NCBI GenBank assembly: GCA_963706595.1
Contig: OY970166.1
Span: forward strand, 4,448,001 to 4,512,000
Length of the DNA: 64,000 nucleotides
Origin: an uncultured cyanobacterium
Lineage (GTDB): Bacteria; Cyanobacteriota; Cyanobacteriia; Cyanobacteriales; Nostocaceae
Direction of reading: 5' to 3'
Part shown: positions 1 to 64,000 of the stretch, piece by piece
Position numbering within the stretch: position 1 is the first letter of the stretch
Layout of the letters: each line of letters starts with the position of its first letter
Notes under the pieces: model-generated
What the model saw: the letters and a program-made list of their open reading frames with translations, nothing else
Database searches by the model: none
What the model was told of the DNA's origin: nothing
Position numbers and translations under genes: made by a program

Positions 1-1299
1 TTCAGGTTGTTTGGGTCTGTATTCACCAAACTCTTCTCCCATCCAAATTAAAGGTACACCAACAGATGTCATCAGAATAGCTGCTGCCAATTTAGCTCTG
101 TTAAACCCTTCTTCCTCAAAAATCTGCCGATTAGCCAGTTCAAGCATAGTCCGTTCATGGTCGTGGTTAGTCAGATAATTAACCACATTGGTTGTACCCA
201 TAAAGCCTTGACGTTTACCATCAATCACATCTTTGAGGCTTTCTAAATCAAAAGTATCGCCACAAATATGCACCGTAATTGTATGACGGAAACTGTCGTG
301 CCAACAACCATCCATTGGTCCATCTATATTGGTAATACTGGTAGTTTCTGGGATGTGTTCGGCAATGTTATAAAAACTCCTAGTACCAGCAGTAGCTTTG
401 GCTTCTTGAACAATCCAATGCATGAAATCATAGTTAGCAATTTGTCTGGCTGCATCATAGCGAATACCATCTATATGATATTCTCTAATCCAAAAACGAA
501 TTGTATCACCAATAAACTTTCGGGCTGGGTAAGTGTCTAAAATTTCGTCGTAATGTTCGTAATTAAACTCAGGACCCCAGTTATTTTCAACGTCACGCGG
601 AGAATGGTGATACCAATAATCATGATCAATTTGAGTTAATGGACTTGAAGCTTCTGAGTGGTTATATATGCCATCCATAATTACCCGAATGCTTCTACTA
701 TGACATTGATCAATTAGCTGCTTTAACTCAACGGTAGAACCATAACTAGATTCGGTGGCAAAGAAATAACAAGGATTATAACCCCAGCTATAACTTCCTG
801 GATATTCTTTGATGGGCATCAACTCAATAGCGTTGATTCCTAATTCACACAAATAATCTAACTTTTCAATGACGTGTTTATATTTTCCTCTGGCGTGTCG
901 GTCATCTTCACCACCAGAAAAATCACCAACGTGCAATTCATAAATTACTAATTCATGGTCAGCAGGTAGAGGTTTATCATCATGTTTCCAAACGTAAGTA
1001 TCAACAATTCTTTCTCCATCTTTGATGCGGACAATACCGTGATCTTCGCCACTGGCTCCATTAATGTCAGTTGCGTAAGGATCTATCACATCAACCCACT
1101 GTTCTGGTTCAAAAAACCATGAATTTGACTGAACCCTGAATTTATATTCATAGATGCCATCTTCTAGTTCAACATTCGTCCGAAAATAGCCATCTTCGCC
1201 CCTGTCCATGGAGATTTCTTGCCAATTAGAAAAGGAGCCAATTAATGCGACTCCTTTGTTGTAAGGCGCAAATAAATTAAATTCAACGGGTGCTGCCAT
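1..1299 (-). CDS. GH13 alpha-amylase-family glycosyl hydrolase with N-terminal CBM48-like domain (runs off the left edge of the window)
   Basis: Not in the ORF track. Manual translation from ATG at 1299: MAAPVEFNLFAPYNKGVALIGSFSNW...IYELHVGDFSGG...GINAIELMPIKEYPGSYSWGYNP...GIRYDAARQI...YLTNHDH, which are GH13 conserved regions. Confidence 0.85.
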   Translation of the reverse strand, partial: MAAPVEFNLFAPYNKGVALIGSFSNWQEISMDRGEDGYFRTNVELEDGIYEYKFRVQSNSWFFEPEQWVDVIDPYATDINGASGEDHGIVRIKDGERIVDTYVWKHDDKPLPADHELVIYELHVGDFSGGEDDRHARGKYKHVIEKLDYLCELGINAIELMPIKEYPGSYSWGYNPCYFFATESSYGSTVELKQLIDQCHSRSIRVIMDGIYNHSEASSPLTQIDHDYWYHHSPRDVENNWGPEFNYEHYDEILDTYPARKFIGDTIRFWIREYHIDGIRYDAARQIANYDFMHWIVQEAKATAGTRSFYNIAEHIPETTSITNIDGPMDGCWHDSFRHTITVHICGDTFDLESLKDVIDGKRQGFMGTTNVVNYLTNHDHERTMLELANRQIFEEEGFNRAKLAAAILMTSVGVPLIWMGEEFGEYRPKQPE

Positions 1300-1476
1300 A
1301 AGATGATTTTGATTAAAAAATGTAGATGTGAATATCTTCTAAATTATTAATCAATTTGCAAACCAGTCTTTAGAGATATTTATGTAACTGCTTCATCTAT
1401 CTGAAGTTAGATTCTCTTGTATCAAAATGGGTTGTTGATTGAGTATTAATTGCTGAGATTACTCATGATTAAATTA

Positions 1477-1592
1477 TATAGCAATTCGATTTAATTCCTA
1501 AAATAAGTTGTATAGGCAGGGAACAGAGAACAGCAAAGCAGGAATCCAGGACTACCGAGTTTTTTCACAAAAAATTAAATAGGAGTCCTATA
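1477..1592. mobile_element. Short MITE-like element with imperfect terminal inverted repeats
   Basis: Ends TATAGCAATTCGATTTAATT ... AATTAAATAGGAGTCCTATA. A related left end (TATAGGAATCCGATTTGATT) occurs at about 49007. Confidence 0.5.
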
Positions 1593-1664
1593 GTATAATG
1601 CTCACTATTATTAGGTATAAATATTTATTTGAAAATCATTCATTTTTTATTTTTTCTGCTCAAT

Positions 1665-2042
1665 TTAGTCAATTTTGCCGTTAGTTTCTTGTAAATAACT
1701 TAATAACCAATTTGCGGCTGTGGCTCTACGAGTCTGTCGCGGTCCAAATTCACCAATTTTGTAACCTTTGAAACCCAACTTTTCTTTCGCTATTTGTTTA
1801 TTTTCTTGAGGAATAGAACGAGTTAATTTGACTGTAGCTGGGCGACTATCAATAAAGTCAGGTGGTTCTGGGTACTCATCTCGCCATGCTGATGCAACTT
1901 CGCTATTATCCCATTTGTCAGTTGAAGTGTTATGGCGATAGCCTAAGTAGTGCCAGACTAATTGATTGACTGTGGCATCATCAATTTGCTCATTAAAAAT
2001 TGCCCAGATTGTTTCTGTATTCAGTGGTGGTAAATTAGACAT
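1665..2042 (-). CDS. Conserved cyanobacterial protein (DUF1823-like)
   Basis: 125-aa ORF; the motifs WHYLGYR, RPATVKLTRSIP, KEKLGFKGYKIGE and TRRATAANWLL are recognisable. Confidence 0.75.
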   Translation of the reverse strand: MSNLPPLNTETIWAIFNEQIDDATVNQLVWHYLGYRHNTSTDKWDNSEVASAWRDEYPEPPDFIDSRPATVKLTRSIPQENKQIAKEKLGFKGYKIGEFGPRQTRRATAANWLLSYLQETNGKID

Positions 2043-2250
2043 AAGCGATGAAAATTTTACAATTCACGTGTGACTAAATTCGATTCTGTCCAGCAGTTAG
2101 GCTGACTTTGATCAACTCCTACAGATCAGGATGATTTTATCTCTTTCTACACCTACTGAAAAAGTTATCCGCAAAAACGACAAGTGTTTGAGTGAAAAAT
2201 TCGGTTGTGCGTCCACAAAACAGGTAAACTTGAAATCGTAAAGCATTGAC

Positions 2251-2559
2251 TTGTCTATGCAGAATCCTACATCACTGCCCAAGATAGTCCGCGCCCATGT
2301 ATTGATTTCCGGTCGAGTACAAGGGGTAGGCTATCGCTATGCGACTGTCGATACAGCTAGCCAGTTGGGTTTAACCGGTTGGGTGCGGAATCTCCCTGAT
2401 AACAGTGTGGAGGCAGTTTTTGAAGGGGCGCGGGTGGTTGTGGAAGAGATGGTTCGCTGGTGTCACACTGGCCCCCCGGCTGCGGTGGTGAAAGATGTTG
2501 TGCTTGAGTATCAAAAACCTGAAGGTTTGCGGGGGTTTGAAGTTAGGCGCTTTGAGTAG
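2251..2559 (+). CDS. acyP: Acylphosphatase
   Basis: Signatures GRVQGVGYR and GWVRNLPD..VEAVFEG; the start may be the ATG at 2257. Confidence 0.92.
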   Translation: MSMQNPTSLPKIVRAHVLISGRVQGVGYRYATVDTASQLGLTGWVRNLPDNSVEAVFEGARVVVEEMVRWCHTGPPAAVVKDVVLEYQKPEGLRGFEVRRFE

Positions 2560-2574
2560 CCCTTTTCTAAACAT

Positions 2575-2663
2575 TATGGTAGTTGAGGCTTTGCGAAACC
2601 CAACAAATGCTGTGGATGTTACTGGGAAAATGTTGGGTTTCACTGCGTTCTACCCAACCTACC
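2575..2663. repeat. REP-like inverted doublet
   Basis: GAAACCCAACA ... TGTTGGGTTTC inverted pair ending ACCCAACCTAC (GTAG motif on the minus strand). Confidence 0.55.
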
Positions 2664-2689
2664 ATAATTTTTCTACAACATTAAGTAGG

Positions 2690-3020
2690 TTGGTTGAGTC
2701 GGACAAGTCTTCGGTTTTGCAACCTACCAAGCTATTCGACTCAGTTTTATATTCGGAGGTCGTCGCCTTCCTCGCTGGTTCAGGTCTGGACTCCCGATTG
2801 TACGCCCGATAAATTCCCATTTATCAGCTCTGACCTTTGGGAGTACTCACGCCACAGCCACAGCCACCACGCGAAAACCAACATTGTTGTTACGATTCGC
2901 GCGCGCGTTATGATTGCGATTGGCAGAACGGCAATTCCTAGCGTTGTTGATCCAACTACCGCCACGCAGCAGCTAAAATCGACCTGCCCCATCCTCAAAT
3001 TTTCAACTGAATGAGAAATT
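2690..3020 (-). ncRNA. Predicted DGR RNA (5' leader, template repeat and structured spacer)
   Basis: Spans the TR. Hairpins at 2808-2825 (GATAAAT-TCCC-ATTTATC) and 2695-2743 (TGAGTCG/CGACTCA), with a predicted promoter at 3027-3055. Ends are estimated. Confidence 0.55.
2846..2973 (-). repeat. DGR template repeat (TR)
   Basis: 128-bp ungapped near-copy of 3163-3290, rich in AAC/AAT codons (TGG ATC AAC AAC GCT AGG AAT TGC ... AAT CAT AAC ... AAT CGT AAC AAC AAT GTT GGT TTT CGC). There are 14 mismatches to the VR, 13 of them at TR adenines. Confidence 0.93.
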
Positions 3021-3026
3021 TGATTA

Positions 3027-3055
3027 AATGTAGTGTATAATAGATTTGATATCAA
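3027..3055 (-). promoter_or_regulatory. Putative sigma70-type promoter for the TR RNA
   Basis: Minus strand TTGATA (3055-3050), 17-nt spacer, TACATT (3032-3027), about 55 nt upstream of the TR. Confidence 0.45.
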
Positions 3056-3081
3056 GACACCAGATTTGATAAAAAATTTTT

Positions 3082-3095
3082 CCGCCTGACGGCGG
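3082..3095 (-). other. GC-rich hairpin downstream of the VR (DGR target-recognition hairpin candidate)
   Basis: CCGCC-GTCA-GGCGG on the minus strand, about 70 nt after the target stop codon and following a pyrimidine-rich tract. Confidence 0.55.
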
Positions 3096-3162
3096 GGGAA
3101 AGAAGGGAAAAGAATAAGAAGTGCAGAGGGCAAAAGGGCAAGAGTGTAAAGGGCAAGGAATC

Positions 3163-3290
3163 CTCACGCCACAGCCACAGCCACCACGCGAAAACCAACA
3201 GTGTTGTCACGAGTCGCGCGCGCGAGAGGATCGCGATTGGCAGAACGGCAAGCACTAGCGAGGAGGATCCAACTACCGCCACGCAGCAGC
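3163..3290 (-). repeat. DGR variable repeat (VR1), at the 3' end of the FGE-domain gene
   Basis: Encodes LLRGGSWILLASACRSANRDPLARATRDNTVGFRVVAVAVA* and differs from the TR almost only at TR adenines. Confidence 0.93.
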
Positions 3291-6235
3291 CGATAATCAT
3301 TATCATTCCCATTTAGCCAAGCACTTCCGTCTGTGGGCGCTGCCTCGTAATTTTCGTTATATATATCTTGGCACCATTCCCATATATTACCATGCATATC
3401 GTACAAACCGAAAGAGTTTGGCAAAAAATTTCCGACATCTGTTGTTTGTCTACGACTTTCACCTTTTGGGGCTGAGGCGTAGGGAAAGTTACCGTCGTAG
3501 TTAACTAAATCTGTGGTTATGGTTTCACCAAAAGAGAAGGGTGTGGTTGTTCCCGCACGACAAGCATATTCCCATTCAGCCTCGCTGGGTAGCCTGTATT
3601 TGCGTCCTGTACTTTGACTCAATTTTTCACAAAATTCTACAGCATCATCCCAAGTCACTTGTTCTACAGGTCGTTTATCACCTTTGAAATTAGCAGGATT
3701 TGTCCCCATAATTGCTTGATACTGCGCCTGGGTAACTGGATATTTCCCCATGAAGAAGGCAGGAACATTAACCAGATGCTGGGGACTTTCACTATCGAAT
3801 CTTTCTGCTTCCTCTGGTGGTGAACCCATCAAAAAAGAACCGCCAGAAATCGCCACCATTTGCAGAGTTACGCCATTACCTACATTTTCTACAAACTGGT
3901 CTGCTGTGCGGTTGTCTCTGGCAACAATATTTCCCTGTGCATTGACTGCTACGATTTTAAATTCAAAAAAAGTCTGTAAAAAAAGAGAATCATAATTAGG
4001 TATATTATAATTCCGACTAGGATTTTGGGTAATTTGATGTGTTACCACTGATGTCAGTAAACCCACACCTCCCCAACTAAGCCAAGTTAAAAATTTCCTG
4101 CGGCTGATTATCGGGGAAATAGAATTATTCGATTTAACAAAACTCGGCTGGTGAATTGATGGCTGAGTCACTATTCCCAACTTTCGTAATTTTTTCTGTC
4201 TTTGGAGTGAGCGACTAAAATCATCTGATACTTTCATGGTAAGTACAGATTGTTTTGTCATAAAGCCGAGAAAAAGATAATCCCGTAATAGACTATCTTG
4301 AGAAGCTGGTTTAGATAATAAAGAACGGATGGAATTAGCTAATTTGGTTAAAAAACTAGGAGCTTGTGTTGCTATTTCTAACTGTAATTTGCTGAACGCG
4401 GAACCTAACCCCCTAGCCCCCTTCCCTACCAGGGAAGGGGGAACATTCAAAGCCTCTCCCCTTGTAGGGTAGAGTTTTGGAGAGGGGTTTTCCTGATCCT
4501 GTGGAAAGTCAGAACCTTGAACAGCCGTATTTAATAAATCTTCTAGCGCATTACGAATAATCTGCTGTTGTTCTGGGGTGAGTGTTGTCATCAGGTAAAC
4601 ACGCAACCAGTCTGGCATATAACCAGAACGCAGCCACGGTAAACGAGCCAAATCAGTCAAGGAACACACTTCTAATAGAGATTTTCCTGACTCTGTGGTG
4701 AGAACGTTACCCAGATAAATAGTAATATTCCAATGCAATTCCGGAAAAACCGCACAAGCACTCAACCAATAAAAACTATCCTGTCCAAGATATTTCTCCA
4801 GCGACTCCAGCATGAGATTAATCTGCTCAGATGGGGGAGGATTCCGTTCTATCCAGAGATAAGGTTGTGTCCGTAATGAATCTGGTAGAGGTATTGGCGT
4901 TTTTTCCGCCAGAAAATAAGTTGCTACACCCTGGCGTAGTCTTTGACTTAGCACCTGTAAGCCTTTAAGTGTTGCGGGTAAAATAATAAACTGTTGTGCA
5001 AGTTCTAATTCCTGATATCTCCAGTTTTCTACAGGAGTGGGTGTTAGAAATGCCCGGTTTTCCCAGTCTGTCAATTGATTTACCCAAGGTTCTAATTCAC
5101 CACTAATAGAGCTAAAAAAGTTATCTGTATCGGAGATAATAATTAGACAATGCTGACTGTATTTTGATGTAATTTCTCTGAGTCTAAGTGGGAAGCTTCC
5201 TGGCTGATGGGGAAAACACATTCTTGGGTCATCATCGAAGAAATAGATAGTAGTAAATACGCCTTCATCTTGTAAGCGCTCAATTATTTCTTCTACAAAT
5301 TTAGCTTGATGATCTCGATAGCTGGTGCGGTTAACCAGAAATAGATACTCAGGGAGAATTTGATAAGTACGATAAACTGGAGTTAGCCATCCGCCTCGGC
5401 TGAGAGTTGCATTAATAGTTTTATTGACATCAAGTTCATGAGATGGAATCTGAATTCTATATCTTAAACTCTGGGCAATTTGGCGCAAGACAATATGAGA
5501 AACTAATTTATCTTCACAGCCAGCAATAGAAATTTTGTTTAATTCGGGTTGTTTTGTTGTACTATAACGTTGCAAAAACAGATTAGCACGCCATTGCGAT
5601 CTCAAAATGAGAAATGCAACTGAGATAGTTAGATAAAGTAGTAAAATTTGCCAATTTAAAGGTAAAGTTTCCGGAGGATCTGTTTTTGTAATTTCTCCTC
5701 TGGGAGGCACTTGTGGAAGTGGTCCCGTTGCTGGTGGGGGTAATACTGGGGTTGTTGTTTCTCCTGTTGGTCGTGGTTGTCTGAAAGACCTCTTCTCTAT
5801 GGGGGATGGGAATAAGATAATATATACAAAACATAGAAGAAAAATAGTAATTAAAGTTAGCAGTCTGAGTTGCTGCATCCCATAGGAGACAGAGGGTATT
5901 TTTTCTGGTTCGACTGGATGTGGTAGAGTTTCTAGGGTTGCTTTTTCTGTTAAGAAATTAGTTCGGCTAGATAACTGAACCCATCTGTCAAAACGTTGTG
6001 GAAATTCTTCCTGCTCAATGGGTGAACTACACAAAATTGGCCCTAACAAATTTCTCAGATTCTCTGGACTATCCAATGTTGTACCCCGATCAATCAACAT
6101 CAAGATTAAATTTTGGGCTGCAATATACTGAGATATGCCAATTTTGTAACCTGCTGCTCTTAGTTCATCGATGAACTCGATCAAATCATCAGGATTTAGC
6201 CAGTTTAGATTGTTTTTGTCTGTTCCTGTATCCAC
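3164..6235 (-). CDS. DGR target protein: vWA-like region, transmembrane segments and C-terminal FGE-sulfatase (CLec-fold) domain
   Basis: FGE motifs FLMGS, YPVTQAQY, RLPSEAEWEYACRAG, PNSFGLYDMHGNIWEWC, RGGSW...GFRVV. The segment ELDVNKTINAT...PEYLFLVNR is typical of MoxR-partner vWA proteins. Three hydrophobic stretches. Confidence 0.85.
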   Translation of the reverse strand: MDTGTDKNNLNWLNPDDLIEFIDELRAAGYKIGISQYIAAQNLILMLIDRGTTLDSPENLRNLLGPILCSSPIEQEEFPQRFDRWVQLSSRTNFLTEKATLETLPHPVEPEKIPSVSYGMQQLRLLTLITIFLLCFVYIILFPSPIEKRSFRQPRPTGETTTPVLPPPATGPLPQVPPRGEITKTDPPETLPLNWQILLLYLTISVAFLILRSQWRANLFLQRYSTTKQPELNKISIAGCEDKLVSHIVLRQIAQSLRYRIQIPSHELDVNKTINATLSRGGWLTPVYRTYQILPEYLFLVNRTSYRDHQAKFVEEIIERLQDEGVFTTIYFFDDDPRMCFPHQPGSFPLRLREITSKYSQHCLIIISDTDNFFSSISGELEPWVNQLTDWENRAFLTPTPVENWRYQELELAQQFIILPATLKGLQVLSQRLRQGVATYFLAEKTPIPLPDSLRTQPYLWIERNPPPSEQINLMLESLEKYLGQDSFYWLSACAVFPELHWNITIYLGNVLTTESGKSLLEVCSLTDLARLPWLRSGYMPDWLRVYLMTTLTPEQQQIIRNALEDLLNTAVQGSDFPQDQENPSPKLYPTRGEALNVPPSLVGKGARGLGSAFSKLQLEIATQAPSFLTKLANSIRSLLSKPASQDSLLRDYLFLGFMTKQSVLTMKVSDDFSRSLQRQKKLRKLGIVTQPSIHQPSFVKSNNSISPIISRRKFLTWLSWGGVGLLTSVVTHQITQNPSRNYNIPNYDSLFLQTFFEFKIVAVNAQGNIVARDNRTADQFVENVGNGVTLQMVAISGGSFLMGSPPEEAERFDSESPQHLVNVPAFFMGKYPVTQAQYQAIMGTNPANFKGDKRPVEQVTWDDAVEFCEKLSQSTGRKYRLPSEAEWEYACRAGTTTPFSFGETITTDLVNYDGNFPYASAPKGESRRQTTDVGNFLPNSFGLYDMHGNIWEWCQDIYNENYEAAPTDGSAWLNGNDNDYRLLRGGSWILLASACRSANRDPLARATRDNTVGFRVVAVAVA
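4392..4512. repeat. GC-rich cyanobacterial palindromic repeat element inserted in frame in the CDS
   Basis: GAACCTAACCCCCTAGCCCCCTTCCCTACCAGGGAAGGGGG...CCTCTCCCC...GGAGAGGGG. The same start (GAACCTAACCCC..CCCCTTCCC) occurs intergenically at 63241. Boundaries are approximate. Confidence 0.65.
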
Positions 6236-7209
6236 TGTTCTACAATTTTTTTAGCTTTTTCTTGATCATCAGCAGTTTTAATTAAGCTACTCAAAGTACC
6301 AAAAACTACTTCGGGTTGCAGTAAAGGATTTTCTGATGGACTATGAAACTTTCGTAAAATTATTAGCCAACCCAATAATTCAGCCGTTGCGGGTTTTTTC
6401 CTCAAACCACTTTGGGGGGAACGTAACCTGTAAAATAAGTTAAGGGCTGCTTGCAAAAATGGACTACTACTACCAGCATTAATATTGAAACGATTAGCGA
6501 CAATCTCAGCCAGTCGCTCAATTTTGGGAAAAGGAACGTTGTAATAAATGCAACGCCTGAGAAAAGCATCAGGTAAATCTTTTTCAGAATTGCTGGTAAT
6601 AATTATAATTGGTTGTAATTCTGGTTCGGCGGCAATTTTTTCATTTCCTAACTCTGGAATCCGAAAATACATTAACTCCAATTCGTTGAGTAAATCATTG
6701 GCGAAATCACGAGGTGCTTTATCAATTTCATCAATTAAAACTACTGAACGTGTTTTTTGAGAATGTCGAGTTTCTAATGACAATAAATCTTTAACTTCAT
6801 CTGGATTTTTAGTGTGTAAAATTGCTGTTCCTAAAGCTTGAAAAGTGATGTAATCTAAAAATTTAGTTGAATCAACCCCACTTTGCACATCTTGGAATCG
6901 CTTTAAGGCATCATAAGTATAGAATAAGTCACGAGCAACGCTAGTGGACTTAGTTTCAAACTTTAACGGCTGTTCCAGTCCAAGTTCCCAAGCCAGACTG
7001 TAAGCTAGTTGAGTTTTACCGGTTCCTGGTTCGCCGGTCACAAGTAGGGGTTGTCCTAATAACAGGGCTACATTACACGCATCTTTCAAGCCTGAATCTG
7101 CAATATAATTCTTTGGCTGGAGTAATTGAGAACGGGGAGAAGTTGGCACTTTTACTGGTAAATCCAATTGTTTGCGAGTTCCATCACCTGAGTAAAAGGG
7201 GTAATTCAT
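6205..7209 (-). CDS. MoxR-family AAA+ ATPase
   Basis: Walker A GEPGTGKT, Walker B VVLIDEIDKA, TSNSEKDLPDAFLRRC, KKPATAELLGW; overlaps both neighbouring genes. Confidence 0.9.
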   Translation of the reverse strand: MNYPFYSGDGTRKQLDLPVKVPTSPRSQLLQPKNYIADSGLKDACNVALLLGQPLLVTGEPGTGKTQLAYSLAWELGLEQPLKFETKSTSVARDLFYTYDALKRFQDVQSGVDSTKFLDYITFQALGTAILHTKNPDEVKDLLSLETRHSQKTRSVVLIDEIDKAPRDFANDLLNELELMYFRIPELGNEKIAAEPELQPIIIITSNSEKDLPDAFLRRCIYYNVPFPKIERLAEIVANRFNINAGSSSPFLQAALNLFYRLRSPQSGLRKKPATAELLGWLIILRKFHSPSENPLLQPEVVFGTLSSLIKTADDQEKAKKIVEQWIQEQTKTI

Positions 7210-8319
7210 GCTGATTCATCCTGTAGGAGGGGTTTGACTAATTCAACTAATTTTTCAGCTAAATCATGCATGGGAATCGTATCAGAGTATGTTTGTTCTT
7301 CCCAAGATTCAAACATCTCTCCAACTCTTTGAATTAATGGTTCAATCATGGCTTCTCCCACTAGCTTTCTAGTATCTTCACTACGTACCCAATTTTCCAC
7401 TTCGCCCTGATTTATTCCTTCTAATTCTGGCAGAACGATTACAGAGAGAGGTTGAAAATGATTAAAATTTGAGTTAGCTAATTTTTCGAGATACTGGCGA
7501 ACTCTTTTATTTATCTGCTGACATCGATATTGTTTAGAAAAAACGCGTGAAAAACTGAATATCCACTTTATCCAGAGTTTTTTGGCAGATTTGTTGCGTT
7601 TGTTTTTATATTTAATCGATATGTAAATAATTAATTTTTGACTGATTACTGTTTCATGTAAATGATTACAAAATTCCAAGAGTTTATTCAAAATTTCAAA
7701 TTCTTGTTTTTGCAAATCTTCTGTAAGTAAAGTGGTATAAAGTATAATTGGTTCTGGATAATTGTTTAAATAATCGGTGATTTTTTCCAAAGAGTAGAAA
7801 CTATTTCCCAAAACACCCTTTGTTAGACTTTTATATAACTCATTTCGTAGTTGATGCAAATTTTTTAATTTTGAAGGACATTCCAGTTGATATGTTGTCT
7901 TACTAATTGATTGGTGTGAAAGTATCTCTAGCCATTTAGGGAGAGCAAAGGTTTGTATGCGTTCTAAAAAGTTGTGATGACATTGGGATTCATCTCCATG
8001 AACAATGCAAACTAAATGACCAGGAGAATCTTGCTTGAGAAATTTCAGAAATGTTTCACCTAGTTGTGATTCCTGTTCTTTCCGGTTGGTTAAATAGGGT
8101 AGGAGTGGTGGAAGTTCTTTTTTAAATGGAGTCGGGGGTTTTTGGAAACTGCTTGACCCACTTTGATGAAAGGTAACATTTTTGGACGTGTTGGAAATTT
8201 AGAGCCTGTCCATTATCCAATTGACCAATACTCTGCCCAAAATTTTGACCTACTTCCTGCTGAATTTCATTCTTTGACTGGGGTGGTTGAGGTTCTCCCT
8301 GGTTTGGTTCTTGAGTCAT
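7206..8319 (-). CDS. iSTAND-like protein with N-terminal Q/N/G-rich motif; one single-base frameshift at about 8180
   Basis: The frame of ORF 7206..7859 stays open up to 8198 (NVTFHQSGSS...LLPYLTNRKEQ...LVCIVHGDESQCHHNFLERI, a degenerate P-loop). Removing one A from the A5 run at 8179-8183 joins it to the ORF that starts at 8319, giving about 370 aa. Confidence 0.7.
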
Positions 8320-8362
8320 TTTTTCGCAAACTTATGGCATCACTTCGTATTAGACTAATTGA

Positions 8363-8809
8363 CTAAAGTGTGACATTTCCATCTACACTACCGATGCTAC
8401 CAATGTTTTTAGCTTGGCTATTCTGCATCTGTCCAATCATTTGTCCTTCAACTGTGCCGGCTGTTTGCTGAATTTGAACGCCACCTTTATCAACTCCATC
8501 GTTATCTTGAAGAATTTTGGCAATGATATCTGCAAGTCCTTGATCTTTTTTAAAGAGTGTTTCTAACTCTTCTTGAAGTGCGGCTTTCCAAACTTCACTA
8601 TCTGGTTTTTCTGCTAACTTTGTGGCGGCGATGTTGGCTGCTGCTTCTGCTTCGACTGGAGGATATAATTTTTTCCAAATTGCGGTGGCTTTATCCCAAG
8701 TGTCTTGACCAAGCTTGGTCGCTGCTGCACTTAATGCCGGCTCTCCAACTTTTTTTAACAGAAAGGGCAGACATGGAGCTAGAAAAGTTGTCAAAATTGC
8801 TACATCCAT
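8363..8809 (-). CDS. Small helical protein (Bell/HeLo-like) with C-terminal Q/N/G-rich motif
   Basis: N-terminal hydrophobic helix (ILTTFLAPCLPFLLKK), helical core (KLGQDTWDKATAIWKKL...LQEELETLF) and the tail IQQTAGTVEGQMIGQMQNSQAKNIGSIGSVDGNVTL. Confidence 0.7.
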   Translation of the reverse strand: MDVAILTTFLAPCLPFLLKKVGEPALSAAATKLGQDTWDKATAIWKKLYPPVEAEAAANIAATKLAEKPDSEVWKAALQEELETLFKKDQGLADIIAKILQDNDGVDKGGVQIQQTAGTVEGQMIGQMQNSQAKNIGSIGSVDGNVTL

Positions 8810-8966
8810 TTATTTAAATTCTGATATTTTGCAAGTAACTTGATGTAACTCATAAATACCACAGCTTCTTATGGGAAAACAAGCCCAAATCCTGCATTTT
8901 AGGGATTGACGACTTGATGGGGATATTTAGCCTCTGGTAGAGTTTATAACTTTTTTGTAAATTATC

Positions 8967-8995
8967 TTGACATTTTGTAACAAAGTTGTTAAGAT
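8967..8995 (+). promoter_or_regulatory. Near-consensus promoter overlapped by HLR1-like (RpaB) half-sites
   Basis: TTGACA (8967-8972), 17 nt, TAAGAT (8990-8995) with an extended TG. GTTACAAA and TTTACAAA on the minus strand lie 20 bp apart. Confidence 0.6.
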
Positions 8996-9000
8996 TGTTT

Positions 9001-9157
9001 ACATAAGTTAGCAAATACCTCAAGCACCTACGTAAATTACTATTAAAAAAGTTGCCTTGGAATTGAGTTAGAAATTCGCTTATTTGTATTGTTGTATCTA
9101 AATCGTCATTCTTACTTCTCCTAATCAGAGACCTCAGTTGCCAAGCTGAGGTTTTTT
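9001..9157 (+). ncRNA. Putative small RNA, PsrR1 (SyR1)-like
   Basis: Strong promoter upstream, no ORF-track ORF, and an intrinsic terminator ACCTCAG...CTGAGGT-TTTTT (9131-9157). Identity is inferred from context and recalled motif resemblance only. Confidence 0.45.
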
Positions 9158-9169
9158 GTTGGGGATAAA

Positions 9170-9964
9170 TTAGCTTTTTGGTTTTTGAAATATTTCGGCG
9201 AAAAACTGCTTGAGGGCTTGCCAGGAGCGTTTTTCTACTACTGGATTATATAGCGATCGCGGCGCACTATTAGCTTCTGGATTTGTAAAGCTATGCACTG
9301 CACCACCATAAGATATTAATTGCCAATCAACATTGGCTTCTCGCATTTCGGTAGCAAATGCTTGTACTTGTTCGTCTGGCACAATGGGGTCATCAGCACC
9401 ATGTAACACTAATACTTTGGCTTGGATGTTTTTGGCATCATTGGGGTTAGGGGTGTCAAGGTTGCCGTGAAAACTTGCTACTCCGGCAATATTTGCCCCA
9501 CTCCGGGCTAGTTCTAAGACTGTTCCACCGCCGAAGCAGTAACCAATGGCGGCTATGCGTTGAATATCGGTGAGTGGGTTTTGTCGTAAAACTTTTAAGC
9601 CGGCAAGAGTGCGATCGCGCAATAATTGTCTATCCTGACGATAAATTGAGGCTTGTTTTCCTGACTCTTCGGGGTTGTTTGGTCTAATGCCTTTACCGTA
9701 AATATCAGCAGCAAATGCTACATAACCAAGTTTAGCTAATTCCTCAGTGCGTTCTTTCACAAAGGACTGTAAACCGTTCCACTCATGCACGACTAAAACG
9801 CCAGGACGCTTACCTGGGATAGAATCGTCGAAAGCAAGATAACCTTCCAAAACGGTATCGCCGTGTTTATACTCAATAGTTCGCGTTTGAATTGCTGCAA
9901 GCACTGGTGTAGAAGATAACGACATCAGCACAGGGGCAACTAAAACCGGAATCAGTAATTTCAT
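9170..9964 (-). CDS. Dienelactone hydrolase family protein with signal peptide
   Basis: VVHEWNG, GYCFGG nucleophile motif, HGADDP, AVHSFTNP. Confidence 0.9.
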   Translation of the reverse strand: MKLLIPVLVAPVLMSLSSTPVLAAIQTRTIEYKHGDTVLEGYLAFDDSIPGKRPGVLVVHEWNGLQSFVKERTEELAKLGYVAFAADIYGKGIRPNNPEESGKQASIYRQDRQLLRDRTLAGLKVLRQNPLTDIQRIAAIGYCFGGGTVLELARSGANIAGVASFHGNLDTPNPNDAKNIQAKVLVLHGADDPIVPDEQVQAFATEMREANVDWQLISYGGAVHSFTNPEANSAPRSLYNPVVEKRSWQALKQFFAEIFQKPKS

Positions 9965-10082
9965 GGCGTGATTAATTTAAACTTTCTGGATATTTTGCCA
10001 TTGTGACACGGCTAAATCACGCTGCGATCGCTACATTAGAAGATACAACAAGATATTATTTATAGGCGACTCACACAAAACC

Positions 10083-12191
10083 ATGAGTGCAAATCTCACT
10101 ATTTCGCAAAATCCCTTACTTCAAGGTTCTGGCTTACCTCCCTTCAGTGAGATTAAACCAGAGCAAATAATACCAGCTTTTACCGAACTATTGGCAGAAC
10201 TTGAGCAAAAGCTGACCACCTTAGAAGCTAATATTCAGCCTACTTGGAGTGGCTTAGTAGAACCACTCGAAAAGCTCACAGAACGGCTAAACTGGAGTTG
10301 GGGCATAGTGAGCCATTTAATGGGTGTGAAAAATAGCCCCGAACTGCGTGAAGCTTATGAAACCGTACAACCACAAGTAGTACAGTTTCTTAACAAACTC
10401 GGTCAAAGCCAGCCAGTTTATAATGCTTTGAAGCAACTCCGCGCCAGTGATAACTGGGAAAATTTAGAATCAGCCCAGCAAAGAATTGTCGAAGCTGGTA
10501 TCAGAGATGCCAAACTTTCCGGTGTTGGCTTACAAGGAGAAGCCAGGGAGCGTTTCAACGCCATTCAAATGGAATTAGCAGAACTTGGTACAAAGTTCTC
10601 AAACCATGTCCTAGATGCCACCAAAGCCTTTAGCTTAACCCTGACAACAAAAGCCGAAATTGACGGCTTACCCGATAGCTTAATTAGTCTAGCAGCACAA
10701 CTTGCCCGTGATGCGGGAGCAGAAAACGCCACCCCAGAAAATGGTCCTTGGCGCATTACCTTAGACTTTCCCAGCTACGGACCTTTCATGCAGCACAGCA
10801 CCCGCCGAGATTTGCGCGAACAGCTCTACAAAGCTTTCGTCACTCGTGCTTCATTCGGGGAGTTTAATAATCAGCCGTTAATTGAGCGCACTTTAGAATT
10901 ACGGCAAGAACTAGCAAGTTTACTCGGCTTTGAAAATTATGCCCAAATGAGCCTAGCCAGTAAAATGGCTCCTAATGTGGCAGCAGTGGAAGCATTATTA
11001 GAAGAACTACGTCAAGCCAGTTATGATGCGGCTGTCAAAGACTTAGAAGCACTCAAAGCCTTTGCAGCTAGCAAAAAAGCACCAGAAGCCGAAGACTTAC
11101 AACACTGGGATACCAGCTTTTGGGCAGAACGCCAACGGGAAGAAAAATTTGCCTTCACCGCCGAAGAATTACGTCCTTACTTTCCCTTACCTCAAGTTTT
11201 AGATGGTTTATTTGGACTGGTAAAACGGCTGTTTGGCATTACTGTTACCCCTGCTGATGGACAAGCCCCAGTCTGGAATGAGGATGTGCGTTATTTTCAA
11301 ATTGCTGATGAAACCGGTAATCCTCTAGCTTACTTCTACTTAGACCCCTACAGCCGTCCCGCAGAAAAACGCGGTGGTGCTTGGATGGATGTCTGTATTA
11401 ATCGCAGCAAAATCACTGATAATGGTGTAACAGAGATTCGTTTGCCTGTGGCTTATTTGGTATGTAACCAAAGTCCCCCGGTTGATGGTAAGCCAAGTTT
11501 GATGACTTTCTATGAAGTAGAAACGTTATTTCATGAATTTGGTCATGGCTTGCATCACATGATGACCAAAGTAGACTACACCGGAGCAGCAGGCATCAAC
11601 AATGTCGAATGGGATGCCGTAGAATTACCCAGTCAATTCATGGAAAACTGGTGCTATGAGCGACCAACTTTGTTTGGCATGGCGAAGCATTATCAAACTG
11701 GTGAACCCTTACCGGAGCATTATTACCAAAAACTCCTAGCTGCACGCAACTATATGAGTGGTAGTGTGATGTTGCGGCAAGTTCACTTTAGCAGTGTTGA
11801 TTTAGAATTACACTATCGTTATCGCCCTGGTAGTGGTGAAACCGCCGCAGATGTGCGTCATCGCCTAGCTAAAACTACTACGGTTTTACCGCCGCTACCA
11901 GAAGACGCTTTTTTATGCGCTTTTGGACACATTTTTGCTGGGGGTTATGCCGCAGGTTATTACAGCTACAAGTGGGCTGAAGTTCTTAGTGCTGATGCGT
12001 TTGCTGCTTTTGAAGAAGCTGGTTTAGAAGATGAACAAGCGATAAAAGCTACAGGTAAACGTTACCGGGAAACAGTCTTAGCTCTCGGTGGTAGTCAACA
12101 TCCCATGAATGTGTTTGCATCTTTCCGAGGTCGTGAACCTAGTACGGCTTCGTTACTCAAGCATACTGGTTTATTAGCGACTGTAAATTAA
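10083..12191 (+). CDS. prlC: Oligopeptidase A (M3 metallopeptidase)
   Basis: HEFGHGLHH zinc motif, KRGGAWM, DAVELPSQFMENW, GGYAAGYYSYKWAEV. Confidence 0.93.
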   Translation: MSANLTISQNPLLQGSGLPPFSEIKPEQIIPAFTELLAELEQKLTTLEANIQPTWSGLVEPLEKLTERLNWSWGIVSHLMGVKNSPELREAYETVQPQVVQFLNKLGQSQPVYNALKQLRASDNWENLESAQQRIVEAGIRDAKLSGVGLQGEARERFNAIQMELAELGTKFSNHVLDATKAFSLTLTTKAEIDGLPDSLISLAAQLARDAGAENATPENGPWRITLDFPSYGPFMQHSTRRDLREQLYKAFVTRASFGEFNNQPLIERTLELRQELASLLGFENYAQMSLASKMAPNVAAVEALLEELRQASYDAAVKDLEALKAFAASKKAPEAEDLQHWDTSFWAERQREEKFAFTAEELRPYFPLPQVLDGLFGLVKRLFGITVTPADGQAPVWNEDVRYFQIADETGNPLAYFYLDPYSRPAEKRGGAWMDVCINRSKITDNGVTEIRLPVAYLVCNQSPPVDGKPSLMTFYEVETLFHEFGHGLHHMMTKVDYTGAAGINNVEWDAVELPSQFMENWCYERPTLFGMAKHYQTGEPLPEHYYQKLLAARNYMSGSVMLRQVHFSSVDLELHYRYRPGSGETAADVRHRLAKTTTVLPPLPEDAFLCAFGHIFAGGYAAGYYSYKWAEVLSADAFAAFEEAGLEDEQAIKATGKRYRETVLALGGSQHPMNVFASFRGREPSTASLLKHTGLLATVN

Positions 12192-12201
12192 CGATTATCC
12201 A

Positions 12202-12320
12202 GTAGGGTGTGTTATGCCGTAGGCTAACGCACCTTAATTCGTTGATGCTGCTGTCTGATCAGAATTCAGTATTTTCCTAAATTAAAATGGTGCGTTGCGC
12301 TACGCGACAACACACCCTAA
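12202..12320. repeat. REP doublet (GTAG-type)
   Basis: GTAGGGTGTGTTATG...TAACGCACC and GGTGCGTT...AACACACCCTA; a second family copy lies at 49048-49126. Confidence 0.65.
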
Positions 12321-12725
12321 GTCTAGATTAAGTTTATATTTTTAATTAATTTGCTGATATTTACAAACATAAATAGAAAAGTCTCATTTTTATATAAAAT
12401 TCTTTGCAATACTTAACTTTTTTATAATTAAAATAAATCAACATAGATTAAAAATAATAACTAACATCATAATTTATGAAGTTTATTACGCTAAATTGAG
12501 AGTATGCTTAATCCTTGAAGCCTAGTTCCAAGTTTAAGTAACTTAGGGCAATATAACTCAACATTAATTAACTATTCATCACAGGTTTTAGTGCTAATAG
12601 CTAAATGATTAAAAGTTTGTTTGTGCCGATTTACTAACTAGGTTATTGAGTAAGGCGTTGAAACTTTCAACTAAGCCAAGTAACAAGACTAAACACCAAA
12701 GCAACTTTAAGGGCGAGAAGTAAAA

Positions 12726-13577
12726 ATGATTAAAAAAATTTTGCTAGCGGTTTCTGGCTTGGGCCATGCAGAAGAAATGCTCAAAACCTTAAAGGAGATG
12801 CCATCAATCCAATCCGCAAAGGTTACAGTTCTGCACGTTGTACCTCCCCAAAGTACGTCTGCGGCCATGACAGATAAATGGGAAGAAGGGGGCAAAATCT
12901 TGGCTAATGCGATTCAATTTCTGAATTTAGACCCCAGTCAGGTGTCTTCAATTTTGCGCCAAGGTGATCCCAAGGATGTAGTTTGCCAAGTAGCAGATGA
13001 CATGGATGCTGACTTAATTATTATGGGTTCACGCGGACTCAAGCGTTTGCAATCCATTTTATCTAACTCTGTGAGTCAGTATGTTTTCCAGCTTTCTTCT
13101 CGCCCCATGTTGCTGGTTAAGGATGATATTTATGTCAAGAGAATTAAGCGCGTGATGGTGGCGATGGATAACTCTGATTCTGCCAGAAAATGCTTAAGTT
13201 TGGCACTGTTCTTGTTACAAGGTGTTCAGGGTGGTCAGTTAATTTTGTCTAATGTGACTACAGATTTGCGTGGCAAAACATCTGAAGTTACGGATATTAA
13301 CCCCGAAAAAAATTCAGTTTTGGCAGAGGCGGTTGCTGACGCTCAAAAATATGGTGTGCAAACTCGTTGTGTCACCAGTAGCGGCAAACCAGGTGAAGAA
13401 ATTTGTCGTCTAGCAGAAGAGTTAAATACAGACTTATTGTTGATTGGATCTCCTGACCGTCGGCCATCGGTGGCTAAGAGTTTGGTGGATATAGACAGAC
13501 TCATCGGTGCTTCTTTGTCTGACTATGTTCGTGTTAATGCTACTTGTCCTGTGTTGTTGGCGCGGACTGTGGCTTAA
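12726..13577 (+). CDS. Tandem universal stress protein (2 x USP)
   Basis: DLIIMGSRG...SVSQYV, and a second domain DLLLIGS...SLSDYVRVNATCPVL. Confidence 0.9.
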   Translation: MIKKILLAVSGLGHAEEMLKTLKEMPSIQSAKVTVLHVVPPQSTSAAMTDKWEEGGKILANAIQFLNLDPSQVSSILRQGDPKDVVCQVADDMDADLIIMGSRGLKRLQSILSNSVSQYVFQLSSRPMLLVKDDIYVKRIKRVMVAMDNSDSARKCLSLALFLLQGVQGGQLILSNVTTDLRGKTSEVTDINPEKNSVLAEAVADAQKYGVQTRCVTSSGKPGEEICRLAEELNTDLLLIGSPDRRPSVAKSLVDIDRLIGASLSDYVRVNATCPVLLARTVA

Positions 13578-13657
13578 TATCACCCTAAATTTAGCGGTTG
13601 GTCAACAAAAAACCCCTGCACCAATGGTGTTGGGGTTCTTTATCTTATACACAAATG

Positions 13658-13774
13658 TCAAGAATCTTTTCCACCTTCACGGCTAGCAGTTTGGATGTAA
13701 AGAACTATTAAAAACACTGCGGGAACTAGAACGAACAGAATGCTCGCTACAAACCCTAGTTCATTCACTTGCAT
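13658..13774 (-). CDS. psbM: Photosystem II reaction centre protein M
   Basis: Not in the ORF track; manual translation [38 protein letters not shown]. Confidence 0.95.
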
Positions 13775-13871
13775 AGCAAGAAAGCCTCTCTTTAATTTCA
13801 GTTTCCAGTCAACAACTTTAGAATAGCATTATCGATGCCAGTGTTAGCTGAAATTTTTGACAAGTTAGGCG

Positions 13872-14168
13872 TTAGGGTTTTGTGACTACACTAACTGGTC
13901 CATTGACTAGGGTTTGACAGGCGAGACGGTAATTATCCGGCTTTTTTTTAAACTTTTGGTTCTCTACATTGGTGCGTGGGGAAAGGTTTTCCATTCCTTC
14001 GACTATTTCCACAATGCAAGTACCACATTGACCAGCGCCACCGCAATTGGTCATTTTGCCAATAAGTTTATATATATCAATGCCATTTTCCATAGCTTTG
14101 AGTCGAAGATTAGCCCCATCTGCTGCTATTACTTCTTTGTTTTCTTTGACAAATTTGATGTTACCCAT
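13872..14168 (-). CDS. 2Fe-2S ferredoxin-like protein
   Basis: [10 protein letters not shown]...RLACQ cluster ligands. Confidence 0.9.
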
Positions 14169-14361
14169 AGCTGATTGATACCTGTTTGACTGTAGGCGTG
14201 GCTGGAAAAGCTGAGTTTTACACAGTTTCTATAAACTATCCTACTTAATTTATGGTAGCTTATTACAAAATATTAAGAAATATCAAGTTTATCAAAGCAG
14301 AAATTGCCAAATAAATAGGACAGGTTAAGATACCTGTCCCAAAAATCGGTAATGGGTTAGC

Positions 14362-14499
14362 TTACCTGAATCCAACGGCTGCTTGCCATACAAAAGCCAA
14401 CAACAAGAAAAATACGGGAATAATTGGGAGAACATCTACCAAAGGATCGAAGATTTGGTAAGCTTCAGGCAATTTTGCTAATAACAATGCTGCTTCCAT
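14362..14499 (-). CDS. psbK: Photosystem II reaction centre protein K
   Basis: Not in the ORF track; manual translation [45 protein letters not shown]. Confidence 0.96.
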
Positions 14500-14625
14500 G
14501 TTTGTCTAAATCCACCTATCTAACACAGAGTTAATATTTGAGATGTATCTTAACATGGTTTGGGGATTGGGGATTGGGTATTTAATATTTTGGGATTGAA
14601 CAAATTCTGGGAGAGTCTCTATTCC

Positions 14626-15750
<1,125 letters not shown>

Positions 15751-16036
15751 CTAAATGTTTAAATACTGGCAATTGATTGATTGTGAATACTTGAGTAATC
15801 ACTACTAAGCCTGATTTCTCTCTCCCTTCTGTGTATTTGGTGGGGTAGAAAAAAAATTATTTAACCACAGAGGCACAGAGGAGCCACTGCGGTCTTGGGG
15901 GTTTCCCCCATGAGCAAGTGGCGTGACACAGAGTTAAGAGGAATGTTTTGACTACAATTTTTACCCATTTTGAAAGGGGTTGTATTCACGACCAACCTAT
16001 GACCGACTTTTTGAGTATATGCTTTATCAGTTCTAA

Positions 16037-16489
16037 TTAAAATGAGTCGGAACAGTCATCGTCAATTTCTGCATCCCATTTAGCGGCAAAGACTTGCTCC
16101 ATCATCGCTTCGATGGCGCTAACATTCAAGTTGCGCTCTTTTCGCTCTTGGGAGGGAGTCGAAAGCGGAATCAGCCGTAAACACATCCCTTCTTGCAATA
16201 AGTCAAAGTAGGTTTCTTGTTGCGGTGATTGTTTTAGTTCTAGATAATCAAAACTATGAACATTCAAGTATAGCGCCGAGTTAGCAACTAGGGTAGACCT
16301 TTGAGGATTGACAAAGACTTCCATGACATCTCCTTCACCCTCGCTCTGTATTTTGCCGAATTGGGTGTAGATGTAGCGGACTCGACCTAAATCAGACAGC
16401 AATCGCCGAATGTCGAGCTTATTCACAATTATTCCCGTGTTAACAATACACGGAGCTGGTATCCTGGTGTCGGGTAGATGGTGACTCAT
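16037..16489 (-). CDS. Conserved hypothetical protein
   Basis: ORF-track 157-aa ORF; the ATG at 16489 (MSHHLPD) was chosen as the likelier start. Confidence 0.65.
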   Translation of the reverse strand: MSHHLPDTRIPAPCIVNTGIIVNKLDIRRLLSDLGRVRYIYTQFGKIQSEGEGDVMEVFVNPQRSTLVANSALYLNVHSFDYLELKQSPQQETYFDLLQEGMCLRLIPLSTPSQERKERNLNVSAIEAMMEQVFAAKWDAEIDDDCSDSF

Positions 16490-16872
16490 AGGAAAATAGG
16501 AGATAAGCAAAGGTGAGGTACAACACAGCTAAAAGGTAAATTTCACAGCCTGGTGTCCTCATATATTTAAAAAAATATCAACTTTGGAGGGCTATCCTCT
16601 AAATTAAGTCTAGGGTAAGTTATTAGTTGAAAAATGCAAAATCCAATTCTTGGTTGTACTAGTAGTCTGTCAAGTTTACTGACATTCAGTTGCAATCAGC
16701 ACTCGCAGAAGATATGACTGAGAACAGCATAACAAAGTTTTTTCCATGAGTCTCTAATCAAAGGCGATCTTATTTAAAGCTTTAAAATTCCGTACTACTG
16801 CTGCTGTCGGATTTGTGGACAACATCTGTCAGTCAGTGTATGTATATTAATTAACATCATTAATCAGCCGCA

Positions 16873-17628
16873 GTGGTGAAAAAATTAGTTTTAAATTTAT
16901 TTGCTAGTATAATATTTTATACATCTATTCCTCTGCCCTATATCAAGGGGCTAGACTTCCAAAAAGTGGCGTATTTTGCGCCGCTAGTGGGGCTGATGAT
17001 TGGCGGCATTTTAGGGCTATGTGATGGCGGAATGAATTATTTGGGGATACCAGTGTTAACTCGTAGCGCTTTGGTAGTGAGTATTTGGATTGCCATCACT
17101 GGAGGATTACACTTAGATGGGGTAATGGATACTGCTGATGGTTTGGCGGTGGGGAACCCTGAAAAACGCTTAGAGGTGATGGCGGATAGTGCTACAGGTG
17201 CTTTTGGTGCAATGGCGGCGATCGCCTTAATATTACTTAAAACTACAGCTTTAATCGAGATTGGTGATCACCGTTGGCTGGTGCTGATGGCGGCTTGTGG
17301 ATGGGGACGCTGGGGACAACAAGTAGCGATCGCCTGCTATCCTTATTTAAAACCCACTGGCAAAGGTGCATTCCACAAAGCCGCTATTCGTTCATATCAG
17401 GATTTATTACCAGGACTGTTTTTGCTTTTTAGTCTCAGTGGTTTTTCGGTAGTAATAGAGAAAGAATATCTGTTTTTAGCACTCAGCATGATCGGGACTG
17501 GAAGTGCGATCGCCACTTTGACCGGATTATGGTTTAATCACAAATTAGGCGGACACACAGGAGACACCTACGGCGCAGTAGTTGAATGGACAGAAGCCCT
17601 ATTCCTCTGTGTCCTCACCATATTTTAA
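16873..17628 (+). CDS. cobS: Adenosylcobinamide-GDP ribazoletransferase (cobalamin synthase)
   Basis: [35 protein letters not shown]. Confidence 0.93.
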
Positions 17629-17687
17629 TTACGAATTACGAATTACGAATTACGAATTACGAATTACGAATTACGAATTACGAATTA
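17627..17687. repeat. Heptamer tandem repeat (AATTACG) x8 plus a partial copy
   Basis: Directly visible between convergent stop codons. Confidence 0.9.
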
Positions 17688-18164
17688 TTTCACTTCTTGC
17701 AATTTTGTCACCTTCAGTTTAAAGGGACCAACCCCAGTTTCGCCAAAAGACCGGACACGAACAATATAGTTTCCTGTTTCATAAATGCGGGTAAACAGTA
17801 AGGAATTGCTAGTACCATCAGGTCCATCATCATTTTCAGCTACTGTTGTTCCATTAGGTGCTAAGAGTGTGATGATGGGATCAAAACTCTCAGACGTTAA
17901 ATCAATCACTAACTTATCACCCTGATTTAGATTGACCATATAATCACGGCCAAAACCACCCTGACCTGTGGGAATGTCTTTGACTGAGAGTGTATCTGAC
18001 AGTTCCGTACTGGGAGTTAAAGGAATTGGACTATACAATTGATTTTGGGCAAATCCTACCCTTGTATTCATGCCAATTACCAACAAAGTGGCAGGAATAA
18101 TCATTAGTTGTCTGAAACCTACCACAAAAGTTTTACTGATCATTATTAAACAGTGTTCCCACAA
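17685..18164 (-). CDS. PPC (pre-peptidase C-terminal) domain protein, probably exported
   Basis: IDLTSESFDP..TLLAPNG...AENDDG...GNYIVRVRSF; signal-like N-terminus. Confidence 0.75.
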   Translation of the reverse strand: MWEHCLIMISKTFVVGFRQLMIIPATLLVIGMNTRVGFAQNQLYSPIPLTPSTELSDTLSVKDIPTGQGGFGRDYMVNLNQGDKLVIDLTSESFDPIITLLAPNGTTVAENDDGPDGTSNSLLFTRIYETGNYIVRVRSFGETGVGPFKLKVTKLQEVK

Positions 18165-18183
18165 AAACAGGGTTATTGGTTAA

Positions 18184-18900
18184 TTATCGGTTAATTATCG
18201 GTTTGTCAGCTGTAACTTGCTGAGAAACTTTTAAGGAAGTAGTCACAGCTACTAAACCTAAGACGGTAATACCATGCTGATTCAGAATTTTTACAGCAGA
18301 CCTAGTTGTAGCACCCGTAGTATAAATATCGTCAACTAATAACACTGGGACTTTGAGACGGCGACGGCGTAATTCTTCTCCAACAGCAAAAGCTTCAGCT
18401 AAGTTATTTTCTCGTTCAGATACTGATAAACCAAATTGTGCTTTCGTTTCTTGGACTCTTTTTAAACCATTTATCTGCAATTTTAAGCCCGTGGTTTGAC
18501 AAAAACTTTGAGCTATTAATGCAGCTTGGTTATAACCGCGAGTTTTTTGCTTCTGGGGATGGAGTGGTATGGGGACTACCAAAGGTTGTGGTTGGCATTT
18601 GGACACATTTGATAACAACCATGTTTCTCCTAGCCATTGACCCAAAGGGCGGGCAATTTGGGGTTGATTGTCATATTTCATCACAGCGATCGCGCGTTTG
18701 ACAATTCCCCCATATATTCCCCAGCCAAATACAGGTATTGGTTGTTGCCACAAAGCCGCAGGGTCTTTGTGCTGACAGCTTTGGAGTTGCTTAGTACAGT
18801 AAGGACAAAATTCACCCGATGTCGGTCTTTGACATAAAGGACAATGGGATTGCAAAAACAGGTTGAGAAAGTTGTGAAAACTGTGCTTCCAGGTTGGCAT
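18184..18900 (-). CDS. comF: ComF-family phosphoribosyltransferase-like protein
   Basis: CPLC..CPYC zinc ribbon, RGYNQA, LLVDDIYTTGAT. Confidence 0.88.
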   Translation of the reverse strand: MPTWKHSFHNFLNLFLQSHCPLCQRPTSGEFCPYCTKQLQSCQHKDPAALWQQPIPVFGWGIYGGIVKRAIAVMKYDNQPQIARPLGQWLGETWLLSNVSKCQPQPLVVPIPLHPQKQKTRGYNQAALIAQSFCQTTGLKLQINGLKRVQETKAQFGLSVSERENNLAEAFAVGEELRRRRLKVPVLLVDDIYTTGATTRSAVKILNQHGITVLGLVAVTTSLKVSQQVTADKPIINR

Positions 18901-18905
18901 TTATA

Positions 18906-18975
18906 GGGGAGTGGGGAGTGGGGAGTGGGGAGTGGGGAGAAGAGGAACGGGTGCAGGGGGCAGGGGGCAGGGGAG
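18906..18975. repeat. Heptamer tandem repeats (GGGGAGT)n and (GGGGGCA)n
   Basis: Directly visible. The same family occurs at 36666-36723 and, inverted, at about 22690-22715. Confidence 0.8.
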
Positions 18976-18983
18976 AACAGCTT

Positions 18984-19472
18984 TTAATTATTGGGGAGTA
19001 ATTTCATATATACGCGATCGCAACGTGGTGTTTCTACTCCTGTTGCGGGTTGATAACCATTACTTTCATACAACTTGACTGCTTCTACTAAAGCACTGGC
19101 GGTTTCAATCCAAATTTCCTCAAAACCACGGTTCGCGATCGCCACTTCTAACTGTTGTAACAAATATTTCCCCAATCCCAAACCCCTCACACTTGACAAA
19201 AGATACATTTTGCGGATTTCTACAGCTTTTTTGCCACGTTTTATGGGGTAGTATGCCCCCGTACCAACTAGCTGATTTTGGTGTTCGATTACCCAAAACT
19301 CACCACCAGCTTCTAAGTAAAATTCCTCAACTTGCAGCACATCTTTGTCTGCGCCCTGGGGTTCCCAACCCAGACCATATTCTGATAATACATAACTGAT
19401 GACAGAAGCGGCTCTAGTGCGATCGCCTATCTCCCAATTACGAATCAAAAAATCTTGATAATAGTTTTTCAT
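18984..19472 (-). CDS. GNAT family N-acetyltransferase
   Basis: EIRKMYL...RGLGLGK motif A, AVKLYESNGY. Confidence 0.88.
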   Translation of the reverse strand: MKNYYQDFLIRNWEIGDRTRAASVISYVLSEYGLGWEPQGADKDVLQVEEFYLEAGGEFWVIEHQNQLVGTGAYYPIKRGKKAVEIRKMYLLSSVRGLGLGKYLLQQLEVAIANRGFEEIWIETASALVEAVKLYESNGYQPATGVETPRCDRVYMKLLPNN

Positions 19473-19913
19473 TACTATTTAGGGGGTCAGGTTTGCACAG
19501 AAAATTTTTCTGGATCTATATTCCAATGTACTCAGTCAATAGCTTCTATGGAAGAGTTAATCTCAGACGTTACTGACTAAGAATATTAGCCTCAGCATTC
19601 TGGGTTAAGAGAAAGCTGTCCACGCCTCACTTGTCCAGCACTTTTTCCAGCTAGCTGACTTGATAGTGGCAAGCTATCCGACTAAACTAAAAGAAGACTT
19701 CGGAGTATTTGTACTCAATGGAAATTTAACCAGATGTAAGAAACTCTTGACCCACAATATTAGCAAAGGTAAATTTGGTAGGCTTAATTCTGATCTCCAA
19801 ACCACAGAAATAACCCTGATCGTTAAATAACCCTTTGAAATAGGCATATTAACCAGATAGCATTGCCATAAATCTAAACATACTCATTAGGATTACAAGG
19901 TCAGTAAGCATCA

Positions 19914-22505
19914 ATGTCGCAGTTTTATTTTGATACAAACAATAACGGTCATAAATCTTTTGAATTACCAGGCGCTAAACCGCACTACAACCCCGACCGT
20001 CCTGGACAAGTAGAGCATATTTTCCTGGATTTGTGTTTGGATATTCCTCGCCAAAGTTATCACGGTACTTGCAGCATACGTCTGTTACCGATCCGGAATG
20101 GCATTGACCGTTTGACGTTGGATGCTGTCAATCTGAAAATCCAGTCTGTACAGGTAGACGAAATAGCGCAGGATTTTGACTATAACGGCGAACAGCTAAC
20201 TATTCAACTTTCCCAACCAACACAGATTGCTAAACATTTGTTGATTGCGATCGCCTACTCAGTAGAAAAACCCCAACGCGGTATATACTTCATTCAACCA
20301 GACAAACATTACCCCAACAAACCCACCCAAGTTTGGACACAAGGCGAAGACGAAGACTCTCGTTTCTGGTTTCCCTGCTTCGACTATCCCGGACAACTTT
20401 CCACTTCCGAAATTCGGGTGCGCGTTCCCAAAGATTTAATTGCTATTTCCAACGGCGAACTCATCGACACCCAAAAAGATGGAGATGAAAAAATCTACCA
20501 TTGGTCACAACAGCAGATTCATCCTACCTACTTAATGACCTTAGCCGTCGGTGACTTTGCCGAAATTCGGGACGAATGGCAAGGTAAACCCGTCACCTAT
20601 TATGTAGAAAAGGGTAGAAAAGACGATGCTAAACGCAGCATGGGCAAAACTCCCCGCATGATGGAGTTTTTAAGCGAAAAGTATGGTTATGCTTATGCTT
20701 TTCCTAAATATGCCCAAGTTTGTGTAGATGACTTCATCTTTGGCGGGATGGAAAATACTTCCACAACCCTACTCACAGATAGATGTTTAATCGATGAACG
20801 CGCCGCCTTAGATAACCGTGGTACAGAAAGTTTAGTTGTTCACGAATTAGCGCACCAATGGTTTGGTGACTTACTGGTAATTAAACATTGGTCTCATGCT
20901 TGGATTAAGGAAGGGATGGCTTCCTACTCTGAAGTCATGTGGACAGAACATGAATATGGCGACCAAGAAGCCGCATATTATCGATTATTAGAAGCCAGAA
21001 GTTACTTAAGCGAAGATAGTCACCGCTACCGCCGCCCAATGGTAACTCATGTTTACCGAGAAGCCATCGAACTTTATGACCGCCATATCTACGAAAAAGG
21101 ATCTTGTGTTTATCACATGATTCGGGCGGAATTAGGAGAAGAATTATTTTGGCCAGCAATTCACACCTTTGTTCAAGATCATGCCCATAAAACTGTCGAA
21201 ACAGTAGACTTACTCCGCGCCATTGAAAAGGCGACTGGGCGTAATTTGGCATACCTCTTTGATCAATACGTTTATCGTGGTGGTCATCCTGATTTTAAAG
21301 TAGCTTACTCTTGGGATGGAGATGCTAATTTAGCCAAAGTCACAGTCACTCAAACCCAAGCCGACAAAAATGATAGTAAAGATTTGTTTGACCTGAAAAT
21401 CCCCATTGGTTTTGGTTACACTCAACCAAGTAAAACTGCACAACTTAACACTTTCACTGTGCGGGTAAATCAACGGGAACAAAGCTTTTACTTCCCCTTA
21501 GCAGAAAAACCGCAATTTGTCAGCTTTGATGTGGGAAATCATTTCCTCAAAACGGTGACTTTGGAGTATTCAATCCCAGAGTTGAAAGCCCAGTTAGAAT
21601 TTGACCCTAACCCCATTTCTCGGATCTATGCAGCCGAAGCTTTAGCCAAAAAAGGTGGATTAGAAGCTACCAATGCTTTGTCAGATGCACTCAAACATGA
21701 TTCATTTTGGGGTGTGCAGGTCGAAGTCGCGAAACAACTAGCCGAAATTAAGTTAGATCAAGCCTTTGATGGGTTAGTTCCCGGATTACAAGACCAAAAT
21801 GCTTTTGTGCGGCGTGCGGTGGTAGAAGCATTGGCGACCATCAAAACCTATGACAGTTACAAAGCCGTGAAAAAGTTGGTTAAACATGGCGATCCTAGTT
21901 ACTACGTGGAAGCAGCCGCAAGTCGGGCTGTGGGGTCAATCGCAGCTGTGAATTTGGCAGATAAACCCAAAGAAGAAAAGGTAATTAAACTGCTGCAATC
22001 CGTTTTAGAATCAAGGGCGGGCTGGAATGAAGTTGTGCGGAGTGGTGCAATTGGCGGTTTAGCTGAACTGAAAACTTCAGAAGCTGCTTTAAATCTGCTG
22101 CTAGAATACACAAAACTTGGTATCCCGCAACCGTTGCGTTTAGCCACAATTCGGGCTTTAGGCAAGATTTCTGTGGGTCAAAGTCCGATGAATTTAGAAC
22201 GGATTTTAGAAAAGTTAGCAGAACTAGCCAAAGAAACCTTCTTTTTAACCCAAGTGGCTGTAGTCATGGCTTTGGGACAAATGGAAACTCGCAAAGCTAT
22301 GGGGATTTTGCAATCGCTAGCCGACCAAACAGCCGACGGGCGTGTGCGTCGCTATGCTGAAGAGGAAATTTCCAAGGTGCAAAAAAATGTGGGGACAGAC
22401 AACGCATTGCGCCAAATGCGGGAGGAACTAGACCAACTCAAGCAACAAAACCAAGAACTGAAAAGTCGCTTGGAAGGTTTGGAAGCAAAATCTAATAGTC
22501 ATTAG
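19914..22505 (+). CDS. pepN: M1 aminopeptidase with C-terminal HEAT repeats and coiled coil
   Basis: GGMEN, HELAHQWFG...WIKEG zinc motif, YEKG. Confidence 0.9.
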   Translation: MSQFYFDTNNNGHKSFELPGAKPHYNPDRPGQVEHIFLDLCLDIPRQSYHGTCSIRLLPIRNGIDRLTLDAVNLKIQSVQVDEIAQDFDYNGEQLTIQLSQPTQIAKHLLIAIAYSVEKPQRGIYFIQPDKHYPNKPTQVWTQGEDEDSRFWFPCFDYPGQLSTSEIRVRVPKDLIAISNGELIDTQKDGDEKIYHWSQQQIHPTYLMTLAVGDFAEIRDEWQGKPVTYYVEKGRKDDAKRSMGKTPRMMEFLSEKYGYAYAFPKYAQVCVDDFIFGGMENTSTTLLTDRCLIDERAALDNRGTESLVVHELAHQWFGDLLVIKHWSHAWIKEGMASYSEVMWTEHEYGDQEAAYYRLLEARSYLSEDSHRYRRPMVTHVYREAIELYDRHIYEKGSCVYHMIRAELGEELFWPAIHTFVQDHAHKTVETVDLLRAIEKATGRNLAYLFDQYVYRGGHPDFKVAYSWDGDANLAKVTVTQTQADKNDSKDLFDLKIPIGFGYTQPSKTAQLNTFTVRVNQREQSFYFPLAEKPQFVSFDVGNHFLKTVTLEYSIPELKAQLEFDPNPISRIYAAEALAKKGGLEATNALSDALKHDSFWGVQVEVAKQLAEIKLDQAFDGLVPGLQDQNAFVRRAVVEALATIKTYDSYKAVKKLVKHGDPSYYVEAAASRAVGSIAAVNLADKPKEEKVIKLLQSVLESRAGWNEVVRSGAIGGLAELKTSEAALNLLLEYTKLGIPQPLRLATIRALGKISVGQSPMNLERILEKLAELAKETFFLTQVAVVMALGQMETRKAMGILQSLADQTADGRVRRYAEEEISKVQKNVGTDNALRQMREELDQLKQQNQELKSRLEGLEAKSNSH

Positions 22506-22545
22506 TCATTGGTCATTGGTCATTGGTTATTGGTTATTGGTCATG
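22497..22545. repeat. Heptamer tandem repeat (TTGGTCA/TTGGTTA)n
   Basis: Directly visible at the pepN stop codon. Confidence 0.8.
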
Positions 22546-22924
22546 AGATGGGGTAGTGATGATGAGGAAAACTTCTTCCCTACTCCCTACTCCCCAGAAG
22601 AAGCAGGGGGTACTGGTGCAGGGTGCAAGGGGGAGTTAGAAATAGAAATTACTTTAAACTTGTTTACTTAACAACCGTTCCTCTTCTCCCCCACTCCCTA
22701 CTCCCCACTCCCTAATTTGTACTTTTATAAAGTATAATTAAGGAAAAGATAAAAACATCTGGAAAGTAATCTAGCCTCAAACGGCCAAGAAGACTACCAG
22801 GAAACAATTTAAATTCCTAGTTTTTGATACAAAAGTACACAAAATCCCGACATACAATTAATTTGTACGTGGGGACATAAAAAACGCAAGTATATAATTC
22901 CCAGTTGAAGAGGTATGTAAAGGC

Positions 22925-24649
22925 GTGGGTCAGAATCAGCCCGGTCAGCTAAGACGCTACAATTCAGACGCGATCGCTCGTCACTATCGTTACCGTCCCT
23001 GGCTTGCTTGGGGACGAATGTTACAAGTTATCTGGTCTTTTGCTGTATTTATTTTGAGTCTCAAGTGGGACGACTGGCAAGATAAAGTTGAGCAAAACAA
23101 AGGGAAACGCGCTACACAATTACGAGAACTACTCACTAGACTTGGCCCGACATTTATTAAAGTAGGTCAAGCCCTATCCACTCGGCCAGATTTGGTACGT
23201 AAAGATTTCCTAGAGGAACTGATTAAACTGCAAGATCAGTTACCACCATTTGATAATGCGATCGCTTATCAAATTATCGAAACCGAATTAGACAGATCCA
23301 TCTCTGACATTTACAGCGAATTGTCACCTAGCCCAGTGGCTGCTGCTAGTTTAGGGCAAGTATATCGTGGTCGTCTACTAACTGGCGAAGAAGTAGCTGT
23401 AAAAGTGCAGCGTCCCAACTTACGCCCAGTCATCACACTCGACCTTTATCTGATGCGCTGGATAGCTGGCTGGTTAGCACCATGGCTACCCCTGAATCTC
23501 GGTCACGATCTCAGTTTAATTGTGGACGAATTCGGCATCAAGTTATTTGAAGAAATTGATTACATCAATGAAGGTCGTAACGCCGAAAAATTTGCCAGCA
23601 ATTTCCGCAACGATCCGCGAGTTAAAATTCCGGATATTTACTGGAGTTATACCAACACTCATGTTTTAACTCTGGAATGGATTAATGGCTTCAAACTCAC
23701 CGATACTGACAGAATCAAAGCCGCAGGTTTAGACCCAGAGGAAATTATTCAAATTGCGGTAACATCCGGACTGCAACAGCTATTGGAACACGGCTTTTTC
23801 CATGCTGACCCCCACCCAGGAAATTTGTTTGCTATGCCTGATGGACGCATGGCTTACATTGATTTCGGCATGATGGATCAGCTAGAGGAAAACACTAAAG
23901 AAACTGTAGTAGATGCGCTAGTACATCTGGTAAACAAAGACTACGCCGATTTAGCCGCAGATTTTGTCGCATTAGGTTTTCTCACACCAAACACGAATAT
24001 TTGCCCCATTATCCCAGCCTTAGAATCAGTATTGGGAAATGCCATTGGCAAAAATGTCAATGAATTTAACTTCAGAACCATAACTGACGAGTTCTCGGAA
24101 CTGATGTATGAATATCCGTTTCGAGTTCCGGCCAAGTTCGCCTTGATTATTCGTTCTCTGGTGACTCAAGAAGGTATTGCCCTCAGTCTCAATCCAAACT
24201 TCAAAATTGTAGAAGTGGGTTATCCCTACATAGCACGACGCTTACTAACTGGCGAATCTCCTGAATTAAGGCGGCGACTATTGAACGTCTTATTTAAAGA
24301 TGGTAAATTCCAGTGGGAACGCTTAGAGAATTTAATCGAAATTGCTCGTACTGATAGCAACTTTGATGTCTTGCCGACAGCGCAAATGGGATTACAATAT
24401 CTCATGTCTGAAGAAGGCAAATTTCTCCGCCGAGAGTTCGTATTAGCACTCACCGAAGATGACCGTCTTCATACAGAAGAAGTTCAACGCCTATGGGATT
24501 TGGTGAAAGAAGACATTAAACCAAATCGGTTGTTAGACGTAGCCATTGGTATGTTGACAGAGTTATCAAGAGAAAGCGTAGCGGCTATCATTCCCCAATC
24601 TGGTTTCTTCGCTGCTTTTAGTGCTGTGCAACCAAACAGTAAAAAATAA
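22925..24649 (+). CDS. ABC1/UbiB/AarF family atypical kinase
   Basis: LGPTFIKVGQ, AAASLGQVY, VAVKVQRP, FFHADPHPGN, DFGM. Confidence 0.92.
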   Translation: MGQNQPGQLRRYNSDAIARHYRYRPWLAWGRMLQVIWSFAVFILSLKWDDWQDKVEQNKGKRATQLRELLTRLGPTFIKVGQALSTRPDLVRKDFLEELIKLQDQLPPFDNAIAYQIIETELDRSISDIYSELSPSPVAAASLGQVYRGRLLTGEEVAVKVQRPNLRPVITLDLYLMRWIAGWLAPWLPLNLGHDLSLIVDEFGIKLFEEIDYINEGRNAEKFASNFRNDPRVKIPDIYWSYTNTHVLTLEWINGFKLTDTDRIKAAGLDPEEIIQIAVTSGLQQLLEHGFFHADPHPGNLFAMPDGRMAYIDFGMMDQLEENTKETVVDALVHLVNKDYADLAADFVALGFLTPNTNICPIIPALESVLGNAIGKNVNEFNFRTITDEFSELMYEYPFRVPAKFALIIRSLVTQEGIALSLNPNFKIVEVGYPYIARRLLTGESPELRRRLLNVLFKDGKFQWERLENLIEIARTDSNFDVLPTAQMGLQYLMSEEGKFLRREFVLALTEDDRLHTEEVQRLWDLVKEDIKPNRLLDVAIGMLTELSRESVAAIIPQSGFFAAFSAVQPNSKK

Positions 24650-24700
24650 ACAGACTAAAATTTTTACTGCATAACTTTTTAATATCAATTTGGAGTTTTC

Positions 24701-25069
24701 ATGTACTATTTCCCGGAACAACCACCTTATTTTCTGTTAATTATTGGTTTTTTAATTGCATTGACTTCTGGTCTAGCCTTATCTGGCACACTCAAAGTAA
24801 TAGTGCAGCAATGGCCAGAAGATAATGCCAAAAGTTCTAAATCTGCTTCCTCATTAAAACAGTTATTTGTGCCATTTCTGGGAATTACTGTCGGTGTTTC
24901 TGTATTCCTCTCATCAGGTTTAGAGATATTTGGTTTTCCGTCCCCCTTGGCTTTAGGAATTGGTTTACCAGTCAGTTTTCTGACTTGTTTACTGGTCTGG
25001 CTGCAATTGGGAAGTCTGCTCACTTTTGCCCAACGCGAAGGAATGCAAGCTCTAGATTTAGATTCTTGA
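24701..25069 (+). CDS. Small hypothetical membrane protein
   Basis: 122 aa with three hydrophobic segments, an RBS-like GGAG upstream and a terminator-like hairpin at about 25103-25143. Confidence 0.7.
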   Translation: MYYFPEQPPYFLLIIGFLIALTSGLALSGTLKVIVQQWPEDNAKSSKSASSLKQLFVPFLGITVGVSVFLSSGLEIFGFPSPLALGIGLPVSFLTCLLVWLQLGSLLTFAQREGMQALDLDS

Positions 25070-25158
25070 TCTGATAACTATTCATAATTACAATTTATTG
25101 TGAAGTGCTGAATATATTCCACGTTTTTATTCAGCACTTTTTTTGTTAATAATTAACT

Positions 25159-25932
25159 TTAGTTATAGTAAAATTCAGCATTTTTTAAAGCCATGACTCT
25201 AGCTAAATTTAAACGGTAGTGATAGCCAATTCTGCGTTGCCATTTTTCCCATAAAGTCTTCTGCTTATTGCTATAGGAAGCATCCGTGTGATGCATAACA
25301 TCTTTAATTTCTTGCCAGCCATCTTGGTAAATAGTCCACCCCACCTTAGTAGCAGCTATTCCCATTGCATTACCTGCACCAGCATGAATTCCTCTTAATT
25401 CTAAATACCTGCCAATCATTGCCCAAGTTTTTAAGTAATCGATTTCCCTACCATTGTCTCTAGCAATAACAAATAAAGATTCTCCCACATAAGTCACAGT
25501 TTCTAAATCTATGTTGAAATGTGAAGCCACTTTTTGAAGAGATGGTAATCTTTCAGGAGTATACTGGGTGACGTGTTCTACCAAGTTTTCATAGTGTCCG
25601 ACTGTGATTCCTGGTTTCCACTGTATATTCTCTGGTAAAGGAGCTAATATTCTTGTATCTGCATCAATATGAACTGCCGCCGGAAATTTTGACAACGCTA
25701 TTTCCATGAGAATGCTTTTATCATGATAACAATGCAGAATCCCCTTTTGGCGATGTTTAAAAGCTAAAACATTAGAATTGTCTTGAAAACAACTTGGTTC
25801 GTCTGTTAATACTAACAATTTAGTCCCAGGAGCATATTTCTCTAAATCACTAGCCAATTGTTGAGCTAGCAGACGATATTTATTTCTTAAGGCTAAGGTA
25901 CAAAAGCAGAAATCTTTTTGTTCGTGATTCAT
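25159..25932 (-). CDS. Hypothetical protein, glycosyltransferase (GT-A)-like
   Basis: LLVLTD and HIDADT (DxD) motifs. Confidence 0.55.
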   Translation of the reverse strand: MNHEQKDFCFCTLALRNKYRLLAQQLASDLEKYAPGTKLLVLTDEPSCFQDNSNVLAFKHRQKGILHCYHDKSILMEIALSKFPAAVHIDADTRILAPLPENIQWKPGITVGHYENLVEHVTQYTPERLPSLQKVASHFNIDLETVTYVGESLFVIARDNGREIDYLKTWAMIGRYLELRGIHAGAGNAMGIAATKVGWTIYQDGWQEIKDVMHHTDASYSNKQKTLWEKWQRRIGYHYRLNLARVMALKNAEFYYN

Positions 25933-26409
25933 AAACTGCTTACTAGCTAGTATTTTATGGTAATTTTAGTATAGAATTAAGGATCAACAAGAGAATTTAA
26001 AAGCTATTATACAGTAAAAATTAGAGGATGAATGCACCAGTCTCATTGATTACTAGCCCTGGCGACTAAAAGTGGAGGCTACACAAACTAAACCCGCACT
26101 TCGGCAAGTGTTACAGTCAGCTTGTGGAACTGCTCAGTGACCACCTTTGGGGGTTAAAAACCTTGATTTTTCATTAGTCCAGGTCAGTGCTGTGCTTTTG
26201 TAGTGGTGTATCGCGAAAGGGAAAGGTACGCTAACGCGGAGCGTGCCGGAGGCTCTATTATTATATTCACCCAAATAACTTTAAAACAACATCCTTTTTA
26301 GAGATATTGTCTCTGTCTGCTGTCTGAGTTATGAGATACTAGAGTTCTGATATAAATTAACTTATTAGCTCAATAATTCGAGCGTTGGGAACGTGGGAGG
26401 GGTCAGAGA

Positions 26410-27642
26410 GTGGCTGATGATAAAAGTGGAGTAATGCCAGAACAGATTGATTACCAAGATTTTTCCTGGCCTTTCTGGTTTACATTGCCACTCTACCCTT
26501 ATGGCAAACGGCGGACAATCCGTAAAGAAGTAGTTAAAGACACAATCTGGACTTTTGACCAAATGCAGGGGATTTTCTACGTTGTTGTGCCAATTCGCAT
26601 GACCGTAGTTAAGCTGGATGAAGGTGGTCTTTTTGTATACGCTCCCGTTGCACCTACCCCTGAATGTATCCGATTTGTGAAAGAGTTGGTGGCAGAACAC
26701 GGTGATGTTAAATATATTATTTTGCCAACCGTCTCCGGGCTAGAACACAAAGTCTTTGTTGGTCCCTTTGCCAGATATTTTCCCAGCGCACAGGTGTTTG
26801 TGGCCCCTCATCAATGGAGTTTTCCCTTAAATCTTCCCCTCAGTTGGCTGGGATTACCTGCTAAATATACGCAGGTATTACCGGAAGATAGTAGTAAAAC
26901 ACCATTCGCTGACCAGTTTGACTATGCGATTCTCGGTCCGATTGAGTTGGGTCCGGGAAGGTTTGCAGAAGTGGCATTTTTCCACAAGCGATCGCATACT
27001 TTATTAGTAACAGATTCAGTAATATCTGTATCAGCCGATCCGCCAGCGATCGTACAATTAGATCCATATCCCTTGCTATTTCATGCCAAAGACAAGGCAT
27101 CTGATCTGATTGCAGATACTCACGCAAATCGCCGTAAAGGATGGCAACGGGTTTCGTTATTTGCTTTGTATTTTCGTCCCAGTGTTTTAGAAGTGGTCGG
27201 ATTGGGTAAAGTATTACGCGATGCGATTAAAGCACCCAATCGCTCACAAAAAGCCTATTTTGGCTTATTTCCCTTTAAATGGCCATCAGATTGGCAGCGC
27301 TCATTTGATATACTCAGAGGTGAGGGTCGTTTGTTTGTCGCACCCATTTTGCAAACGCTGATTCTCAACCGCGCGCCAAGAGAAACCATTGACTGGGCCC
27401 AGAAGGTGGCGAGTTGGAATTTTGAGTGGATTATTCCTTGTCACTTCGATGCACCGCTTCCAGCAAAACCGGAGCAGTTTCGTCAAGCATTCTCCTTTCT
27501 AGAAAAGCATCCGGCTACCAGTGCAAGTTTGTTAAGTAGTAATAGTTATCCCTTACCAGAGGAGGATTTTCAACTACTTAGAGATATTGATCAAGGTTTA
27601 ATAAAAACTGGCATTGTGCCACCAGCAAAGGAGAAAGTGTAG
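26410..27642 (+). CDS. DUF4336-family protein (metallo-beta-lactamase-like fold)
   Basis: RMTVVKL..GGLFVYAPVAPT, GLEHK, EVAFFHKRSHTLLVTD, IIPCHF. Confidence 0.8.
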   Translation: MADDKSGVMPEQIDYQDFSWPFWFTLPLYPYGKRRTIRKEVVKDTIWTFDQMQGIFYVVVPIRMTVVKLDEGGLFVYAPVAPTPECIRFVKELVAEHGDVKYIILPTVSGLEHKVFVGPFARYFPSAQVFVAPHQWSFPLNLPLSWLGLPAKYTQVLPEDSSKTPFADQFDYAILGPIELGPGRFAEVAFFHKRSHTLLVTDSVISVSADPPAIVQLDPYPLLFHAKDKASDLIADTHANRRKGWQRVSLFALYFRPSVLEVVGLGKVLRDAIKAPNRSQKAYFGLFPFKWPSDWQRSFDILRGEGRLFVAPILQTLILNRAPRETIDWAQKVASWNFEWIIPCHFDAPLPAKPEQFRQAFSFLEKHPATSASLLSSNSYPLPEEDFQLLRDIDQGLIKTGIVPPAKEKV

Positions 27643-27889
27643 GCTAAAATCTGAACGATGGGCGACAGGGGGCTGTGAATCCCAGCCATTAAAAGTAGTG
27701 ATTGCTGCTGAACATTTGAGCATAATTAAGCTAAAAATTGAATATATAGCTTTGAGAAGGTCGCCTCAATAGAAAGTTTCAAAACCCTCAAAAACCCCAA
27801 AAAAGCGATTGTACACAGATAAATCAGTACCCCAGCAGATTCAGAAACGCGATCACCGAATTATCTTTTAAGCAAAACGTAGTTTTATT

Positions 27890-28402
27890 ATGCCCAGTTC
27901 CAAAATATTCACTACATCTTTTGACTTTCAAGAAGTTTACCCTTGTCCCGTCTGTCGCGTCGGTAAAATTTCTCGGATGCCAATGATGGAAACTATGGCT
28001 TGTGATTTCTGCCATGAAATTTTTACCGTTAACCTAGAACAACAACAAATCAAGATGCCTTCTCGGCAACCTCCCCTGATTTGGCGCTGGAATGGCTTTA
28101 ATTGGACAGAAGCCCAGTTGGAGGGCTTTGAATTGGGTTGGGGTTATGGGCTAGCCGCTATTGCTTTTGTGGTGCTGCCCACAAGCTTAATTGGTCTAGT
28201 CGCTTACTACTTTCCGGCAATAGCTCATGATCCGATTACTTGGATACCATATATTTGGACAATATTAACTTTCTTGTTACATTTATCGATTATTCTGTGG
28301 ATTTTAGTGGAGATTTATCAAATTCCTGTTGTCGCTTATTTCAGAGCCATGAATCGGTGGCGCAATGGCATGATGGCGAGATATCGACGCTCTCCTGACT
28401 AG
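27890..28402 (+). CDS. Hypothetical protein with zinc ribbon and two TM helices
   Basis: CPVC...CDFC followed by two hydrophobic segments. Confidence 0.7.
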   Translation: MPSSKIFTTSFDFQEVYPCPVCRVGKISRMPMMETMACDFCHEIFTVNLEQQQIKMPSRQPPLIWRWNGFNWTEAQLEGFELGWGYGLAAIAFVVLPTSLIGLVAYYFPAIAHDPITWIPYIWTILTFLLHLSIILWILVEIYQIPVVAYFRAMNRWRNGMMARYRRSPD

Positions 28403-28477
28403 AAGTCAGGAGATTCACTACTAGGCTTTACACCCAGACTTAGCTTAAGGTTTCGTTGCTCTGGGCTTGGAAAACAC

Positions 28478-29083
28478 TTAACGACACTGGCGATATTTAA
28501 TATGATAGACTAAACCACGGTGAGCGAGGTCAAAGGAGTCAACAGTCGCCATTCCCTTACCACGGGCGCTCATTGCCGCATTCACACGCATATTTGCACT
28601 GTCGCCACAGCGTGACCAAATATCACCTACAGTTGCTAATTGATCTCGAACGTTGTAGTCACTTTCGCCTTTAAATGTCCTAGAAAAAACAGGTCCCCTC
28701 TGACCAGCAAAGAAGTATTCTGCTCTTAGCCTCCCAGTTGTGTTGGGAGCAACATAGCCCCGATAATCAGCATCATAAAGGGAGATTTGAAAGCCTTGGG
28801 GTACTTTAATCGGAATGCTCAAGTTACAACTTCTGCGACTTTTTGCTACATCATTTCCCAGAGCGATAAACTGATCAAATAGAATACTTAGCTCTTGTCC
28901 ATCGGGACTGACGCTCACACTAGCCGAACCAGCAGGACAACCGTTACCACCATATTCTGCACCGACAATTTCAACTTTGTTGTTAGCAAGGGCGGGACCG
29001 ACAGAAGCCGTCATCAGTGTAGCCGCAGCCAGAAAAGCTTTGGCAAAGTTGACAGATGTGTTTTTGAAGCTTTGATGATTCAT
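28478..29083 (-). CDS. DUF4360-family secreted protein
   Basis: Signal peptide, YGGNGCPAGS, CNLSIPIKVPQGFQ..DYRGY. Confidence 0.8.
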   Translation of the reverse strand: MNHQSFKNTSVNFAKAFLAAATLMTASVGPALANNKVEIVGAEYGGNGCPAGSASVSVSPDGQELSILFDQFIALGNDVAKSRRSCNLSIPIKVPQGFQISLYDADYRGYVAPNTTGRLRAEYFFAGQRGPVFSRTFKGESDYNVRDQLATVGDIWSRCGDSANMRVNAAMSARGKGMATVDSFDLAHRGLVYHIKYRQCR

Positions 29084-29682
29084 GAGTTACCTGCCTTGAT
29101 TATTATCGATGGTGTTAGCTCCAAATTGGATGCAGCGAATTTCGGAAATTTGAATGATTAAATTTATCCCACGAAGCCAGCGGTGTTGGTAGGTTAAGAT
29201 CCCAAGCCACCGAGAACAATTGCTTCTAGCCAAACAATCAGAATTAAATGCCACGATTTTGTCAGTATTTGTTTTGCATAAAAATCTTTTATTGTCAATA
29301 TCTAGATCAAGTGAGAAAATGGGTATAGGGCTGATTACAAATAACTACATCGATACAAAACTACACGTTTAACCAGGCGATCGCAGTAAAGTTTCGGTGT
29401 ATACAAAGAAGGTAGAGTATTTTAAAATTTGCCCACAAAAAGGTTATTTATGAACTGAGTTAGCTAAGACACCCTTGTATAATATTTAAATATCAGTATT
29501 GAATTTAGAGCCGATAGGGAGAAGCTCTGGTTGAATTGATTTATACCTGTGGACAAAAACCCGCCGACGGGCTGTCAAAACAGGAATTAAAACCGATTCC
29601 AGTCTTATGAGTAGATTTGAGTAGGTTTTATCTAGCGGCTGCATCACTCATACTTAATTTGATTGTTGACAAAAATATCATA

Positions 29683-30330
29683 ATGAGCGAGATGGAGCAG
29701 TATTATAGAGTTTTAGAAATAGAACCTGGAGCAACACTTGAGGAAGTCAATCAAGCTTATAAAGACTTGGTTTTTATTTGGCATCCTGATCGCATTCCTC
29801 AAGAAAATCACCGCTTACAGAAGAAAGCCCAAGACAAGCTCAAAGCCATTAATGAAGCTCGTGATAAATTGCGCTCTTTACATGGTAAGCAGAAAAACAT
29901 TTATCATTCTCCAGCATCTCAAGCAAAAACACCACCTGAAAGTACCTACAAACCACCTAAGACTAACCCTGATTTAAGTGGAAAAGATTTTAGTGGCTCG
30001 AACTTAAGCAACAAAGATTTATCTGGCAGAAATTTGAGTTACGCTGATTTGAGTGGGGCTGATTTGAGTGATACTTTTATGCACAAAGTTATTCTCCGAG
30101 GGGCAAATTTATCCTCGGCAAATTTGTTTCGAGCTAACTTACTTTTAGCCGATATGAGAGAAGCTAACTTGCGCTCTACTAACTTGATTGGTGCGGATTT
30201 GAGTGGAGCCGACTTGCGCGGAGCCGACTTAACAGGAGCGCGGATTCGTTCAGGCGATCGCCTACTGGTAAAATTGATTGGTGCTAACTTAGCTGGGGCA
30301 ATTATGCCTGATGGTGTTATCCATAGTTAA
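29683..30330 (+). CDS. DnaJ-domain plus pentapeptide-repeat protein
   Basis: J-domain WHPD and A(D/N)LXX repeats; start set at ATG 29683. Confidence 0.88.
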   Translation: MSEMEQYYRVLEIEPGATLEEVNQAYKDLVFIWHPDRIPQENHRLQKKAQDKLKAINEARDKLRSLHGKQKNIYHSPASQAKTPPESTYKPPKTNPDLSGKDFSGSNLSNKDLSGRNLSYADLSGADLSDTFMHKVILRGANLSSANLFRANLLLADMREANLRSTNLIGADLSGADLRGADLTGARIRSGDRLLVKLIGANLAGAIMPDGVIHS

Positions 30331-30400
30331 CATCAGTACATAAAGAAGGTATTGTTAACGTAAAGATGCCGACTATAAACTCGAAAAATCAGCTTTATTT

Positions 30401-31225
30401 ATGAATATTGCCATTATTGGTTGTGGTTACGTTGGCTGTGCAGTTGCTCAATTGTGGCAGCAAAAGATGACCTTTATGGTTACAGCTACCACAACTACCC
30501 CTGAGCGTGTCTCGACTTTACAAAGTGTAGCCCAAAAAGTTGTAGTCACCCAAGGAAATGACCGAGAAAAACTAAAATCTGTCTTGCAAAATCAAGATAT
30601 TGTGTTGTTGAGTATCGGCGCAAAAGGGTCAAATTTATATGAAGATACTTATCTGAATACTGCGAAAACTCTAGTTGAAATTTTCCAAGATACTCCTAGT
30701 GTTAAGCAAGTAATATATACTGGAAGTTATTCAGTTTATGGCGACCATAATGGTGCTGTGGTAGATGAAGAAACCCTAGCGACACCAAGCCATGATCATG
30801 GAAAAATTCTCAAAGCAACTGAAGATATATTGCTAGGAGCATCTAGTGAAAAGCTCCGTGTTTGTATCTTAAGATTGGGGGGTATTTATGGACCGAACAG
30901 GGAACTGATCAAAATATTTAGTAGAGTTCCTGGTACAACTCGTCCCGGTAATGGTGAAGATGTCGCTAATTGGATTCACTTGGATGATATTGTTGGGGCG
31001 ATAGAATTTGCGCGTCTAAATCATTTGCAAGGTATTTATAATCTGGTAGATGATGCTGGTTTAACCAGTGGAGAGTTACTTGATAAATTAATGGAAACAC
31101 ACAATTTACCCCAAGTAAAATGGGATCACACTGCCAAAACTAACCGTCCATATAATGCGAAAGTATCCAATCAAAAAATCAAAGCTGCTGGCTATAAATT
31201 AATTCGTCCAAAGATGATTTTTTAA
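30401..31225 (+). CDS. Atypical SDR / NAD-dependent epimerase-family oxidoreductase
   Basis: IIGCGYVG Rossmann motif, LRLGGIYGP, NWIHLDD. Confidence 0.85.
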   Translation: MNIAIIGCGYVGCAVAQLWQQKMTFMVTATTTTPERVSTLQSVAQKVVVTQGNDREKLKSVLQNQDIVLLSIGAKGSNLYEDTYLNTAKTLVEIFQDTPSVKQVIYTGSYSVYGDHNGAVVDEETLATPSHDHGKILKATEDILLGASSEKLRVCILRLGGIYGPNRELIKIFSRVPGTTRPGNGEDVANWIHLDDIVGAIEFARLNHLQGIYNLVDDAGLTSGELLDKLMETHNLPQVKWDHTAKTNRPYNAKVSNQKIKAAGYKLIRPKMIF

Positions 31226-31244
31226 TAGCTTTTAACTAATTCCT

Positions 31245-32168
31245 ATGGTAAATACAGTGAATATCACAATATCTCCTACCCAATTTTACACTTGGCAAAA
31301 TTATCGTTGTGCCTACGAATTATATCAACCAGCTAATTCCAGCAGTGAGGGTTTACCTTTACTTCTAATTCATCCGATTGGTGTGGGGTTATCACGGCAA
31401 TTTTGGCAAAGATTTCGTAAGCAATGGTCGAGAAAAGGTTATAAAAATCTTATTTACAATCCTGACTTACTCGGATGTGGTGAAAGTGATATGCCTCGTG
31501 TGGCTTATACTCCTAAAGATTGGGCAGAACAACTAGATTACTTTTTGCAAACAGTAGTAAAACAACCTGTGATAATTGTAGTTCAAGGTGCTTTATTAGC
31601 AGTTGCTATTGAGTTAGTTCAAAAACAATCAAACTTAATTGCTGGAATGATTTTAGCTGGTCCTCCAGCTTGGCCAGTGATTACTAAAAATTCATCAGCA
31701 TTACAGCAAAAAATAGCTTGGAATATTTTTAATTCGCCTGTTGGGAATGCTTTTTATCGCTATGCGCGGACAGAAAAGTTTTTGCGTTCTTTCTCAATTC
31801 GGAAACTTTTTGCTTCTGAAAATGCTGTGGATAAAGAATGGTTAGATATGTTAGTTGCGGGGGCGGAAAATCCTGAAAGTCGCCATGCAGTATTTTCGTT
31901 TTTGGCGGGATTTTGGCGACAGGATTATAGTAGTTATCTTGCTTGTATCAATCAGCCGACATTGGTAGTTTTGGGAGAAACTGCATTGAGTATTAGCAAA
32001 GAAGGTAAACAAGAGACACCAGATGAACGCATGGCTGATTATCTCGGCTGTTTACCTCAAGGTAGTGGAATTAAGTTACCGGGACGCAACGTTTTACCCT
32101 ATGAATCAACAGTAGAATTTGTAGAAGCGATCGCACCATTTATCGCCAGCTTAAAAATTGTAACCTAA
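31245..32168 (+). CDS. Alpha/beta-fold hydrolase
   Basis: LLLIHPIGVG, PDLLGCGESD, PTLVVLG. Confidence 0.8.
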   Translation: MVNTVNITISPTQFYTWQNYRCAYELYQPANSSSEGLPLLLIHPIGVGLSRQFWQRFRKQWSRKGYKNLIYNPDLLGCGESDMPRVAYTPKDWAEQLDYFLQTVVKQPVIIVVQGALLAVAIELVQKQSNLIAGMILAGPPAWPVITKNSSALQQKIAWNIFNSPVGNAFYRYARTEKFLRSFSIRKLFASENAVDKEWLDMLVAGAENPESRHAVFSFLAGFWRQDYSSYLACINQPTLVVLGETALSISKEGKQETPDERMADYLGCLPQGSGIKLPGRNVLPYESTVEFVEAIAPFIASLKIVT

Positions 32169-32560
32169 CTCTGAAACAAACCAGGGATAAGCCAAGTGCT
32201 TCTCTTGTAAAGGAAATTGTGGAAACCCTTGATTTGACGTTGGTCGTTGCAGTATTTTGAGACAAAGCAAATTACTACACCATTACTGCCTTATCTTAGC
32301 TGTCATCTTGAAATGCTTAAATTTTGATTTGCTGTTTTTTGGGGTTCACCAATTTTGGGATTATAACTCTGTGCTGCTAATGAGGCATACTCTATATCGG
32401 TCATGTTGAGATTGTGAATCATGGCTTTTCCTCAACAATTTGGTAGATGTTGGCAGAGCGATCGCCATAGGCATCGTATAATTACGTATTGGATTCTACC
32501 TCAGACAAAAGTAGAATATCATCAAAAGCAACACAGGTAATAAACAGTTAGACTATAAAA

Positions 32561-33901
32561 CTAGGACGCTGCATACTTTTGTTTTAGCAAAGCTCGGAAC
32601 TCAGGCATAGTCATAGATAACGCACCGCCGGGGTCGTTTTTATTACCAGGTCTTCCGCCTTCATCACAGCATTCATCATGACCTTTAACATCATCAAAAG
32701 AAAAGATATCTGGTGCTTGTGATTTGAGCCATAACAACAGTTTAATTAATGATTCCTCTTGGGCTGGTGTATATTTCTGATACCATCCTTCCCGTTGAGA
32801 ACCATTGCGTTTAACATAGCGCATTTCTGATTCTGGGAAATATTCACTGGTTTTTTTATGGAACCAAGCTTTAAACCTCCGTTCTCCATTCACTGTTTGT
32901 GGTTCACAACGTCCAACGGCAACTATTTCAATTCCCACGCTGTATTTATGGTGATATGTACCACTATGAGAACCACCCCGATTTAAGGGAAATGCTTGGT
33001 AAATTACACCATCACGACCCATTACCAAACAGGGAAAACCTCTTTCGCCCAGGTATTTTAAAGTTCCTATGGGGTTATCACGTCCTGCTGTAAAATGAAC
33101 TACCGCACCCTTTGGATATCCCTTGTCATAAGTCCATTTTGTTGGTATATCAAATGGATGTTGTGCAAATGGTATCCATAGTTTTTCATCTCCTTTAGGT
33201 TCTGGTTCTATGGTCAGTAATGCTTTCCAGAAATCAGGATCAGTAATACCATCAACTTTAATATTAAACTGTTTTTCAAATTGTTTTTCTACTGAAACCA
33301 CTGCTTGTTTAGTTTTTGCACCAAAAATACCATCAACCTTTAAACCTGCATTAATACGGTTATTCAGTTCATTTTGCAAAACCTTGACCGCTTCTCCCCT
33401 ATCTCCTTCTTTGAGTTCTGGGTACTCGGCTGCTGCCTCTGCAATCAATTCCTGAGCTTCGTTGTATAAATTATTGATGATGTACTCATGATAAGTTAGA
33501 CCACCATGTTGGGATTTCCAGGTATCGGTATAACCGGGAGGACACCAAATAGGACCAATAAAAGCAAGGAAATCTTTAGCACTGCTAACATGATTACGCC
33601 ATCCTTTGTAGGGAGAACGTTCAACAAACCGCCAATAACCACGTACTGCATCTATGGGATTAGCGAACTTACAAAAATTATCACCACCAGTTGGTTCACT
33701 ATTGGTTGAATAATAGACAGAAGTAGCAATACCTTTCATTTCTTCACGCCATTTCATCCCGTGAAAATTATGATGTAGTTTTGCTAAATCAGTGCTACCA
33801 CGTCCACTTTCTAAAATTGCCTGTGCTAAACACGCTGTCTTTAGTTGCGGAAATTCAATATCTGTCTGTGCCACAGCTTCAACAAATTCCTGCCAACTCA
33901 T
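32561..33901 (-). CDS. Multidomain peptidoglycan hydrolase (GH73 glucosaminidase-like, PG-binding, and N-acetylmuramoyl-L-alanine amidase domains)
   Basis: AQAILESG...NFHGMK; LKEGDRGEAVKVLQ...VDGIFGAKT; VVHFTAG...SVGIE...KGHDE...KNDPG. Start set at MSWQEF. Confidence 0.8.
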   Translation of the reverse strand: MSWQEFVEAVAQTDIEFPQLKTACLAQAILESGRGSTDLAKLHHNFHGMKWREEMKGIATSVYYSTNSEPTGGDNFCKFANPIDAVRGYWRFVERSPYKGWRNHVSSAKDFLAFIGPIWCPPGYTDTWKSQHGGLTYHEYIINNLYNEAQELIAEAAAEYPELKEGDRGEAVKVLQNELNNRINAGLKVDGIFGAKTKQAVVSVEKQFEKQFNIKVDGITDPDFWKALLTIEPEPKGDEKLWIPFAQHPFDIPTKWTYDKGYPKGAVVHFTAGRDNPIGTLKYLGERGFPCLVMGRDGVIYQAFPLNRGGSHSGTYHHKYSVGIEIVAVGRCEPQTVNGERRFKAWFHKKTSEYFPESEMRYVKRNGSQREGWYQKYTPAQEESLIKLLLWLKSQAPDIFSFDDVKGHDECCDEGGRPGNKNDPGGALSMTMPEFRALLKQKYAAS

Positions 33902-34198
33902 ACTATAAACCTTTGTAAAATATAAAACTAGCCTTTTTTTATCATATTTCTGGCTTTTCAAAGATATACTGCTACAAAAAGTTAATAAATACTTGAACTA
34001 ACTAACCTATATTAAATTGACTGCGATTAACTAAAACATTTGTTTAAAAGCGGTCTTGTTTTGCGCGTATCCCGCTTGAACCCCGTATTGGCGAGAAAAC
34101 TATGAGATTAAGCGATTGCGCGGAGCGCAGTGCCGGAAGCGATCGCCACTCCTCATTTATAGCTAGAATCAGAATGTTTACTTATTTGTGCTGAAGTT

Positions 34199-34570
34199 GT
34201 GGCTACTATATCTTGTCCCCATTGCCATCAACTCGTTGATAATCAGGCAATTACTTGCCCTTATTGTCGGACAACCCTCAAAGCTTACGGTCATCCCGGA
34301 ATTCCACTGCACCGTGCGACTGGGAAAGAGTATCTGTGCGACAGCTGCACATACCACGCCGATAATACTTGCAACTTTCCTCAACACCCTTACGCTAAAG
34401 ACTGTACACTGTACGACAACCTGGAACAGAGCCAGTTGAGATTACAGGCGCAACGTCAAAGTAGCAACTTTGGGGCAACTGTGAAAAACTGGAGTCAACG
34501 CCATCAGTCTTTGCTGCTGCTATTAGGTTTATTATTCGTCTGTTTGCTTGTAGTTTTGTCAACTGGTTGA
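34199..34570 (+). CDS. Zinc-ribbon protein with C-terminal TM anchor
   Basis: CPHC..CPYC..CDSC cysteine pairs and a hydrophobic C-terminus. Confidence 0.75.
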   Translation: MATISCPHCHQLVDNQAITCPYCRTTLKAYGHPGIPLHRATGKEYLCDSCTYHADNTCNFPQHPYAKDCTLYDNLEQSQLRLQAQRQSSNFGATVKNWSQRHQSLLLLLGLLFVCLLVVLSTG

Positions 34571-34576
34571 TAAACC

Positions 34577-36547
34577 TTAAACAGCAGGAATTGTGATGGT
34601 TTCAGTCGGAGAATCAACTAGGATTTTTGGCTGTTCTTCAAATAGCGTTAAGTCGAACCAAAAAGTAGTACCCACGCCCACTTCACTCACCAGATGCATT
34701 TGACTGCGATGCCGTTCCATGATGTTTCTGACAATGGATAAACCCAAGCCAGTACCTTCGAGAGTGTGAACTCGGTTTTCTACCCGGAAAAAGCGGTCAA
34801 ATATTGCTTGTTGGTCTTCTGAAGCAATGCCAATACCAGTATCAGATATTTCCACCCGCACATAAGCCTGCTGATTGTGTAAATTAGGCTTGGGATCTAA
34901 TTGGTAGGCGCGAATTGCAACTTGACCACCAGACTCAGAAAATTTGAGAGAATTACCCACCAAATTCGCTAATACTTGTAACAATAAATCATAATTACCC
35001 AAAACTAAGGGCAAATCCAGGGGTACTTCCTGAATTAGTTCAATACCTTTGTCCCTAGCATTGAGTTGGTAAGTACGTAGGGTTTGGTCGATGGCTTGGG
35101 CTAAATCTACGCCACCAAAGTTGTAGCTGCGTCCAGATTCGAGTTTGGATAAATCCAAGACATCGTTAACTAAACGGGTAAGTCTGTCGGTTTCATTATT
35201 GACAGTTTGTAGAAAATCCTGACGTTGTTCTACACTCAAGTCTTCGCCGTACTCATGCAAAGTTTCAATAAAGGATTTGATATTAAATAGCGGCGTGCGT
35301 AATTCGTGAGAAACATTACTGATAAATTGGCTTTTAGCTTCATTCAGTTCTACCTCACGAGTGATATCTTGGACGGTGATGGCAATACCTTTGATGCTTT
35401 CTCGTTGTAAGTTGAGTACAGTAGTCAAGAGAATGCGGACGGTGCGCTTGGTAGGTTCATGCAAATGAATCCGGAACTCAGCACTTTCACATTCACCTGC
35501 GGCCATTTCATACAAAGGGCGGGTAATTTCCGTCTGTACCGCCGGGGGTAAATGATGTAAAACGTTGCAACCCTCGACTTCTATCCCTTCCCAGCCAAAA
35601 ATGCGCCGCGCTGTGGGGTTAACTAAAATCACCTGCATACTGTTATCAATTAACACAGCACCATCGGCGATTGTAGAAACCAGTGTTTCGAGTTTAGCTT
35701 TTTCTGCGGTTAATTCCTCAATATTTTGCTCCTCATAGCGCTCTAGACGCTCTGCCATTTCATTAAAACTGAGAATTACCTCTCCGAGTTCGCCACCCAG
35801 AGGTAAGTCAATGCGCTGCTTAAAATTACCCGCAGCAATTTGTTTTACCCCCACCAGCAGTTCTTTAATGGGCTTGGTAATGGTTAAAGCGTTCACCACT
35901 CCCGCTAAAATCACCATGACCCAAATTGTGATAAAAACGGCAATGGTAACATCACGAGTAAAATTAGTGGAAATAACTGCGGTTTGGTTGGGGTTGATGC
36001 CTATCGCCAATACACCCTGGTATTTTTGATCGACAATCAGGGGAATAAATACATCGGTGACTATACCATCTGGGGTCAAGTGTTGCCGCACCATCGGCTT
36101 TTCTAAGTCGTTGGTGTAATCTTCTGGTAGTTGTATGCGTCGTTCAATGGTGAGGGAGTTTTCTACTTCTGGTTGTGAAAAAGGAATGCCGAAAAATATT
36201 TTTCCAGTTTGGTCAGCGTAGAGCATATAACGCACACTGGAGGTGGTGCTATAGAAACGTTGGGAAAATTGGGCAACTTCTGTGAGATTATGATCGGCTA
36301 TCAAGGGAGCAACGTTAGCAGCCAGCAGTAGTCCTAAATCACGACCAAAGCGGGTATCATTCATTCGGGCATCTTGCTGAATTGTATTCACAGCCCAGAA
36401 GGTGAGACCACTCATGACCAATGACACTACCAAAGTGGCGGCGGCTAAAAGTTTAGTTTGGAGGGTAAATTCAGTCCACCAGTTGGCGAGTGTCTTGGAT
36501 ACGCCGTTGGCGAACGCTTCTCGGATTGTTTTTAAAGGAGCCAGCAT
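34577..36547 (-). CDS. nblS: Sensor histidine kinase NblS/Hik33 (TM-HAMP-PAS-HisKA-HATPase)
   Basis: WWTEFTLQTKLLA, MNDTRFGRDLGLLLA, VSHELRTPLFNI, RVENRVHTLEGTGLGL. Confidence 0.93.
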   Translation of the reverse strand: MLAPLKTIREAFANGVSKTLANWWTEFTLQTKLLAAATLVVSLVMSGLTFWAVNTIQQDARMNDTRFGRDLGLLLAANVAPLIADHNLTEVAQFSQRFYSTTSSVRYMLYADQTGKIFFGIPFSQPEVENSLTIERRIQLPEDYTNDLEKPMVRQHLTPDGIVTDVFIPLIVDQKYQGVLAIGINPNQTAVISTNFTRDVTIAVFITIWVMVILAGVVNALTITKPIKELLVGVKQIAAGNFKQRIDLPLGGELGEVILSFNEMAERLERYEEQNIEELTAEKAKLETLVSTIADGAVLIDNSMQVILVNPTARRIFGWEGIEVEGCNVLHHLPPAVQTEITRPLYEMAAGECESAEFRIHLHEPTKRTVRILLTTVLNLQRESIKGIAITVQDITREVELNEAKSQFISNVSHELRTPLFNIKSFIETLHEYGEDLSVEQRQDFLQTVNNETDRLTRLVNDVLDLSKLESGRSYNFGGVDLAQAIDQTLRTYQLNARDKGIELIQEVPLDLPLVLGNYDLLLQVLANLVGNSLKFSESGGQVAIRAYQLDPKPNLHNQQAYVRVEISDTGIGIASEDQQAIFDRFFRVENRVHTLEGTGLGLSIVRNIMERHRSQMHLVSEVGVGTTFWFDLTLFEEQPKILVDSPTETITIPAV

Positions 36548-36665
36548 TTTAAATAAAGTTGTTAGTAGTTTCGGTTATTCAACGCCAACAACTAAAAAAT
36601 TAACAGTTAATTTGATCAATATGTTAATTGAAAGATGAGGGTAGGTGGGAAATGCCAATTTTTCG

Positions 36666-36697
<32 letters not shown>

Positions 36698-36999
36698 GTG
36701 GGGAGTGGGGAGTGGGGAGTGGGTTAAAACCCGAAATGGTGTCTAAGTTTGATTATTCCTTTATGTCTTAACCTCCTTGGCGGTTGCTATACCTCAATCA
36801 TACTGTGGTATTTGTGGTCTTCGCTGTCTTCTTGATTTTGGATGCGGTCTGCAAAGTAGACGGACAGATATACTGCATATTTCATCTGAGTAGGTACTAG
36901 GCGGGCAAGACTTGTACTGAGCTTGTCGAAGTATGCCCACCCCACAAGAGTTATAAAATGAAGATGTGTATTTGATTTACTGCGAAAGTGCTGTAATTT

Positions 37000-38277
37000 C
37001 TACTTCAGGACTCGATGACCGATGTCTTTTCGGTAATACATTCCTTCAAATTCTAAGGATTTGATTCCAGTGTATGCCTGAGCGATCGCCTCCTGAAAAT
37101 CTTTGCCGATGGCAGTCACATTTAACACTCTTCCCCCATCTGTGACTATTTGTTGTTGCTGGTTTAATTTCGTACCTGCGTGAAATACGGTCACTCCGGC
37201 GGCTTCCGCTTCTTTAATTCCAGTAATCACTTGGCCTTTGTCGTATTCCCCTGGATAACCACCGGAAGCGGCGACTACAGTGGCAGCAGCCCCTTGTTTC
37301 CAAGCTATGGGGGGCATTTCGCCTAAACGCTGCTGTACACAGGCTAAAATCAATTCTTCTAGGGGTGTGTCTAACAGTGGCAAAATCACCTGAGTTTCAG
37401 GATCACCGAAGCGACAGTTAAATTCTAAAACCTTCAAGTCACCATCGGGGGCAATCATTAATCCAGCATACAGTACGCCTCGGTAGTCGATGCCTCTGGA
37501 TCTTAAACAGGCGATCGCTCTTTCCAAAACTTCTGTTTGAACGCGTGACATTAACTCTGGTGTCGCAATAGGTGCGGGGGCATAAGCTCCCATCCCACCA
37601 GTATTTTCACCTGTATCGCCCTCTCCAATCCGCTTATGATCTTGCGCTGGTAGCAAAGGGCGAATAGTTAACCCATCAGTCAAGGCTAAAACTGATACCT
37701 CCTGCCCAATCAAACATTCTTCCACAACTACAAAATTGCCCGCACTCCCAAACTGTCCCTGAAAAATGGCATCAATAGCATTTTCAGCCTGTTCTAAAGT
37801 TTCAGCAACTATCACACCCTTACCTGCTGCCAAACCGTCAGCTTTTACCACTATGGGTATTCCCTGTGCTTTCAGATAAGATTTGGCTGCTGCTGCTTCA
37901 GTAAATACCGCAGCCTTAGCTGTAGGAATCCCCGCTTCTTGCATTAAAGCCTTAGCCCAAGCCTTACTCGCTTCAATTTGCGCTCCGGCTCTCACCGGAC
38001 CAAATACCATTAGTCCTTGACTTTGGAGGTAATCTGTGATGCCCATTGCTAGGGGTACTTCTGGCCCGACTACCACCAAAGAAATGTTATTTTCCAGAGC
38101 ATATCGGCTCATACCTTCAAAATCATCGACAGCCAAAGGCAAATTCTGACAATGTTCCAGAGTTGCACTACCGCCGTTTCCTGGCACACAGACAACCTGC
38201 TGAATTTGCGGAGATTGTAACAGTTTCCAGGCTAGAGCGTGTTCGCGCCCTCCATTACCAACAACTAAAACTTTCAC
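37000..38277 (-). CDS. purD: Phosphoribosylamine-glycine ligase
   Basis: GNGGREHALAWKL, KADGLAAGKGV, QDHKR, EFNCRFGDPE. Confidence 0.96.
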   Translation of the reverse strand: MKVLVVGNGGREHALAWKLLQSPQIQQVVCVPGNGGSATLEHCQNLPLAVDDFEGMSRYALENNISLVVVGPEVPLAMGITDYLQSQGLMVFGPVRAGAQIEASKAWAKALMQEAGIPTAKAAVFTEAAAAKSYLKAQGIPIVVKADGLAAGKGVIVAETLEQAENAIDAIFQGQFGSAGNFVVVEECLIGQEVSVLALTDGLTIRPLLPAQDHKRIGEGDTGENTGGMGAYAPAPIATPELMSRVQTEVLERAIACLRSRGIDYRGVLYAGLMIAPDGDLKVLEFNCRFGDPETQVILPLLDTPLEELILACVQQRLGEMPPIAWKQGAAATVVAASGGYPGEYDKGQVITGIKEAEAAGVTVFHAGTKLNQQQQIVTDGGRVLNVTAIGKDFQEAIAQAYTGIKSLEFEGMYYRKDIGHRVLK

Positions 38278-38625
38278 TTATTTCCTCGTGCGTCCCTTGT
38301 GAAACGAGAACACCCTAGCGGGGAACTCGTGGATCAATTTTTTCATCAATTATTGTGCTTATGCAAGTCCCTAATCAAATTTTGTGCTAATCACATTAGA
38401 GGTTATACTTATTTTATTCGTATATTTAAGGAGTAATTCTATTGTTTTAGAACAATAAAGTTATAAGTACTTAGAAAATATCAATACAGGTCTTCAGTAT
38501 TTATCATGGATTTTTAAACGTTAAAACAATTAACTGCAAAGAACTTGCTAATTCATGACATTTGATGATTTTAACTATTAACCTGTGAATATTGAAAATA
38601 AACACATATCCATAGCAGAGAAAAC

Positions 38626-39595
38626 ATGACTAAAAATATTGTTACTGGCGCGGCAGGATTTATTGGTTCTCACCTTGTGGACGCATTACTGCAACAAGGA
38701 CAAGAAGTAATCGGAATTGATCAATTTAACGATTACTACGATCCGATGTTAAAGCACAAAAATATTGCACATTTACAAGATTCACCTAATTTTACTTTAA
38801 TTGCGGAAGATATTCAGTCTTTAGATTGGGCGGCGCTGCTTCAAGATGTTGATGTAGTTTACCATCAGGCGGCACAAGCTGGGGTCAGAGCCAGTTGGGG
38901 GGAAGGATTCCGTAATTATACTGAACGTAATATCAGTGCCACCCAAGTTTTGTTAGAAGCCGCAAAGGATGCTCACAACCTGAAAAGATTAGTATTTGCC
39001 TCTACATCTAGTGTCTATGGCGATGCCGAAACATTACCCACCAGTGAAAAAATTCCGCCGCAACCAGTTTCTCCTTATGGGATTACCAAACTAGCGGCTG
39101 AACGTTTGTGTAGACTATATCACAAAAACTTTGGTGTACCGATGGTGGCATTACGCTATTTTACCGTTTATTGGACCCAGACAGCGCCCAGATATGGCAT
39201 TTCATAAATTTTTCCAAGCTATTTTGCAGGATGAGGCAATTCCCATTTACGGAGATGGACAGCAAACGCGAGATTTTACTTTTGTCAGTGATGCCATAGC
39301 GGCTAATTTAGCTGCTGCCACTGTACCAGAAGCGGTGGGTGAAATCTTCAATATTGGCGGTGGTAGCAGGGTAGTTTTAGCAGAAGTTTTGGATACTATG
39401 GCAGAAATAGTGGGCAAACCCATTAAAAAGAATTATATCGAAAAAGCGATGGGAGACGCGCGTCATACTGCGGCTGATGTCTCGAAAGCGAGGGAAATCT
39501 TAGGATATCAGCCCCAAGTTAGCTTAAGGGAGGGTTTAACGCAGGAATGGCAATGGGTACAGGCGTTATACGGAAAAGTGCTGATTGCTGAGTGA
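38626..39595 (+). CDS. NAD-dependent nucleotide-sugar epimerase/dehydratase, frameshifted at about 39171
   Basis: TGAAGFIGS and YGITK motifs. The conserved FTVYGPRQRPDMA is split by one extra T (GTTTATTGGACCC). Confidence 0.85.
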
Positions 39596-39661
39596 AGAAA
39601 GTAAAGTTCTGTCTAAGTTTTTTTCCCCCTGCACCCTGCCCCCTGCTCCCCTGCCTCTTTT

Positions 39662-41263
39662 TCAAAGGGTGTTATTGCTGAGGGTAGAGGCTGCTTCAAT
39701 AATTTGCTTCATTACCCACACATTATTTGTTCCCATCAAAACAATTAAAGCTACTAAACCAGCTTTGTAAAACCTATTTTTAATTAATGAAAGGTTGGTG
39801 ACAATTGCTAGAACCAAAAAAGTAAAGTGACAGGTATAGAGAAACATTTCATGTACACCAAATATCGAATGAAGTGCGATATTAAATAGAATGCATAGGA
39901 AAAGTCCGTAGAACATAGGCCTGTTCTGATGAATCATTTGTATGTTCTTGAATAGGCCTGAAATAAAAATAGACAGCCAAAGAAGAATCCCTGCTAACCC
40001 CACGAGATTGTAATTCAGAGGACGCTCAAAAAAGCCGATAATTGGTTTGCGAGTGAGCATTTCCTCCGCTAGTGGCAAAGGTGAGGCTGTGACGAAATTG
40101 ACAATGAAAAAATGTTGTCCCAATTCATGGAGCGTAGTTAAAGGTTGATTAATAATGTTAATGGCTGTATATTTTAGCTCTGTTACAACTGTTGAAGGTA
40201 CGAAAAATAGAGCTGCGTTGGGAAAAATTCTGTCTTGAATCAGACTTAATAAAAAAGATATTAGCAATACAACACCAATATATTCTGCAACGATGGCAAG
40301 TCTATCTTTTCGGCGAAGCAAAATAACGACTATCGAAAAGCAAATGATGCTTTGGGCAAAATTGGTAATCGTGATGCCAAATGTAAAGAACCCTGTTAAA
40401 ACCCAATATTCAGTGTATAGTTTTTTGTCTCTTAAACAAATAAAGAATAATATATGGGTGGCAATAATGCTAGCAGCAGCAAAGGCATAGGTTTCTGGTA
40501 TCATTCCAAAAGCTAACTGGCTCATACTGAAGCCAAATACGAGCGTTAAAAGTGTCGCATCAAGAAATTTTCCCAGCACCAAGCGAAAGAAAATAAAGGC
40601 TAAGAAAACTGCTAAACTGGCAAAAAAAGCATTCAGAAGGATAACGGTTACGACTTTAGATGAGATTAATTGATGTAGACCTGAACCTATAAAATCTACA
40701 AACAGCAGAATTAAGGGATGAGATCCTTTGTGATTACTGTTCCACTCCATAGATGTCCAACCGTTTATCTGCTCACCAATATCTGATCCAAAGTAGTCAA
40801 ATGTGTTGAAATAGGGCGATATTTGTAGACCCAGTATCACATAAATGATAAAAAAAGTTCCCGGGATACAGATTGTGGCAACTATTAACTTCCAATCTCG
40901 ATCTGGAAGCAGATTTTTTTTCATTCCTGCTATGAACTGGTGAAAAATGTTGGCATAATTAAAGTTATTTCTAATTTGCCGGAAATATTTCACCGATGAC
41001 ACAGCACCTATTAAACAAAAAGCTCCTAACAGGTTAAAGGCAATAAAAAATTTAATATACCTGAGAATATAAAAATCTAGGGGATTTTCTTCGCGACCTG
41101 AGAGGGGTTTGATAATAAAGAATGATTCACCTGAATATAATCTTGAAATAATGGGATGTACAACTAACAAAGAGACAAGTAAATTAAATATTACTAAGGT
41201 TAGAGTAGCTAAAAGAATCTTATTTCTCTGACTTAGCGATGTAACAGGTTGTTGTAGTTGCAT
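39662..41263 (-). CDS. Polytopic membrane protein, GT-C-like glycosyltransferase candidate
   Basis: More than 10 hydrophobic segments, with loop motifs FGSD...HPL and PETY; last gene of the UbiA cluster. Confidence 0.55.
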   Translation of the reverse strand: MQLQQPVTSLSQRNKILLATLTLVIFNLLVSLLVVHPIISRLYSGESFFIIKPLSGREENPLDFYILRYIKFFIAFNLLGAFCLIGAVSSVKYFRQIRNNFNYANIFHQFIAGMKKNLLPDRDWKLIVATICIPGTFFIIYVILGLQISPYFNTFDYFGSDIGEQINGWTSMEWNSNHKGSHPLILLFVDFIGSGLHQLISSKVVTVILLNAFFASLAVFLAFIFFRLVLGKFLDATLLTLVFGFSMSQLAFGMIPETYAFAAASIIATHILFFICLRDKKLYTEYWVLTGFFTFGITITNFAQSIICFSIVVILLRRKDRLAIVAEYIGVVLLISFLLSLIQDRIFPNAALFFVPSTVVTELKYTAINIINQPLTTLHELGQHFFIVNFVTASPLPLAEEMLTRKPIIGFFERPLNYNLVGLAGILLWLSIFISGLFKNIQMIHQNRPMFYGLFLCILFNIALHSIFGVHEMFLYTCHFTFLVLAIVTNLSLIKNRFYKAGLVALIVLMGTNNVWVMKQIIEAASTLSNNTL

Positions 41264-41307
41264 AATTAATACTGATTTATGGAAATACTAAAATGACAAA
41301 GATTTCA

Positions 41308-41643
41308 CTAAGTTTTGGCTAAAGCGATCGCCCAAATACCACTTAATACTAAACCCACCCCTATCCATTGAGAAATTAATACTTTTTCACGCAAAATTAG
41401 AGACCCAGCAACCATTGTGGCAACAATTGTTAAACCTATAACCATTGGATAGGCAACAGATAAATTCATTTTCCCTAAAACTAATATATAGAATATAGTA
41501 CTCAATCCATAACTACAAATACCTCCGAACAAATAAATATTTAAAGGATTTTGACCTGCTCCTAGTTTCAATAGAGTTTGTGCTAGTGTGTTTAACCCCA
41601 CTGTAATTAAAATTAGTAAACTAAAGATAATTGGGTTGGTCAT
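41308..41643 (-). CDS. SMR/EamA-like small 4-TM transporter (ArnE/F-like flippase candidate)
   Basis: AQTLLKLG, LSVAYP, REKV...WIGVGLV. Confidence 0.8.
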   Translation of the reverse strand: MTNPIIFSLLILITVGLNTLAQTLLKLGAGQNPLNIYLFGGICSYGLSTIFYILVLGKMNLSVAYPMVIGLTIVATMVAGSLILREKVLISQWIGVGLVLSGIWAIALAKT

Positions 41644-41692
41644 AACGGCAATTTTTTACCTACATTCCTGATGTTTTGCTTACTCATAAAAA

Positions 41693-42268
41693 TTATTTAA
41701 AATTTTCATAATTAATATGATCATGAAATTCCCAAAGTTCTGCTGTCTCTAAATAAGGCATTTGAATCCATTTACCTGCAATTTTTTCCCACCATCGTGG
41801 CGGATGGGGTAAGCTAGCAACTTGGATGGAAGGACAACCACAAAGCCATGCGCCGACAATATCAGTATGCAAACTATCGCCAATAACTACTACATATTTG
41901 GGTGATAGTCGCATTGAGTATATGGCTTGGCGAAATGCCGAGGGAAAGGGTTTCTTAGCCGGACTGATTGCGGGAATATTCAGTCGATGTGACCAGAATT
42001 TAACGCGATACTGACGTTTCCCATTTGAGAGCATAAACAACTTTAATCCGGCTAACTTTGCCTCGGTAATCCAATTTTCTGCTTCAGGCGATATGTAGCG
42101 ATCATCTTCGGAAATAATAGTGTTATCTAAATCTAGAATAATTCCTTTAACACCACACTTCTGAATTTGCACAATGTCGATCTGGGCTAGTTTATGGATG
42201 CGTTGTGGAAGTTTGTCGCTTCCTTTTCGCCACTTCCGCCAAAAAATTGTCAATTTTTTCATCTGCAA
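41693..42268 (-). CDS. YqeG-family HAD IIIA phosphatase
   Basis: LDLDNT, LSNG, AKKP, VIGDSLHTDIVGA. Confidence 0.88.
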   Translation of the reverse strand: MQMKKLTIFWRKWRKGSDKLPQRIHKLAQIDIVQIQKCGVKGIILDLDNTIISEDDRYISPEAENWITEAKLAGLKLFMLSNGKRQYRVKFWSHRLNIPAISPAKKPFPSAFRQAIYSMRLSPKYVVVIGDSLHTDIVGAWLCGCPSIQVASLPHPPRWWEKIAGKWIQMPYLETAELWEFHDHINYENFK

Positions 42269-42283
42269 GTTTCTGAAGATGCC

Positions 42284-43270
42284 TTACTCTATAAGACCTT
42301 GATGTTTGAACCAGAGAATGATGAAGCAAGTGATCACCCAACTCAAGACTGTCAAGAGAATAGGCAAGTCTTTTAATAAAACCTCTTCTGGTCGTTCACT
42401 ACGTCCACCTACTTCTGAAAGGCTATCGCCCTGAGTGGAAATTTCTTGGGGATCACTCAGGAGTTGATAGCGAAAAACGCCATACAAGACAAAAGGTAAA
42501 GTCATTAACATCCAAGAGGTAGATGCTCCATTCAGGGAAGGGCCAGAACTCCAAAGTGCATAGGTAACAATTGTACCAGTGGTGACTACATTTTCCATGC
42601 GATTCAGCAATGCTAGAGAGTAACGCTTGAGAACAGCACGGGTTTTGCCGCCTTTAATTTGCGCTAACCGCAGTTCGGCTTTGCGCTTTTCAATACCTAA
42701 AAACAGTGCCAGCATTGCTGTACACAGTAAAAACCAAGTTGATAAAACAATTCCTGTGGCAGCAGCGCCAGCATAGGCTCGTAGTACAAATCCGGTAGCG
42801 ATCGCACCTATATCCAAAATTGCCGTGCGCTTGAGTCGCAGATTATACAGTACCTGTAGAATTGCATAAGCAGTGATGGTTGCTCCTAATTGGGGCGATC
42901 GCCACCATGCAATCATTAAAGAACTACTGAGCAAAATCAATGCCATGCCTATGGCTACGGGAATACTGACTAAACCAGCCGCAATTGGTCGCTTACACTT
43001 GACTGGGTGCTGACGATCAGCTTCCACATCTGCGATGTCATTAATTAAGTAAAAACTACTAGATGTGTAACAAAATAAGACAAATGCTATTAAACTACCC
43101 AGTAATGACTGCAAATTGATACTAAAAGCAAATAAGGGTGCTGCAAATACCACGAGGTTTTTAGTCCATTGTCGTGGACGCAAAGCATTAATGTGGTGAA
43201 GCAACTTCTTAGAACTCTTTGCTATAGCAAGCAGTAATTTTGCAACAGGGGAAATATGCCGAGAGTTCAT
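42284..43270 (-). CDS. UbiA-family decaprenyl-phosphate phosphoribosyltransferase-like enzyme
   Basis: RPRQWTKN, YLINDIADVEADRQHPVKCKRPIAAG, GFVLRA, KRKAEL, PEEVLLKD. Confidence 0.85.
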   Translation of the reverse strand: MNSRHISPVAKLLLAIAKSSKKLLHHINALRPRQWTKNLVVFAAPLFAFSINLQSLLGSLIAFVLFCYTSSSFYLINDIADVEADRQHPVKCKRPIAAGLVSIPVAIGMALILLSSSLMIAWWRSPQLGATITAYAILQVLYNLRLKRTAILDIGAIATGFVLRAYAGAAATGIVLSTWFLLCTAMLALFLGIEKRKAELRLAQIKGGKTRAVLKRYSLALLNRMENVVTTGTIVTYALWSSGPSLNGASTSWMLMTLPFVLYGVFRYQLLSDPQEISTQGDSLSEVGGRSERPEEVLLKDLPILLTVLSWVITCFIILWFKHQGLIE

Positions 43271-43418
43271 ATAAAATTTGTCTCTCTGTGGTAAATAAAT
43301 GCCGTCAATGGATATCTGGGAAAAGTAAAAATACTGTTGCCAGTATCATAGTAATATTACTACCACAAGAAAATTCTCTGGTAACAGTAAAAAAAAACTT
43401 CACCGAATCTTTACATAA

Positions 43419-46400
43419 CTATTGCCATTGTTTAAGTTCATCGCTGATATTGCGGAGTAGGGTATTGATTTGAGTCCGGCGAGTTTCAAAGTTAGCAGCT
43501 ATGGAAATCAGTACGATACCGACTAGCAAGCCGACAATCCATTTTAAAAAGGGATAACTGAAGCTGAAAAGCACTAATTGATAGAAACTGGTAATCAAGA
43601 AAGTGGCTGTACCCAGATAAAGAAATGCCCTAGTTCGCAAAGCTAATCCGGCAAAGATGGCGATGAGGCTGAAGATTCCGGGGATGAAGGGTGTTTGTTG
43701 ATGAAACAAAATTGCCCATCCACAAATGAACCCACTGCCTAAGAGTCGTAAAGTGTGACGAGATGTTTTAGAGTTTGGTAGTCTCAACAAAGGATCTACT
43801 TGAGCAACATACAGCAGTGACAATCCGATTGTTGTCACATACCACAAAGGATCTGTGAGGCGGATGCTATCAAACCAGCGCAATAATGCCCAATCAATTA
43901 TTGCCACACTGATATATGTAAATCGAATATTGTTACCCATTTTGGCCAGGAAGATATAAAACCCAGCTGCTATGAGTAAGGCAATGGGGGAAACTTCCAG
44001 TCTGGTTTCCCATAAAATGATCAGGGGAACAATGTATGCGGCTTGTTGCCAAGGTCTTTTCGACCAACCCCAATTTTCCCAAGGTAAGATATAGAGAAAA
44101 TAGGCAATTACGCAGGCGATCGCACCATTCCAAGGCACTAAGGGACCACCTAACCACTGTCCTACGGCTGTTTCCCGCCAATACACTCGCATCGCCGCTA
44201 TCTCTAAGAATCCGAGGTAAACCCACAATTCTCCTAGAGTGATTCTGTTAAAGATGCGGGGAATTGCAGGGGTTCCCTTTCCTTGAAAGATGGCATATCG
44301 AATTAAAAATACCCCAGTGGCTAATCCTACCAAACGGTTAATGTCAATGGGAAGGGGAATCGCCGCCATTAATAAGCCACTACTCCAAAACCAGTGGAGA
44401 TGAGAGATACCTTTGAGTTCTTGGGGAGTCAGACGTAAGTAGCCAACAATCCAAGGGGTGAGAATGCGATAAGCATACATGATGCTCGTCCCCAGGGCAG
44501 ACATAGCAATTAAGCCATCGCCGAATGCGCCTCCCGTGGTTTGGGACATTTGATAAAACAGCAGTTCATAAGCGGAAATTGATATGCCAATGATGCCTAA
44601 ATATAACAGAGGTTTGAAAGCGGCATTTCTTCGCCCCACGCCAATGAGAATCAACGCTACACCCAAGGACAATAAACCAGTCCAATCGCTAAAGGTGTCT
44701 AAACGCAGCAGTACACTAAATCCGCCATAGATTAAGGGTAAAATATGCAAGCTAGTGGGGATTCTCTCTAATTCGTGTTTGCGTCGCCACCACTCTCCTA
44801 ACAGTTGGGCGAATAAACCCAAGGCGATGTTAGCAATTGCAATCCTGATTAATGAATGTTCTCCAAAAGCCAAGATTTCCGCAATGATTAATTCCACACA
44901 CCAACCGATACCGTAAAATGCCCAATTTGTGGGAGACTGCCAACTACGATAAACAATTGCCCCTAATGTGATAGTGGTGGCTGTTAAAAATAATGTTCCT
45001 GGGGTAAATAGCCCTAAATATACTAAACCTGAGTGTAGAGTCATCGTCAATAATTCGATGCCACATAATACACTCGCCCAGCCATCACAAGCTGCTGCAT
45101 ATATAGTTGCTAATTCGTTACCGCGTCGGTTGAGGGCTGTTCTGGCTAACCATAAACTGAGGATGGCGATCGCCCCAACCACAAACCACGCAGTTATACT
45201 AAGTTCAGGTATACTCTGCCACAGCAACGCCCCGGTTAAACTCAAGCCAAAACCAACTGTAATTATCGCCGTGGCTTTGTCTCTTAAATACCAAGTATTG
45301 GCAAACATTACAGCCGTAGCCACACCCAGACTAATTAATCTGGTTCCTGGCAGTGTTAAAGTTAATAGCTGATTGATACTGATAGCGACAATACTTAATA
45401 CAGTATTTGCCCTGCGCCGTTGTCCAGTGGTACGACTAGCTAAAGCTGTGAGACTTACAGGGGTAATTAGCCATAACCATCCCCAAGGATATTGGTTAAG
45501 AACTAGGTTATATCCAGTTTGTACATCACTTACCCACAGGAGACTAAAACTCACTACGGCAAGTCCTATGCCGATGTACCATGCACTACGTTGCCATAAG
45601 CCTGCGCCCAGACTAAATACCCATTCTGCGACCATCACAGCGAGTAAAATACTTACCCAGATGTGTATAGCTAGATTTGGTAATAGCCAATGAATACTGG
45701 CACACAGTGTCAGCACTCCCATGATGTGAGTCAGATATACCAAGGGAATGGTGACGGAAGAACGGCGTTTGGTGACGACTGCGAGAGTGATGGTAGAAAA
45801 GAGGAAATTGAGCGATCGCACTGTCGGATTTACAGTACCAATGGTGGTTAAAAAAGTCCCAAATAACAGCGTCAGCAGTTCACCAAATTTAGCTAATTCT
45901 GGCTTTTGGGCGCGATTTAGCTTTTCAGTAATTACCACCATGAATATTAAATAAGGGAATAAAGCGACACTTAATAATGCCCAGGGTTCATTGACAGCGT
46001 TAGTGAGTTGCAATCCAATGGCGATCGCTCTTTGTTGTATATCTCAAAGGTACTAACCGCCAACCCAGCCAAACTGCTTGTAAACCAATGGTAAAAAATG
46101 TTGCCAAGTCAATGAGGAAAGAATATCTTTGTAAGCGATTACCTACGTACCACAAAGCCAATCCACTCACGACTATGGCTTGTGCTGGTTGATCAAATAC
46201 TGCAACTAGCCAACCGAGGAATAGTAAAATACCTCCCAGGCGTTGCCAGATGGATGAAGAATCTCGGTTTTGTGCTAACCAAGTTGCCAACCAGCCGCAA
46301 ATCCCAATGGCTAAACCTAACTGAGTGACATTTACGCCATTGACAAAAATTGCTCGGATTAATAGAACTACTAACGCATAAATAATTACAGCAGCGAATA

Positions 46401-47284
46401 AGTTTATACCTAATTGATTCGGTTCGGAACGGGGATTTTCTGCGGTAATGGGGCAGCGGCTGTTGGTAGCGATTGTGAGAAATAGTAATGATAGTTGTAC
46501 CTACCATAGCCACGTAAATGGCAATGACGGGAAAGTTGGATAATTGCCAACCCCAATGCAAATAACTTAACCCCAAAACATTGACTAGAGGTAATTTCCC
46601 GGTGGGTAGGTTATTAAAAACGCTGCGATTTTTACAGAGGAGAATGGTAATAAATGTTAGAGTAGGACAGGCGATCGCCACTGTCAACCAGTCCAAAGGA
46701 TTTTGCCACAATTTGAAGCTATCCATTGCCCAAAAGTTCACCGGGATTAATAAAAGGGTGACAATCAGCAACGTCTGAGCTGTTAACCTGAGATTATCTT
46801 GTCTTCCCGCCCAAAAGCTAAATCCCCAGAAACTTAAGGTATACAGGAATAAAACACCATACTGTCCAGAAGCCGGAAACCTTTCCCACTGACTAGCAGC
46901 GAGTACGCCAGAGGAAACCACAACCAGAAATAAACCTAAAAACAGTAGCCAACGCACACTCAATTCCGCCCCCAGGGACTGCAACATTGAGGTGAGGAAG
47001 CTGGGTTCTGGTGGTGGTTTGGGTGTTTGTCTGCGGCTACTAGATGCTAAAGCTGCTACAGGCAAAGATTTTACAGGGTCAGAAACCGTGATAGATACCC
47101 TTTCTGGTTGAGTTACAGGTTCTAAGATGACTGGACAGACAAGAAACTGTCGGCATAGTTGCCTAACTTGGATATCGGATATTAAACCCAAACGCAACCA
47201 TATATCTAATCCTGCTAGTAATTGCGGGTGGGAGGATGATAAACTGAGTTCAATTTTTAAAGGTTGGTCAAATGGATATGGCAT
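43419..47284 (-). CDS. Large polytopic membrane protein (DUF2157-like), split by two single-base frameshifts
   Basis: Three overlapping ORFs join if one base is removed at about 46451 (G4 run) and one at about 46045. N-terminal motif ELSVRWLLFLGLFLVVVSSG. Confidence 0.75.
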
Positions 47285-47391
47285 AAGCCGTAATCGTATC
47301 GGTAGATACTTATATCATTATTCGTGAAGAGTGGATTTATGCGATCGCTATGCCACTTATTTTTGTTGACCACGATCATTTATTCTGTGAT

Positions 47392-47643
47392 TTCTGCGTC
47401 AACCTGTAGGTGTTTTTTTCGGGATACCATTTTTTTCGGCTGAACCTCTTACCCTGACTAGGTTTCAGGCTCTGAATCGAGGAAGGAGGTTGACGCAAAT
47501 CCTCAAACCTTTACCAGTCAGGCTTTTTCGGTGTTTTTTAATTTCACCATCTTGACAACTTGGTTCTGAAACGGTACTTTTAGATCAGGTTGACGGAACT
47601 GAACCTTGAAAACCAAATATATCAATGCTTCCAGCACCGAGCT
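47392..47643 (+). promoter_or_regulatory. CRISPR leader with promoter
   Basis: TTGACA (47552-47557), 17 nt, TACTTT (47575-47580), plus the inverted repeat TGCGTCAACCT/AGGTTGACGCA. Confidence 0.75.
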
Positions 47644-48988
47644 ATTGCAATTAAAACTAATCCCTATCAGGGATTGAAACAAGGACAACACTACTAAATA
47701 AAATTTGCAACATTGATTGCAATTAAAACTAATCCCTATCAGGGATTGAAACATCGATATTGAATTTAAGCGACTATTCCCAGAAGATTGCAATTAAAAC
47801 TAATCCCTATCAGGGATTGAAACCTTACACAACAATGGGCATCACAATTGATGCCCATAATTGCAATTAAAACTAATCCCTATCAGGGATTGAAACAGAG
47901 CATGAAGATGATGAAAATTGCTTTGGTGAAGATTGCAATTAAAACTAATCCCTATCAGGGATTGAAACTTATTTTTGCTCAACCAGTGACTGAGCAAACC
48001 TGAGATTGCAATTAAAACTAATCCCTATCAGGGATTGAAACATGGCATCCTAATTTTAAAGTGACTTTAATAATGAAATTGCAATTAAAACTAATCCCTA
48101 TCAGGGATTGAAACACAAACCTAAAGGCGCTGGAATTAAAGATTAACGATTGCAATTAAAACTAATCCCTATCAGGGATTGAAACAGCCTCTACCTTTAA
48201 AATGTAACTGTGATCATTCGCCTGAAGCTGTCCCAGATTGCAATTAAAACTAATCCCTATCAGGGATTGAAACTATCTGTGCAAGCGATCGCGCTTTGTC
48301 TCTACGCATTGCAATTAAAACTAATCCCTATCAGGGATTGAAACTTTTATTGCTTGGGCTGCTGGATTCCAATGTATTGCAATTAAAACTAATCCCTATC
48401 AGGGATTGAAACGCTGTTTTCCTTGCTACTAAGCTCAGTAGAAATATATTGCAATTAAAACTAATCCCTATCAGGGATTGAAACAGGGGAGAAATAACTT
48501 TCCACATAATGAATAAGAATTGCAATTAAAACTAATCCCTATCAGGGATTGAAACCGGGGAATACTTCCTTGACGACCTCAATAACCCCAATTGCAATTA
48601 AAACTAATCCCTATCAGGGATTGAAACAGCCGGGATGGCTTGCTCATCTGCTTGAAGTAAATGATTGCAATTAAAACTAATCCCTATCAGGGATTGAAAC
48701 GGCAGACAAAAATTTAATTCCTTATTTAAAGCTCTATTGCAATTAAAACTAATCCCTATCAGGGATTGAAACTCTTGTGGTTTGAATTTAGCTATCGGGG
48801 ATTCCTTATTGCAATTAAAACTAATCCCTATCAGGGATTGAAACTCCAGAAATACCAGTGATAGTTAGTGTGTATGTATATTGCAATTAAAACTAATCCC
48901 TATCAGGGATTGAAACATCTTAATGAAAACACTAATTTTGTCATAAGAAAAATTGCAATTAAAACTAATCCCTATCAGGGATTGAAAC
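47644..48988 (+). CRISPR. CRISPR array, 19 identical 37-nt repeats and 18 spacers, no cas genes in the window
   Basis: Repeat ATTGCAATTAAAACTAATCCCTATCAGGGATTGAAAC, with an AATCCC/GGGATT stem and the 3' ATTGAAAC handle typical of class 1 cyanobacterial arrays. Confidence 0.97.
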
Positions 48989-49006
48989 ATGGGAAACTTT
49001 TTCACG

Positions 49007-49330
49007 TATAGGAATCCGATTTGATTATTGAAAAAATCTAAGTATATGTAGGGTGTGTTATGGCTTTAGCCTAACGCACCGTTCTCCAGGTCTTGGTGCG
49101 TTACACTTCGTGATAACACACCCTACGAAATATGTGCTTTTTAGTGTTATACACATTTGAGATTTATTATCAATGCGTAAGTCCTAACTAAGTAAGTCGG
49201 CGTAAATAATCAAAGGTTTGTAGTCAGGACTTTAGTCCTGAATTAAGGGCTGAGAGCAATTACTACGAGCTAAATAACAATAATTTTATATTGCTTCACA
49301 TAATTAGGTTTATTCTCGCCAACTTACTTA
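49007..49330. mobile_element. Cluster of MITE/REP elements at the array trailer
   Basis: MITE-like end at 49007, REP doublet 49048-49126, TGCGTAAGTCCT end, and a TIR element at 49189-49330 (TAAGTAAGTCGGCG...CGCCAACTTACTTA). Confidence 0.6.
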
Positions 49331-49374
49331 ATGCCTATCAGAATTTTACCTACAAAGCTAGTAAAAAGATTGAA

Positions 49375-50823
49375 TTAAGAATCAGAACTAATCAAAGCTT
49401 TTTGCTGTTGATACATCTGCTTAAATAAAGCTTGCTGCACTTTATGATCTACAATCGGTGCAGGATAGTCAATACCTTGAAGCTCCAAAGGTGGAATTTT
49501 ACCAGTTACTAAATATTGTGTATCTACAGAGCGCAATTCTGATACCCATTGACGAATATATTCCGCCTCACCATCGAATTTTTGGGCTTGACTAGCAGGG
49601 TTAAAAATCCTTAACGGTTTCGGGTCCATTCCACTAGAAGCACTCCATTGCCAACCGCCATTATTAGCAGATAAATCACCGTCGATGAGTTTCTGCATAA
49701 AATATTTTTCTCCCAATTGGGGATTGATGATTAAATCTTTAGTTAAAAAACTCGCCACAATCATTCGACAACGGTTGTGCATCCAACCCATTTCATTTAA
49801 CTGGCGCATTGCCGCATCTACAATGGGATAACCAGTTCTCCCCTCGCACCAAGCCTGAAAATGTTCTGGGTTATTTTGCCAAGGAAAGTTTTTGAAGGTG
49901 TCGCGATAAGCACCCTCAGCTAATTCCGGGAAATTATACATGGCGTGTTGATAAAACTCCCGCCAAGCTAATTCCTGTTGCCATGTGCGGATACTAGCTG
50001 CTGTTTCTTCGCTGCGGCTAAATTCTTGCGCTTCTAAAGTAGCTTCCCACACCTTACGAATGCCAATAACACCAAATTTCAAAGCTGCACTCAATCTTGA
50101 TGTGCCATCAACGCCGGGAAAGTTACGCTGTTCTTGGTATTCAGTAATTGCACTGTGAGTAAATTCCTCTAATCTTTCTTGGGCTGCGGCTTCTCCTGGT
50201 GAAATGCTTAATTCTCCATCCCAGATAAATCCTAAGTCTTTAGCTGAAGGTAATGCAATGACTCCCGCTTGTTGGGCTATTTCCTGTTCAGCCTCTGTTA
50301 AACCTACGGCATTTTGCAGTGTTTCTACTGGTTTGGCTTTGGGTTTGCTACTCCAATTTTTCCAGAAAGGTCCGTAAACAGTGTAAGGACTTTTAGTACC
50401 TGTACGAATCTCCTCTGGTGAGTGGAGAATCTGATCCCAATTTTCGTGCAGAAATTCAATGCTGTTTAATTTTAGGATATCAATTATCGTGCGATCGCGC
50501 GTCTGAGAATAGGGTTCTACATCCCAGTTCCAAAATACAGCTTTGGCATTTAAAGCCCTTGCTAAAGCTGGTATAACTTGCACAGGATTGCCATGTAGGA
50601 TTAACAATTGGCTACCAACTTGTGCATATCGCTGTTGTAGTGCTTGTAAACAGCCAATCATGTACGTAACTCTCGCCGGGGCGACATCATCCCGTGACAG
50701 AATTTGAGTATCAAGGCAAAATACACCCACTACTTTTGCACTCCGCCCTCTAGCCGCAGCTAGTCCTGTATTATCAGAAATACGTAAATCACGACGATGC
50801 CAAAACAAAATTAAGTCAGACAT
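49375..50823 (-). CDS. phrA: Deoxyribodipyrimidine photolyase (class I CPD)
   Basis: [59 protein letters not shown]. Confidence 0.92.
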
Positions 50824-51050
50824 TCCACACCCATTATAGTTCCCTTGTACTAGTTTAGTCCTTGATGATACCCTTGAGCATCATTCTGATCATAAAGAAT
50901 GTAGGGCAAAGTCTCTACAAGGGTTTTGGAAAAACCAGATGTAAAATGTGAGCAATCCATAATCTCCGGTGAGCCTATCGGGATTGTGGCTTATTGAGTT
51001 AAAGTTAAGATACTCCTTTTAATCGACAATAGTTAATTAGTATTTTTGTC

Positions 51051-51605
51051 ATGCCCACCCTATTACTAGACGACGGCACAATCAAGCTAAATTTAGATGA
51101 AATAGTCCGAGAACTCGCGCCTCTTGACATTCGCCTAAAACATTATGACCCAGGAACATCAATGCTTTTCTCCCATCTTCTAGAACAGGATGTTTTGACT
51201 GATTTAGACGAACAGCAGATAATAGGACTGCATAACGGCGTTTTTGAATTTATTCAGCAAGAAAATGGCTATCTGTGGTCTGATTTGCTAAATCTACATC
51301 CTGGTTTACCAAATTTGCCAAATTTGATTGCTACTTACAGCCGTTACCATCATCATACTGCTCCTGAAGCCCTCTACGTATTGGCAGGAGAAATGATTTT
51401 TGGTTTTGTCAAACCCGATGGTCATCAGGTACAGCTGTTAATTCAACCCCAAGACTATATCCACATTCCCGCAGGTGTGGAACATTGGTGTAGTCCTACG
51501 GCATTGTTACATTTTAAAGCGGTACGATACTTTACAACTGTAGAAGGATGGGTTCCTAACTATACAGGAACTGAGTTAAGTGATTCTCTCCATAAGCCGT
51601 ATTAA
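51051..51605 (+). CDS. Acireductone dioxygenase-like cupin
   Basis: HHHTAPE...G..IFGF, IHIPAGVEHW, AVRYFTTVEGWVP. Confidence 0.78.
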   Translation: MPTLLLDDGTIKLNLDEIVRELAPLDIRLKHYDPGTSMLFSHLLEQDVLTDLDEQQIIGLHNGVFEFIQQENGYLWSDLLNLHPGLPNLPNLIATYSRYHHHTAPEALYVLAGEMIFGFVKPDGHQVQLLIQPQDYIHIPAGVEHWCSPTALLHFKAVRYFTTVEGWVPNYTGTELSDSLHKPY

Positions 51606-51680
51606 GACTTTCAGCACTCAGTCAAAAACATTTGTAAGAGTGCAAATTTTTGCACCCTTACCCATTAGGTTGTAGTGCTA

Positions 51681-52196
51681 TTACTTACGCACCACGACTA
51701 AAGTCCCAGTTGAAGCCCAGTTATACAGTTGACGAGCTTGGGGAACTGGCAAATTTGTACAACCACGGCTAACTGGAGTCCCAAAATTGTTATGCCAGTA
51801 AGCACCATGAATGGCATAGCCGCCATGATAATACATAGCATAGGGGACATCAGGAATATCGTAGCCCCTGCCTCGCATTCGGTTAACACGATGCTTCGAT
51901 TTAATTCGATAAGTACCTGTAGGAGTGGGGGTAGAACGCTTTCCTGTGGAAACTCGGAATGAATACACGAGTTTCTTACCTTCCCAGGCGCGTAGACGTT
52001 GCTGGGATAAGCTAATTTCAATCCGGCGAGGTTTAGAGTTGCGTTGCGCTATGGTGAAACTATTGTTGGGCGGTGAGGCGTTCACCATAGCAGAGTTTGA
52101 GTTACCTGTGGTTGATGGTGGACAGGAAACCAAAGTAGCGATCGTCAATACTACACCTGTGCAGAAAGTTCCTGTTGAACGTATCCACCTTTGCAT
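51681..52196 (-). CDS. L,D-transpeptidase (YkuD family)
   Basis: [36 protein letters not shown]. Confidence 0.9.
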
Positions 52197-52256
52197 ATTG
52201 CATTACCTTATATATTTGGTTTGCTAGTTTCGGCAAAAATGAGCTTCTTCTACCGT

Positions 52257-53761
52257 CTGGAGTTTAGACTAAATAGCCGAATTCAAAGGAAAAAATAAGG
52301 GGTGTGATTGAACACAGTCCCCCTATTAGCAGAAACTGAGAGCAGAACTACCAACTCTCATCTGCCAATATGAAATGTGCCAAACTAAAAGAATTCCGTC
52401 AAGCCGCGTACAACCACTTAGGTAGAGCGCATGACGTAACTTTTGAACTAATGGATGCAATATTGCTGACTCGTAACGCTTACAGTTTGGCAGATTTATC
52501 GCTATCGCCAGTATTTAGACGCAAGTGGCCAAGTATTTATGAGGCATTACAAGATAGCAGACCACAGCGACAAAAGTTGATGCAGTTATACATCAAACAG
52601 GTGACAACGCAGGAACGTCTGTTGTTAGTAGGTGACCATACGGCCTGGTCGCGCCCGGACGCGGTAACCCTACAGGAAAGGACAATTGAACATAGCAGTG
52701 TCACAGTAGCGGGAAACAAACCAATTACCATTGGTCACGGATATAGCACCATTGCTTGGATACCAGAAGATTCGGGTAGTTGGGCGTTACCCTTGAGACA
52801 TGAGCGAATTACGAGTTGGGAAAACCCGATACAGAAGGCAACTTGGCAACTACAACAAGTGTGTGAAAATTTACCAACTAGACCAATTTCGGTTTGGGAC
52901 AGTGAGTATGGCTGCGCCCCTTTTCTGTTGAAGACGGCCAACATCAAAGCAGACATTCTTGTCCGTTTGCGTTCAAATCTTTGTTTATGGAATGCACCGC
53001 CACCATATTCTGGAAAGGGAAGACCCAGAAAGCACGGTGAGAAATTTAAACTGAATGAATCCTCTACATGGAACGAAGTCACTCAAAGTTTAGAGGTGAA
53101 CCATCCCAAGCTAGGAAGAGTCAAGGTGAGGTTATGGTCAAATTTACATTTCCGTAAAACTGCTACACGCCCCATGTCTCTTATCAGGGTTGAACGTCTA
53201 GATGAGCAAGGCAATTTGAAGGTATCAAAACCTTTGTGGTTGGCTTGGGTTGGGGAACAAATGCCGACCTTAGAAAAAGTTTGGCAACTTTACTTGCGTC
53301 GCTTTACTGTTGAACATTGGTATCGTTTTTTAAAGCAACGCCTACACTGGACATTGCCCAAGCTTAGTACGCCTAAGCAATGTGACCGTTGGAGTGACCT
53401 TATGCCTCTGATGACTTGGGAATTATGGTTGGCTCGTGATAACGTTATTGACAACCCCCTACCTTGGCAGAAGTCATTAGACAAAATGACCCCTGGAATG
53501 GTTGCCCAGGCGATGGGGAGTATTTTTGCAGTGATTGGTACTCCTGCCCGTTCACCCAAACCTCGTGGAAAGTCTCCAGGCTGGAAGACCGGACAACCAC
53601 GCCAACGTAGAATTCGCTATCCCATAGTCAAAAAGACTACAACCAAGCCCCGCAAAAAGCAGCCAGAACCTGTTTAGGGTTGTAGATTTTCATGCCAGAA
53701 GCCTGTTTCTTTTCAACTCAGCGTTGCTGGGTCGTTTCTTGTTGCTTAGTCTAAACTCCAG
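52257..53761 (+). mobile_element. Complete insertion sequence (1505 bp, IS701-like DDE transposase)
   Basis: Perfect 16-bp TIRs CTGGAGTTTAGACTAA / TTAGTCTAAACTCCAG and a 6-bp target duplication TACCGT (52251-52256, 53762-53767). Confidence 0.93.
52370..53677 (+). CDS. DDE transposase
   Basis: GDHT, WDSEYG, YLRRFTVEHWYRFLKQ, GRPRKHG; lies inside the TIRs. Confidence 0.92.
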   Translation: MKCAKLKEFRQAAYNHLGRAHDVTFELMDAILLTRNAYSLADLSLSPVFRRKWPSIYEALQDSRPQRQKLMQLYIKQVTTQERLLLVGDHTAWSRPDAVTLQERTIEHSSVTVAGNKPITIGHGYSTIAWIPEDSGSWALPLRHERITSWENPIQKATWQLQQVCENLPTRPISVWDSEYGCAPFLLKTANIKADILVRLRSNLCLWNAPPPYSGKGRPRKHGEKFKLNESSTWNEVTQSLEVNHPKLGRVKVRLWSNLHFRKTATRPMSLIRVERLDEQGNLKVSKPLWLAWVGEQMPTLEKVWQLYLRRFTVEHWYRFLKQRLHWTLPKLSTPKQCDRWSDLMPLMTWELWLARDNVIDNPLPWQKSLDKMTPGMVAQAMGSIFAVIGTPARSPKPRGKSPGWKTGQPRQRRIRYPIVKKTTTKPRKKQPEPV

Positions 53762-54386
53762 TACCGTGATTAGTTGCGTCTATTGAAAATGCCAATCATC
53801 AGGTGTTGAACTTGGGGAGATTTTCCAACACCTTTTCGCTGAACTGTATTGAAGTGTGAACATAATTCGTAGTTAAGAACCCACAGATAAAGTCGATGGT
53901 TTGACATCAAGATGGCACTTTATTGTGGTTATGTCTCTTAAATTACAAATTATTCGGTCAGGATTTACGCGAGATTGCTTTCAGGCAAACAATATAAGTT
54001 GCCTCTTCTATTTTTATTTTCAGGTTTGCTTAGATTGATTCCGGAAGTTTTCTGGCTAAATACCTCAAATGTCTTGATTTCTGGTTATTTAGTGCGAAAT
54101 TACATCTGAGTCAGCACACAGGAACTGTTTAGATAAAAGTTTAGATTTGTTTAAGCGAACTACTTTCGTAATTATACTGGTACTGCTATATTAAATTTAG
54201 AACCCTGTTTTGGACATTGTTAGTTGGAGAGACGCGATAAATCGCCGTCTCTACAGAAAATATATCCGTCAATTAATTTTTGACACAATACTAGACTAAT
54301 GACAATACACATTAGTATGCCAAATTAACTAAAGAAATGCTTTCATTTAGTTTCCGCTTTGTCAGAATAAACATTGTAATAAATTT

Positions 54387-54569
54387 ATGGCTAAATCCGA
54401 TCCCGCAAAATTAAAAAATGTATCATTTAGTCTTCCGTTTGGCATTGGTTCTGTGGAGTGGGAAGCCGACCCAACAGAATGTAGAGCCGCTTGGTTACTT
54501 TACGTTGAATTAGTAACTCGCATTGCTGTTCAACGTTTAGAAATGGTAATTGCTGGAGTGAAGGAGTAA
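54387..54569 (+). pseudogene. Probable truncated gene fragment
   Basis: 60-aa ORF (SLPFGIGSVEW...AAWLLYVELVTRIAVQ) that looks like the N-terminus of a longer protein and ends 3 nt before the TIR start. Confidence 0.45.
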
Positions 54570-54572
54570 CCG

Positions 54573-55333
54573 ATGGAAAAGTTTGATGTTTTTCTTTGTC
54601 ACAATACTAAAGATAAGTCTGCGGTTATCGAAGTTGCCGAACAGCTAAAGCAATGCGGAATTGTACCCTGGTTGGATATTTGGCATTTACCCCCTGGTTT
54701 TCCTTGGCAACCTATACTAGAACAGCAGATAAACCAGATTGGAGCAGCAGCAGTTTTTGTGGGGGGATCAGGAATTGCCCTTGGCAGATTCAAGAAATCG
54801 ATGCATTTCTACGAGAATTTGTGAAGCGGCAATGTCCGGTTATTCCGGTACTTTTACCGGATGCTCCAACAGAACCAAAATTGCCTCCATTTCTCCAGGG
54901 TTTAACGTGGGTTGATTTCCGTTTAGAGTATCCTGAACCGATGGGACAGTTGACGTGGGGTATAACTGGACAGAAGCCACAGGGAAACTTACAGGTGGAT
55001 GATAAAAAGCCAGGAGAAGTATCGACAGAGAAATTTCTTGAAAATACAAAATCTCTGCCTAAACCTATTAGATGGAATGATCAAAAAAGACAAGAATTAA
55101 TTAAGATTGTCGAGAACGTATTTGAAGAAGAAGAATTAAAGACTATATGTTTGAATAATCGAGAAATATTACATGGAAATCCTTATAGTAAAATTCAAGG
55201 AAATACAATTAGTAACAGATTGAATTATTTAGTTGATTATTTAATTAGAAAAAATTTGATTCAATCTTTTCTAGAAATACTTATTAAAGAAAGCGAATAT
55301 TTTGCTTCTTTATTAGAATTTTTACACGGATAA
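54573..55333 (+). CDS. TIR-domain effector with C-terminal EAD-like adaptor domain; frameshift at about 54777
   Basis: FDVFLCHN..DK, PWLD, AAVFVGGSGI/(G)PWQIQEI, VIPVLLP, WVDFR. One missing base in GGAATTGCCCTTGG splits the gene into two ORFs. Confidence 0.8.
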
Positions 55334-55569
55334 GTAAGTTTTCAGGAAAGCTTATAAGTTTACCATTGATTTTTACAAAATATGGAATTCAGAGATAACC
55401 AAAGACAAGAATTAATTAAAATTATCGAGAACGAATTTGAAGAAGAAGAATTAAAAACAATATGTTTGAATAATACAGAAAAATTACATGGAAATCCTTA
55501 TAATCAAATTCAAGGAAATACAGTTAGTAGTAGATTAAATTATTTAGTTGATTATTTAATTAGAAAAAA
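55086..55569 (+). repeat. 169-bp direct repeat (55086-55254 and 55401-55569) encoding a shared ~55-aa domain
   Basis: RQELIKIVENVFEEEELKTICLNN...RLNYLVDYLIRK versus RQELIKIIENEFEEEELKTICLNN...RLNYLVDYLIRK; 47/55 identical by manual count. Confidence 0.9.
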
Positions 55570-56908
55570 GCTAGTAGATAATTTTTTAGAGTTATGTCTT
55601 AAAGACCCAGCTAATCAAAAAACTGAACTAAATAAATTTTATTCACAAAGATTAAGATTAAGATTAAAAAAAATATTTCATAAGTATAATTTTCAGATTT
55701 TAATTAATCTTTTAGAGAAATTTAAGGAAGATAGATATGTAATTAGTTCTTACAATAATTATTTAGAAAACAATGATAGCCCAAAAGAAAAAATAACATT
55801 ATTTGATATATCACAACTAATTGATGATTTATTGATGTTGATGTGTTCCAATTCTTACGAAGAAAATCATATTTCTGATAACTCTCATGAATCTTGTTAT
55901 TTACTAGATTTCGTAGAAAAGTTTTTGTGTGAAATTGTATATATTCAAAATATTAAAGAGGATTTACAAAAATGGATTAGAACAAATTGTCCAGAAGTGA
56001 AATTTCCTAATGAGATAAAAAGTCAAGATTTAAATAATATGAATATTGCTAATTATCTTTTTTTTGTCATAGAACCAAAGACTGGAAATAATAACAAGAG
56101 AGAGTTTTTTATCAAAGCTCAATTTGCACAATTTGCAAATAATAAGACTCAGGAAAAAATCAGAGAATTTCCTATTGAGTTCAACACAAAAAAAGCACCT
56201 GAAACTTATGCGGAAAAACAAATCATTGACTTTGTATATCAAAGCATTCAAGCAATGACAGAAAAGCTTAAACTAGAAGGAATTGAATTATCTAGCTTAC
56301 CAATTATAGAATTATTTGTACCTATCAGTATTCTAGGCACAGAATTTGATGTTAAAAAAATTACTGGAGACTTTGATACAAAAATGCCTATTGGTCAGTT
56401 ATATCCATTAATTGTGCGCTCTTATGAGAGATTTTCTAAAGATAAAAATGATAGATTAAACATTGTGTGGCAAGAAAAATGGACATCGTTACAAGATTTT
56501 ATTAATAATGCTCATAATACTCAAGAATTTATAAACAACGTTAACAGTAATAAGCCTTGTATTTCTAATCTAACTGCTGACCCTTTCCCGAATTCAAGAA
56601 ACAGGCGTAAATTGTTTGAGCGCATTTTGTCTGAAGGTTTTCCTTTATGCTTATGGACTAGATACACAGAAACTAATCAAATTGATAATATTCACCAATA
56701 TTTTCAACTTATCTTAAACATAGATTCTCATCCTTTTCCTGATTTTTGTAAATTATATAAAATCTTGAGAAATATTCATGATATTCGCAAAGAATACATG
56801 AAAGAAAAAGACGATTTTGGTTATAAATTAGGAGTATTATTTGACCATTATAAAATACCAACAAAATCTAGTCAACTAATTTCACCTAATACAGCAATGA
56901 AGGTTTAG
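55382..56908 (+). CDS. VMAP-like (vWA-MoxR-associated) protein with N-terminal EAD-like domain
   Basis: YLFFVIEP, IIELFVP..L, IGQLYPLIVRSYER, WQEKW, GFPLCLWTR, LGVLFD; directly upstream of MoxR and very AT-rich. Confidence 0.75.
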   Translation: MEFRDNQRQELIKIIENEFEEEELKTICLNNTEKLHGNPYNQIQGNTVSSRLNYLVDYLIRKKLVDNFLELCLKDPANQKTELNKFYSQRLRLRLKKIFHKYNFQILINLLEKFKEDRYVISSYNNYLENNDSPKEKITLFDISQLIDDLLMLMCSNSYEENHISDNSHESCYLLDFVEKFLCEIVYIQNIKEDLQKWIRTNCPEVKFPNEIKSQDLNNMNIANYLFFVIEPKTGNNNKREFFIKAQFAQFANNKTQEKIREFPIEFNTKKAPETYAEKQIIDFVYQSIQAMTEKLKLEGIELSSLPIIELFVPISILGTEFDVKKITGDFDTKMPIGQLYPLIVRSYERFSKDKNDRLNIVWQEKWTSLQDFINNAHNTQEFINNVNSNKPCISNLTADPFPNSRNRRKLFERILSEGFPLCLWTRYTETNQIDNIHQYFQLILNIDSHPFPDFCKLYKILRNIHDIRKEYMKEKDDFGYKLGVLFDHYKIPTKSSQLISPNTAMKV

Positions 56909-56957
56909 AAATCTATATTGTAGTAATTAAATTATATATGAACACAAGGAGGAAACA

Positions 56958-58121
56958 ATGACTAAAAATAAACCAAAAAATGATTCAGAAAACCACAAAG
57001 ATTGGTATTTATTTTATGGCGATGGCAAAACTCATGTTAAAAAGATTGATGAACTTCCACCATCACCTCCTTGGCGAAAATTTTTAGATATTAAAAAAGA
57101 CTTAGAACTAGACAAAGAAATTAAAGAACAATGGGGAGAAATTCAAAAATTAGCAATCTCTGATGAAAATAAACGAGGTCGAGAAAAGGGTGAAAAATTT
57201 CGTGTTTCTAGTCAAGCAACAAAAGCAGATGATGACGAGTATACAAATAATACTAATATAACAGTATTAGATGCGGTAAATGCGGCGCTATATTTGCGAC
57301 GACCTCTTTTGGTTACAGGAAATCCCGGATCTGGAAAAACATCTTTAGCTTATGCGATCGCTCATGAATTACAATTAGGTTCTGTATTAACTTGGGCAAT
57401 TACTTCTCGTTCTACATTACAGGATGGATTGTATGATTATGATGCGATCGCACGACTCCAAGATTATCAGCTAAATAAAGACAACCTAGAGCAGAAACAA
57501 TCTTTTGATATTGGACAATATATCACATTGGGTCCAGTTGGTACAGCCTTTTTGCCATCTCTTCATCCTAGAGTATTATTAATTGATGAAATTGATAAAA
57601 GTGATATCAATTTACCTAACGATTTATTACATTTATTTGAAGAAGGTAAATTTGCCATACCTGAATTAGTCCGTTGGGCAGATACTTCTAAAATTGAAGA
57701 ATCTAAAATTGAAGAATCTAAAACTGTAAAAGTTCGTACAGAAGATTCAAATATTAAAGCTGCAATTAAAGCAGGTAGAGTAAATTGTTCAGAATTTCCC
57801 ATTATTATTATGACCAGTAATGGTGAACGAGATTTTCCTCCTGCATTTGTACGTCGGTGTCTGCGGGTAAAAATGCCAGATCCTGATCAACAATCTTTAA
57901 CAAACATAATTAAATCTCATTTTACTGATAGTAGTTTTACTCAGACTGAACAAAAAACTATTGAACTCATACAGACTTTTTTAGGGAAAGAAGAACAAGA
58001 ACGAGCAACAGATCAGTTATTAAATGCAGTTTACATGAGAAATAATCTTAGTTCTGAAGCTTTTACCCAAGATTTACAAGATTTATTGTTTAAAAGTTTA
58101 TCTGCGACTGATGAACAATAA
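56958..58121 (+). CDS. MoxR-family AAA+ ATPase (VMAP-type)
   Basis: PPWRKF, VNAALYLRRPLLVTGNPGSGKT, LLIDEIDKSDINLPNDLL, TSNGERDFPPAFVRRC, ATDQLLNA. Confidence 0.9.
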   Translation: MTKNKPKNDSENHKDWYLFYGDGKTHVKKIDELPPSPPWRKFLDIKKDLELDKEIKEQWGEIQKLAISDENKRGREKGEKFRVSSQATKADDDEYTNNTNITVLDAVNAALYLRRPLLVTGNPGSGKTSLAYAIAHELQLGSVLTWAITSRSTLQDGLYDYDAIARLQDYQLNKDNLEQKQSFDIGQYITLGPVGTAFLPSLHPRVLLIDEIDKSDINLPNDLLHLFEEGKFAIPELVRWADTSKIEESKIEESKTVKVRTEDSNIKAAIKAGRVNCSEFPIIIMTSNGERDFPPAFVRRCLRVKMPDPDQQSLTNIIKSHFTDSSFTQTEQKTIELIQTFLGKEEQERATDQLLNAVYMRNNLSSEAFTQDLQDLLFKSLSATDEQ

Positions 58122-58176
58122 AAACTTCAAAAATATTTTAGTCTGAGACAATTGGTATTGGAGTCAGCAAAAAACT

Positions 58177-61100
58177 ATGAGTGAGAAATTTGACCAGTTA
58201 ATTAGAGTATTACAAAAAGAATTAAAGCTAACTGGTACAGAAATCGCTGAAATTCTCTGGTTAGCACAACAAACCTCGTCTAATTTTTCTGGTCAAAAAA
58301 TACAAGATTCATCTAATGAACCAAAAACAATAATTAAAGATGTACCAGAAGATATACCAGCAGATATACCAAAAGACAGACCATTTGATATACTAAGTGA
58401 CCCACCCCCACCAACAAATGTTATTCAGCCAGAACCATCAACTGCTGTAGTTACTCCTCAAACCTCAAAGACATCTTCTGGTAGCGGTTTATCGATAAAG
58501 CTTCCTGACCGTTCATCTCTTCCTTATCCCTTAAAAATTGCTAAAGCATTACGTCCTTTAATTCAATATATTGCCTTTGGTAAAGCAGTTTTGTTAGATG
58601 AAAATGCCACAGTTGAACTGACTGCTGAATTAAATGGAGTCTGTATTCCTGTTCTGAAACCGCAACTAGAATTAAGATTTGATTTAACAGTAGTAATCGA
58701 TAAAAGTGATTCTATGATTTTTTGGCAAGGCATAACCAAAGAATTAGAACAAATTTTAAAACATTATGGTATTTTTCGCAATATTCAAACTTTTGGTATG
58801 GTGGAAAATGAGCAAGGAGATATTTGTTTAAGACAAGAAATAAGTAAAAAAAAATATTCAACTCAGAAATTAATTGATCCTAGTGGTCGTCGTTTAATCT
58901 TAGTAGTGAGTGATTGTGTTAGTGAAATTTGGCGCAATGGCAAAGCTTTTGATTTATTAAAAATTTGGGGTAAACATAATGTTGTAGCTATTGTGCAAAT
59001 GTTACCGGAAAAAATGTGGTTAAGAACTGGCTTGAGTTTAGGCACAATGGTACAGTTAGATAGTTTAATTCCCGCAGTATCCAATCGTAATTTATTCATT
59101 AAAGAAATTTTAATTTGGGATTATATTGATCAAAATTCTATCAAAGTTCCTGTTTTTAGCCTAACACAAAATTCTATAGAAACTTGGAGTCAAATGGTAA
59201 CAGGAAAAGGAAATATAGGTGCAGGTGGCTTTGCATTTTCTTCTCTTCAAGAGCAAGAGAAAGAAAGTGATGAGCAATCACAATTAACTATTGAAGAAAG
59301 AATACACAATTTTCGTGTGAGTTCCTCCCCCGTAGCCAGAAAATTAGCCAGTTTATTAGCGTCTGCACCTGTAATTAATTTGCCTGTAGTGCGTTTAATT
59401 CAAAATTTAATTAATAAAAATAATAATTTAGAACTTCCTCAAATTCATGTCATAGCTGAAGTATTTTTAGGTGGTATTTTAAAACCTACCAAAGAAATTA
59501 CACCAGATACTGACCCAGATTATGTTCAATATCATTTTATTGATGAAAAAATTAGAGATAGCTTACTTTCAGACAGTTCCAGAGTCAAGTCACGGGAAAT
59601 AATTGAAATTATTTCTGAATATTTTGCTAAACAACTGGGAAAAAATCTTAAAGAATTTTATGCGTTGTTAAAAAAGCCAGATGAGTTAGAAAAATTAAAA
59701 ACCGAGAAGAATGTTACAGATTTTGATGTCAAACATTTTGCCACTATCACTACCAAAGTTTTAAAACGTTTAGGAGGAGATTATGCTCGATTTGCTGAAG
59801 AAATTGAACAGTCTCAAAATCCACAACGAAAAGATACCGAACCTAGCATTTTTCAAGTATTTGCTGGAGAATACACTTGTTCAGTTAAATGGGGTGGAGA
59901 AACAGGTATTTGGCGTAAAGAATCACAACCAGAACATTTATGGATTTCTCCACAAGGTGAAGTGCAGTTTCGTTCTCGTTTTGGGTTGGCGGTAATTCAA
60001 AATTTAACTATAAATGAGCAAAGGTTATCTTGGAATTTTGGTGATAATCAAACTGCTGCTAGTATCACTTTTAAGGTAAATAGCGAAGATAGCTACTTTT
60101 GGGGAGATAATCAAACAGGAAAGTTATTTCAAGGATGGTTGAATTATCCCAAGGAAGGCAAAATAGATTTTCGAGGTAGGTTGGTAATTAGTGACCCATT
60201 ACAAGGTTTCCCTCCAATTCAAGATTTAACCTTTGAAGCCGTAAATATTTCTGTTGAGGATGATGATGTAAATTACAACCTGCAATCTTTTGAGTTTGAA
60301 GTTGCGCTCATCACAGGAATTAAAGAAGCTAATACAACTAATCCTATAGAAGTTGCTAATAATTTAGTATTTTCCCAGACAGAAAAACATTTGACTGAAG
60401 TTGAACAGCTAATTATACAAGAAACAATATCAGATAAAACTTATGAGCAAATCGCAGCATCATCAAATTGCTCTACAGAATACCTAAAAGAATTAGCATA
60501 TCGATTATGGGAAATTTTTTCAACAGCTTTGGGTGAAAAAGTTAATAAAAGAAATTTCAAGAATGTTATTCAACTGCAAGTAAATAATTCTCTAATAAAT
60601 ATTCGTCGTAGTCGTCAAACAGCCAATTATTTTATTGAAGAATTGAATGGTGTTCAACTAGAAATGGTGTCTATTCCTGAAGGCAATTTTACGATGGGGT
60701 CGCCAAAAGAGGAACCAGCGCGTTTTAGTGATGAAAGTCCTCAACACGAAGTAACTGTTCCAGCTTTCTTCATGGGCAAATACACAGTAACACAAGCACA
60801 GTGGCAAGCAGTGGCATATCTGCCGCAAGTTAACCGAGAACTAAAGCCTGACCCTTCTAAATTTAAGGGTGCAAATAAACCTGTAGAGCAAGTTTCTTGG
60901 TACGATGCAGTTGAATTTTGTCAGCGTCTTACTGCCCATACAAAAAGACAGTATCGCCTACCCAGCGAAGCAGAATGGGAATATGCCTGTCGTGCTGGAA
61001 CTACTAGCCCATTTCACTTTGGTGAGACAATCACATCAGAATTGGCTAACTATGATGCTACCTCCATTTATGGCAGGGGTGTAAAAGGAAGCTACAGAGA

Positions 61101-61422
61101 GGAGACTACACCTGTGGGCAGTTTTAAAGCAGCTAACAACTTTGGACTATACGATATGCACGGAAATGTATGGGAATTGTGTCTTGATGATTGGCATAGT
61201 AATTATGAAGGAGCGCCAGGAAATGGTAGTGCGTGGTTTGATGATAATAATAACCTTTCTCAAAAGCAAGGAAAAGCCTTACTGCGGGGCGGTTCCTGGG
61301 TCTACTCTCCTAAGTACTGCCGTTCTGCGTCTCGCAGCAACGATCTTAGGGCGGAGCGCGTCGATGTCAAATACAGTATCGGTTTTCGTGTTGTCTGTGC
61401 TGTTGGCAGGATTCTTCAGTAG
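58177..61422 (+). CDS. vWA-like (SAV_2336-type) protein with HTH and C-terminal FGE-sulfatase domain; probable DGR target
   Basis: EIAEILWLA, IAKALRPL, LDENATV, VVIDKSDSM, LILVVSDCVS..W, QMLPEKMW; HTH-like LTEVEQL...TYEQIA...LGEKVNKRNFK; full FGE motif set. Confidence 0.85.
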   Translation: MSEKFDQLIRVLQKELKLTGTEIAEILWLAQQTSSNFSGQKIQDSSNEPKTIIKDVPEDIPADIPKDRPFDILSDPPPPTNVIQPEPSTAVVTPQTSKTSSGSGLSIKLPDRSSLPYPLKIAKALRPLIQYIAFGKAVLLDENATVELTAELNGVCIPVLKPQLELRFDLTVVIDKSDSMIFWQGITKELEQILKHYGIFRNIQTFGMVENEQGDICLRQEISKKKYSTQKLIDPSGRRLILVVSDCVSEIWRNGKAFDLLKIWGKHNVVAIVQMLPEKMWLRTGLSLGTMVQLDSLIPAVSNRNLFIKEILIWDYIDQNSIKVPVFSLTQNSIETWSQMVTGKGNIGAGGFAFSSLQEQEKESDEQSQLTIEERIHNFRVSSSPVARKLASLLASAPVINLPVVRLIQNLINKNNNLELPQIHVIAEVFLGGILKPTKEITPDTDPDYVQYHFIDEKIRDSLLSDSSRVKSREIIEIISEYFAKQLGKNLKEFYALLKKPDELEKLKTEKNVTDFDVKHFATITTKVLKRLGGDYARFAEEIEQSQNPQRKDTEPSIFQVFAGEYTCSVKWGGETGIWRKESQPEHLWISPQGEVQFRSRFGLAVIQNLTINEQRLSWNFGDNQTAASITFKVNSEDSYFWGDNQTGKLFQGWLNYPKEGKIDFRGRLVISDPLQGFPPIQDLTFEAVNISVEDDDVNYNLQSFEFEVALITGIKEANTTNPIEVANNLVFSQTEKHLTEVEQLIIQETISDKTYEQIAASSNCSTEYLKELAYRLWEIFSTALGEKVNKRNFKNVIQLQVNNSLINIRRSRQTANYFIEELNGVQLEMVSIPEGNFTMGSPKEEPARFSDESPQHEVTVPAFFMGKYTVTQAQWQAVAYLPQVNRELKPDPSKFKGANKPVEQVSWYDAVEFCQRLTAHTKRQYRLPSEAEWEYACRAGTTSPFHFGETITSELANYDATSIYGRGVKGSYREETTPVGSFKAANNFGLYDMHGNVWELCLDDWHSNYEGAPGNGSAWFDDNNNLSQKQGKALLRGGSWVYSPKYCRSASRSNDLRAERVDVKYSIGFRVVCAVGRILQ
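61282..61422 (+). repeat. VR-like region 2
   Basis: 141 nt, collinear with 62423-62563; nonsynonymous differences cluster in NNY codons. Confidence 0.65.
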
Positions 61423-61501
61423 CCCTTTATACTTTTTCTCTTTTGTCCTTTACCCTTCTTTTTTTCCTTTTTTAGCGGAGCGATCTTTTTTTAAAAAATA
61501 C

Positions 61502-61629
61502 AGTAAGTCGGCACAAATAAACTTAACTATGTAACAGAATGTAAAAACCCCAAAACTCTTGCGATTGCTTCATTCCACTTCGTTCCATTCGCAATGACAT
61601 ACATTGAAATTTTTACGCCGACCTACTTA
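61502..61629. mobile_element. MITE-like element, same TIR family as 49189-49330
   Basis: AGTAAGTCGGCACAAATAA ... TTTTACGCCGACCTACTTA. Confidence 0.6.
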
Positions 61630-61717
61630 TTACACTTGATAATTATTAAAAAATCGTATTTTGGGATATAACCCGAATTAGACGCAAACTTAATTAAAAA
61701 TTTATTAAATATAGTCA

Positions 61718-62563
61718 ATGTCCAAAATAGTTATAAACAGAACGCAAAAGACAGCCCAATACTATGTAGAAGATTTGGGCGATGGAATTGGGTTAGATAT
61801 ACTGCTGATTCCTGGGGGTAGTTTTATGATGGGTTCACCAGAGAATGAACTGGAACGCAGGGAATCAGAAAGCCCCCAGCATTTAGTAAATATTCAACAA
61901 TGTTGCATGGGTAAATATCCAATCACTCAACCACAGTGGAAAGCTGTTGCAGCGTTAGCAAAGGTGAATAAAGACCTAGACGCTGACCCCTCTAAATTTA
62001 AGGGTGTAAATAGACCTGTAGATCGAGTCTCTTGGTACGATGCAGTTGAATTTTGTCAGCGTCTTACTGCCTACACAAAAAGGGAGTACCGTCTACCTAG
62101 TGAAGCAGAATGGGAATATGCCTGTCGTGCTGGAACTACTAGCCCATTTCACTTTGGTGAGACAATCACATCAGAATTGGCTAACTATAGAGCTACTGAA
62201 ACTTATGGCAGGGGTGTAAAAGGAATTTATAGAAAGGAGACTACACCTGTGGGCAGTTTTAACGCAGCTAACAACTTTGGACTATACGATATGCACGGAA
62301 ATGTATGGGAATGGTGTCTTGATGATAGGCACGAAAACTATGAAGGAGCGCCAACAGATGGCAGAGCTTGGTTTAATGATAATAATAATGATAATATTTA
62401 CCAAAAAAAAGGAAGATCCTTACTGCGGGGCGGGTCCTGGTACGACAATCCTAGAGGCTGCCGTTCCGCGTCTCGCGGCAGTCTCACTAGGGCGGAGCGC
62501 GACAACCGCAACCACAGTTTTGGTTTTCGTGTTGTTTGCGCTGTTGGGAGGACTTTTAAGTAG
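61718..62563 (+). CDS. Stand-alone FGE-sulfatase (CLec-fold) domain protein; probable DGR target
   Basis: Close paralogue of the C-terminal domain of 58177..61422, sharing RLPSEAEWEYACRAGTTSPFHFGETITSELANY. Confidence 0.85.
   Translation: MSKIVINRTQKTAQYYVEDLGDGIGLDILLIPGGSFMMGSPENELERRESESPQHLVNIQQCCMGKYPITQPQWKAVAALAKVNKDLDADPSKFKGVNRPVDRVSWYDAVEFCQRLTAYTKREYRLPSEAEWEYACRAGTTSPFHFGETITSELANYRATETYGRGVKGIYRKETTPVGSFNAANNFGLYDMHGNVWEWCLDDRHENYEGAPTDGRAWFNDNNNDNIYQKKGRSLLRGGSWYDNPRGCRSASRGSLTRAERDNRNHSFGFRVVCAVGRTFK
62423..62563 (+). repeat. VR-like region 3
   Basis: Encodes LRGGSWYDNPRGCRSASRGSLTRAERDNRNHSFGFRVVCAVGRTFK*; retains AAT/AAC codons. Confidence 0.65.
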
Positions 62564-62581
62564 CCCTTTACACTTCTCCGG

Positions 62582-63217
62582 CTATGTTGTGACGCTCTGC
62601 ATTAGTTGATTTGCCTGGGACGCGATCGCCTGCCAATTTCCTTCTCTAACAAGCTTTTCAGGAAATAATTGACCACTCAAACCCACAGCGATCGCACCAG
62701 CTTGGATAAATTCTGGAGCATTTTCTAAAGTCACTCCCCCAGTGGGAATTAAGGGAATTTCACCCAGTGGACCTTGTAAACTTTTAATATAATTAACTCC
62801 TCCCACAGCTTGCACAGGAAACACCTTCACACAGCTTGCACCCTGATTCCAAGCAGTGACAATTTCTGTGGGAGTCATAGCACCGGGGATAATCGGCACA
62901 TCTTGTTTGACTGCGGCTTGAATCATGGCAGAATCAACGTGAGGGGAGAAGAGAAATTGCGCCCCAGATGCGATCGCCTCTTGCAATTGTCCGACATTAA
63001 ACAGCGTCCCCGTGCCAATGAGACAATTTGGTAACTCCGCCCGTAATAGACTAATTAATTCCCCAGGGCGATCGCTATTCCAGGTAATTTCAATCAGCCG
63101 CATTCCCCCAGCCGCAGCAGCCATAGCCATATTTTGAGCTAACCGCATATCTGAAGCGCGAATAACTGCGATCGCACGGTGTTTTTGCAGATGTGATAAC
63201 CAAACTTGATCAGACAT
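62582..63217 (-). CDS. eda: KHG/KDPG aldolase
   Basis: IAVIR, IEIT, IGTGT, GAMTPTE, VKVFP, PTGGV. Confidence 0.92.
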   Translation of the reverse strand: MSDQVWLSHLQKHRAIAVIRASDMRLAQNMAMAAAAGGMRLIEITWNSDRPGELISLLRAELPNCLIGTGTLFNVGQLQEAIASGAQFLFSPHVDSAMIQAAVKQDVPIIPGAMTPTEIVTAWNQGASCVKVFPVQAVGGVNYIKSLQGPLGEIPLIPTGGVTLENAPEFIQAGAIAVGLSGQLFPEKLVREGNWQAIASQANQLMQSVTT

Positions 63218-63225
63218 TGAATAAA

Positions 63226-63720
63226 AACGTGAGTTCGACGGAACCTAACCCCAACCCCTTCCCACCTCCTATAAGGCTACCGTGTACACACAAGTGGGGA
63301 AATTCTCTTTTGTGTCATAAGACCCCACCCCCAGCCCCTCCCCGCAAGCGAGGAGGGGAGCAGGATTTTTGTTTGAATACTGTTTCTAGGGCTGAAAATT
63401 AGCTCTAGTCCAATTTGTGTATACACCGTAGCTTCCTATAAGGAGGGGGAAAAGGAATAAATAAATAATAGGCTTTTTCAGCCTCTCTCCTCGCAGGGCT
63501 AAGATATACAAACATCCTGAACCCAAGAGAGTTTCTAGTCCTCAAAACAAGATTTCCGCTTAAATATTGTTCCCCTCCTCGCTTGCGGGGAGGGGTTAGG
63601 GGTGGGGTCTTTCCCGACTTGTGTTCTCGCTTGCGGGGAGGGGCTAGGGGTGGGGTCTTATTACACAAAATGGAAGGTACAAGATATGTGTTTTGACTAT
63701 TCCTAGAGGGAGATCCATAC
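63226..63720. repeat. Nested GC-rich palindromic repeats / MITE-like elements
   Basis: Inverted copies of AAGACCCCACCCC..CCCCTCCCCGCAAGCGAG, and the TIR pair GCTACCGTGTACACACAA / TTGTGTATACACCGTAGC. Confidence 0.65.
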
Positions 63721-63886
63721 ATTTAGTATCATGCGACCTTAGCCAGATGGAATCAGAGGTTGAGATTTTTAAGCTGAATATAGTAAGAACCGAAATATAA
63801 CAGGTGTAAAAACCGTATCGAACTTAACTTGCGCGGTGATACGGAATTTAAAACCCGTGCGGGTATTTCTCAATCATTAATTCATT

Positions 63887-64000
63887 ATGGTAGACGCAAC
63901 TATCACCAGCATAGTCGATGCGGTGCGTGGGTATGCCCACCGATTAACAGGCGCAGATCAAGACTACGATCCATTAATGAATTTAATCGGCAACGCGCGT
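63887..64000 (+). CDS. 5' part of a probable erythromycin-esterase-family protein (runs off the right edge of the window)
   Basis: MVDATITSIVDAVRGYAHRLTGADQDYDPLMNLIGNAR...; only 38 codons are visible. Confidence 0.5.
   Translation, partial: MVDATITSIVDAVRGYAHRLTGADQDYDPLMNLIGNAR

Follow-up and report, generated by a model that had tools for sequence, protein, structure and literature searches.

In the DGR of Bordetella phage BPP-1, cDNA synthesis is described as requiring 20 nt upstream of the template repeat (TR) and the whole of a 140-nt Spacer (PMC6182149). Among cyanobacteria, Trichodesmium erythraeum IMS101 has an abundant TR-RNA of 265 nt whose own promoter lies downstream of the RT gene, and in the sequenced strain the RT is inactivated, the TR is still expressed and the variable repeats (VRs) are frozen (PMC4143802), while in Nostoc punctiforme the TR-RNA is reported to be very highly expressed, with A-specific diversity seen in culture (PMC12691664). 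Loci short of machinery are also on record: Thiohalocapsa PB-PSB1 is said to carry degenerate DGR loci, some of them diversified in trans, in an account that also gives MoxR-type ATPases as a known context of DGR targets (PMC10907252), and at all3226 of Nostoc PCC 7120 a TR-VR pair lacking an RT is treated as a remnant in one sentence (PMC7517822). RT-less TR/VR loci are hence already in print (PMC7517822, PMC10907252) and not unprecedented. DGR surveys, as described, begin from the RT and seek repeats within about 10 kb (PMC6602519, PMC8144416); therefore, templates distant from any RT are systematically missed or dismissed as remnants.

The locus considered here, cassette A, lies in a window of 64,000 nt (genome 4448001-4512000) from an uncultured cyanobacterium of the Nostocaceae. 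We read it, at a probability of about 0.7, as a satellite DGR cassette with a private template RNA, which would have been served in trans and frozen in this genome since a recent deletion in the RT.

Repeat pair and target gene

A repeat search of window positions 1-8000 returned a single direct-repeat family, with copies at 2840-2973 and 3157-3290 (spacing 317, 88% identity). Within these, TR and VR align without gaps over 128 nt on the minus strand (2973 to 2846 against 3290 to 3163) with 14 mismatches, as originally noted. Thirteen fall where the non-coding copy has an adenine (7 A>C, 3 A>G and 3 A>T), and the remaining one is a G>T at window 2937/3254 beside mutated adenines. For a TR with 25 A in 128 nt, the binomial probability of at least 13 of 14 mismatches at A is 6.9e-9; in the VR frame, 13 of the 14 also fall at codon positions 1-2, and there is 1 non-A mismatch per 103 non-A sites. 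The VR ends one base past the TGA stop of the target ORF, and Pfam FGE-sulfatase is found in that ORF at residues 792-1018 (E 2.6e-56). The A bias, the bias to codon positions 1-2 and the Pfam match bear out the earlier claim of a DGR TR/VR pair on an FGE/CLec domain: the two stretches are a genuine DGR template/target pair. It is scarcely credible that this is no DGR but an ordinary duplicated gene end, with differences that settled on adenines by chance. That account has the bare existence of a repeat on its side and nothing else, and is opposed by the two biases, by the recurrence of the A pattern in 9 further cassettes (mismatches at A of, e.g., 14/14, 14/14 and 11/11) and by homologous TR-element units that adjoin DGR RT-Avd genes.

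The ends of the repeats had been likened to IMH and IMH*, which is not upheld in that form. TR and VR are unrelated immediately beyond the repeat, as claimed, but they are identical up to the last base (...GCGTGAG), and this shared end block, G/T/C-rich and without A for the last ~36 nt before the final GAG, displays no difference of the IMH versus IMH* kind. The short distances noted earlier stand, with 189 nt (3162-2974) between VR and TR and 286 nt between TR and acyP (Table 1); no avd is found at the cassette or in the window, and no DGR-clade RT within 170 kb of the TR.

The target gene is overlapped by the AAA ATPase gene immediately upstream, and the overlap suggests that the two may form an operon, of which the 217-aa ORF is probably the first gene. 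Such an ATPase beside the target corresponds to the MoxR-type context described for DGR targets (PMC10907252). On the other side, blocks related to the one just 3' of the VR sit after other FGE genes of the same genome. This block, with its GC hairpin 68-81 nt past the VR end, could act as terminator for the target gene, as a DGR target-site hairpin or in both roles, and the hairpin may be a terminator only.

Table 1. Features of cassette A, its neighborhood and the remote RT (window positions unless marked as genome)
Feature	Position	Strand	Description
acyP	2251-2559		Pfam Acylphosphatase
Structured RNA element	2690..2845	-	156 nt, directly 3' of TR; consensus of 41 pairs in 6 helices, two GNRA-type loops
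Template repeat (TR)	2846..2973	-	reads LLRGGSWINNARNCRSANRNHNARANRNNNVGFRVVAVAVA* in VR frame; 25 A, 24 at codon positions 1-2
Template-RNA leader	2974..3017	-	short hairpin TTCTCA...TGAAAA plus GAGGATGGGGCAGG block
Promoter-like site for template RNA	3027..3055	-	-35 TTGATA, 17-nt spacer, -10 TACATT; consensus match only
Block just 3' of VR	3075..3162	-	pyrimidine-rich on gene strand; ends in GC hairpin 3082-3095, then A/T run
Variable repeat (VR)	3163..3290	-	encodes LLRGGSWILLASACRSANRDPLARATRDNTVGFRVVAVAVA*; ends at stop codon
Target gene	3164..6235	-	1023 aa; C-terminal FGE-sulfatase (C-type-lectin fold), aa 792-1018
AAA ATPase gene	6205..7209	-	Pfam AAA, AAA_5; immediately upstream of target, overlaps it
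217-aa ORF	7206..7859	-	no Pfam match; overlaps start of ATPase gene
DGR-type RT	genome 4623926-4624840		304-aa open frame; aligns to 1-298 of 352

Template-RNA module and RT-less relatives

Around the TR, a promoter-like site, a leader and a covarying element together look like a module for a template RNA of its own, in keeping with the original prediction that the cassette supplies one. A second cassette of this genome (cassette B) and satellites in other genomes conserve the promoter-like region. In canonical RT-TR loci the leader has a homologue in the ~45 nt that directly precede the TR, inside the 3' end of the RT gene; the hairpin there is CTCTCG...CGAGAG, a compensatory change relative to the cassette hairpin. 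The 3' arm reads TGAGAA in most satellites as against TGAAAA here, with one C.A mismatch in cassette A. The origin of these ~45 nt in the 3' end of an RT gene marks a canonical RT-TR-element unit as the ancestor of the module.

Cassettes A and B agree at 95-96% of positions in the structured element, against ~82% in the TR (22 differences over 125 aligned positions). The element is present in 101 of the 201 genomes of the family and in 51 of its 68 genera. In an alignment of 53 sequences that was fitted to a covariance model, 96.8% of cells are paired, a share that drops to 32-48% once the partners are slid, and 29 of the 41 pairs are changed on both sides, values that 0 of 500 shuffles reached; RNAalifold on 29 sequences reports compensatory changes in 12 of the 41. 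Single-sequence folding of 2680-2980 is uninformative (z = -0.98), the structure becoming clear only with alignments. A search of 2400-3500 against Rfam gave no family at E <= 1 except V_AS5, a chance match that lies in a dispersed repeat (2565-2678) and scores 19 bits, where the gathering score is 96.

Public runs were compared as contigs only; none contains the locus, the best share of the stretch's sampled words being 0.22. In one RNA run of a relative (X4), a 349-nt unitig over 2855-3200 has a depth of 1416 against 29.6 for the target-gene contig, which is a hint only, as contig depths cannot rank gene parts and DNA carry-over is possible. The element at 2690-2845 is without cover in four aligned public runs (contigs only), from which nothing is concluded.

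The RT-less layout recurs well beyond this locus. Cassette B (genome 3654017-3654621) shares 81% identity with window 2690-3319 across 634 nt, and contiguous VR-spacer-TR-element homology extends to 9 further loci, none of which has an RT or Avd within 1.5 kb. Comparison with related strains in this respect upholds the absence of a local RT as a shared trait: the architecture is common to cassettes in at least 9 genomes, and any DGR-type RT, or piece of one, that turned up in the genomes with satellites is hundreds of kb off or on another contig. The satellite layout consists of the end of an FGE gene with the VR, a spacer of ~190 nt, the TR and the conserved element, and cassette A fits it. 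With a homologous spacer, this layout occurs on three different target genes in the genus and on orthologues in other genera; therefore, the loss of the RT is old, and the earlier suggestion of a recently truncated local DGR does not fit, since several genera diverged after the layout arose. In the family's canonical loci the order is avd-RT(352 aa)-TR-element (L043, L052 and L056), with RT-linked elements of the same genus only 75-78% identical to the satellite element. The exact element core occurs at 67 loci. Of these, 32 count as satellites by having the cassette spacer ahead of the TR, 1 is RT-linked, and 24 have a full FGE gene directly abutting the element. Judged from these genomes, an enzyme-less cassette family is widespread in Nostoc-like cyanobacteria, and the cassette would be non-autonomous by design.

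The sequences of the repeats themselves speak to how such cassettes were maintained. In 45 pairwise comparisons among 10 cassettes, the TRs of a pair differ at 1-24 non-A sites, at which the VR bears the base of its own TR nearly always and that of the other TR at 0-3 sites. The TR of cassette A has a private change, CAT against AGG in 10 other TRs and in four aligned public runs, and its VR has the C and the T. Since each VR matches its own TR at diverged non-A sites, rewriting of the cassettes postdates their divergence, and this implies that an enzyme worked in trans; we infer that this service came from an RT-Avd encoded elsewhere. The predicted borrowing of RT and Avd in trans fits both the RT-less layout and this match of each VR to its own TR, but present-day activity of the cassette is doubtful, as the RT of this genome is truncated.

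These observations bear on the possibility that the locus is a plain relic, i.e., a complete local DGR (target-avd-RT-TR) that lost avd and RT, never used a remote enzyme and has yet to decay. The derivation of the ~45 nt before the TR from the RT gene would agree with this, as would the commonness of DGR decay in the family, with its many RT fragments, and the published reading of the all3226 pair as a remnant (PMC7517822). Nevertheless, we regard it as improbable: the loss of the RT is old and its outcome is shared across target genes and genera; TRs that have diverged at up to 24 non-A sites are still matched by their own VRs; conservation extends to the promoter-like site, the leader hairpin and the element, which is better conserved than the TR; and satellites stand at 32 of the exact-core loci against only 1 that is RT-linked.

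The satellite cassette reading can be spelled out as follows. A private template-RNA gene would begin ~190 nt past the VR and comprise the promoter-like site, the ~45-nt leader with its hairpin, the 128-nt TR and the ~150-nt 3' element; it would be transcribed on its own into a template RNA of ~330 nt, with putative ends. A DGR RT-Avd complex from elsewhere would recognize the leader and the 3' element, much as bRT-Avd does the avd-TR-Spacer RNA in phage BPP-1, and make an adenine-mutagenized cDNA of the TR. This cDNA would replace the neighboring VR and so diversify the ligand-binding tip of an ATPase-associated, sensor-like protein.

The remaining RT and the state of the cassette

All five RVT_1 matches of the genome fall outside genome 4448001-4512000, in agreement with the earlier statement that the 64 kb hold no recognizable RT. 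The genome-wide profile search that had been proposed does find one DGR-class RT with an Avd, 173 kb from the TR, but this RT is truncated. Its best PDB match is Bordetella bRT (8ub7, E 1.9e-48), and the single bAvd gene adjoining it (PF22296, E 1.8e-19) is intact. In a full-length relative the alignment continues to bRT residue 315; the segment missing here aligns to bRT residues 275-315 and to the region after the palm in the GsI-IIC RT, is kept by all 70-odd full-length relatives, and was found by tblastn nowhere else in the genome. The other RVT_1 proteins, of 557 aa (two identical copies), 748 aa and 1182 aa, have 23-27% identity to DGR RTs, the 557-aa pair being taken as of group-II-intron type by sequence appearance only.

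A TR at the RT locus was considered and rejected. Sensitive blastn of genome 4622500-4627500 against the genome returned no internal TR-like repeat, and the VR of the RT-adjacent TIR-FGE gene differs from the TR of cassette A at 50 of 124 aligned positions without an A bias.

The covariance model (R1) recovers only the two cassette elements in the whole genome, the RT locus scoring 6 bits, and finds element remnants of 47 and 50 bits at the same RT locus in two congeners. A single deletion took the last ~54 residues of the RT (~297-352) together with its own TR and element. That the truncation is shared with the congener G134, and hence old, is ruled out: G134 keeps the 3' half of the element, which is absent here, and this genome keeps RT residues 129-296, which are absent in G134, so that the deletions are independent because each genome retains a part that the other lost. 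Against G134, dN/dS is 0.09 for avd (dS 0.22) and 0.10 for RT(1-128) (dS 0.17); therefore, the enzyme was under selection until recently. As the only DGR-type RT has lost its tail, TR and element, cassette A was most likely frozen by this recent deletion, and its present state is probably that of a recently frozen cassette.

An alternative that we hold to be unlikely is that the cassette is still active, either because the 304-aa RT works without its ~54 C-terminal residues, because another RT substitutes for it, or because an intact RT resides on an unassembled replicon. In its favor are the almost clean TR/VR pair (1 non-A mismatch in 103 sites), a VR whose writing postdates the private change in the TR, the open frame of the truncated RT with an intact Avd alongside, the strong purifying selection on both relative to G134 (dN/dS about 0.1), the four other RVT_1 genes, and an assembly that, as a single 5.57-Mb contig rated 94% complete, leaves room for an RT on an unassembled plasmid. 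However, the lost segment is universal among the full-length relatives and has no second copy that tblastn could find in the genome, the other RVT_1 proteins are distant from DGR RTs, and cassette B, with 14 of 18 mismatches at A, has 4 non-A mismatches in 97 non-A sites. Some decay has begun in the cassettes, as seen in these 4 mismatches of B and in the C.A mismatch of the leader hairpin of A.

Across 9 genomes, no clean correlation was found between RT integrity and TR/VR cleanliness. Non-A mismatches amount to 0/14 and 1/18 in genomes with an intact RT (G156 and G046), to 0/14, 0/11 and 0/6 in drafts in which an RT fragment or no DGR-type RT was found (G175, G184 and G180), and to 4/19, 7/18 and 8/17 in three other genomes with broken RTs. 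G134 is without cassette A, and the TRs are too conserved for a clock to date the CAT change relative to the RT deletion. Scanning metagenomes for the TR variant specific to this genome gave 0 matches.

Wider meaning and known systems

Taken more broadly, the odds are about even that the DGRs of Nostocales form a distributed system, in which one or a few RT-Avd genes would serve many private templates and modules would be rewritten in trans over genus-level time. If so, there would be a long-lived enzyme-less lineage (promoter, leader hairpin, TR and ~150-nt structured RNA) wired beside sensor-like targets, and many remote targets that surveys have assigned to an RT-proximal TR would own private templates. 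This could be why an excess of non-A substitutions has been reported for the cyanobacterial lineage (PMC5758913). By recombining, VR and TR could then freeze a variant or reset the gene to the template in one step, which would account for the 24 of 67 loci with a full FGE gene abutting the element. Were private templates used in trans the rule in filamentous cyanobacteria, the number of actively diversified sensor or defense proteins per genome would be underestimated. Further, the RNA features needed by RT-Avd could be read from natural, minimal, enzyme-free modules, and the module (about 330 nt plus a target end) would offer programmable targeted mutagenesis a compact design from nature, to which the enzyme is supplied separately. 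What this means for the genome studied here is more modest: the binding tip of the target is probably a recently frozen variant.

Cassette A resembles the BPP-1 DGR (mtd-avd-TR-Spacer-brt) in the A-specific transfer from TR to VR and in the C-type-lectin fold, as well as in the core of its RNA, with a short leader, a TR of ~130 nt and a structured 3' part of ~140-150 nt; the template RNA is 294 nt in BPP-1 against about 330 nt predicted here (PMC6182149). The leader hairpin and the 156-nt element occupy positions equivalent to the 20 nt upstream of the TR and the Spacer, and by position the element may be seen as an analogue of the Spacer. The RTs of the family are homologous to bRT (E 1e-46 to 1e-48), and the Avd belongs to the bAvd family. 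Unlike BPP-1, the family has the gene order avd-RT-TR-element, with the cassette studied here lacking avd and RT, its 3' element has no detectable Rfam similarity, and the VR and TR ends are identical without an IMH/IMH* difference.

Nearer in phylogeny, the DGR of Nostoc punctiforme belongs to the same bacterial family and likewise has a MoxR ATPase gene next to its targets, along with VWA and CHAT genes, but it is described as canonical, a single locus holding RT, Avd, TR and two targets (PMC12691664). The frozen state of Trichodesmium is the one proposed for cassette A; there, however, a stop codon rather than a deletion killed the RT, one TR serves 12 remote VRs, and the account mentions no private TRs at its targets (PMC4143802). 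The all3226 pair shares with cassette A the bacterial family, the CLec/FGE class of target and a TR-VR far from any RT (PMC7517822), and, likened by description, is very likely a cassette of the same kind, although its brief account speaks of no conserved RNA element, shared cassette architecture or co-evolution of TR and VR (PMC7517822). Thiohalocapsa offers several parallels, with several DGR loci per genome, machinery missing or pseudogenized at some of them, CLec targets associated with MoxR-type ATPases, and trans activity proposed from VRs that match the TR at all non-A sites (PMC10907252). Yet the trans cases described there are remote VRs that depend on the TR of a complete locus (PMC10907252), whereas here the cassette would possess a private TR and RNA module and share the enzyme alone.

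Repeat pair and target gene

The first 8 kb of the window hold a single direct repeat (2840-2973 and 3157-3290, spacing 317). When aligned without gaps on the minus strand (2973 to 2846 against 3290 to 3163), the two copies differ at 14 of 128 nt. In 13 of these positions the non-coding copy, which is the downstream one, has an adenine (7 A>C, 3 A>G, 3 A>T); the remaining mismatch is a G>T next to mutated adenines. Given the 25 adenines of the 128-nt template repeat (TR), the probability of at least 13 of 14 mismatches falling at A is 6.9e-9. The upstream copy, the variable repeat (VR), forms the final 42 codons of an FGE-domain gene, in the frame of which 24 of the 25 TR adenines occupy codon positions 1-2. 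The distances originally estimated between VR and TR (about 190 bp) and between TR and acyP (about 290 bp) are accurate, as is the statement that the window has no reverse transcriptase (RT): Pfam RVT_1 matches five places in the genome, all of them outside the window, and only one resembles the RT of a diversity-generating retroelement (DGR). The IMH/IMH* difference that had been described is not present, since TR and VR are identical through the last base and unrelated beyond it; the common block is devoid of A over the last ~36 nt before the final GAG.

An older VR is found in a kinase-FGE gene, differing from the TR of the window's cassette (cassette A) by 22 mismatches, 16 at A and 6 non-A, and two indels. 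This gene has no TR in the genome under study, and its orthologue in the congener G134 is part of a full cassette (L023). Where G134 has spacer, TR and element, our genome (3871787-3874157) has an ORF of 103 aa, a putative nucleotidyltransferase. The further FGE-domain genes are matched by no TR; they are probably DGR-type targets of the past, or ones that were never activated. At the end of the first tandem gene (window about 61373-61473), identity to the cassette VR 3' end and the pyrimidine-rich block downstream of it is ~71%.

Features of the cassette and of related loci
Feature	Coordinates or loci	Strand	Remarks
Target ORF	window 3164..6235	-	1023 aa; aa 792-1018 match Pfam FGE-sulfatase, E 2.6e-56
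VR	window 3163-3290	-	
GC hairpin and A/T run	window 3082-3095		upstream of TR
Sigma-70-like site	window 3055-3050 (-35), 3032-3027 (-10)		upstream of TR; consensus match only
Leader			~45 nt, directly before TR
TR	window 2846-2973	-	
Element	window 2690-2845	-	3' of TR
Tandem FGE-domain genes	window 58177-61422, 61718-62563	+	near window end
Further FGE-domain genes	genome 645771, 1870874, 5250757, 820222		
Kinase-FGE gene	genome 3872355-3874157		older VR
Cassette B	genome 3654017-3654621		paralogue of window 2690-3319
DGR-like RT	genome 4623926-4624840	-	
Canonical DGR locus remnant	genome 4623822-4626962		TIR-like/FGE target, avd, RT; outside window, about 173-179 kb downstream of TR
Canonical DGR locus comparison loci	L053, L098		
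FGE gene abutting element	L028, L032, L033, L035, L036, L040, L042, L044-L048, L050; 24 of the 67 loci L102-L168		

RT-less cassettes and the tracking of TR by VR

Sensitive blastn of window 2560-3320 against the whole genome (a single 5,569,666-bp contig, with the window at 4448001-4512000) recovered a paralogous block with 81% identity over 634 nt. A 692-aa gene ends in this cassette B, whose separate TR/VR pair has 14 of 18 mismatches at A and 4 in 97 non-A sites. The TRs of the two cassettes differ at 22 of 125 positions; the 156 nt after the TR (window 2845 to 2690), here termed the element, are 95-96% identical, and the homology ends exactly at 2690. Just past the element, window 2565-2680 holds one of dozens of genomic copies of a short dispersed repeat that contains a long hairpin (motifs CCAACCTAC...GTAGGTTGG, AACCCAAC) and may terminate the template RNA; a weak match of this region to Rfam V_AS5 was set aside as chance.

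Classification by context of 29 element loci, out of a set of 30 from the family sample, yielded 11 cassette-like loci, 13 with a full FGE gene abutting the element, two linked to an RT (L037, L043) and three other cases. In ten of the cassette-like loci (L021-L027, L030, L031, L039) the FGE gene end is followed by a ~320-nt gap, comprising spacer and TR-like repeat, and then the element; the eleventh, L029, has a TR-like repeat with no gene in view. No RT or Avd occurs within 1.5 kb of the cassette loci, and the RTs of cassette-bearing genomes, where found, lie hundreds of kb off or on other contigs. Homology to the window is unbroken across VR, spacer, TR and element, and the genes ended by the cassettes are orthologues of either the cassette B target (four other genera) or the kinase gene. 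TR/VR pairs were obtained for nine cassettes, none being recovered from L026 by the method used; the mismatches at A among the total are 14/14 in L022, 15/19 in L023, 9/17 in L024, 14/14 in L025, 6/6 in L027, 11/11 in L030, 11/18 in L031 and 17/18 in L039, next to the window's 13/14. Two decay routes were seen at other loci: in L037 (genome G036) the start of a caspase-like target gene is fused in frame to the middle of the RT as a 238-aa ORF, and in L051 (G031) an IS605-type (TnpB-like) ORF is inserted directly after a shortened 334-aa RT.

Across 45 pairwise comparisons of 10 cassettes, scored at the non-A positions where two TRs differ (1-24 per pair), each VR has the base of its own TR at nearly all sites and that of the other TR at 0-3, with the exceptions mainly from the decayed cassettes L031, B and L024. 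In the window, the TR of cassette A reads CAT where 10 other TRs and contigs of four public runs read AGG, and its VR has C.T at the non-A sites of this position. Thus, retrohoming went on after the TRs diverged, i.e., once the RT-less layout was already in place. The simplest reading is that the cassettes are served by an enzyme in trans, and the tracking in these 10 RT-less cassettes fits the original prediction of a cassette that borrows RT and Avd in trans. The alternative offered with it, a recently truncated local DGR, is at odds with an RT-less layout that predates TR divergence; judged from sequence, the cassette is non-autonomous by architecture and not through recent local loss.

The element has a 26-nt core that was matched exactly in 67 stretches from species-representative genomes, mostly of Nostoc, but also of Anabaena, Nodularia, Fischerella, Fortiea, Desmonostoc, Komarekiella, Goleter, Heteroscytonema and Pelatocladus, and in three MAGs labelled Leptolyngbyaceae or Chroococcales. 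A cassette spacer lies upstream of the TR in 32 of these, an FGE gene end abuts the element in 24, 10 are unclear and only one is RT-linked, which makes this element subtype mainly a satellite lineage. Many genomes have a full-length FGE gene that runs right up to the element, and neither a spacer nor a second repeat is visible there; most of these ends are VR-like (few A, no AAC) and a few purely TR-like (L035, L036, L116, L153). Direct-repeat recombination between VR and TR in a cassette would yield exactly both product types and, if true, would amount to a one-step freezing of a variant or a reset of the gene to its template. Self-templating by a VR-plus-element RNA may be an alternative for these genes.

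The remote RT and its deletion

The DGR-like RT has Bordetella bRT (8ub7, E 1.9e-48) as its best PDB match, and upstream of it lie a bAvd gene (PF22296) and an FGE-ended gene of 533 aa, whose N-terminal sequence suggests a TIR-type protein. It has 304 aa and aligns to positions 1-298, as against 352 aa in relatives, about 70 of which align to at least position 344. A full-length relative aligns through bRT residue 315 of 328, so the lost part is conserved with the studied enzyme; going by the GsI-IIC alignment range, it would sit at the thumb position of group-II-type RTs. By tblastn, the missing ~54 residues are nowhere else in the genome, nor is there a second avd. The RT locus has no TR-like repeat and, in a search with the covariance model R1, no element, and no TR in the genome matches the RT-adjacent VR.

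In two congeners this locus retains remnants of the element (47 and 50 bits), and the deleted parts differ: G134 is missing RT residues 129-352 together with the TR and the 5' half of the element, G156 is missing everything from avd to the 5' part of the element, and our genome is missing RT residues ~297-352, TR and element. An ancestral target-avd-RT-TR-element locus was thus truncated three times independently. Relative to G134, dN/dS is 0.09 for avd and 0.10 for RT residues 1-128 (dS 0.22 and 0.17), so the enzyme was maintained until recently and the deletion in our genome is young, with which the non-A TR/VR mismatches (1/103 in cassette A, 4/97 in B) agree.

The cassette most likely depended on this RT-Avd 173 kb away, and with the RT now truncated the VR has probably become frozen in this genome, the assembly being 94% complete and a plasmid possibly missing. 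Within the genus, elements linked to an RT share only 75-78% identity with the satellite element. Across nine genomes, RT integrity and TR/VR cleanliness show no clean correlation; in three of them, all drafts, no intact RT was found, yet the TR/VR pairs are clean. None of the public sequencing runs consulted was informative on this organism.

The element RNA and its parallels

The element is present in 101 of 201 sampled genomes of the same family, spanning 51 of 68 genera (E <= 1e-5). With RNAalifold, 29 copies yield 41 pairs, of which 12 show compensatory changes, and R1 matched all 40 further, more divergent fetched copies at full length (115-178 bits). In a 53-sequence alignment, itself fitted to the model, 96.8% of cells pair versus 32-48% with partners slid by 1-3 columns, both sides change in 29 of 41 pairs, and none of 500 shuffles attains the values observed. 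Rfam has no corresponding family. This covariation marks the 156-nt element as a structured RNA belonging to DGRs of the family. Canonical loci (L043, L052, L056) run from avd through an RT of 352 aa and a gap of about 25 nt to the TR and the element. The cassette leader (~45 nt) shares homology with the 3' end of the canonical RT genes; its hairpin reads CTCTCG..CGAGAG in RT-linked copies versus TTCTCA..TGAGAA in satellites, i.e., two compensatory pairs. Separately, the block just 3' of the VR (window 3096-3200) is covered by very deep short contigs in a relative's RNA run (X15); the loose ends of these contigs, at about 3048 and 3143, consist of adapter sequence. These strand-blind contigs of a relative suggest an abundant short RNA.

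VRs more than 100 kb from the RT are already known from the cyanobacterial lineage (PMC5758913), a TR-VR pair lacking an RT at all3226 of Nostoc PCC 7120 has been interpreted as a remnant (PMC7517822), and trans activity has been proposed for degenerate DGR loci of Thiohalocapsa (PMC10907252); DGR detection pipelines are RT-anchored (PMC6602519, PMC8144416). In the portions of the literature covered by our search there was no description of the conserved satellite architecture, its RNA element or TR/VR co-evolution in RT-less cassettes; an earlier one is possible. The leader, TR and element of the cassette, a unit of about 330 nt, mirror the core DGR RNA of BPP-1, which consists of 20 nt of avd, the TR and a 140-nt Spacer; cDNA synthesis there requires all three parts and starts from Spacer A56 as the primer (PMC6182149). 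In Trichodesmium, a 265-nt TR-RNA is transcribed from a separate promoter situated downstream of the RT (PMC4143802).

Follow-up and report, generated by a model that had tools for sequence, protein, structure and literature searches.

The DNA analyzed here (the window) is a 64,000-nt stretch from an uncultured cyanobacterium of the Nostocaceae (GCA_963706595.1, contig OY970166.1, positions 4,448,001 to 4,512,000 of the forward strand), and all coordinates are positions within it. The locus studied (54573 to 61422) carries four co-oriented genes with intergenic gaps of 48 to 55 nt, and their order agrees with the initial annotation: a TIR gene, a gene headed by the same adaptor that ends the TIR protein, a gene for a MoxR-type AAA+ ATPase, and a gene for a vWA-type protein with a lectin domain and an FGS end (Table 1). 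Promoter-like sites were not enriched (30 versus 33.6 in shuffles), and no terminator-like site closing the operon was found.

Table 1. Features of the TIR-VMAP locus and its surroundings, in window coordinates
Feature	Position	Strand	Evidence
Relic of ~165-aa gene, 60 aa	54387..54569	+	DNA and protein matches to intact relatives
TIR-EAD6 gene	54573..55333	+	TIR domain to ~54975, linker, EAD6 copy E; Pfam
EAD6 copy E, C-terminal adaptor of TIR protein	55067..55330	+	Pfam EAD6
Direct DNA repeat, first copy	55079..55290	+	Pairs with 55394-55605
Direct DNA repeat, second copy	55394..55605	+	Pairs with 55079-55290
VMAP core protein, 508 aa	55382..56908	+	Pfam EAD6, VMAP-M5, VMAP-C
MoxR-type AAA+ ATPase, 387 aa	56958..58121	+	Pfam AAA_5, AAA
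vWA-type component, 1081 aa	58177..61422	+	SAV_2336_NTERM, SBD, FGE-sulfatase
Stand-alone FGS paralog, 281 aa	61718..62563	+	Pfam FGE-sulfatase

The adaptor shared by the first two proteins is encoded within a direct repeat of 212 nt (85% identity; 315 nt from start to start), of which a 169-nt core (55086-55254 and 55401-55569) is 92% identical. When the two open reading frames (ORFs) were compared by BLASTP, 53 of 75 residues were identical (E = 1e-27), and 47 of 56 were identical over the adaptor core as counted on that alignment, close to the 47 of 55 reported before. Agreement this close far exceeds what chance would give. The adaptor had been described as possibly divergent or unnamed, but it is Pfam EAD6 (PF19958), matched at residues 141 to 214 of the 226-aa ORF of the TIR protein (copy E; 1e-22, 80.6 bits) and at residues 4 to 71 of the VMAP protein (copy V; 5.2e-20, 71.9 bits), against a gathering cut-off of 27 bits. 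These are the only two EAD6 matches in the genome. The family is rare: EAD6 turned up in 4 genomes among the 301 of the order, and across 1.84 billion proteins it accounts for 54 representative clusters.

The AlphaFold2 model of copy E has six helices (mean pLDDT, 92.5). Compared with Death-fold domains by VIA-align, residues 1 to 88 gave Z scores of 5.7 to 8.1, values that the program describes as common among helical bundles. Among the best 50 matches, 45 carry titles of CARD, DED, PYD, or DD proteins, one of them a bacterial death-like domain (8ss1; Z = 6.2). Foldseek returned no match to the model at E ≤ 0.001. Within these limits, EAD6 is modeled as a bundle of six helices with a shape like that of Death-fold domains.

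The second protein, previously termed VMAP-like, proves to be a VMAP proper, with a VMAP-M5 domain (residues 80 to 217; 7e-62) and a VMAP-C domain (residues 291 to 488; 1.7e-16) in Pfam. The ATPase matches AAA_5 (4.9e-8) and AAA (3.6e-7), both over the Pfam cut-off. The N-terminal part of the vWA-type protein is a conserved module containing a DxSxS strand (NCBIfam SAV_2336_NTERM, residues 20 to 489; 3.5e-127); the protein also has an OAA-family lectin domain (Pfam SBD, 5e-9) and a C-terminal FGE-sulfatase domain (FGS, of C-type-lectin fold; 4.1e-52). A vWA fold in this protein is weakly supported by matches to the integrin alpha-1 I-domain on the DxSxS strand (E = 0.39) and to the vWA domain of TEM8 (Z = 5.8, rank 50). 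Profile searches thus recover the architecture seen earlier, in which the tail of an effector recurs as the head of a core subunit and MoxR-type and vWA-type genes follow. Adjoining the system is a stand-alone FGS paralog (FGE-sulfatase, 3.1e-47), at most a candidate member, whose DNA is 81% identical to positions 60733 to 61032. In the corresponding stretch of a sister genome (G439), a separate ortholog of this paralog was not found, and the region aligns only with the FGS end of the vWA gene.

The TIR gene is split over two frames because a single G is lacking behind 54776 (GG to G; frameshift near 54776-54778): 54573-54824 encodes TIR_2 positions 1 to 59 (1.7e-11), and 54653-55333 encodes TIR_2 positions 66 to 120 (5.7e-5) and the adaptor. 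In the sister genome, the ortholog is an intact ORF of 251 aa (TIR_2, 9e-22; EAD6, 5.6e-22). We used this intact ortholog for alignment to solved bacterial TIRs. The Glu of WQIQEI falls on the one in the W..xELD motif of PdTIR (3h16), AbTIR (7uwg and 8g83), and TcpB (4lqc). The Glu is therefore where the initial annotation expected it, and we take it to be the catalytic residue.

Were the frameshift a genuine mutation, the system would have lost its effector arm and would be a decaying remnant whose other genes are kept by inertia or for another use. Several observations agree with decay. The break is present in the sequence as given, at a site without a long homopolymer, and an IS transposase gene (DDE_5, 2.3e-21) lies 0.9 kb upstream. 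The gene next to the TIR gene is a deletion relic that keeps its first ~53 and last ~8 codons, with ~320 nt deleted between them; the two matching blocks are 320 nt apart in another genome (G578:C103) versus 5 nt in the window. Among the 301 genomes of the order, 29 have ORFs of ~165 aa to which residues 1 to 53 of the relic are 71 to 79% identical. In two further loci (L012 and L013) such an ORF is directly upstream of a TIR gene, and a gene of this kind normally precedes these TIR genes; it matches no Pfam, NCBIfam, or PADLOC family. In the sister genome it is the VMAP gene that is split, so that each genome has one system gene that reads as broken. Finally, of the changes that separate TIR-EAD6 from its sister ortholog, 27 are nonsynonymous and 5 are synonymous (dN/dS, 1.44), a ratio that relaxed constraint would also be expected to give.

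However, the assembly itself has at least 5 single-base frame breaks relative to the sister genome, in 4 genes of the 64-kb window, conserved ones among them, and the TIR break may therefore be an assembly error. Completeness of this genome is 94%, versus 98 to 100% for 9 of 10 other genomes of the genus. The extra G is found not only in the sister genome but also in contigs from all four public runs compared, so the repair of the TIR gene that the initial annotation envisaged, although it answers a real break in this sequence, may be needless. The VMAP, MoxR, and vWA-FGS genes are intact in the window, with dN/dS values of 0.34 (MoxR) and 0.40 (vWA-FGS) against the sister genome, and derived amino acid changes in the TIR protein are spread, by eye, across both lineages when the genome's own TIR paralog serves as outgroup. 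An assembly error is a more likely source of the frameshift than a true pseudogene, and we regard decay of the system as rather unlikely.

We compared the locus with ten relatives, for a set of 11. In every one of them, one EAD6 is C-terminal on an enzyme and one is N-terminal on a VMAP (22 domains in total). The enzyme is a TIR in the window and in the sister genome, a cyclase-like protein in five loci (L007, L043, L044, L022, and L021), and a CHAT peptidase in four (L042, L023, L008, and L009). The cyclase-like call follows from 27 of 30 ESM Atlas matches that are Guanylate_cyc clusters (score, 0.96). An AAA_5 ATPase follows the VMAP in all 10 loci long enough to tell, and FGS is found on the vWA-type protein in 9 of 10. 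The coupling of effector and core proposed earlier, which homologous loci lacking paired domains would have spoken against, is supported, as the pair is present in 11 of 11.

Core identity between copies is 59 to 90% within a locus, versus a mean of 44 to 47% across loci. Among distant loci, four-taxon site counts favor the in-locus grouping by 59:0, 60:0, 37:0, and 22:1. The comparison of the window with the sister genome gives a mosaic, in which 15 of 16 sites supporting orthology are in the flanks and all 7 contradicting it cluster within ~170 nt at the center (P ~ 2e-5 by label shuffling). Judged from these sequence patterns, the copies within a locus are homogenized by gene conversion (concerted evolution). 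Conversion needs sequence similarity alone and does not prove selection on likeness for binding; the likeness could thus be a by-product of recent duplication or recombination, with no role in docking. Synonymous sites hardly differ within three pairs (L043, L007, and L044; pS, 0.02 to 0.10), as after recent copying. However, the pairs of L008 and L009 are old, with saturated synonymous sites, and still share 59 to 62% of their residues. Pairing also extends over three enzyme classes and three VMAP subtypes (M5 and M12, with M1 from a wider census), and EAD6 is always at a protein terminus, both in the 11 loci and in that census. The two copies in the window look constrained (dN/dS, 0.37). A by-product is accordingly a highly improbable account of the pairing.

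The locus is a VMAP-MoxR-vWA "ternary" conflict system, with a predicted anti-invader or programmed-death role. The matching EAD6 copies probably let the TIR enzyme and the VMAP dock, a binding that we infer as the literature does; a literature search found no experiment on EAD6 or any VMAP system. The two copies would bind each other in the manner of CARD-CARD or DED-DED pairs, so that the TIR enzyme would be docked onto the VMAP. The vWA protein would use its lectin and FGS end to sense an invader-derived ligand, the MoxR ATPase would remodel the vWA-VMAP complex, and clustering of EAD6 would gather the TIR domains and turn on NAD+ cleavage, either as direct NAD+ depletion or as production of a signal. 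As a whole, from class membership through docking and activation, this is likely to be the best explanation; for the docking and activation steps by themselves, the balance tips only slightly in favor.

The TIR on EAD6 might instead be a signal generator and not an executioner, with a cADPR-type nucleotide activating an effector encoded elsewhere, comparable to cyclase-EAD6 and PycTM. AbTIR, which makes cADPR isomers, is among the closest solved TIRs by sequence. A PycTM/2TM gene is immediately upstream of the cyclase-like gene in all four loci with upstream DNA to assess (L007, L043, L044, and L022; PADLOC 2TM effector model, 3.5e-37 in L007), placing a separate membrane effector beside an EAD6-bound enzyme. 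The text of Kaur et al. (eLife 2020; PMC7159879) also groups EAD6 with adaptors that recruit signaling components. However, no sensor or effector gene is found beside the TIR gene, where the window has the relic only and the sister genome has 0.4 kb of noncoding DNA, and Pfam searches found no SIR2, SLOG, Macro, or SAVED domain in 23 ORFs of the window, 16 of them within 49 to 63 kb. A purely signaling TIR is therefore a tentative, less favored reading.

The same four cyclase-like loci make it most likely that the EAD6 branch is the output arm. The opposite direction was put forward when the class was defined: there, as far as the text of Kaur et al. (2020) goes, the VMAP and the EAD6-linked enzyme sense and relay as signaling parts, and the vWA lectin and FGS are the deployed effector. 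Among loci, the vWA component does vary in its C-terminal domains as effectors would (OAA lectin, GUN4, WD40, or FGS alone). Yet FGS, lectin, and WD40 domains bind without killing, whereas TIR, CHAT, and cyclase plus PycTM are typical outputs, and Dore et al. (2023; 10.1101/2023.09.22.558884), in the portion consulted, take the hypervariable FGS end as the sensor. We consider the reverse direction improbable and retain the EAD6 branch as output.

The locus fits, with nothing out of the ordinary, into a class of immune-like gene clusters already known from cyanobacteria, and very probably belongs to the EAD-coupled VMAP ternary systems of Kaur, Burroughs, Iyer, and Aravind (eLife 2020; PMC7159879). 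The systems in the text of that paper share the three core genes, carry FGS on their vWA component when cyanobacterial, and have an EAD at the VMAP N terminus with a second copy on the enzyme of the adjacent gene, and we see no structural difference between them and the window. The same text gives adjacent EAD copies as the most alike and describes EAD6 as all-alpha, as a distant relative of EAD1 and EAD7, and as chiefly recruiting signaling components; we did not see TIR-EAD6 named there as an architecture. The present analysis adds the mosaic left by gene conversion, a Death-like model for EAD6, and PycTM beside cyclase-like EAD6 proteins.

In Kaur et al. (eLife 2021; PMC8195603), as read in its text, where EAD6 does not occur, bDLD1-3 and the "EAD principle" are set out and homotypic, apoptosome-like assembly is proposed. 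As here, the bDLDs are small alpha-helical terminal adaptors with at least two copies per locus; they connect a core NTPase system with enzymes of the TIR, caspase, or trypsin type, and the link of EAD6 to them would be one of predicted fold (Z, 5.7 to 8.1) and not of sequence. The systems with DGR-diversified C-type-lectin sensors described, in the part consulted, by Dore et al. (2023) share with the window a MoxR ATPase, a vWA protein whose C-terminal domain is an FGS (CLec), and a short gene for FGS alone adjoining the long one; unlike them, the window has no reverse transcriptase or template repeat. A DGR-like cassette is present ~113 kb away, and no template repeat was found there.

Pycsar (cyclase plus PycTM) and Thoeris (TIR signal plus effector) are both anti-phage systems. 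The sister loci with a cyclase-like enzyme beside a PycTM/2TM effector resemble the former, and the window TIR has what aligns as the catalytic-site Glu of NAD+-cleaving bacterial TIRs. Unlike Thoeris, it has no ThsA-like partner beside it. In contrast to both, the enzyme here would not itself be the phage sensor but would be tethered by EAD6 to a VMAP-MoxR-vWA machine.

The four genes of the system lie in the order proposed in the initial annotation (TIR, VMAP-like, MoxR, and vWA-FGE) and are separated by gaps of 48, 49, and 55 nt. The direct repeat on which that proposal rested is also present: it extends over 212 nt at 85% identity, with a start-to-start spacing of 315 nt and a 169-nt core that is 92% identical, and the TIR-side and VMAP-side ORFs have 53 of 75 residues in common (E = 1e-27). 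The adaptor encoded by the repeat had been regarded as a divergent or unnamed EAD, but Pfam names it. EAD6 (PF19958) scores 1e-22 (80.6 bits) on the TIR protein's tail and 5.2e-20 (71.9 bits) on the head of the VMAP, far above the gathering score (cut-off, 27), and EAD7 overlaps both stretches more weakly (5e-5 and 4.4e-4). The second protein is not merely VMAP-like, as first described, but a true VMAP, with Pfam matches to VMAP-M5 (7e-62; 207.8 bits) and VMAP-C (1.7e-16; 61.3 bits), each against a cut-off of 27. The third protein matches AAA at 31.1 bits and AAA_5, a Pfam family that includes MoxR-type ATPases, at 33.5 bits (cut-off, 22); by family match and position, it is a predicted MoxR-type AAA+ ATPase. 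In a scan for promoters and terminators, promoter-like sites numbered 30, versus 33.6 in shuffled sequences, and terminator-like sites two, versus 5.9; neither of the two closes the operon.

Features of the system and its surroundings (window positions)
Feature	Position	Strand	Content
First ternary system	2566-8943		vWA-FGS and AAA ATPase genes with neighbours
vWA-FGS gene of the first ternary system	3164-6235
AAA ATPase gene of the first ternary system	6205-7209
Segment between ARD/cupin gene and system	51609-54090		~2.5 kb
YkuD L,D-transpeptidase gene	51681-52196	-
DDE_5 transposase	52370-53677
Upstream ORF, 60 aa	54387-54569
TIR gene, two frames	54573-54824 and 54653-55333	+	TIR_2 in both pieces, EAD6 tail
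Direct repeat, 212 nt	55079-55290 and 55394-55605
Repeat core, 169 nt	55086-55254 and 55401-55569
VMAP gene, 508 aa	55382-56908	+	EAD6, VMAP-M5, VMAP-C
ATPase gene, 387 aa	56958-58121	+	AAA_5, AAA
vWA-type gene, 1081 aa	58177-61422	+	SAV_2336_NTERM, OAA lectin, FGE-sulfatase
Second, stand-alone FGS gene	61718-62563		After the vWA-type gene
FGS paralogs, DNA 3' ends	61150-61425 and 62285-62566

The fourth protein matches NCBIfam SAV_2336_NTERM over residues 20 to 489 (3.5e-127). Pfam adds an OAA-family lectin (5e-9) and, at the C-terminus, an FGE-sulfatase (FGS) domain (4.1e-52); in this class, the C-terminal domains of the vWA component vary, FGS being the one carried in cyanobacteria. The Pfam vWA family gave no match to this protein even at E <= 5. 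A DxSxS motif can be read in its N-terminal module, and the integrin alpha-1 I-domain accounts for the best two profile-versus-PDB matches, which fall on the strand with this motif at an E value of only 0.39. An AlphaFold2 model of this N-terminus (490 aa; nine sequences) is poor, reaching a pLDDT of 46.9; it contains a beta-alpha-beta stretch (residues 168 to 274), and a fold search with it is dominated by a winged-helix-like part (residues 366 to 490), with the TEM8 vWA domain at rank 50 (Z = 5.8). That the N-terminal module is a vWA domain is weakly suggested by these results.

Three FGS paralogs, the two in the window and one at G000:C1:645823-646089 in the same genome, are 78 to 79% identical at their DNA 3' ends. 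By eye, the differences fall mostly after GGSW and around CRSA.R, which we take to be the usual place of DGR-variable residues. A DGR-like cassette consisting of an FGS target, an Avd-like ORF, and an RT ORF (304 aa) is located about 113 kb downstream (approximately G000:C1:4623989-4626900). The idea that the window FGS domains are current DGR targets was dropped as unsupported, although not refuted: blastn over 6.6 kb found no template repeat near the cassette, and its matches to the window FGS ends did not exceed 71 to 77%.

EAD6 occurs in 4 of 301 genomes of the order and in 54 representative clusters among 1.84 billion proteins, and the genome of the window has two matches, both belonging to this pair. 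The Pfam scan covered 39 of the 54 clusters, 15 of <=149 residues being left out. VMAPs of the M5, M12, or M1 type account for 19 of these (one with EAD1), and in another seven, EAD6 is at the N-terminus of FGE, GUN4 (two), EAD1-TIR, EAD1-TPR, or other proteins. The remaining 13 have the EAD6 match at the C-terminus of another protein: two CHAT, three trypsin, one TIR, one HTH, two cyclase-like without a Pfam name, one EAD1-containing, one EAD7, one without another domain, and the gene call of the window's own broken gene.

A single VMAP query against genome contigs returned no related locus; a two-sequence alignment returned one, and the scan with metagenome sequences returned three. Altogether, 11 loci were compared: the window, those of its sister genome G439 and of the genomes G284, G499, G531, G302, G217, and G136, and three metagenome contigs. 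Pairing in homologous loci, on which the initial annotation had staked its proposal, was found in 11 of 11. In the window and in 10 of the 10 others, one EAD6 copy is at the terminus of a core component and the other is on a nearby enzyme, and the domain profile accounts for all 22 copies as one enzyme tail and one VMAP head each. The enzyme is a TIR in the window and in G439, a CHAT protein in L042, L023, L008, and L009, and a cyclase-like domain of ~200 aa without a Pfam name in L007, L043, L044, L022, and L021. Guanylate_cyc clusters make up 27 of 30 ESM Atlas hits of the cyclase-like domain (score, 0.96). This domain has no family in PADLOC, Pfam, or NCBIfam, and a profile of the cyclase-like EAD6 proteins gave nothing useful against PDB sequences (best E = 0.18, on the EAD6 part). 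A PycTM/2TM effector gene is found just upstream in all four of the cyclase-like loci whose upstream DNA is covered (Pfam, 1.4e-7 to 4.7e-5, with L022 below the cut-off; PADLOC 2TM effector, 3.5e-37 for L007).

The rest of the system is also preserved among these loci. An AAA_5 gene follows the VMAP gene in 10 of the 10 loci long enough to show it, and in 9 of 10, FGS forms the end of the vWA-type protein; the exception, L023, has WD40 repeats in the part covered. The domain inserted in this protein is the OAA lectin in the window and G439 and GUN4 in L022. GUN4 recurs in a TIR fusion (L037 3213-4253), with EAD6-like heads (P0025 and P0052), and ahead of FGS in the L022 vWA protein (6043-9186). 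A first ternary system in the window, which is without EAD6, has no counterpart in the syntenic G439 stretch and must therefore reflect either insertion in the window or loss in G439.

Over a 68-residue core, the two EAD6 copies of a locus share 59 to 90% of residues (52 of 68 in the window), versus a cross-locus mean of 44 to 47%. The best match is the in-locus partner for 9 of the 22 domains; 12 of the other 13 best match the same-type copy of a very close sister locus, the exception being the enzyme copy of L042. Synonymous difference within pairs ranges from 0.02 to saturation and is 0.29 in the window, versus a cross-locus median of 0.48. Four-taxon site counts (concerted:orthology) between distant loci were 59:0 for L007/L044, 60:0 for L043/L044, 37:0 for window/L007, and 22:1 for L007/L043, nearly always placing both copies of one locus together, and those between very close loci gave only orthology sites apart from one: 19 orthology sites for L021/L022 and 49, plus one cross site, for L008/L009. 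The comparison of the window with G439 yields a mosaic, in which 15 of 16 orthology sites fall at the two ends of the 204-nt core (the first 7 positions and the last 29) and all seven non-orthology sites (three concerted and four crossed) fall within the central ~170 nt (label shuffle, P of about 2e-5). Independent duplications in each locus were considered as a cause of the in-locus likeness and are ruled out, since the cyclase-like genes are themselves orthologous to each other (51 to 72% identity). Gene conversion between the two copies can account for the in-locus grouping. That adjacent EAD copies are the most alike is already noted in the available text of Kaur et al. 2020 (PMC7159879), to which the present analysis adds the conversion tracts.

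The repeats are 105 codons apart, with both ORFs in the same frame, so that a recombinational deletion between them would yield an in-frame TIR-EAD6-VMAP fusion. A fused architecture is known for VMAPs too.

An AlphaFold2 model of the enzyme-side EAD6 copy (88 residues; 11 sequences) consists of six helices with a pLDDT of 92.5, which agrees with a small, non-enzymatic, all-alpha domain. When this model was compared with 48,161 chains by VIA-align, 45 of the best 50 matches were titled CARD, DED, PYD, or death-domain proteins, and a bacterial death-like domain (8ss1; Z = 6.2) was also among the 50. Across these matches, 71 to 87 of the 88 residues aligned at an rmsd of 2.3 to 4.0 Å, with Z values of 5.7 to 8.1 that, by the tool's own caution, are common for helical bundles; for this reason, we propose from the model that EAD6 has a Death-like six-helix shape, homology being unproven. 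Foldseek with the same model against the PDB returned nothing at E <= 0.001, and CARDs top its weak list (best, caspase-1 CARD, E = 2.1). The available text of a 2021 paper on bacterial Death-like domains (PMC8195603) does not mention EAD6.

The TIR_2 match is 9e-22 in the intact G439 ortholog (251 aa; EAD6, 5.6e-22). The Glu following the W..x motif, which had been placed at the expected catalytic position from the window alone, aligns with that of PdTIR, AbTIR, and TcpB. The TIR domain bears the conserved Glu of NAD+-cleaving bacterial TIRs, and its activity is predicted on that basis.

The reading frame of the window TIR gene is broken, with one G absent behind 54776 relative to G439, a genome of the same genus that is syntenic over most of the window. 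The extra G is present in four of four runs with contigs 95 to 97% identical to 54539-55317; two are DNA metagenome runs and the others RNA runs from two organisms, and the contigs come from relatives. The strain's own reads were not found among the public runs, none of which exceeded 16% of sampled words. There are five single-base frame breaks versus G439 in the 64-kb window (near 39172, 46045, 46455, 54778, and 63797), and the four genes hit by them (encoding proteins of 1189 aa, 321 aa, and 128 aa and TIR-EAD6) are intact in G439. The genome is 94% complete; of the 10 others in its genus, 9 reach 98 to 100%. Because of the G in G439 and in all four runs, the number of breaks, and the lower completeness, we regard an assembly error as distinctly more probable than a true pseudogene; the breaks and the completeness also mean that pseudogene calls in this assembly need read support. 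The VMAP gene of G439 (L036, G439:C1, 7412-8942) is interrupted and reads as two ORFs of 232 aa and 290 aa; the split is at the equivalent of window position 56066, in a run of nine T versus eight in the window. It may reflect either an error of assembly or a switch prone to slippage.

Between the window (54573-55317) and G439 (L036 9172-9927), TIR-EAD6 has 27 nonsynonymous and 5 synonymous differences (dS of 0.033 and dN/dS of 1.44), whereas its neighbours have a dS of 0.10 to 0.30 and a dN/dS of 0.11 to 0.40. This contrast points to recent between-lineage exchange of TIR-EAD6, along with diversifying or relaxed evolution. In one contig of run X9, an RNA library of "organism B," the TIR domain (54539-54974) is followed by the MoxR region near 57150, and the 30 letters after the TIR are identical, in frame, to the G439 MoxR codons for ALAKSDENKR. 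The junction looks like a natural deletion that fused the TIR to the ATPase with EAD6 and VMAP gone, on a single contig that is possibly a chimera.

The 60-aa ORF upstream of the TIR gene corresponds to the N-terminal ~53 residues of a protein of ~165 aa that is present in 29 of the 301 genomes of the order and has no family in Pfam, NCBIfam, or PADLOC. In L012 (1501-2992) and L013 (1501-2904), the gene for this protein is directly followed by a TIR gene (TIR-TIR or TIR-GUN4), and in eight further genomes, the two DNA matches are about 320 to 450 nt apart. Judged from these sequences, the putative two-gene cassette is widespread in cyanobacteria of the order and may constitute an independent defence pair. 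Compared with G578, the window has lost ~320 nt from the middle of the 165-aa gene; G439 is without a further 309 nt (window 54224-54532) and, on the basis of ~10 nt, seems to keep the same right-hand junction. A paralog of the TIR domain elsewhere in the genome, fused to GUN4 (L037 3213-4253; G000:C1, about 1.21 Mb), is 87% identical in DNA. Given the 165-aa relic upstream, the gene pairs of L012 and L013, and this paralog, the TIR module probably originated in a cassette that pairs the 165-aa gene with a TIR gene and was attached to an EAD6 already in place, and the old 165-aa partner gene has probably decayed since the capture. The ~2.5-kb segment between the ARD/cupin gene and the system, which contains the YkuD and transposase genes, has no counterpart in G439.

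From the anatomy, exclusive pairing, conversion, fold, and TIR motif observed here, combined with two published models, we infer a mechanism in which EAD6-EAD6 docking would place the TIR on the VMAP. The vWA protein would bind an invader-derived ligand through its lectin and FGS end, MoxR would remodel the complex, and clustering via the Death-like adaptor would switch the TIR on. Once switched on, the TIR may kill by NAD+ loss or may make a signal. We favour the EAD6 branch as the output arm because its enzymes kill or signal with an executioner of their own (PycTM), whereas FGS, lectin, GUN4, and WD40 bind. An output at this branch is in line with the available text of Dore et al. (bioRxiv 10.1101/2023.09.22.558884), whereas that of Kaur et al. 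2020 (PMC7159879) reads the direction of signalling differently.

The available text of Kaur et al. 2020 (PMC7159879) already describes the class, its adaptor family, and the pairing rule, along with the role assigned to EAD6, so that the system itself adds little, and the TIR-EAD6 architecture may already be listed in the supplementary data of that or related papers. The full-text literature searched contained no bench test of any VMAP system or EAD. The locus is of value as an uncomplicated test case: its genome has a single EAD6 pair, EAD6 bears three different enzymes among close relatives, and the sister genome G439 offers an intact TIR-EAD6. With the swapped-effector relatives as specificity controls, the pair could show whether homotypic binding occurs between Death-like adaptors in bacteria and whether specificity depends on the in-locus EAD6 sequence match.

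The system differs from Thoeris, in which a ThsA-type effector (SIR2 or Macro/SLOG) is located beside the TIR. None was found at the window TIR: the Pfam scan of 23 window ORFs, 16 of which lie within 49 to 63 kb, reported no SIR2, Macro, or SLOG, the TIR piece has no PADLOC match to ThsB, and there is no receiver gene beside the TIR. A wider reading, which we consider plausible but somewhat less than an even bet, is that EAD6 is a Death-fold address tag with conversion-matched copies and with enzymes plugged in upstream of the resident domain. Recurrent gene conversion would keep the in-locus copies matched, so that each system would be private to its own effector, and new enzymes would enter by recombination just upstream of the resident EAD6. 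The window TIR would have come with a scrap of its old partner from the common cassette, and other loci would have received a CHAT peptidase or a Pycsar-like cyclase instead. Should the EAD6 match itself determine pairing specificity, it would amount to a bacterial equivalent of CARD-CARD specificity, one upheld by a DNA-level mechanism rather than by the co-adaptation of two diverging partners.
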